In this document: in pieces, positions 1 to 64,000 of the stretch
Layout of the letters: each line of letters starts with the position of its first letter
Position numbering within the stretch: the stretch's first letter is position 1
From: Amoebidium appalachense
Lineage: Eukaryota > Protista > Ichthyosporea
Direction: 5' to 3'
Length of the DNA stretch: 64,000 bases
Assembly: GCA_963693365.1 (NCBI GenBank)
Contig: CAVNZM010000011.1
Span: 9,020,664 to 9,084,663, forward strand
Notes under the pieces: generated by a model
The model's input: only the letters and a program-made list of their open reading frames with translations
The model's database searches: none
Told to the model about the DNA's origin: nothing
Position numbers and translations under genes: made by a program

Positions 1-113
1 GGATTTGTATTCAATCTGAGAATAAATTGTTGCATGAATAACTGCCAGGATAAAGTGGAGGCTTCTAGCTCGAGGTCTCATGATCAGGCTCCCTTGATTC
101 CTTCCCCCCCTCC

Positions 114-170
<57 letters not shown>

Positions 171-766
171 GGGGAGGGGGGGGGGGGGGGGGCGGGGGGT
201 AGTTGACCAACAGACCTATCTGTGACGTCATTACATCAGTTTTCACCATCAACCCAAAAGGCACAGCCCACACACACACCACACACTCAGTCGGTGCCTT
301 AATATATTTACATCCTACACAGTGTGTACCTCCTTTTCAAAACGATCATTTAGGGCTTGATTGCCTTTGTCCGTGTCTTCTCCATAGTTTCTTTATGAGG
401 CAAATCCACAATCTAACAAGAATCAAAGTTTCCCTAAAAATCGTAAATTTTCGATTCTGAAAGCTAAACTTGGAATAGTCCGTCTCAATAATATAATATA
501 ATATAATTATCAAATAACGTCAAACTTCATAGAACCCTCTTCCCCCCCCCCTTCCCCCCCCCCCCCCCCCCCCCCTCCCCCCTCCCCGGGGGGGGCCGTT
601 CGGGCCCCAAGCCACCTACACCACGGGCTCACGCACCAACAAAATTTAATGAAGCAAGAGATACACACGTGACTCATGTACACAAGCAGCTAGAGAAGTG
701 TATAAGGCGTCTACATACCGTCTGAGAAGAGAGGAGTGAAAGGGGAGGCCGAGGGGAGGAGGGGAA

Positions 767-805
<39 letters not shown>

Positions 806-1079
806 CTTTCGGGTTGCTTGGTCCGGACAAAGCCATCACATTTGTGTAAATGGGTGTCTAATTAAAAGGTTAAATTTCTTTTTAAAGATTTTGGCCTGTG
901 TAGATAGGGTACTACTGCAACATCCACATGATCACGACAACATTATGTGCAGCAGCCCAAACCAACTATACGGCCCCTTTGTTCGACCGAGTCATTCTTG
1001 AATAATTGCGAACAGCCCATCACAGGGCTATATGTCCATATCATCTAATTATTTGCACTGAAATATCGCCATAGGTTGC

Positions 1080-1121
<42 letters not shown>

Positions 1122-1277
1122 CCCCTCTCTGCCTGGGTCCACCAGGTGTTATAACACCTTAACACATACACAAGCACACTCACACGCACACACGGAAGGC
1201 CATGCACAAAGAAGGATTCTATTTTTATTGATATGACTAAAGCCGAAGCAGAGAGAAAACCCCTAAGAGTGTAATTT

Positions 1278-1347
<70 letters not shown>

Positions 1348-1598
1348 CCCTCAAAAATCAAAAAAAAAGAAAAAAAAAAAAAAAAGAAAAAAAAAAGAAG
1401 AAGAAGAAGAAGAAAAGAAAAGGAAAGGAAAAGAAAGGACAAAAAAAACCAAAGAACGAAGGACAGAAACAATGAAAAAACAAAAGTGGAACCGACCGAA
1501 TTTCCTTCCTTATTAAAGTTCCAACAGCCCAGTGTGTCTGTACAGCTGCCAAAAAGGCGCCAACGAAGTGCCAGTTCTGGCAATCGCACGGGTTATGG

Positions 1599-10211
<8,613 letters not shown>

Positions 10212-11207
10212 TCTCTCTTACTGAAACCTTCAGAACTACTATGGATTAGCACTCACGCTATGTAGTGATGTGTGTGGAGTCTGCAATCAGCCAAGCACTG
10301 TTACAACTGGCCACTGATGATCGCACCGTGCATTCAAGTAAGAAACATGAGGTTGCATTCACGTGTTCCTTTTCCAGTTAGCATGAAACTCAACAAACAA
10401 AAAGCTACCCATATATTAGCTACTGATTTTAGCTTCGCCTATCGCCTATATATGTATAACTATACTGCTAAAGCGGGTTTTAATCCATACTATGCGTAAT
10501 TATTATTGCATATAAGTGAAACAACAAACAATATAGGCTTGTGTGAAACACGTGTACACATGCATGCATTTGATGTTTCACAACAACCGGAAATACCTTC
10601 CTTATTTGGCTAATAATACCAATTAATACCCAATTTTATTTTTTGCTATGATTGGATAAATTGGTTACGCAAATAATCTTTTAGGAATGCCCACAAACTG
10701 CTTCCCTTTTTCCTTTTTTCTGTTTTATTTTTTTCGTTTTCCCGAGAACTTGAACATGCAAAGCCTACGGTAGCCCAAACGTCTCACACACACTTTAGCA
10801 TGCTCTCAAAGAAATATTGAGTGGTGGCGAGTCGCTTGAGTAATTTTCAATGTTGCAGTTCATGTTGCACATGTTGCCATCCTGCTCCTGACTCCTCCCA
10901 TTTCCACACCATAGCCACACACACAAGAAAGCTCAGTGTTTTCGCTGAAACACACCTTTTCCCGAAAGTTACTTCTTATTATTCTAAGCATATTTCTCCT
11001 AATGGTTGTCTGCTTTCTATTCATGTTTACGGTGATGCGAGAGCCCTGCCAGCAATAGCATCTACATCCAAACAAGGTATTCTTCCCGTTTTGTCATCCC
11101 CTCCCCCCCTCCCCCCTGCCCCTTCCCCCCTTTCCCCTCCCCCCACCCACCCCTGGCCACACACACACACACACGGACGCACACACACACACACACGGAC
11201 GCACACA

Positions 11208-11309
<102 letters not shown>

Positions 11310-12688
11310 ACACGCACACACACTCCCCCCCCTCCCCCTCTTCCCCCTCCCTCCCCGCCCCCCTCCCCCCACCCCCACTCCCATGCCACCGTTTCGTCCC
11401 GAGGCTATAACGACAGCTACTAATAGTGTGGGTGCATGCGCTCATAGGTGTAGGTTATAAGTGGTTAGATAGGGAAATAGCCGGATAGGTAACTGTTTGG
11501 TGCCTTCAGGTGAGTGAGGGAGGGACTTTGAGCCGCAGGCATGCTGAGTGTGTGATTAGGCCAAACGAGTTATTGAGTGTCCCTGTTCGTGTATTTTTAG
11601 AGCTTTCGTGTGTGTGTGTGCACGTGTTTGTGTAGCGTCTTACAGGAATGTGCAGGTGACTGGGTGTTTCGTGCAGTGCATATCTGCGTGTGAGTAAGGC
11701 TTGGGACTGAAGGGGATACCGATTTTGGCGTGAGATGATGGTGGTGGTGGTGGTGGTTAAGGGCGGGTTGGTGGGTGGTTGGGTGGAAGGGGAGGGGGGG
11801 TGTGGAGGGGAGGGAAGGGGAAAAGGAATGACGGGAGGGCTCACTAGGACGCACAAGCAATGGGTATAAGTAAGCGTGAGGGGAAATCCCAGCTTGTTTT
11901 TCTCCTTTAATATGTGTAATAATTGTGTTTAAAATGTTTATAGACACAAACACCTTGGGGGAATATTGTGTGCTCGTTAGGATGGGCGAGAGGATGTCTG
12001 CATGCGTGTTGGGGGGGAGGTGGGGTGGGTGGGGGGGGGGGGGGGGGAGGCGGGAGGGGAAGGGGGGACCGGGGGAAGGGGGGGAGGGGGGGGGGGGGGG
12101 GGGGGAGGAGGTTGGCCTGTCGGCCTGATATTTTTTAAAGGGAGTCACTGAGCGATAGCTTCGTATATTTTTCAACCTGATTCTTCATGTTTCCATTGTT
12201 TTGGAAGCCGCTATTAAACCGGTTGGCTGTGTGTGGAAGTTCATCGAATATCTCCTCAAACTACCTGTGGCACCGGATGTAGGAACAGGTTTGAGATAAA
12301 AAGAAGGAAGGCAAAGGGGAGGGGAGTGGGGGGGAGGAGGGGTGTGTGTGCGCGCGTGTGTGTGTATGGGGGGGGGAGGGGGGGGTTGTGTGTGTGTTCT
12401 TGCTGACTGGCTGAAAATCTACAGCTGAGAAGGAAGCAGAGGGTCGCTCGGCGCACCATCAACACCCTGGAGCCTCACACTTTTTCGTTTGTCTTCTCGG
12501 GAACACCAGAAAAATCCAGTTTACTCTCACTTCATGACTATCTTTTGCCGTCAAAATACTTAGTCTGCGCATTCAAGGATTTTTTACATGTAATGATCTG
12601 TGTATTACCACATTTAGGTAACTTGTAGAGATATCTAGTCATTGCCATATTTAGGCATCTATGAATCTATAAGGGGATATCACCAAAC

Positions 12689-13505
12689 ATGGTGCGAGGA
12701 AGCGCCAACGGGTCGAGGCACAGGGCATCCTCCACAAACCATCACAAACCCGACCCGAACCGAAACTCAAAACAACCCGACCCGAAAATGGGCCACGGAC
12801 CGAGCTTCAGCCTTTCGGGACGGAAAACGTTTGAAATTTTGGTTGCAGCAGGTGTGGCAGTTTCGATTTTTCTATATTCCGGTGTATTTTCCCGTTTTGG
12901 TAGCACACCAGGGGAGAGTGACCTTGGGCCAACTAAACCAGAGCACCATTTCTCGCACACAGACCCACGTGTTCCGGAACTGCTCGATTCTTTAATAGAC
13001 GGTGTTAAAGACGCCTTGAAAGTCCTCGACAAGCCAAATTTGGACGCGGGAGAGCGATTCGAGGCGTGGAACCAAGTCGGGTCGTCCTTTGTCGGTATTG
13101 GCCCGTATATACAAACCGAGCATCAGTCTGGGAAGCTGGAGCCCTTTGTGAAGGCATTCATCTCCCCCTCCCCCCTCCCTCCCCCTCCCTTCTTTCCCCC
13201 CCCCTCCCCCCCCCCCCTCCCCCCCCCCCCCCCTCCTCCCCCCCCCCCCCCCCCCCAAACACACACACACACGCTCAGCCACACCTACCCCCATTCCCCC
13301 CTGATGTTGGGCTCTGTTTATTCTTCATACCGTTTGTGCGCGATTTTTGTCCCCCCCCCCCCCCCCCCCCCCCCCCCACACACACACACATGCCTCTTCC
13401 CCTCCCCCTCCCCTCCCCCTCTCCCATAAATTCTACACTGTGTTGTCCGTTGTCAATGTGTAGATCGTGCTCTGTTGCACATTCTAACCCCCCCCCCCCC
13501 TTCCC

Positions 13506-13542
<37 letters not shown>

Positions 13543-14208
13543 AGAAAAAGAGAAGAAAAAAAAAAGAGAAGGAAAAAAAGAAGGGGGGGGGGGGGGGGGG
13601 GGGAATCACCTGTTCAGTGACTTGAAAAATCCACACACATTCTATGTAATCAGATCTCAGTCAGGGGACGATTATTTTTTGAACAGTGAGTATCTCTTAT
13701 CTAACAGTTATGGCCACCCTCCCTCTTCGTTTCGAGTTACCAAAGCCACTCCGTGCGTGCACGAAAATGCATAACGTATGCTCCTCCATCCACTTTACAC
13801 CAATTTGATGGTCCACGGGGGGAGGGGAGGAGGGAGGGGAGGGGAGGGGGGAGGAGAGAGAGAGGTGGGGAGGGGGGGGGAGGAGGGGGAGGGGGGAGGG
13901 GAGGGGTGGAGAGGGGGGTGAGGTCTGACAATGAGTCCGGTTCGAGCGATGCTGCATCGACTCATACGAATCGTTTCAAAAGGTTAAAATCTAATTTTGA
14001 ATAATTTTTGCAGGAAGTGCGTGAGCATCTGTACAGCGTGCAGCTCAGTGATTGGCCGTGCTATGCCCTTGGCGACGTTCTATTGGTTGCCAAGTACGTG
14101 GGCCTGGAGGAGGGCAAATCTAATGCTTTGCAGGTGTGCATTCCCCTATTCACCAGTCAGACGTGAACATACATGTGCATGTGAGAACAATATGTCGCCC
14201 AAACCAGT

Positions 14209-14241
<33 letters not shown>

Positions 14242-14519
14242 GGTCATCTAACATTCTGCCTGCACCCCACCCACCATTCTCACTTTCTACCCGGCTAACT
14301 TAATCACTGACACACACACACACAAACTAAAACAAGAAAAGTATGGACAAGGGGTAAGAAAAAACTTGAGTGAGAGCGAAGGGGAGGGAGAGAGTTAGAG
14401 ACTGGTAAATGTAGACACGCACGCCTGCATATATGCATGCATCCAGGCACAGACAAACACACGCCCACACGTGTGCACGCTCAAACACAGATATGCGCGC
14501 ATACACAGGCACACACGCA

Positions 14520-14554
<35 letters not shown>

Positions 14555-14968
14555 GCACGCATGCACGCACGCACGCACACACACATACACACACACACAC
14601 ACACATACACACACATGCCAACCCTCCCCCCCCCCCACTCACACACACCAACACCCCCCACCCCCCTACACACACACACACACGTACACACACACGCACA
14701 CACACGTACAGGAGCATATGCGTCAGGCATGCATCGAGGATCTTCCACACATGCCGCTTGAAACACGCACCCTCCTTATGCGTGTGGTACCGACCGCTGT
14801 CATGTGTCGTCTGGGAATGGATGGGACACAGTCTTTTGTAAACGAAACCTTGCGAAGGTTCATGTCTCATAGGTAAGTGTTTTAGCCGAAGTTCCTTGCA
14901 TATGGGTCGGTACTTCGTGTGCTATCCCACCATTTTGTGTGTGTGCAGTGTGTGCGTGCGTGTGTGCG

Positions 14969-15039
<71 letters not shown>

Positions 15040-15521
15040 ACGGTGGCCAGGGCCGGGGGAGGGGGGGGGGGGGGGGGGGGAAGGGGGTGAGGGGGTGTGC
15101 GCATGTGCATTCATGGGTGCGTGTGTGCGTGTAAATTATGGAATTGTACGTGGACGTGCAAGTACATGTGCCTGCTTGTGTGACAGCGTACCTTACTTAT
15201 TCATCCCCTTTCTTTCTTTCTTTTTACCCCCCATTCCCTACCCTCTACCTTCTAATGCATGCACAACAACCACAACATTGCATGCCCGCTCATATGACTA
15301 CCTACCGTGCCACGGACTCCCCCTCCATGCCATCTGGCCAACTGCATATATGCAGACGTATCGATATACCCCCCCCCCCCCCCCCCCCCCCCCCTTCTCC
15401 CCCTCCCCAGCCCCCCCCCCTCCCTCCCCCCCCCCCCCCCCCCCACACACACGCACATATTTGCACAGACAGGCACAACGACATACACACACACTGGCAC
15501 ACACACAACACACACCGTCAC

Positions 15522-15578
<57 letters not shown>

Positions 15579-16585
15579 GACAGACACACGCACACATACA
15601 CTGTGACACACACACACACACACACACCAGACACACACACACACAGACACACACACACTGGCACACACACACAGACATACACACACACACACTGGCACAC
15701 CCGCACCCCCCCCCCACACACACACACTCACGCGCGCACACACGCACACACACACACACACTTTCACTCTCACTGACCAACCCGCCCCCCTGCCTCCCCC
15801 CCCCCCCCCCTCCCCAACGAACAAACACTCCCCCCCCCCCCTCTCCCCTCCCTACAAACCCCCCTCCCCCCCCCCCCCCCCACACACACACAGGCAGCCA
15901 GACAACAGCTTTGTTGACGACTATCCCGATTTGGTAAAAGCAGAGAGGGGGCAGGAAGATCCGTCCTATCCAAACGTTGGAAGTGATTACGTCACCACAC
16001 ACGCGTTTATGGCTCTAGTAGCATGTGGGGCGGAAAAAGACGTCGTTGAAAGTACTGCACGCCACATGGTGAAGAATCTGCCTACACATATGAGGCGGGG
16101 CCAAACAGGTGTGTGTGGTTCAAAGACACACATGCACAGACAGACATTCATATATCCGGACACAACTGTCTCCCCCCTCCCCCTCTCCCCCTCCCTCAAC
16201 CCCTCCGGGTTCCCTCTTCCGCCCCCTGCACCCGTGCACCCTGTCTGATCTTACAATCAGGTTTTGGCCAAACAGGTGCATGTTGCTCAAAGATGCACAG
16301 GCACACACACACACACCACTGCACACACATATGTGGCACATGCACACATGCACACATTTTTTCCTCCCCTTTCCATAATATTATTCGGTGGTTTGTCTTT
16401 AAATTTTTAGTGTCGCAAGTTCCCATATTTGGCCCCTTCGTTTTTCCTGTGGGATTCCTTTGGTTTCCGTTCTTGTTTTCTGGCTTCTGGTTAGTGTGCC
16501 GGTCAGACAGTTTTTCGAAAGGCCCATAATGATTTTGGTGAGATGACTGCTTTCAACCCCCATCCCCCCCCCCCCCCCCCCCCCC

Positions 16586-16647
<62 letters not shown>

Positions 16648-16825
16648 AAGGTAAAATAAAGAAAGAGGATGTAATTATTATTATAGTAAAACGGTGCATT
16701 CACTTTTGTGTGTCACAGTACTCCATTTTTTCGCACTGCTCTGGCATCTGCTTATGTCAATTTTCTCCGGCATGAATAGTACTTTGCTAAAACACTCGCC
16801 ACATCCTAACTCCTCTTCACCCCCT

Positions 16826-16858
<33 letters not shown>

Positions 16859-16999
16859 CCCCACCCTTCCCCCCCACCGCCCCTCCTACTGAGGCCCCCC
16901 TCGGCTCCTTCGAGTCCCCTCCCCGGATCTCCCCTCTTCCCCCCAGCCCCCCTCCCCCCACTCACCCACCGCTACCACCACCACCCCCACACCCCCCCT

Positions 17000-17034
<35 letters not shown>

Positions 17035-17304
17035 CCCGCCGCTCCCACTCCCCCCCCTCTTGCAGATATTGTCATGGAAACCGTTCTCTTCCTGAAGTGG
17101 GCCAATCTTTGGAAGGAAGACTGCTGTCGTGATTCCGTCTCTACCGCCTATGGGTGGGTGGCCTCACAGCTACGGCCGGGGGGATTATGTCCGGTGCATG
17201 AGGTCGCAGAGTGTAAGCCGCATTGGCACACAAACGCTGTATTTTTGGGGTTCTGGGCGCCTGGGAGCGAGGGGTGGTTAACGAGGGTGGGGAGTGTGCA
17301 GTAA
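12689..17304 (+). CDS. Type II membrane protein with putative alpha/alpha-toroid lumenal domain (C16orf89/UPF0764- or DUF6895-like), 5 exons, ~399 aa
   Basis: Exons 12689-13153 (or -13147), 14014-14133, 14712-14872, 15894-16108, 17066-17304 join in frame. Single [20 protein letters not shown]. Motifs [44 protein letters not shown] follow the QxxDGxF / THxxxxL / DxxxE / HxT pattern. Gene model is solid, family call tentative. Confidence 0.6.
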
Positions 17305-17901
17305 ATAATTAAAGAAAAAAAAAGAATTACTGATTGGAGCCAGGCTTAGTCACTGAGGGAAGCTTTTCAAAGAGCGGGTTAAAGCTTTTTTGTTCTTCCG
17401 ATTTGAATTTTTGACTTGAAATTATATTTAAAAATTAAAATTGTTACTTGTCCAGCTTTAAACCTTTCTCTCCTTTTCTTGCCTATTCAAAAATAATGTA
17501 CGCCCGTTTTTGGCAGGAGCCTAAGGGAGTATCCTTAATTGCATCGGCCCGGTCTCTTGTATAGTCACACGCCATCTCAGTTTTTTAGCCAGATAAGTTG
17601 AAAGGCCTTTTCAGAGCCTTCAGGTAAATTTATCTGCATCAGATTCTATAGTCACTCACTGAACTTTTAAGTTTAAAGTTGTTGCTATTAAATGGTTTTC
17701 GTCTGGTCAAGTTGGTGTATATCATCAGTCCTCCGACAGTGTGTGTGTGTGTGCACGTGTGTGCGTGCGTGCGTGCGTGCGTGTGTGTGTGCGTGCGTGT
17801 GTGTGTGTGTGTGTGTGTGCGTGCGTGCGTGTGTGTGTACGTGCGTGCATGCGTGTGTGTTGGACGGAGGGGGAGGCTGAGAAGTGGACGGGCAGGCTAG
17901 C

Positions 17902-17939
<38 letters not shown>

Positions 17940-18117
17940 ACGTGTGTGTGTGTGTGTGTGCGTGTGTGTGCGTAGGGGGGGAAAGGGGGGGGGGGGAGGG
18001 TGGGGGGAGGAGGGGGAGGAAGGGGGGGGGGGGGGTTCACTAGTGTGTGCTTGTCACAGTGCTCTACCATTTTGCGCATGCGCGCGCGTGTGTGTTTGTG
18101 TGTGTGTGTGTGTCTGT

Positions 18118-18204
<87 letters not shown>

Positions 18205-18347
18205 GTGTGTGTGTCACGGTGTGCCCGACAATGTGTCTTGTCTGACAGTGTGGTGGGCTAAACCCGGTGGTGCGCATGTTGGTTAGTAGTTTTTTCCTTT
18301 TTTTTTGCCTCTCCTTTTCTTTTCTTTTCTTTTCTTTCCCTTTTTTT

Positions 18348-18393
<46 letters not shown>

Positions 18394-19969
18394 GAAGTTT
18401 ATTACTTGATGGGATGAAAGGAAGTGGTGGTCACGGTCTCTGACACGTGTATGTAAAGGTGTGTGTGTGTGTTTTTTTTTTGTTTCTTTGGGGGGGTCCC
18501 AGCCAACCCCCTCCGCCCCCCCCTTCCCCACCGCCATCTACCCCGCCTCCTCTCACCTCACCGGACAAAATGTGTTGGCCTGCGGCAGGCCGCCTGAGCC
18601 GGAGAGTCGGAAGCGGAGCCGGGCAGAAAACTGAACCAAAATAGCTCGGACTCATTGTTTTGGTCAGCTTGACACAGTGCATTATTTATAAGTTATCAGC
18701 GAGTCAACTTTCAAAAGGACTTTTCTTTTTGTAGCGCTAATATCGCCCAACTTGGAAAACTTGTCTTATAATAGGGCTATCAATCTAAACACGTGCTGTA
18801 AAAAAGTGTGTGCACGTGTGCCGGTGTGTGTCATGATTCATTAATGTGCACGTGTTGTGATAACGGCACAGACACGAAAATTCAAGTGAAAGTCACGCGT
18901 TGGCATGCCTCACGCGTACGCGTGAGTGCGCAGTGCGGATCACGGATCACGGCTACGGTCCCGACGCAGAAAACCTATCCAAAAAACTATAAGTCCCACG
19001 CACAGTCGGGTTGCAGAGTAGATACGGCGGGCATGTTCATTCTTATGGTTTCTATAAGTCTCTCGAATTTTTATTTTATTTTTTTAATGGAGTAAATAAT
19101 TATTGTAGCATAATCTCGTGGCTATTAGTAAGTCCATGGCGTAGTAGTCCAATGCATCACTACTGTAATACTGTGTTGGTTCCTGGTGGGCCCAGCTGCA
19201 GATTGCGCCATCATGTCATGGCATGGACTCATTGGTTTATGGTTACCAGGGTTGGAATATCAATAGACTAAGGGGCGTGCACCTATAGCTTTTCTGTTGG
19301 TAGGCTGTAGGCCGAGACAATATTTTATTTAATCTTCTAATGCCTTTTTTCATGAAGAATTGTAGGCAAACATGAATATCCTCACGGCAGGTCGATGGTC
19401 ATTTTCAACAACTTCAGGGCGAATTCACCTCTCGCTTACCACTGGAATTTTGTGTACAAGCGTTATCCCTGACATTGAGCCAATCGTGTTTACTCAAGGG
19501 GGCAGATGTAAATCGCAGCTTCATTTTGTCGCATGCATGTATCAAATGTAAAAAATACTTCTTATAGTTGAATTTTTTATTCTAATTTTTTTTTAAATAT
19601 CAAGTTTTTAATGCATTAACTTTGGTGGTTACAGAATTTATTGGGTGTTCTGACACCGTGTCCAGAATGACACATCTTCTGCGGGCCACAGAAGTCATCG
19701 AAACGTGCGCCACATGGAAGACCTTCCCCAATTCAAAGACATGTATATACAAGTTGATTCAGATGAACCCTGCGGTCCAATAACTTTAGATCGTAGTAAA
19801 GCGAGCGCTTTACGTAAAAAAAAAAGCGTGCCAATCGAGTGCCTTTCGCCTGAAGTTCAGCTACGAACCCACTTAGTAGTTTTAAGTTGTTAACAAATCG
19901 TGTTTCATTTATCTTTTGGGGCTAAGAATCTTGTTTTCTTGTATTGGTAAAGCTTGATGCTTATTCAAA

Positions 19970-20641
19970 GTGGTGAACTTCAACTCTTGCTTATATATAG
20001 GTCTAATGCATGCCCTGAAAACCACTGGGGTTGCCATCAAACATGAACCGGATTATCGTATTTTTCGAGGGCCCCACAGACTCTGGCACAGACTCGAGTT
20101 GGACGAATCACGTAGGGCTCCCTTTCGTACGTATTTCTACTTGCACGCAGCACGCCAGCACCTCGGCAGGGGGGGGCCGTGCATGCGCCGTCCCCAATCA
20201 TCGAGAGTGCGTGAGACTCCAATGGGCTGGGATGCTCCCTCTGTTGGCACAATTTGGCCTATACAGCTTAAAAAAAACAAGCCATGCCATAGACACAGTG
20301 TTCCTAGAAAATGTCTTCGGTCTTCCATCTAACATGTAATTACACGTACATCTTTTGTCGGATTTTATCGACTAATCTAATTGACAAGAACACGTCCCTA
20401 GAACCAATCACATGACAGGCTAATCTCGCGGTTGAGGGAAAACGATGCTACGAGCGTGATAGACACGGACACGAAGGAACCAATGTTTTCTGGTGAGAAA
20501 CTGCTCGAGCGCAAACGCCGATGCGAGATGGAAATCGAGCTCTTCTGCGAACTGTTCGCGCTGGCGGAAGGTCGTGCATACGACCCCGTAAGCGACAAGT
20601 GGGAACCAACCCCACAGGTGTCGGACCAAACCGATGCCTAA
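19970..20641 (+). pseudogene. Probable degraded ORF1 of the LINE
   Basis: Unique, repeat-free sequence with short ORFs (19970-20332, 20031-20339, 20432-20641). The last one ends in ATGCCTAA, overlapping the ORF2 start codon. No recognisable domain. Confidence 0.4.
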
Positions 20642-23600
20642 TTTATCCTTCTTCTTCTGGAATGCTCGGACACTGGGCCCCCAAAAGGGCCTCCCCCCCG
20701 GGACACTCGACGATAAAATCAGCTACATACAACAACAGACAAACAACCACACGTTTACAGTGATTTGCGAAACACAGTTTAAAAACCACCACAAATTCAA
20801 CTCTACATTGGTCGACACATCCACACACCCCGGTTACGCGAAAAACCGAGGCATTATTGTACTTGCCGCACCACACGTGAGAGTGAAGTGCAAACCGGTA
20901 GCAAAAACGGAATTCTCGGTTTCTATAGAGTTTCTTTCTAATGTTTTTACTTTTGTATATTACCCACCATCTATGTCGGTTGTCGAATTGACTCACGAGT
21001 TGTCACAGTTACCAATGTCCACTGTTATTTTAGGTGATTTTAACACGCGACTCCACCACACAGACACACTGCAAGTGAGTGTCGGGTACCCATCTAAGCC
21101 CCCGGAGCGTGCTATCCCTTTAGCAAGGTATGTCCAAAGTCACACTTTGCGGTTCCCTCAAATATCCCATGCCCACAACACCGACTGGGGAGTGGCCTTT
21201 TGGCCATCAACCATGTCAAAACTCTCTCTCCCTCCTAACCTCTCTAGGTCATCTGACCACTCTCCTATCCTTTTCCTACCTAAGATCTCCCTTGATCTGC
21301 TCCCCCCTCCCCCTCCCACCTTTCGCCTCCGTCTATCCCAGCTTAAGTCACAATGGGGTAGAGTTGATGTATGTGTATGCTATGCTACGAAACACCCTAT
21401 ATATATGCGCCTATTAGAATCTGCACAAGCCAGGCCAGATTCACATCTCGTACTAGATACATGCACTAACTTTATTGTTGATGATTTGATAGATCTCGGT
21501 GATTATGCTGGCGGTGGTAGGAAGGAATATCCCGATGCTCTCTTGTTACCAAACACCACTCCCGCTAGACTAGGTGAACCCCTGTCTCAAAAGGAAAGCT
21601 TGCGCCGGCTTGCTAGTATGAATCGATTTGGCCCCCCTGCTCGTATTATTGGTGATACCACTGGAGACCCCCTCATAGACTCTGATAAGTATTTCTCGGA
21701 ACTGTTTAAAGATAGGACCCCCGCTCAGAAACCTATTGTGTGGCCTGTAGACCCATCTATCCCCATAGAATCGATCCTCCCCTTTTTCAGTCCCGATGCC
21801 ATATGGTCTGTGATATCTAGTTATAGCTCTAGTAAGTCTTGTGGACCTGATGGACTCCCTGCTGGGTTTCTTAAAATCCTTGTTCCCTCCTACCCACAAA
21901 AGGAAAGTGATCGTGCTATTAAACCTGATCTTACTATCATGTTAAGCTCTCTCTTTTCTTGGTGTGTTAAATGTGGACATGTCCCGTCATCTTGGTTATA
22001 TACCTTAAGTTAGTGATCCCCATAGTTAAGAAGGACTCTGAGGGCCCCATATCATCCTTTCGCCCCATTACACTAACCCAGGTTGTTCGTAGATTCTTTG
22101 AAGCTTGCTTACTTAGGTTATTTGCACATCACCCTAGGTTTCAATCTATTCTTCACATACACCCATGCCAATCCGCTTTTCGTAAAAACAATTCATGTTA
22201 TGTTCAAATAATGGCACTGCACGATTCAGTATGCAAGTTGGTGCACAATATGTTGGCTTTATTGATTGGAAAACTGCTTACGATTCTGTCTCCCCTGGTC
22301 TCCTATGGGAAAAGCTTGCTGCACGGGGTGTACCACACTGCATTGGTGTTCTGTTAGAAGCACTCTTGTCTCAAACCTATGGTAGAGCTGTGGTTAATGG
22401 GCATCTTTCATATGGTTTTGCTCGTACTAGAGGTCTCTTGCAGGGTTCATTGCTTAGCCCCTTTTTGTTTAACCTATTTATAGATGATTTGGCTGTCAAG
22501 ATTTACGCCGAAAACGATGACCCTATTAATAACTTTCCGCCTGCACTTCTCTATGCTGATGATCTGTCCCTCCTTGCCCGTACCCCTAGACGCCTGCAAA
22601 GATTGTTCGATGTAGTGTCAGAGTGGTGCAAGGCAAACCTTATGATCCTTAACATAGACAAATGTGGTGTTCTTGTACCTGATATAGCTAACAATTTACA
22701 CACATTTACATTATCATCTAAACCTGTACCTATAGTTCCAGAATACAAATATCTTGGTGTTCCGGTTGATTCTGTTGGTGTTATGTTTCCCCATATGGTC
22801 GAAAAGAGGGTAGAGTTGGCTCGTAAGCGGTTAGCTTTCTTCTCGGCTAATATTTTTAAAGACACACCCCTCCATCCTTCTATTAGACTTACATTTATTC
22901 GCACTTTTGTCTTCCCGGCATGTGAATATGGTTTACCCCTTCTCGCCGCTTGGATCAAGAAAGAGAGAACTAGAGCGCTTAAACCCTTGGCAAATTTCCT
23001 TGAAGCAGAAGTTGCCTCCTTTCTATCTAACAACTGTTGTAAACCTGGGCCTGTAACGCTCTCGATATATGGTCTGGTCCCAATAGCTGCTAGAGTATCC
23101 TATCTCGCGCTGAAATTCAATAAGCACATAAGCCGCTTAAAGAAGTATTTGCCCTCCCACCCTCTCTTCTCTATCCGACCTGTCCCCTCCTCACCTCTCC
23201 CCTCTTTCCTCCCCTCTCTCTCCCCTTCTCCCCTGGGCACAAATACAAATAAACCCCGCAATAGTGTGTGTGTGACTTTGGACTGCCACTTACTTATTAA
23301 ACATGTACACAATCACAAGATAATCACGCAATATAACAAATAGGAAAAAGATACCACACGACACTAGACCCGATGAAAGCATACACCTTGAAAAACTAAG
23401 CCTTATGTCTCGTTTTATATATACTGACCGCCTCAACCATATTGCCAAATATGGCACTCGCAAGTGTATAACACCTAAATACATATTACCTTCCTGTAGA
23501 ACTGGTCTTTCTCTAGCTGATGGTATTATTGATCAATTACCACGCTTTTACTGTACACGTGCTATACAGTGGAGATCTAATAAGTATAAGGTGGCATCAT

Positions 23601-23852
23601 TTGCATGCCCAAACAACACACACACACACCAGTTTAACCGGTCATGTATCGCCAAATGTAGTTTGATAGACCACATAATACCGCAACACACACACGTCAC
23701 ATTCACAACAGACACCCAGAAAGATAGCCTACCTGAAAGATAGCCTACCTGTAAATTACAACATCCTTGATTTTATACTAAACACGCGTAACTACGACCT
23801 GTTTATTAGATGTATTGATTGGCTTGAGAAACACATCACTACAAAATTATAG
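20634..23852 (+). pseudogene. LINE ORF2 (AP endonuclease + reverse transcriptase) with ~4 frameshifts
   Basis: APE: FWNARTL, ICETQ, YYPP, ILGDFN, SSDHSPI. RT: KSCGPDGLP, FRPITL, QSAFR, FIDWKTAYDSV, RGLLQGSLLSPFLFNLFIDDL, LLYADDL, YKYLGV. C-terminal W-R..C..F.R.C and ILDFILN. Frameshifts near 22005-22013, ~22235, ~23310-23340, plus a 16-bp tandem duplication at 23719-23750. Confidence 0.9.
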
Positions 23853-23873
23853 CGCACGCGCACACACACACAC

Positions 23874-23928
<55 letters not shown>

Positions 23929-23960
23929 CCAGCTGATACCGAGTGTCCCGAGGGGAGCCC

Positions 23961-23998
<38 letters not shown>

Positions 23999-25887
23999 GG
24001 GGAACCCCAACTAATTGATTTCTCCTTGTAGTCTTTATGGTGTCTCGTAGAGAAAGTAAACCCTGATATATAGTCACCACCCGACATCTATGTACGTGAT
24101 CATGATATACCGCTGAGGGGATATTCCGAGCAAACCCCCCCCCCCCATACCTGAGACTGGTTCTCTTTGCCTCGAGTAAACAGCGTAAACCCCCCCTTTA
24201 TTACAGGTGTTAAGATCTCTTTTTTTTCTTTTGACTGGTGTGATTTATTCGACGGAAAGATATGCAAGTATGCACGGCATACTGAGAAGACAATAAAAAC
24301 TTCACGAGTTATCCAGTAACAAGTGCATACTGAGATACCTGAACACTGTGTGAAAATTATATAAATACTCAATGTGACGACCAACAGAATTCAACAAAAA
24401 GTCTAAAGTGGTCACATTGCCAGCCAGTGTAGCAGACACCCGTAGGGAAAGAGGTAAAACGCGACATAAAAACTCACACCTATCAACATGCTTGCGATTA
24501 AAAAGTTCAGCACAAAAGTCGGACACACGGTATTGTCATAATCAGCACGGCTAAAGCCTTATTTATAAAAAGGTATAGAAGCTGGGAGTATCACATTTAT
24601 GTGTCATTTCTTCTTCGGTTCGGTGATAAGCCTGCACCATACCAGACAGAAAATCAGTGAGTTTAGTACATGCTATATTGAATCGCCATCGAAAATATAG
24701 GCTGACCAGTTGTTACCCTATTTGCAGGGGTGCGTGCTATGGAGAAACGGGTCTGTGCGCCGCGGCACTCGCTCGGTCGGTTAGCGTCACAGGGCGGCGC
24801 AGGCAGTCGCAGTGCAATAGTACAGCCTCCTCCAAGGCGATATTTCAAGTTCTTCTTGATGAAATATCAGAGTTTATTTAATTTTTCCCTAGCATAATGG
24901 CAGTTCTTCGTCCGCCTTCTCGCCTGCGTGCGAAAATCCAGCTCACAAACTGAGAATTCCGATTGTTTTTTCAGCACGCGTATCAATCGCGGGGGACTCG
25001 GTTACGCATTACGCATGCTTACGGTTGCGCGGTACCGCGTGCGGAAACTCGTTTTTAGCCTTCGTACGTCACATGATGCCGGCCGCGATAATTGTTCGGC
25101 GGTTCCCATTGGAAAGGGAAGGGGCACGCGTGCCTTTTACAAAGCCATTGCTTTCTCTTTTCTAATAGGAATAGCTAGCTTGACACCACTGATACCACTG
25201 AGTTTTTTGAATTTTTTTTTTGAATTCTCGTGTTTTCATGTTCTTGGAGTCTCCGCCCACTGACATAACTTCTACTATCAAGACAAAACGAATTATCTCT
25301 CGGTATGGTATTTTTTGTGCCAGCGGCTGCCTGCCAGATGAGATATCGATCATGCTACTTATGACTTAGCCAACAAACTTTACCAAAAAAACACGTTCCT
25401 TGCTGATTTAAACGCTCGTGTTATGGATAGATGCCATTCAACTATTGCTACCGTGAGGTTCAGTGCTGTTGTACAGCCTGTCAGGGGGCCTAGCATGCAT
25501 GGTCACTGAAAGATTTATTATTTTCGGTAGCTGTTCCCCTACATGTAGCTGTTCCTCTACGTTACCATGTTGTCCAGACTCTCAGAAAATATATTAACTC
25601 GCTCTCAGTCTTGACGATGACTTAGTTGTGCCTTTTCTGGCCGCATCTTTCAGTTTAACCTTGGATTCGACAAAGAGAGAAATAATGGTCACCAAGCTTT
25701 TTTAATAGCGCAACTTGACTACACGTTGTGAGCTGTCATCATCACTGTGGGTATCCTGGACCGTGTTGGTTTCCCGGAATCGATCTTAAGTATTCCCGTT
25801 CATTGACAAGAGAGGTGTGGAGGGGGTCTGTCAGAGGGACGGGACGAAAATTGCAGCAGTAAGAGCCTACAACCAGAACAGTTCAAA

Positions 25888-26858
25888 ATGAAGCGTGGAG
25901 CTGCTGAGGAAGGTGAGAAATTAGTAACTATGGTCACGGTCTGTGACTTTTTGGTTGGCTCGACGTAACGATTGTGTGGCCTTGGTTGTGCGGACACGTG
26001 GGTGTGTGGGTTGGTGTGGTTGGGTGTTGTATAAGATTTTGTGTGTTGACTCGTGTTAAAATTTCATGACGGCCTGCTCTTATTTTGGGTGTGGGTGTGG
26101 GGGGGGGGGGGGGGGGGGGAGGAGGCCCTTCTTTTTTCTTTTCCTTTTTTCTGTTTTTTTTTTTTGGGGGGGGGGGGGAGGGGGGGGGGGGGAGGGGAGA
26201 GGGGGAGAGGGGGCGGGGAGGGGGGGGGGGGGGGGGTTGCATTAGTTCATTGAGCCCTTCTTCACTTTTTAGTTGACTGACTTTCAGTCCCCCGGTGCCA
26301 CCCCGATCTTTTTTCTCCATCCGAACCGTTGTGTTGCAACGAAACACTCTGACACCTGCAGAGGCACACCATTAAATTTGTTAAAAGCGGGTCTCTTTAA
26401 AAAAAAAAAATAGTATAAGCAGGTACCCCTCATTGATTTCCGATTCAGAACATCTTGTATGACAGTTAATTATCAATTAGCCACTTTTGGGTCAGGCTCA
26501 ATCATTGTGTGATACCCGTTCCGCCATTCATATTGCATACACCCCCTTCGGGTCTGACGACCCGGATACCTAAAAGAATCACCCTTGAAGTTATAAATGT
26601 TGCACATGTGGAAACTGAGGACGTAACTACTGTGATGGGCTATCATGATGTACGTGGTCATTTGATGATTAGTGGTTGCTAATTCCTGGGAGTGAGTACT
26701 AGTGTACGTGCATACGTGGTTCAGAGCTCTGTCCCACTATCTTCCCACGTGATTTGTCACGCCTGTGCACACAAATAGCTCTTGTTAAAGTTACCATATT
26801 GTTCAGATGTGTGTTCCACCTCTACCTGTACAGAGGCATGCCTAGTTTAATATGTTGA

Positions 26859-26910
<52 letters not shown>

Positions 26911-27255
26911 GCATAATTAATAGCCCACGGTGACCCTTCCCCCCCCCCCCCCCCCCTCTCCCCCTCTTCCCCCCGTTCACCCCCCACTGTAATACACGAA
27001 ATGGTAAAACAACACACGCCCACGTGCACACACGTACACACGCACTTGGGTATGCAGAGAGTTAAGGGGGGGGGGGGGGGGGGGGGGGGTTTCAGAGAGG
27101 GAAACCTTGTGGAGAAAAAGATTACGCTTTTTCTTTTCATTGCTATCCATTCACCTATGTATTATCGTTGCAGGTTCTCGGCAAGAGCCATCAGACGAAC
27201 ACAGCAGCGACAATCGAGGGGCTAAGCGCACACGAAAGAAACAGTGAGTGTTTTG

Positions 27256-27331
<76 letters not shown>

Positions 27332-27420
27332 CTGCGCGTGCGCGTGCGCATGCGTGTGCACACACACGACACACGTGTGCATGTACACACATACGCACAC
27401 ACATGCACGTGACACACACA

Positions 27421-27481
<61 letters not shown>

Positions 27482-28247
27482 ACAGGTATATACATGCATG
27501 TGTTCAAGTTTTCAAAGTTTCCTATGACGCACACCGTCATACAGCGTACAGCGTACCTAAGACATCTAAATGTGTATCTGATCTTCTCGTTCAATTGGAT
27601 CGTGTGTTGGCTAGCATAGCGACTAGGTTTGCCTTATCAACCGTATCTGAAAGAGCACTTGCATTCACCAACTACATTGCTGCTCGCAGACGTGTATTCG
27701 CACAAACGTGCGCACACAAGCACACGCATACTAACCTTGCTGTGGTTCCATTTGCAGGCTATGGACACGTATCAAACAGCGATCAACGGACAAGCTAAGG
27801 CGTGATCAGACAGTGGAAAAGGTAACAGCCTCCACCCTCCCGTTCCCCCCATTCCCCCATTCCCCCTTTCCCCCCTTCCCCCCTTCCCCCCCCCCCCCCT
27901 TCTTCTCCGGCCTGGCCGGGTGTGCCCTTGCCCTTTTGCCGAATGTGTGTAACTCTCGTGCTTCTTTTGTGGAATTCGAATTTGCACTATGTGAGCATGA
28001 GTGCCCTGCCAGGTTTGTGAACGGTTATGTGTTTTGATGGGGAGGCACTCGTAACCTAATATTTTAATGCTCTGGAAATTCAAAGTTTCGTAAATCTTCG
28101 GTGTTACATTCTTTCCAGCTGGTTTGCATTTCTTCACATGTTGTTTTTCCTGGGTGACACCATGTCGTTTTTTTTTCTTGGCGAACACTACGTTGGCCAA
28201 CACCACCATGTCGGCTGTGTCGTTCTTTTTTTCTTGCTAACAGGGCC

Positions 28248-28284
<37 letters not shown>

Positions 28285-28623
28285 CCCGGGCCCCCTTAGC
28301 TACCACCATGTCGGGTTTTTTCTGGCTAACACCACCATTTCCTTTTCCTGTTTAACACCGCCATGCATTTTTGTCTTTGTTTTTATTTTTTCAAGCTAAC
28401 TCCACCATGCTTTTTTTCTGACGGACACTGCCATACCCTTTTTGGGCTAACACCACCATGTCGTTTTTTTTTTTTCTTCTGGCTAACACCACCATATCGT
28501 TTTTTCCTTTGCTATCACCATGTCGTTTTTTTTTTTTTTTCTTTGCTCACACCGCCATGTCGTTTTTTTTTGCTTCGCTAACACCGCCATGTCGTTTTTT
28601 TTCTTCGCTAACACCACCATGTC

Positions 28624-28658
<35 letters not shown>

Positions 28659-28819
28659 AACACCACCATGTCGTTTTTTTCTTTGCTAACACCACGTGTA
28701 GGTGGAGGAGTTGCGCCAGCTGCTGTGCCCGGATGACACACGGGCCACTCAGGCAGACATTTTGGATTTGACCCTCGATTTTCTCCAGCGCTTTGCTCGT
28801 ATGTGCTCCCCTCCCCCCC

Positions 28820-28850
<31 letters not shown>

Positions 28851-28879
28851 ACACCCCACCCACTTCCCCCCCCCCCCCT

Positions 28880-28911
<32 letters not shown>

Positions 28912-30198
28912 CTCCCTCTCTCTTTTCCTGTCTCACCCCATCCTTCTCCCCCTTCTCCCCATCACATGTTTTCCTCTTCCATTTCCCTGCTCCAACCCAC
29001 ACCAGCACCATGCCCTTCACTACCACCTTTTCTTTCTCTGCTACCCTTGACACACATGGTCTAAACTGCACGACATTATCCAATAATTGGCCATTTCATG
29101 TGGTCCATATATGCCACCTGACAGCCTGTATGATGGGATAAGGGCCTAATAGACCAATAGTGTTTCATCCGTAAGGGAAATGACACATAATCATTTCAAA
29201 TATTGACCTGATATCAGGTTTTTTTTATTACAACATTAAGGACTATGTCGGCATTTCGCTGCATGGGGTTCTCTTTTTGGGCAGCGCAGTACAAGATGTT
29301 CTGATGGGAAACACCCACATGGAAGCCAAAAGGCTCCTATAGTACGTTTCAGATTTTTCCCGAGCATACTGGTAAAAGAAGGTGATGTCGTGATTATGTC
29401 TACATTACATGTGTTTCGTGGTACTTTATCGAAACATGAGGCGGAGTGGTTGTACCTCAAGGCCCGATGATGTCGTATTTCATATTATATCTAGACGTCT
29501 CAAGGTTGTACGTTAATTTTCTGGTATTATATATTATGCTTGCCGAAAAGTAATCCATCTGCCGTTGGACATGCTTATCTCGTATTTGTGTCGACATTCA
29601 AGTAGTGCCTTCGAAAGATCACCCGAATTTTTTCATTAGAGCGCGATAATGTCGTACGTGTCGGCATTCCAAGTATAGCCGAAACATCATACGACATGCC
29701 GCTAAATCTAGCCGTAGGGGGTTTCACATGACCATTTTCGGTCTGGTTATATCCAAGTATGTTTCTTTAACAGAACACGTATACATATACATAATTGGAC
29801 ATGTATAAAGTCACTCTAGTATATTATACTATACTATATTTGCCGTACACTTACATTTCCTTTATAACGTCCACAGCTGCACTAGCTTCTTCCGTTATGC
29901 CCGATGCTGATTCGTCGTCAGAACCAGACAGCGACAAAGAGCCAATCGCGCCATTGGCTGTCACCGCGGCAACCGAAATCCAATCAAAAGAGGAGCCGGA
30001 GGAGAATGGGGACAGCGCGGAATGGGCCAGAATATTTATGGAAAAATCGGATGTGATTGTGCTGGTGGCAAATGGTACGGGGGAGATTATGTATGCGTCA
30101 AGTTTGGCTCGGAGGCTTTTGAACCTGGGGACGGAGACGGTGGCATCTGGATTGTTCCTTCAGGACTTTGTGTACCAGTCTGAAAGGGTAGGTGCCGG

Positions 30199-30256
<58 letters not shown>

Positions 30257-30498
30257 CGGTTAATCCTTTGTTTTCGTCGTTCTTGTCTTTGCTTTTGTCT
30301 CGCTTTTTCCAGAGGTTAAAGAGTCAAAACTCATGCCTTTGTGGAGGCATAGGAACCCCCCTGATGATGGGCTCTGTTCAAGTGTCTTCTGCCTGCACGC
30401 TTAATTGTTTTGATTTTGGATTTCCCACCTTTGTGACGCTTTGTTGTTGCTCTTTGTTGTCTCCTCCATATTTCCAACCCTCTAACGCATACATCACC

Positions 30499-30544
<46 letters not shown>

Positions 30545-30915
30545 AAAAAAAAAAAAAAAAACCAACCTCGGGAGCAGGTAAAACAAACCAAGAAATCACT
30601 TCAGACGTAGTTCTTACATCCATTTCCCTCCTCCTGCCTACAGACCATCCTCCAACTACAGCTCCAATCATGTCTGGAGCGTGGCCCGGGCCATTCCCGC
30701 ACTGTGCGCACAAACATCGGCTCAAAAGACGGACACATGATCCCTATGGAAGTACGCCTGTCGGCCGTTGTGAGCAAGGAGGGCCCCGTTGTGCTGCTGG
30801 AGGGGTCACCGCAAATCCCAATGCAGCTGTCTGAATATTTGGATTTTCCGTGCATGACGTGTGTGTCTGTGCATGACACCGCAGGTATGTACAGGGGTGT
30901 GTGTGTGTGTGGGGT

Positions 30916-30947
<32 letters not shown>

Positions 30948-31419
30948 TGGGTGAGTGGGTGTGGGGTGTGGGTGGGTGAATGCGGGAATGGGTGGTGTAT
31001 AGCTGGGTGTGTGCGATGCGGGAATGGTGTGTGGGTGTGCGTGTGGTTGTGGTTGTGTGTGTTGTTTAGTGGTTAGGGGGAAATGAGGAGGAGGGGGGGT
31101 ACCACCCTCGCAAGAGCGTTTTCCAGGTGTCAACACAATTGCCAAAGCTGGCCAAAAATCATCCTTAGTCGTTTTAAGTCACTCATGTGTAGCTTATTTG
31201 CTTCTGCACATATAGCACGACCACATTCATGTTGGCACACACAGACAGACATGCGCATGTGCATGCACATGCATACATGCACATATGCGTGCACGCAAGC
31301 ATACAGAGAGACTCTCACACACACGGGCACACACACACGTTCACTGACAAACCCAATGGCACACACACGTAAGAGCACACACACACACATGCACACACAC
31401 ATATGCACACACCCGCGCG

Positions 31420-31483
<64 letters not shown>

Positions 31484-32189
31484 CACGTTCACTGACTCAT
31501 GTACGCACTCGCTCACACAGAGAGAGACACACACACACATACACACACACACACACATAATTCACTCGCTCGCTCACTCATCTGACACCCTCCCACACAC
31601 ACACACTCACTCACTCACTCACTCACCCATACTCATCCCCCCCCCCCCCCCCCCCCCCCCCCCCTTCCCCCCCCTCCCCACCCTCCCATACATCACCCCC
31701 TCCCCCGCTCCCCTCCTCCCCCCCCCTCCCCCCCCCCCCCCCCACACACACACACACACACACCCACACACACGCACACAGGCCGCATCATATCGGCCAA
31801 CAACCACATCTACGAGGTCATGGGCATACGTGTGGAGGACCTACGTGGGGGGATTATTATGGTGATTCACCATAGGGAGGACCAGGCACGTACACTGAGG
31901 TGCCAGAGATATTTGGCGTCGGCAGGGAGAATGGTATGTGAACCTGCGGGTTCTGTCGTGTTTTTACCGGTTGAATTGTTTTGTGTTGAAGTCTCCCATC
32001 CTATGTGTGGCGGGATTTGCTGGCGCATGAGTGCCTACGTGTATGGGTCGTGGGTGTCTGCGTGTCACGCAGCGTGCGTGCAAGCATGTGTGTGTCGACG
32101 TGTGCACACATGTAGGCGTTCAGACCGTTTTATATGCACATTCGTGTGGATGTGTGCATTCTCGTGTGTGTGTGCATGTGTCATTGCAT

Positions 32190-32225
<36 letters not shown>

Positions 32226-32657
32226 TTCCTCCCCTCTCCTTTTTCCCTCAGGGGTTGACTCTGTTGAAAGTATGGGTTGGGAAGCATGTGCAAGAGGTTA
32301 GAGATTCGAGCCCCATTCTTCTTTTGTGGACGCATAGGAACCCCCCTGATGATGGGCTCTGTTCAAGTGTCTTCTGCCTGCACACTTATATTGTTTGATT
32401 TTGGATTTCCCACTTTGTGACGTTTTGTTGATGCTGTTTGTTGTCTCCTCCATATTTCCAACCCTCTAACCCATACATCACCCCCCCCCCCCCCCCCCCC
32501 CCCCCCCTCCCTACGCCTCCCCCTCCCCCTCCCCCGGATGGGCTCTGCTCAATAAGCCTACTCTTTGCGTGTTGTTTGCACTCTGCATTGTGTTATGGAT
32601 GTGTACTATGTGTGCTCTATAACACATTCTAACCTTCCCCCCCCCCCCCCCTCTGCT

Positions 32658-32698
<41 letters not shown>

Positions 32699-32944
32699 CA
32701 CACACACACACACGTACACGTACACGTACACGTACACACACAGGGCATTATCCGTCGTGGTCTCCTTCGTGTGACCTACCGCGCCTACCACGCCCGCCTG
32801 CAACACTACGTCTGGCTCACCTCTGAACTGGGGACGGAGGAGGGACCGGACGGGCCGAGAGTTGTTGCACTCACTTGGTTTGACCACCCGTTTGCTGGAT
32901 TGTATGCCGCACCCGTTGGAGGTATGTGGTTTTAAAAAAAAAAA

Positions 32945-33006
<62 letters not shown>

Positions 33007-33298
33007 CGCGCGCGCGCGCGCGCGCAGTTGGTGGTGGTCGGGGGGGGAGGAGGAGGGGGGGGGGGGGGGGGATGAGGAGTGTGGGCATGTGGGTGTGACT
33101 GTAGGTGTGGGTGTCAGGTGGGAAGTGTAGGTTCAAGGTGTGCATGTGTGGTTGCGGGGTGGGCGTGGGCTTGTGGTTTGATGGCGTGTGGATCTTGTGG
33201 GTGTGGGTACGTGTGAACACGGGTGCGCTTGCATTACTTGGCTTGTCTTTGGTGTTCACCCCATGGACATTTTCTTCTTTCTTCTCTCTTCTGCGCAA

Positions 33299-33331
<33 letters not shown>

Positions 33332-33368
33332 ACACCCACACCCACACCCACACACACACACACAACCC

Positions 33369-33410
<42 letters not shown>

Positions 33411-33727
33411 ACCTGCCCTTCCCCTTAAGGGCCGTCACTGCCCAGGATGCATGAAACCTTTTTGGGGGGGGGGGGGGGGGGGGGGGAATAAGCAACCAAA
33501 TTGTGATTGTACACAGAGCCACATGAGCGAGATATGGAGGTCAGTTTCACAGCAATGACCCAAGACCTACAAGAGGTTGGTGACCCCCCCCCCCCCCCCC
33601 CCCCCCTTCCCCCCCTCCCCTCCCCCCCCCCCCCCCCCCCCTCTTTCCCCCTTTCCCCTGGCCTGGGAGTCGCCGCCGTCATTGGTGATAGGCTGAGGTC
33701 AGCGTCAGAACATTGCATGGGCATTCT

Positions 33728-33760
<33 letters not shown>

Positions 33761-33810
33761 TTTTTGTGTGTGTATGTGTTTTGGGTATGTTGGGCAGGGG
33801 GCACGGGGGC

Positions 33811-33881
<71 letters not shown>

Positions 33882-35348
33882 TGGATGTGTCGTTTTTTTT
33901 TAGCTTTTTTTTTTTCGTTTTTTTTTTTAAAAAAAATTCTGGGGAGAGGGGGGGGGGGGGGAGGGGGGGATATGGCTCTCTGTGTGAGTCGAGAGACCAC
34001 ATGCTTTTCGCAGAATAATCAGCAGTCTATCTCGTTTGAATGTTTTGTCCCTGACAAGAATTTGCTCCAAACAACCCCCTTAAAACAAAACTTCTAACCC
34101 CACAAATACTAATTTATTTTCCCAAAACAGGAAAACATGCGTCTAAAACGTGACCTGGAGGCCCTTAAATGCACACCAGCGCCTTTCCTCTCCAGCCCCG
34201 AGGGAAGCGCACACAGCACGCCTGTAAATCGCAACACAGAGGGATCGGATTTCCAAATCGGGCGAACGCAATCTGCTCCCGCATGGGAGGCACCACCATC
34301 ATCAAATTCACTGAAACGAACTTCAAGCTCAAAATCCAGACATCTCGACATTAGGAACAACGCGGATAGAGCTCCCCCTCCTCCGGCGCAAATGTCGCCC
34401 CAGGGGACCAACCACAACCGTGTTTTTGGTCCAAGATCCCCCCATTCGGCGCATGGTCATGTCACCAGGCCGCCACCACCACCACCGCAACAGCACGTAG
34501 AATACAAATATGCACGGCCGTTTTCGTCAGAGGGTTTTTCCGAACAAGACGTATACGGGCCTCTGGTTGCTGACAGAAGTATCCCCTCTGATCTCCCTCC
34601 AAGGCAGGTTCGCCCTCGAAACGGGTACAATATATCTGAGGGGGGACACCCGCAAAGGATACACGATCGCCCTTTAGATATGCCGCGGGCATACCAGGGA
34701 AATCCGGGAAATTTTGCAGATAATTCTGAAATGAGGCACGATCGGCCCGGAAACGTAGCCTATTCTCCCCATTCTTACCGGCCGGCTTTCTCTTCGACTA
34801 ACCTCCGGCCACAACAGCGATCATATCCCGAATACCCGGAACGAATTCGAGTTCCATCCAAATCTGAACCGGGTCAATACGGGCCATTCGAACCGGCCCG
34901 TTATGGCCCACGGAGTTACCAACATACCCATGCACCCGGGTTCGAACCAGAGTCGGGTCGACCCATGAGCCGAGTCAGTCCTCGTGGGTCGGGTACCGAA
35001 CCGTTTATGTACGAAAGGAACCGGCCCGAAATTCCCGAGCCAATCTACGTGAACATGAACGGAGGTAGTTACGAACCACCAGATATGTCACGATGGGCCG
35101 CGAAAAACGTCATGACGCGGGCACACCAGAAACGAGACGGGGGCGAAAATATCAACGACGGGGGGGTTCAGAATGCACATGGGGGCTACTATGTAAATGA
35201 TAGGGAGTATATGAACCGGTTTCCTCCCGGGTCCGACCCGCAATACGAGGAAGTTGGCCCGGCCCGACCCTGGGATGATATGAATACGATGATGGGACCG
35301 AGGGGACCTCATATGCCCCCGCCGCGGGGTAGTATGCCTTATCGGTAA
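25888..35348 (+). CDS. bHLH-PAS transcription factor (bHLH + PAS-A + PAS-B + short coiled coil + Pro-rich disordered tail), 10 exons, ~804 aa
   Basis: Phase-consistent exons 25888-25912, 27174-27243, 27758-27821, 28702-28798, 29877-30187, 30644-30884, 31782-31933, 32744-32921, 33517-33575, 34131-35348. b[79 protein letters not shown]...[24 protein letters not shown]...[16 protein letters not shown]...[18 protein letters not shown]. Start exon and last codons are less certain. Confidence 0.85.
28157..28698 (+). repeat. Minisatellite, ~15 units of GCTAACACCRCCATGTCG(T)n, at the 3' end of bHLH-PAS intron 3
   Basis: Units read directly. The last unit GCTAACACCACGTGTAG supplies the predicted 3' splice site at 28701. 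Confidence 0.9.
30332..30498 (+). repeat. Family A copy in bHLH-PAS intron 5
   Basis: Full-length copy followed by poly(C). Confidence 0.9.
32321..32482 (+). repeat. Family A copy in bHLH-PAS intron 7
   Basis: Full-length copy followed by poly(C). Confidence 0.9.
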
Positions 35349-35763
35349 ATGTTTTTCGATGAGAAATTTGGAGGTGAGATTTTGCGTCATAAATGACATC
35401 AGTTTGCTATCACATATATATAATATATATATTATGTATTAGAAAATTATTGATATATTGATATATATATATGATGTAAACGTTGCTGGTCGGGCCGCTC
35501 AAGTCGTTGACATTAGAGCGTGATGATTGGTTTTGACTACTTGTGGCGTTTTTTTCTTTTTTTTAGGCACTTGCCAAGTAATGTCGAACCACTGAGAATT
35601 TAGGCGTTGAAGCGAACATTTTATCAGGGTTATTTTCCAATGCACCAGTAGGTTTTTTTTGTTTGTTTTTTGTTTTTTTTGTGTTTTTTTGCGAAATGAT
35701 GCTGCCCTTCATGATTACATACGGGATTGTGTCTGCTTGTATGCACACCCGGATCACACACGC

Positions 35764-35833
<70 letters not shown>

Positions 35834-35835
35834 CA

Positions 35836-35870
<35 letters not shown>

Positions 35871-36915
35871 GCACACACACACACACACATCTTTTTTTTT
35901 CAGTGTTTGAAATTTTTCCTCGTATAAGCTACGAGCTTTCTTTGTGACAGATGAAGGTTTTTCCTTTCTCCGTAATAGAATATGAGATCGACATGTATGC
36001 AAGCATGTTCCGACTGAAACTTGGATATGATTTTGTGGCAAATGGCAAATAAGCGTAGTAGTACGAATGAACTTTGGCTGACACGTAGTGTGTTGGTGCG
36101 ATTATTTGCACATGCGAGAAAAAGCTTTTGGATGTGTTTCCATATTTGCGTGTCGTGGCCATTCGTCTGTTTAAATACTCTGGCCTGAAGTTATCTCGAC
36201 TATTCAGGAATTGAATGTTGAAAATATGTAAACATCAAGGGCCTTACGAAACATGTGCACCCAAGGTGGTGAAAATATGAAATAGAAAATAAATTGTTTT
36301 TTGATCTTCGGGTTATTACAGTTATCTTTCTACTTTTTTTATAGTTTTATGAAAACTTTTTGAATGGCGCGCCAAAACTTCCCGCCCAAATTTCGATATT
36401 TGGCTAATCGTGCGATCGCTCAAAAATAATTGGTCCATACATCATTTTTTCGATTTTTATTCATGGCCTAGTATAGACTGTAATGGGGGGAAGTAAACAC
36501 AGTCTCGTTTCTAGATCTGTTACTTAGCCTGCAAAATGTTATGTACGTACATTTGGGAGTATTGAATCCGAATATATATAGTATGTGCAGTGCTCCCATC
36601 AGTTGCATCAGTTGCTTACCCTCCCCGGTTGCATGCACACATGTAATAATATAGATACACGCCACCTGCTATATCATTGTACCACTTGCACATGCAAAGG
36701 CCTAGGGAGCGAGCCCGGCCGACCGATCGCGAGGCTGGGCAATAACGATATATGGTGTACATGAAGCCATCAATTGAGGTTTAATAAAGTAGGATTGATG
36801 GTGTGCCTGTTTGAAGCGACTTATTCCTGAGGGATAAAACAGCATTCAAACGAGATAGAATGCTAACTATTTCGAGAAAAGCACGTGCTCTCTCCACTCA
36901 CACAGAAGGTCATAT

Positions 36916-36946
<31 letters not shown>

Positions 36947-37539
36947 ACCAACCACCACCACCACCACCACCCCGCCCCTGCCCCGCCCCCGCCCCTCCTC
37001 TCACCGCCCCGGGCCACAATGTGTTCGTCGAATTCGTGTGCATGTGCGTGGGGAGTTGTGTGTGGCACTCAGTGTGTGCACATGCATGCATATACGTGTG
37101 TGTGGCTGGGCGTGACCACGTGCGTGTTCATATGTGTAACACTGTTCACATGCATTCACATGCATTCACATGCATTCACATGCATTCACATGCATGATCA
37201 GACGCTGTCACGGTGGTCACATGCATGTATACTACTCATGCAGACCCCGGTTCCGGCCTTGCCCCCCCCTCCCCACCACCCAAAAAAAAAAAAAGAAAAA
37301 AAAAAAAGGAAAAAGGCAAAAAAAATTGGATGATCTGGTACGTATTGGGGAAAGCAGACATGCAGTCAAGTCAAACGTTGGGCAGCAACGACGTTTCGTC
37401 ACCCGAGATCTCGTCCTGCTACCCGGAGGCCCGTGTTTCCCCTTCGAGAGTCCATGTTTTCTGAGTGAGTTCCCCCCCCCCCCCCCCCTCCCCCCCCCCC
37501 CCCCCTCCTCCCCCCCCCCCCCCCCCCCCCCCCGACCTT

Positions 37540-37843
<304 letters not shown>

Positions 37844-38016
37844 GGCACGGCGGGGTGGCCGGCCCGGGGGGGTAATACGTGTACGGTGGCACTCAGTGAC
37901 TCTGTACACGTGGCTCTGTCAGTGTGTGCACTGGCCAGAAAGTGGGCCCGACACGCATGCCCGACATTATCTTTATCACCGGGTGGTGTGAAAAGGTGAA
38001 TAGGTTAACCTAATAG

Positions 38017-38086
<70 letters not shown>

Positions 38087-38384
38087 CACACGCACGCGCA
38101 GACACACAGTACACACACGCGCACACATAAGCACACACATACTCTGAGTCACGCACTCACACACACGCACACACAAGCACACATACACGCGCGCACACAC
38201 ACACACCACAACACACACATACACACACACGTGTACACACTTTCTGACGCACACACACACAGCCTACACACACACAAACACACACTCAGTCTGGCACACA
38301 CACTTAAAAAAAACACACCAAGAGCATGCACACACACACACACACACACACATACGCGCGCCATGCGTGTACTACCCCCCTGAG

Positions 38385-38441
<57 letters not shown>

Positions 38442-38527
38442 TTCCCCCTCCCTAATCAATGGGTGTTTCGTATCACTGTTTCCCACCCCAGCTGGCCTCA
38501 ATATCCCTTGAAGTTCGAAATCCCCCC

Positions 38528-38558
<31 letters not shown>

Positions 38559-39012
38559 GTCTCGTAAGTGCCGATGATCGAATACGAATGACCATTGCAG
38601 CGAATTTATTTTAAGCTATTCTGGTTACATTTCCTTTTGGTACTCATACATTTAGCGCAGTACTGAAAACCCCCATACGATTTCGTCTTGTAAAAATCCT
38701 TGCATGTCTTCAACCTGTTACGAATATCATGCGCATACAAGTCATTTTTCATTACCATTCATCCACATTTTTTTTTTTTGGGGGGGGTACATTTTCATGC
38801 ATCCTAGGGTCTGACTTTTTTTGAGGACAAAACCAGCACATGCATCTAAATAATCTAAAAAAACGTTTATGAAATTCAGAAAGATGAATTCGAGATATCT
38901 CAATATGAATACTTCGAATAGATACTCTTAGTCACACAGAACACTTCGTGACTCGATTATACGACCACTCTCGACCACTATGTAGTAAACATACTTGTCT
39001 TTAAACCAACCT

Positions 39013-39266
39013 CCGTATCTACCATTTTGGACACAATCAAGGTTGATCCGATCGAGGATTTCAAATGGGCCTGGCACGGCTTGTGAATCTCTCGAATCTA
39101 TCGATAATAATTACACAATCGAGGGCGTGACGTAAAACCCACAGATGATGCAACACCCTCGATTGCGTAATTGTGATCGATAGATTCGAAAGATTCATAC
39201 CCGTGCCGGACCCAAAAAAATCCTCGATCAGATCATCCTCGATCGGGTCCAAAATGGTAGATACGG
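39013..39266. mobile_element. Foldback MITE (~254 bp, nearly wholly palindromic) with 4-bp TSD ACCT
   Basis: CCGTATCTACCATTTTGGAC...GTCCAAAATGGTAGATACGG. Arms pair imperfectly for ~110 bp. ACCT at 39009-39012 and 39267-39270. Confidence 0.85.
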
Positions 39267-39396
39267 ACCTTGCTTCAAGACACTGCATGCAAAAGCCAAA
39301 GCGCACACGATAACTTCCCACAAAGTTTCATGCTTCTAGTGAACAGCGTAAACACACAGGCTTGATGCATATGACATATGTGCATTTAAAATTTAA

Positions 39397-56554
<17,158 letters not shown>

Positions 56555-57292
56555 GATGGGAAAAAGAAGCTAAGCAAAATGATTCACGTGTGTTGGAAAG
56601 CCCCGGATCCCTTTCTGTGACAACCAAGAGGCCCTATATGTTTTTCTAAGATCTTAGGTAAATCGAGTGTCTAATAGTGGGTTCTTCGAAATGCCAAGCG
56701 CATCTCATGTGTGTTTTCTACCAACTTGTTGCGATGGCCCCTAACGACGGAGCATGTATCGTTTCCAAAGGTTCGATGGTGCCAGTCAGCCTACTGGTAG
56801 TAGGATGGAACTGTTTCTTTTAACACTCTTAGCACAGGTTGAGGCTCGACGCAAACTCTGAGAGGACAAGCTGGGCGGATCCAGCAGGAAAAAACTTGAT
56901 TCCGGAAATTTAATCCAGTGAGAGAAAGTAAGGGGTTTACACACTTTTTATTGCGTGGACATTGCCGGAGGCCCAGCCACATTCGAGTTTACGTTTGCTT
57001 TTTCTACTTCGCTCGAATTGCGTAAAACACTGGCCAATAGCTCGGTGACTCAAATTTTCCTGACCCTCTGATGCAAAATGAATATTTAGTTTTTATAACT
57101 CGACTTTCCGTCAACTGTATTGAATCAAATCAAATACCAAATCCATAAATACTGAAATAAAAATCGGTGTGTATTTGTCACAAGTTGGGGGTCTAAAAAC
57201 CAAGAAGAGGGAGACGGGGGTAAGGTGTGTGCGTTGTGTCTGACGAACAGGGGTTTGCAAAGAGTGCGAGGGTCTCTGTTACTGTCTCAAAG
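56555..57292. promoter_or_regulatory. Probable bidirectional promoter between EXD3 and the mitochondrial-protein gene
   Basis: Divergent ATGs 738 bp apart; the interval is free of the microsatellites that fill introns. Confidence 0.55.
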
Positions 57293-57361
57293 ATGAACCG
57301 TGTCGCCTGCCGTATGGCCACGCAGCGCCTGCGCTCTGGTAAAATCACCACACCCCACCTC

Positions 57362-57402
<41 letters not shown>

Positions 57403-58410
57403 CCCGCATATTGGCACCCGAAAGCGCGTTTCAAACTCACTCACACTCGTTGTTTCGTTAGATGGTAGACGGTTTTAAGGAGGAAGGGAAAGGGTTTTTC
57501 CCGCCATGTTCTAATGTTTCTTGACAGGCCACCAGTCCATCCGCGGCTATGCGTCGCACGCACCGGAGGTTCCCGCCTACCCGGAGACCCCCGCTGGAAA
57601 CGCCGCAATTGCTGGTACGCCTTTTTCTTTGCTCTAGATGCGCACATGTTTGTGTTAGACACACGCAAGTGCTGGCACAGTCAAGAGCACAGGCCAGCGT
57701 TAGCGCACACGCATGAGGGGAAATAATGTTTTTGCTACGCTAGGCACGTTTCAAATACGGTTATAGGGGACTCCATCTCCCTGCCTTTTGTCTCTCTCCC
57801 CCCCCCCCCCCCCCCCCCCCTTCCCCTCTATTCCTCTATTCCCTTCTCCGCCTCCCCCTGCACCCCGCTCCTCTTACGTTCTCTTCCTTTCACCACCCTC
57901 GTTAGCCATTATCTGAATCGTACTAAATCCTTTTTGGGGGCCGACTCTCTGGTTGTTTGTGTTACCGTGTTTCTCGTTTCTTGCTACTGGAAGCATGTCC
58001 GAACCAGCATTCTCCCATACACACTGACGCAGATGCGGAACTTTACAACATTACGCTGTTCCCTTTGAGCAGATTCACACACACACGTACCAACGCCCAC
58101 TAGTGCCCTGTGTCTCCCAACGTTCCCACCCTGGGCTTGCATGATCTCATTTTTCAGCCCTCTTTCTCGTTCTATTTGTTCTCCCTGGTTATTCTGGGGA
58201 TAGTTATTGGGCTGGTTGTATGCACGACTCCCCATACACTCACTCAAACACTATACCTCACATAGGTGCGCGCACACACATGCTGGCACTAGTAGAAGTG
58301 AGCATGGACACGCATTCCCAGGAGCACCATGGGCACACACATGTAAACACGAACACACATGCACCACCCACAAGACAACCATTGACGCACAGGCACACGG
58401 ACGCAGACAA

Positions 58411-58442
<32 letters not shown>

Positions 58443-58708
58443 ACACGCACACACACACACACACACACGTCGGTGTATACATATAAAAACACACACATAT
58501 ATACACATGCACATGTACACCCACACACATTCACCTACCCACTCACTCATTCCTTCACACCTACACACACCCCTACACCCACTCGCTCACTCACTCACTC
58601 ACTATCTCGCTCGCTCGCTCGCTCACTCACTCACCCACACTCACCCACCCCGCCACACACACATGCGCACACATACACACACACACGTGCTCACACACAA
58701 GCACGAGG

Positions 58709-58740
<32 letters not shown>

Positions 58741-59126
58741 ACACACACACACACATGCATGAATTCTGCACACACACCAACACACACACATGCATACTCC
58801 TACACACGGCAACACACACATATGCACTGCACGCACACGCACACTCACAGACCCCCCCCCCCCCCACACACACACACACACACATACATGCACACAAACA
58901 TCCTTCCCCCCTCCCCCCGCCCGCCTTTCTCCCGCACACAACACCCTCCCCCCTCCCCCCTCCCCCCTCCCCCCTCCCTCCCCCACACACACACCGTACA
59001 CAGCTGTGATTGGCTCTCTTGCCTTCCTTGCTGTGGGTGTTGTTGTTGTCCGCGGTGCCGAAAAGCCCGAGGCACCCGCATGGAACTACCGTGCCATCAA
59101 CAAGCCGGTAAGCAGGCGATTTTTTT

Positions 59127-59159
<33 letters not shown>

Positions 59160-59570
59160 CCCTTTACCCAATTGTTTGATTTTGGGTTTTCCACCTTTGT
59201 GACGTTTTGTTGTTGCTCTTTGTTGTCTCCTCCATATTTCCAACCCTCTAACACATACATCACATTCCCCCCCTCCCCCCCCTCCAACCCCCCCCCCCCC
59301 CCCCCCCCCCCCCCAAAGAAAAAAAAAAAGAAACAAATACTAATAACAAAATAAGCAAAATAAAAACTACCCTACCCAATGAAACAAACAACAAACAGTA
59401 TATTCCCTTCCCCTCCTCCCCCCGGTGTGCCCCTGCCCGCCCTGTCCCTTCCGGCTCCCTCGGGGTTCTATCAAAGGCATGGGTCTCTCTCGATGACTGG
59501 TTCTGTTTTAGTCGTACGCCTGCACAGAAACACAAATGCTTGGACACACACGCGCACTCACGCACGCACG

Positions 59571-59621
<51 letters not shown>

Positions 59622-60060
59622 GCATGCACGCACGCGCGCACACACACACACATACATGCACACACACAAGTTCATCGCGAAATTCTCGCATTCCATTCTG
59701 GCATGTACGTCTTTGTTTGATGTCATAGGACCCCTAGGCCAATAAATCCTTATATAAGAAACCCCTTTTAACCCTTTTGGTGTGTGACAGATGACGCCGG
59801 AGGCCGATAAGGATGCGATGTGGGAGAGATATGCGGCTGAGATGCGCACAAAGCCCTCCAGCATGTGGGCTTCTTTCACGGTGTGTTTCATGCCCACACA
59901 CACACATGCACACACATGCACAGACATGCACACATTCCCTCTCTCTCCCTCTCCCTCTCTTTGTCACACTTTGCCACACATACACACAATATTTCACACA
60001 CACATACACACACAAACACACATGCACACACACACATGTACACACATCCACACATGCGAT

Positions 60061-60100
<40 letters not shown>

Positions 60101-60121
60101 GCGCGCACATACACACACACA

Positions 60122-60153
<32 letters not shown>

Positions 60154-60163
60154 TGCACGATGT

Positions 60164-60196
<33 letters not shown>

Positions 60197-60277
60197 ACAC
60201 ACACACACCTGCACGATGTCACACACACAAACACACATACACACACACACAAAACACACGTGCGCTCACGTGCTTTG

Positions 60278-60325
<48 letters not shown>

Positions 60326-60538
60326 TCACTCACTCACACCAAAAAAGAACACATGCACATGCACACGTGATGACGCACAAGCACGCACATATGCACCAAC
60401 ACACTCATGCATGTAGAAATGCCCGCACAGGCACACCCAAATGTGTCCGCGTACACCGACACACACTCACTCACTCACTTAACTCACTCACTCACTCACT
60501 CACTCACTCACTCACTCACTCACTCACTCACTCACTCA

Positions 60539-60570
<32 letters not shown>

Positions 60571-60673
60571 CTCACTCACTGAACTCACTCACTCTCACTC
60601 TCACTTACACTCACACTCACACTCACACACACTCTACACACACACACACACACACACGCACGCACATGCACAT

Positions 60674-60755
<82 letters not shown>

Positions 60756-60948
60756 CCACACAACCACACAACCACACATGCATTTTTGAATAACTTTTTG
60801 GTCGGGTCTATCCGCACGTTAAGAACACGAACCCGTAGTCGACCCCTCCCCCCCCCCCCCCCCAACCCTTCTTTCTCCCTCTCTCTCTATTTCTGTTAGG
60901 GTGGAAGGGTGTGCATGGGTGTGTGCTCTGACGAGGTTCTTGAAGGGT

Positions 60949-60996
<48 letters not shown>

Positions 60997-62238
60997 ATGT
61001 GTGCTGATCGTGTTCTTTCACAGGATCGGGACGTAGACAGGGCCGCAATGGCCAAGCACGTGATTGCCGTCAAGAAGGTTGCCAACGAGTAGTACGTGTC
61101 TCCCCCCCCCCCCCCCCCCCCCCACAACCACCACCACCACCACCTCCTCCTTCTCCTCCCTCCTCCCCTCCCCCTCCCCTCCCCTCCCCTCCCCTCCCCC
61201 TCCCCCTCCCCTCCCCTCCCCTCCCCTCCCCTCCCCTCCCCCCTCCCCTGGATCCACCACCACTGCTTCCAAGCTCCCCCCCCCCCCCCCCCCCCCCCCT
61301 CCCCCCCCCTTCCCCAAACACACACGAAAAAAAAAAAGAAGAAAGAAAGAAAAAGAAAGAAAGAAAAAGAAAAAAAGAACAGGAAAAACCCACCACCACC
61401 ATGATCACAGCCTGCAATATTGTTGTTGTGATTATGCTGTCTTTGGTTTTCTTTCTTTTCTCCTTTTTCTTCCTCTTCCCCTTCTTTCTTTCTTCTTTTC
61501 TTTTCTCTCTCCTTTTTTTGTTCCTACCCAACCATCTGTGCTTGTACCCCCCTCCCCCCCAGCCCAAATAATCATTCCATTCTGTGCTTTTCGACTGTGT
61601 GTGGGTTGATGTGCGAGTGTGTGAATGTGCAGAGATGTGGGTACGTGTGTCCCTTAAGGACAAAGGGTTCATTTTGAAATTTCACTATGTAATTGATCAA
61701 ATTTCATATGTAGGATTATCGGCCCCCACTGAGTATCGGGAGTTAGGGAGTATGGGGGATTACGATCTGCCGTTATGCACATGCATGGTTCTGCCATCCC
61801 CGCACTCAATTTGATTGGTGTGGACATAACGGACCAATAGTCTTATATACCATATATGGTATGTAAGGAAATTTATTTTTGGACATTTATTCGTTAAAGT
61901 ATCTGCATGTGTGTAAGGGGGGTTTGTGTGTGCATGTTTAGAGAGGGGTGGAATTGTGTGTCCTGTCCAGTATGTGCATGTGGGGACATGGGGATGTGCT
62001 CTTCGGTACACACGTGTTTGGCACGATGCGTGTGCGTGCGTACGTGGGTGAATTTGTGCAAATCTGCTTAGTACTTGGGTTTGGTGTCGCTGTCTTTTTT
62101 TTTCGTATTCTTCAAGAATTGTACACTAATCACTTGCCTGCTCCCGTACAATCCTTGATGTGTGCACATGAACACACGTGCAACCGCACACACACACACG
62201 TACACGTACACACACACTAGCACACACACACACAATCA

Positions 62239-62320
<82 letters not shown>

Positions 62321-62354
62321 TACTCCCACCCTCACTCCCGCATCTGCACACGCA

Positions 62355-62391
<37 letters not shown>

Positions 62392-62556
62392 ACACACACA
62401 CTCCCACACACACTCCCGCACCCGCACACACGTACACACACACACACGTACAGCTTGGAGAGGCAGAAGCTCCCCGAGCGCACCATGCCCACGATCGTTC
62501 ATTCACGCAGCGCTATTGGTTCCTCGGTCAAGCAAGTGGGCATCGTGGGATATTAA
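57293..62556 (+). CDS. Mitochondrial single-TM protein, ~165 aa, possibly a complex I accessory subunit (fungal 17.8-kDa/NDUFB5-like)
   Basis: Exons 57293-57338, 57528-57614, 59004-59107, 59791-59880, 61024-61091, 62454-62556 join in frame. Arg-rich presequence [23 protein letters not shown]|[25 protein letters not shown], then [10 protein letters not shown]...KLPE...AIGSSV. Gene model good, family call tentative. Confidence 0.6.
59168..59262 (+). repeat. Family A 5'-truncated copy in mitochondrial-protein gene intron 3
   Basis: Matches the 3' ~95 bp of the consensus, followed by a C-run. Confidence 0.85.
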
Positions 62557-62729
62557 CTCAATAAAGGATGGAATACTGAACAAGCTATTAATCAATTGTG
62601 GAATATGGAAGGCAATAAATGGATTATCATTCGGCCGGCCGTTGTGTACTGTGATCGTCTCTGTAGTTGATTGGGGGTGAATGTTAATGTGGTGTTGATT
62701 CCCTGCCCCCCCCCCCCCCCCCCCCCCCC

Positions 62730-62871
62730 CATGCTTTTGTGCATAGGAGCCCCCCTGATGATGGGCTCTGTTCAAGTGTCTTCTGCCTGCACACTTCTCA
62801 TTTCAGTACGTTTGTGTTGTTGCTCTTTGTTGTCTCCTCCATATTTCCAACCCTCTGACGCATACATCACC
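62730..62871 (+). repeat. Family A copy downstream of the mitochondrial-protein stop codon
   Basis: Conserved 5' and 3' blocks, internal deletion/replacement. Confidence 0.85.
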
Positions 62872-63085
62872 CACCCACCCCTTTCCCCCCCCCCCCCCCC
62901 CCTTCACCCCCCTTCCCCACTCTCTCCCCCTCCCCGCCTCTCTTGCCCCCGGCACACACGTGTTTGTGTGCTGACGCGCGCGCACACACACAAGGCTCTA
63001 TGTATGCGTGATGCGGGTGCCCACAAGCGCACATATGCGCAAACACGCGACACCGTGGATGCACACAGACACACACACGTGCACA

Positions 63086-63132
<47 letters not shown>

Positions 63133-63305
63133 ACACACACACAACACACACCACATACACACAGACACACACAGACACGCACACACCACACATGCGCGCA
63201 CTCATGGGCATACATGCACAGATCAAGCATCCACCCGAACATAAACGTCACTGATACACACACTGCATGCATGCATTGTGCCCCCCCACCCCTCCCCCCC
63301 CCCCT

Positions 63306-63391
<86 letters not shown>

Positions 63392-63398
63392 TGCACAT

Positions 63399-63438
<40 letters not shown>

Positions 63439-63738
63439 TGTCAAGCCGAAACTTGCTCTAGTGCAATCTTTTCTGGAGAACATAGGGCTTCTCTTGGCGA
63501 TGTGGGCCTCAGTGTGTCCAAGTGTCTTTCTCTGCCCTGTTTTGTTTCCAAGTTTTATTTTTTGTGGATATTTTCATTGGCATGACATGACACCATGACA
63601 CGAATCATCAGCTCAGGTGTATCTCACGTCTCCAATGAGTCAGCCTACATTACACCTTGTATGGTGGGGATCTTTGGTATTTTTGAAATAAAACTTCTGG
63701 GGAGGGACCTCATGTGGGGGGGCCCCGGCGCGGGGGAA

Positions 63739-63781
<43 letters not shown>

Positions 63782-63940
63782 GGGGGGGGGGGGGGGGGGG
63801 ATACCCACAAAATCAATGTCCCAAGCTGTCCCAGGCCTGGTGGTTAAACACCCCCCCCCCCCCCCCCCCCCCCCACCCCCCGCGGCACATGCGCATGATT
63901 GCCAATTTGAAATACTAAATTACCAGACTGAGTACGTGTC

Positions 63941-63984
63941 CACCAAGGCCTCCTAAATAGCACTCCATTTAGGAGGCCTTGGTG
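63941..63984. other. Perfect 18-bp inverted repeat with 8-nt loop
   Basis: CACCAAGGCCTCCTAAAT-AGCACTCC-ATTTAGGAGGCCTTGGTG. Confidence 0.85.
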
Positions 63985-64000
63985 TCCGACTCGGACTCCA

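What the first reader, a model, noticed from the sequence alone, without database searches (positions are those of the whole stretch)
25888..35348. Hidden full-length bHLH-PAS-PAS factor, CLOCK-like, in an apparently non-animal eukaryote
Seen: ten exons join in phase into bHLH + two PAS + coiled coil ([20 protein letters not shown]) + ~400-aa Pro/Arg/Tyr-rich tail. The bHLH is split over small exons and is invisible as a unit in the ORF track. Known: bHLH-PAS proteins (CLOCK, ARNT/BMAL, HIF, AHR, SIM) are mainly animal sensors with few reported unicellular relatives. TDKLRRDQ...TLDFLQ resembles CLOCK SEKKRRDQ...SIDFLR as recalled. Inference: a divergent, possibly pre-metazoan, clock- or ligand-sensing transcription factor.
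Basis: partly seen in the sequence, partly recalled or inferred. Interest (0 to 1): 0.8.

Follow-up and report, generated by a model that had tools for sequence, protein, structure and literature searches.

The report
Orphan bHLH-PAS factor with leucine zipper
This spliced gene, predicted to have ten exons, encodes a distant relative of the animal clock, hypoxia and dioxin-sensing transcription factors that is no closer to CLOCK than to several other families, has aspartate where CLOCK has its DNA-reading glutamate, carries a predicted leucine zipper, and likely comes from a non-animal eukaryote.

Summary
The gene is real. Ten GT-AG exons (25888-35348) join into one 804-aa frame. Contigs of two runs from one sample splice the HLH exon to the PAS-A exon, and that exon to the next; seven junctions are untested. 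Single exons hit Pfam HLH, PAS and PAS_3 below curated cut-offs. An ungapped by-eye match to a published alignment supports an animal-type PAS-B. 'CLOCK-like' fails. The bHLH matches CLOCK at 13 of 46 columns, NPAS3 at 13, four other human rows at 12, whereas human and amphioxus CLOCK share 32. PAS-B is closer to HIF1A (13 of 46) and ARNT (11) than CLOCK (6). CLOCK's Glu43 is Asp, Arg39 is Gln, and the helix-2 'DK' is gone, so canonical E-box reading is unlikely. A leucine-zipper pattern follows PAS-B. No eukaryotic relative was found. The organism is not identified; non-animal is my estimate (about 70%). Non-animal bHLH-PAS proteins are already published, nearly all with one PAS. Verdict: an orphan two-PAS variant of a known family.

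The parts
25888..25912 (+). Exon 1 coding part (Met1; aa 1-8). Start codon inferred; the X1 contig holds about 696 more 5' letters than the model's CDS
   Evidence: junction not tested
27174..27243 (+). Exon 2 (aa 9-32); basic cluster aa 26-31 at 27224-27241, predicted nuclear localisation signal
   Evidence: NLS is inference
27758..27821 (+). Exon 3 (aa 32-53): basic region and start of helix 1; Asp43 at 27789-27791 in place of the E-box Glu; TACTAAC branch point 29 nt before the acceptor
   Evidence: no Pfam or PDB hit alone
28702..28798 (+). Exon 4 (aa 54-86): end of helix 1, loop, helix 2; 'DK' of helix 2 replaced by Thr69-Gln70
   Evidence: Pfam HLH E 5e-4; 3' junction shown
29877..30187 (+). 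Exon 5 (aa 86-189): acidic linker and N-terminal half of PAS-A (from about 30023)
   Evidence: Pfam PAS E 1e-3; both junctions shown; phmmer hit to a PAS kinase E 6.7e-5
30644..30884 (+). Exon 6 (aa 190-270): C-terminal half of PAS-A (helix plus three strands), linker, first strand of PAS-B with Ser264-x-His266
   Evidence: ESM Atlas PAS_3 clusters 0.91; model; weak PAS fold matches; 5' junction shown
31782..31933 (+). Exon 7 (aa 270-320): PAS-B N-terminal half with His300-Arg-Glu-Asp motif
   Evidence: Pfam PAS_3 E 1e-3; motif; by-eye match
32744..32921 (+). Exon 8 (aa 321-380): predicted last three strands of PAS-B
   Evidence: all-strand model, pLDDT 82; no Atlas, Foldseek or PAS Pfam support
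33517..33575 (+). Exon 9 (aa 380-399): first half of the predicted leucine zipper (from 33546)
   Evidence: 1 of 4 nearby splice combinations keeps the frame
34131..35348 (+). Exon 10 (aa 400-804): second half of the zipper (to 34169), then a 392-aa Pro/Arg/Ser/Gly-rich low-complexity tail and stop
   Evidence: no Pfam hit
35349..35681 (+). Inferred 3' UTR: 333 nt left over from the X1 contig length, ending in a T-rich run
   Evidence: length arithmetic only

Best explanation
This is a spliced gene for an orphan bHLH-PAS-A-PAS-B protein with a predicted leucine zipper, which likely works as a nuclear dimeric transcription factor, likely a homodimer, on a site other than the canonical CACGTG E-box. 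Shown: one open frame, the splice from the HLH exon to the PAS-A exon, and the residue changes Glu43 to Asp, Arg39 to Gln and 'DK' to 'TQ'. Inferred from family knowledge: aa 26-31 import it; HLH and PAS-A make the dimer; seven Lys/Arg in aa 31-47, including Arg36, Arg46 and Arg47, keep DNA contact, as in class I factors (HIF, SIM, AHR), which also lack the Glu and read NNCGTG-type sites; PAS-B may hold a small ligand or a partner; the zipper (aa 390-412) clamps the C-terminal side; the disordered tail recruits co-regulators. It is not an orthologue of CLOCK, ARNT/BMAL or HIF-alpha by the measures I could apply.
For: Frame and splice sites. Junctions. Pfam HLH, PAS, PAS_3 in the right order. 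Atlas recognises exon 6 as PAS_3-like, recognition 2937. A local profile from three bacterial-type PAS domains hit both PAS regions of the joined model, 12.4 and 6.9 bits, against a maximum of 5.7 in 500 shuffles. PAS-B aligns without gaps to animal PAS-B over 46 columns, with Ser-x-His, Gly, Leu-x-Gly and His-x-x-Asp kept (by eye; motif also). Zipper: Phe390, Leu397, Leu404, Leu411 at d, Asn401 at a, Glu400-Lys405 and Asp407-Lys412 as self-complementary g-e pairs; pattern in 0 and 1 of 20000 shuffles, 15 and 165 of 20000 without the Asn. Glu to Asp is reported to abolish E-box binding in bHLH proteins.
Against: All Pfam scores are below curated cut-offs. The bHLH is degenerate: Thr50-Val51 replace the hydrophobic-Asn pair and the helix-2 Lys is lost, so it may not bind DNA. 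The zipper is only three heptads and its pattern was chosen after seeing it. The bHLH is least like ARNT (7 of 46) and BMAL1 (9), the members reported to homodimerise, which argues for a separate partner. The second half of PAS-B has no profile or fold support. Seven junctions are untested and the transcript evidence is one sample.
Confidence: 0.5

Rival explanations
1. It is a class I-type subunit that needs an ARNT-like partner encoded elsewhere; the partner reads the GTG half-site and this protein sets the other half and senses a signal.
For: bHLH is closer to class I, CLOCK and NCOA rows (12-13 of 46) than to ARNT (7) or BMAL1 (9) (by eye). Class I factors pair with ARNT. PAS-B first half is most like HIF1A among the four rows counted.
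Against: Animal class I/II pairs do not use a zipper right after PAS-B (recalled), and its charges suit self-pairing. No paralogue lies in the window and the genome is not held.
Confidence: 0.22
2. It no longer binds DNA and acts through protein contacts, as a co-activator in the manner of NCOA/SRC or as a dominant-negative partner that titrates other bHLH proteins.
For: Glu43, the helix-1 Asn and the helix-2 Lys are all substituted. Helix 1 matches NCOA2 about as well as CLOCK (12 against 13 of 46).
Against: Seven basic residues remain in aa 31-47, above the six used as the DNA-binder threshold. No LxxLL motif lies in the tail.
Confidence: 0.18
3. It is the CLOCK-like activator of a circadian loop, binding E-boxes with a BMAL-like partner.
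For: Arg36, Lys44, Arg46-Gln49 and the end of helix 2 match CLOCK; 13 of 46 is tied for best. A diatom bHLH-PAS protein regulates diel rhythms.
Against: 13 of 46 against 32 of 46 for true orthologues; PAS-B matches CLOCK at only 6 of 46; Glu43 and Arg39 lost; tail has 4% Gln.
Confidence: 0.06
4. On origin rather than mechanism: the organism is an animal and this is a fast-evolving member of an animal bHLH-PAS family.
For: Two PAS domains with an animal-type PAS-B. Orphan bHLH-PAS genes exist in animals. My searches used 21-103-aa pieces with no positive control.
Against: No animal bHLH-PAS chain was hit in PDB by 5 of 5 pieces at E 10. The only hit among 1.84 billion representatives was a bacterial-type kinase. 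An exon of a neighbouring gene also found nothing.
Confidence: 0.25

Closest known systems
Animal bHLH-PAS factors of class I type (NPAS1/3, SIM, HIF-alpha, NPAS4, AHR)
   Same: bHLH, PAS-A, PAS-B, long low-complexity tail; no Glu at the E-box position; bHLH 12-13 of 46 (AHR 9); PAS-B first half 13 of 46 with HIF1A (by eye).
   Different: Far below orthologue-level identity; Asp rather than Ala or Ser at that position; no 'DK'; no HIF degradation motif; zipper directly after PAS-B.
CLOCK/NPAS2
   Same: Domain order; Arg36, Arg46, Arg47 of the DNA-contact set; 13 of 46 in the bHLH.
   Different: Glu43 to Asp, Arg39 to Gln; PAS-B 6 of 46; tail not Gln-rich; human-amphioxus CLOCK share 32 of 46.
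Unicellular bHLH-PAS proteins: Capsaspora owczarzaki (XP_004345696), Monosiga brevicollis, Guillardia theta (XP_005835918), Galdieria sulphuraria (XP_005709404), diatom RITMO1
   Same: bHLH plus PAS that falls outside the animal families.
   Different: Nearly all have one PAS and a short C-terminus; Galdieria is the stated two-PAS exception. I could not fetch these sequences, so similarity is untested.
NCOA/SRC co-activators
   Same: bHLH-PAS-A-PAS-B; helix 1 similar (12 of 46 with NCOA2).
   Different: NCOA keeps the Glu and 'DK'; no LxxLL motif in this tail.

Membership tests
bHLH-PAS (bHLH group C) | N-terminal bHLH domain | tested here: met
   Pfam HLH E 5e-4 on exon 4 alone, 20.2 bits against cut-off 20.7; canonical Arg46/47-Leu57-Leu61 spacing when joined to exon 3
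bHLH-PAS (bHLH group C) | PAS domain on the same transcript downstream of the bHLH | tested here: met
   exon 4-5 and 5-6 junctions; Pfam PAS
bHLH-PAS (animal type) | Second PAS domain (PAS-B) | tested here: met
   Pfam PAS_3 E 1e-3; ungapped 46-column match with SxH and HxED; second half supported only by a strand model; junctions 6-7 and 7-8 untested
bHLH-PAS (bHLH group C) | Dimerises and binds ACGTG/GCGTG-type DNA | not testable with these tools
   needs SELEX or EMSA
CLOCK/NPAS2 | DNA contacts Arg39, Glu43, Arg47 | tested here: not met
   Gln39, Asp43, Arg47
CLOCK/NPAS2 | Orthologue-level identity in bHLH and PAS-B | tested here: not met
   13 of 46 and 6 of 46, against 32 of 46 for human-amphioxus bHLH (by eye)
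CLOCK/NPAS2 | Groups with CLOCK in a tree | not testable with these tools
   no bHLH-PAS sequence could be brought into the script box
ARNT/BMAL | His-Glu-Arg basic triad | tested here: not met
   Gln39, Asp43, Arg47; bHLH 7 and 9 of 46
HIF-alpha | Degradation motif L[DE]x[LR]AP[FY]I | tested here: not met
   0 matches in 804 aa (motif)
LOV photoreceptor | NCRFL flavin-adduct motif (recalled) | tested here: not met
   0 matches
Unicellular bHLH-PAS group (Capsaspora, Monosiga, Guillardia) | Clusters with them in a tree | not testable with these tools
   sequences not obtainable here

The most novel reading that the evidence does not exclude
A single-celled lineage with no bHLH-PAS gene on record carries a full animal-type bHLH-PAS-A-PAS-B factor that pairs with itself through an added leucine zipper and reads a non-E-box site. 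The two-PAS sensor would then predate the ARNT/class I split and have been rewired for partner-free dimerisation outside animals.
Probability: 0.3. Interest if true: 0.75.

Novelty: new variant of a known kind. Interest (0 to 1): 0.5.

Why it matters
Published trees of bHLH-PAS origins rest on very few non-animal sequences, and they disagree even on choanoflagellates. Nearly all non-animal members have one PAS. A transcribed two-PAS member with an animal-type PAS-B from another lineage would help decide whether the two-PAS design arose once before animals or several times. It would also give a test case for what such a factor did before the ARNT heterodimer system. The value depends on identifying the organism, which I could not do.

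Tried and rejected
No whole genome is held, so no partner or marker-gene search was possible. Word-based homologue searches found nothing for exon 5 (0 of 753 candidates), a neighbour exon (0 of 123) or exon 4 plus 8 intron codons (0 of 11); these are weak negatives. JGI metagenome scan with exon 6: 0 of 590 pattern matches confirmed. PDB sequence searches with five exon pieces gave no bHLH or PAS chain at E 10. Aligning exons on P0001 as a scaffold gave a useless alignment, dropped. Atlas gave no usable hit for exon 8. Fold searches of single-exon models gave no match at E 0.001: exon 6 listed mostly PAS/LOV domains in Foldseek and ARNT PAS-B at Z 4.2, rmsd 1.8 over 56, below a non-PAS top row at Z 6.0; exon 8 gave nothing interpretable. 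No listed run is on record as RNA; X3 and X4 laid nothing. No tree, no full-length fold and no dimer prediction were made, because the spliced protein is not available as a stored sequence. An alternative exon 3 donor at 27813 keeps the frame but breaks helix-1 spacing, so I rejected it. Literature: 'bHLH-PAS' with 'ichthyospor' gave 3 papers (passages of one read describe no such protein, the other two seen as listings only); five terms on zipper and PAS-B together gave 0 (too strict to show absence); searches showed no listing describing this gene. PMC4342549 is not held. Earlier scan notes: nothing for this genome or look-alikes.
Full report
Observation. After correcting boundaries, ten exons from 25888 to 35348 give 2415 nt, 804 aa and a single terminal stop, with nine GT-AG introns of 456-1261 nt. 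Random GT/AG choices within 60 nt of each boundary gave an open frame to the same stop in 11 of 20000 trials. Three of nine introns have a CTAAC/CTAAT-type branch point in their last 60 nt, including TACTAAC before exon 3.

Transcript evidence. Four coded runs were listed, none on record as RNA. Laid on 29000-30198, contigs of X1 and X2 (one sample) cover exon 5 to the base. X1 depth is 65 on the exon; the intron is empty except one 172-nt piece at depth 3.7. The loose end before 29877 is the last 30 nt of exon 4, and the loose end after 30187 is the first 30 nt of exon 6. The X1 contig is 3444 nt, with 952 nt before exon 5 and 2181 after. The model needs 256 and 1848, leaving about 696 nt of 5' and 333 nt of 3' sequence. 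That fits the model but does not prove the other seven junctions. If the 5' part is unspliced it holds 13 upstream ATGs, so the N-terminus is the least certain part.

Domains. Tools could take only single exons. Pfam gave HLH on exon 4 (E 5e-4, 20.2 bits, cut-off 20.7, model positions 21-50), PAS on exon 5 (E 1e-3) and PAS_3 on exon 7 (E 1e-3), all under cut-off; exons 3, 6 and 10 gave nothing and exon 8 an unrelated weak hit. The first half of PAS-A, searched against 1.84 billion representatives, hit one protein at E 6.7e-5, an unnamed three-PAS histidine kinase. A profile from its PAS domains hit both PAS regions of the joined model, 12.4 and 6.9 bits, above all 500 shuffles (maximum 5.7). 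The Atlas placed exon 6 among PAS_3 clusters (0.91, shared features 119-131 of 256, a distant-relative level). Its single-sequence model is helix plus three strands (pLDDT 63), with only weak PAS fold matches. Exon 8 models as strands without any match.

Is it CLOCK-like? I compared the model by eye with the human and amphioxus alignment in supplement 4 of PMC4066832, over 46 bHLH columns (1-28 and 40-57; loop left out). Identities: human CLOCK 13, amphioxus Clock 13, NPAS3 13, NCOA2 12, NPAS4 12, SIM1 12, HIF1A 12, amphioxus orphan 12, amphioxus Ncoa 11, AHR 9, BMAL1 9, ARNT 7. I counted 12 of the 19 rows; the other seven are amphioxus orthologues of counted rows. Human and amphioxus CLOCK share 32. 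For the first 46 PAS-B columns, which align without gaps from Met260, I counted 4 of 19 rows: HIF1A 13, ARNT 11, BMAL1 9, CLOCK 6. These hand counts may be off by one. They show an orphan about equally far from several families. They also show that PAS-B keeps Ser-x-His, Gly, Leu-x-Gly and His-x-x-Asp; the last is the H(P)(D/E)D motif described for bHLH-PAS PAS-B. This favours kinship with animal PAS-B over a fresh bacterial capture (inference).

DNA-binding residues. CLOCK contacts DNA with Arg36, Arg39, Glu43, Arg46 and Arg47. Anchored on the Arg-Arg pair, the model has Arg36, Gln39, Asp43, Arg46, Arg47 (the numbering happens to coincide). Replacing this Glu by Asp, Gln or Leu is reported to abolish E-box binding (a plant bHLH survey citing earlier work). 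None of the 19 rows has Asp there; class I rows have Ala or Ser and bind NNCGTG-type sites with ARNT. The 'DK' opening helix 2, present in 17 of 19 rows, is Thr69-Gln70. Seven Lys/Arg remain in aa 31-47. So a non-E-box binder is the most likely reading, and a non-binder is possible.

The zipper. The pattern arose in 0 of 20000 shuffles of the whole protein and 1 of 20000 of aa 1-420; without the Asn, in 15 and 165. The pattern was defined after seeing it. That this arrangement favours a parallel homodimer is recalled coiled-coil knowledge, not tested. There is no HIF degradation motif, no LOV motif and no LxxLL in the tail.

Organism. Not determined. No genome is held. Homologue searches for this gene and for a neighbouring exon found no eukaryotic protein, and five exon pieces hit no bHLH or PAS chain in PDB. 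Animal orthologues in this family are usually far more alike, so I put non-animal at about 70%. The queries were short and had no positive control. The gene has its own introns and the same repeat style as its neighbours, so it is a resident nuclear gene. A unicellular holozoan was my working guess from recalled genome style; nothing here tests it.

What is known. bHLH-PAS genes occur in Capsaspora, Monosiga and Guillardia (one search found none in choanoflagellates), and about 90 in algae and alveolates. All but one of those 90 have a single PAS; Galdieria has two. Unicellular members grouped apart from animal families. Diatom RITMO1 regulates diel rhythms. So a non-animal bHLH-PAS gene is not new. 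A two-PAS form with long tail, degenerate basic helix and zipper is unusual; my searches did not show it described, but subscription papers and PMC4342549 were out of reach, and supplements of the phylogeny papers other than PMC6600994 and PMC4066832 were not read and may list such proteins.

Papers seen. Passages: 10.1101/271445, PMC6488082, PMC5064789, PMC5470732, PMC5800844, PMC10468136, PMC5558667, PMC4859532, PMC12774657, PMC1828162. PMC6600994: passages and supplement hits. PMC4066832: passages and supplement 4 whole. All others: search listings only.

Verdict. Observation confirmed; interpretation partly supported. This is a real, spliced, orphan bHLH-PAS-PAS factor with a predicted zipper, likely a dimeric regulator of a non-E-box site. 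It is not shown to be CLOCK-like, clock-related or ligand-binding. New variant of a known kind; interest 0.5, up to 0.75 if the lineage and the self-dimer are confirmed.

Noticed in passing
window 20592-23600 (+): LINE-type retroelement just upstream: endonuclease-like ORF (Pfam E 0.055) and reverse transcriptase (E 1.6e-22) in different frames, so apparently broken. CpG observed/expected 0.62 against 1.08 in exon 10, which may reflect methylation of repeats.
   Followed up: partly
window about 41128-56569 (-): Multi-exon gene with a Mut7-C domain (E 4e-8) and an upstream exon with a D-x-E exonuclease-like motif near 48850; looks like EXD3/Mut-7/Nibbler (name recalled). The exonuclease pieces had no Pfam, PDB or homologue hit.
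   Followed up: partly
window 30301-30495, 32293-32479, 8027-8171, 1727-1871, 62730-62868, 59170-59261: A dispersed non-coding element of about 150-190 nt, 6 copies at 79-95% identity on both strands, two inside this gene's introns, often next to poly-C; possibly a SINE or MITE.
   Followed up: partly
window 28140-28700 (intron 3): Degenerate tandem units (9 CATGTCG, 8 GCTAACA) separated by T runs, each carrying a branch-point-like CTAAC, run up to the exon 4 acceptor.
   Followed up: no
whole window: About 15% of bases lie in poly-C/G/A/T or dinucleotide runs; many introns have a CA or TG array next to a splice site.
   Followed up: no
window about 12665-20640 (+): Candidate multi-exon gene with a hydrophobic N-terminal segment and no Pfam hit.
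   Followed up: no
window about 2757-6817 (-): Candidate charged exons resembling CCDC137-type proteins (recalled); no Pfam hit.
   Followed up: no
window 33963-34073 and 36808-36922: A second inverted two-copy element of about 115 nt at 80% identity, one copy in intron 9.
   Followed up: no
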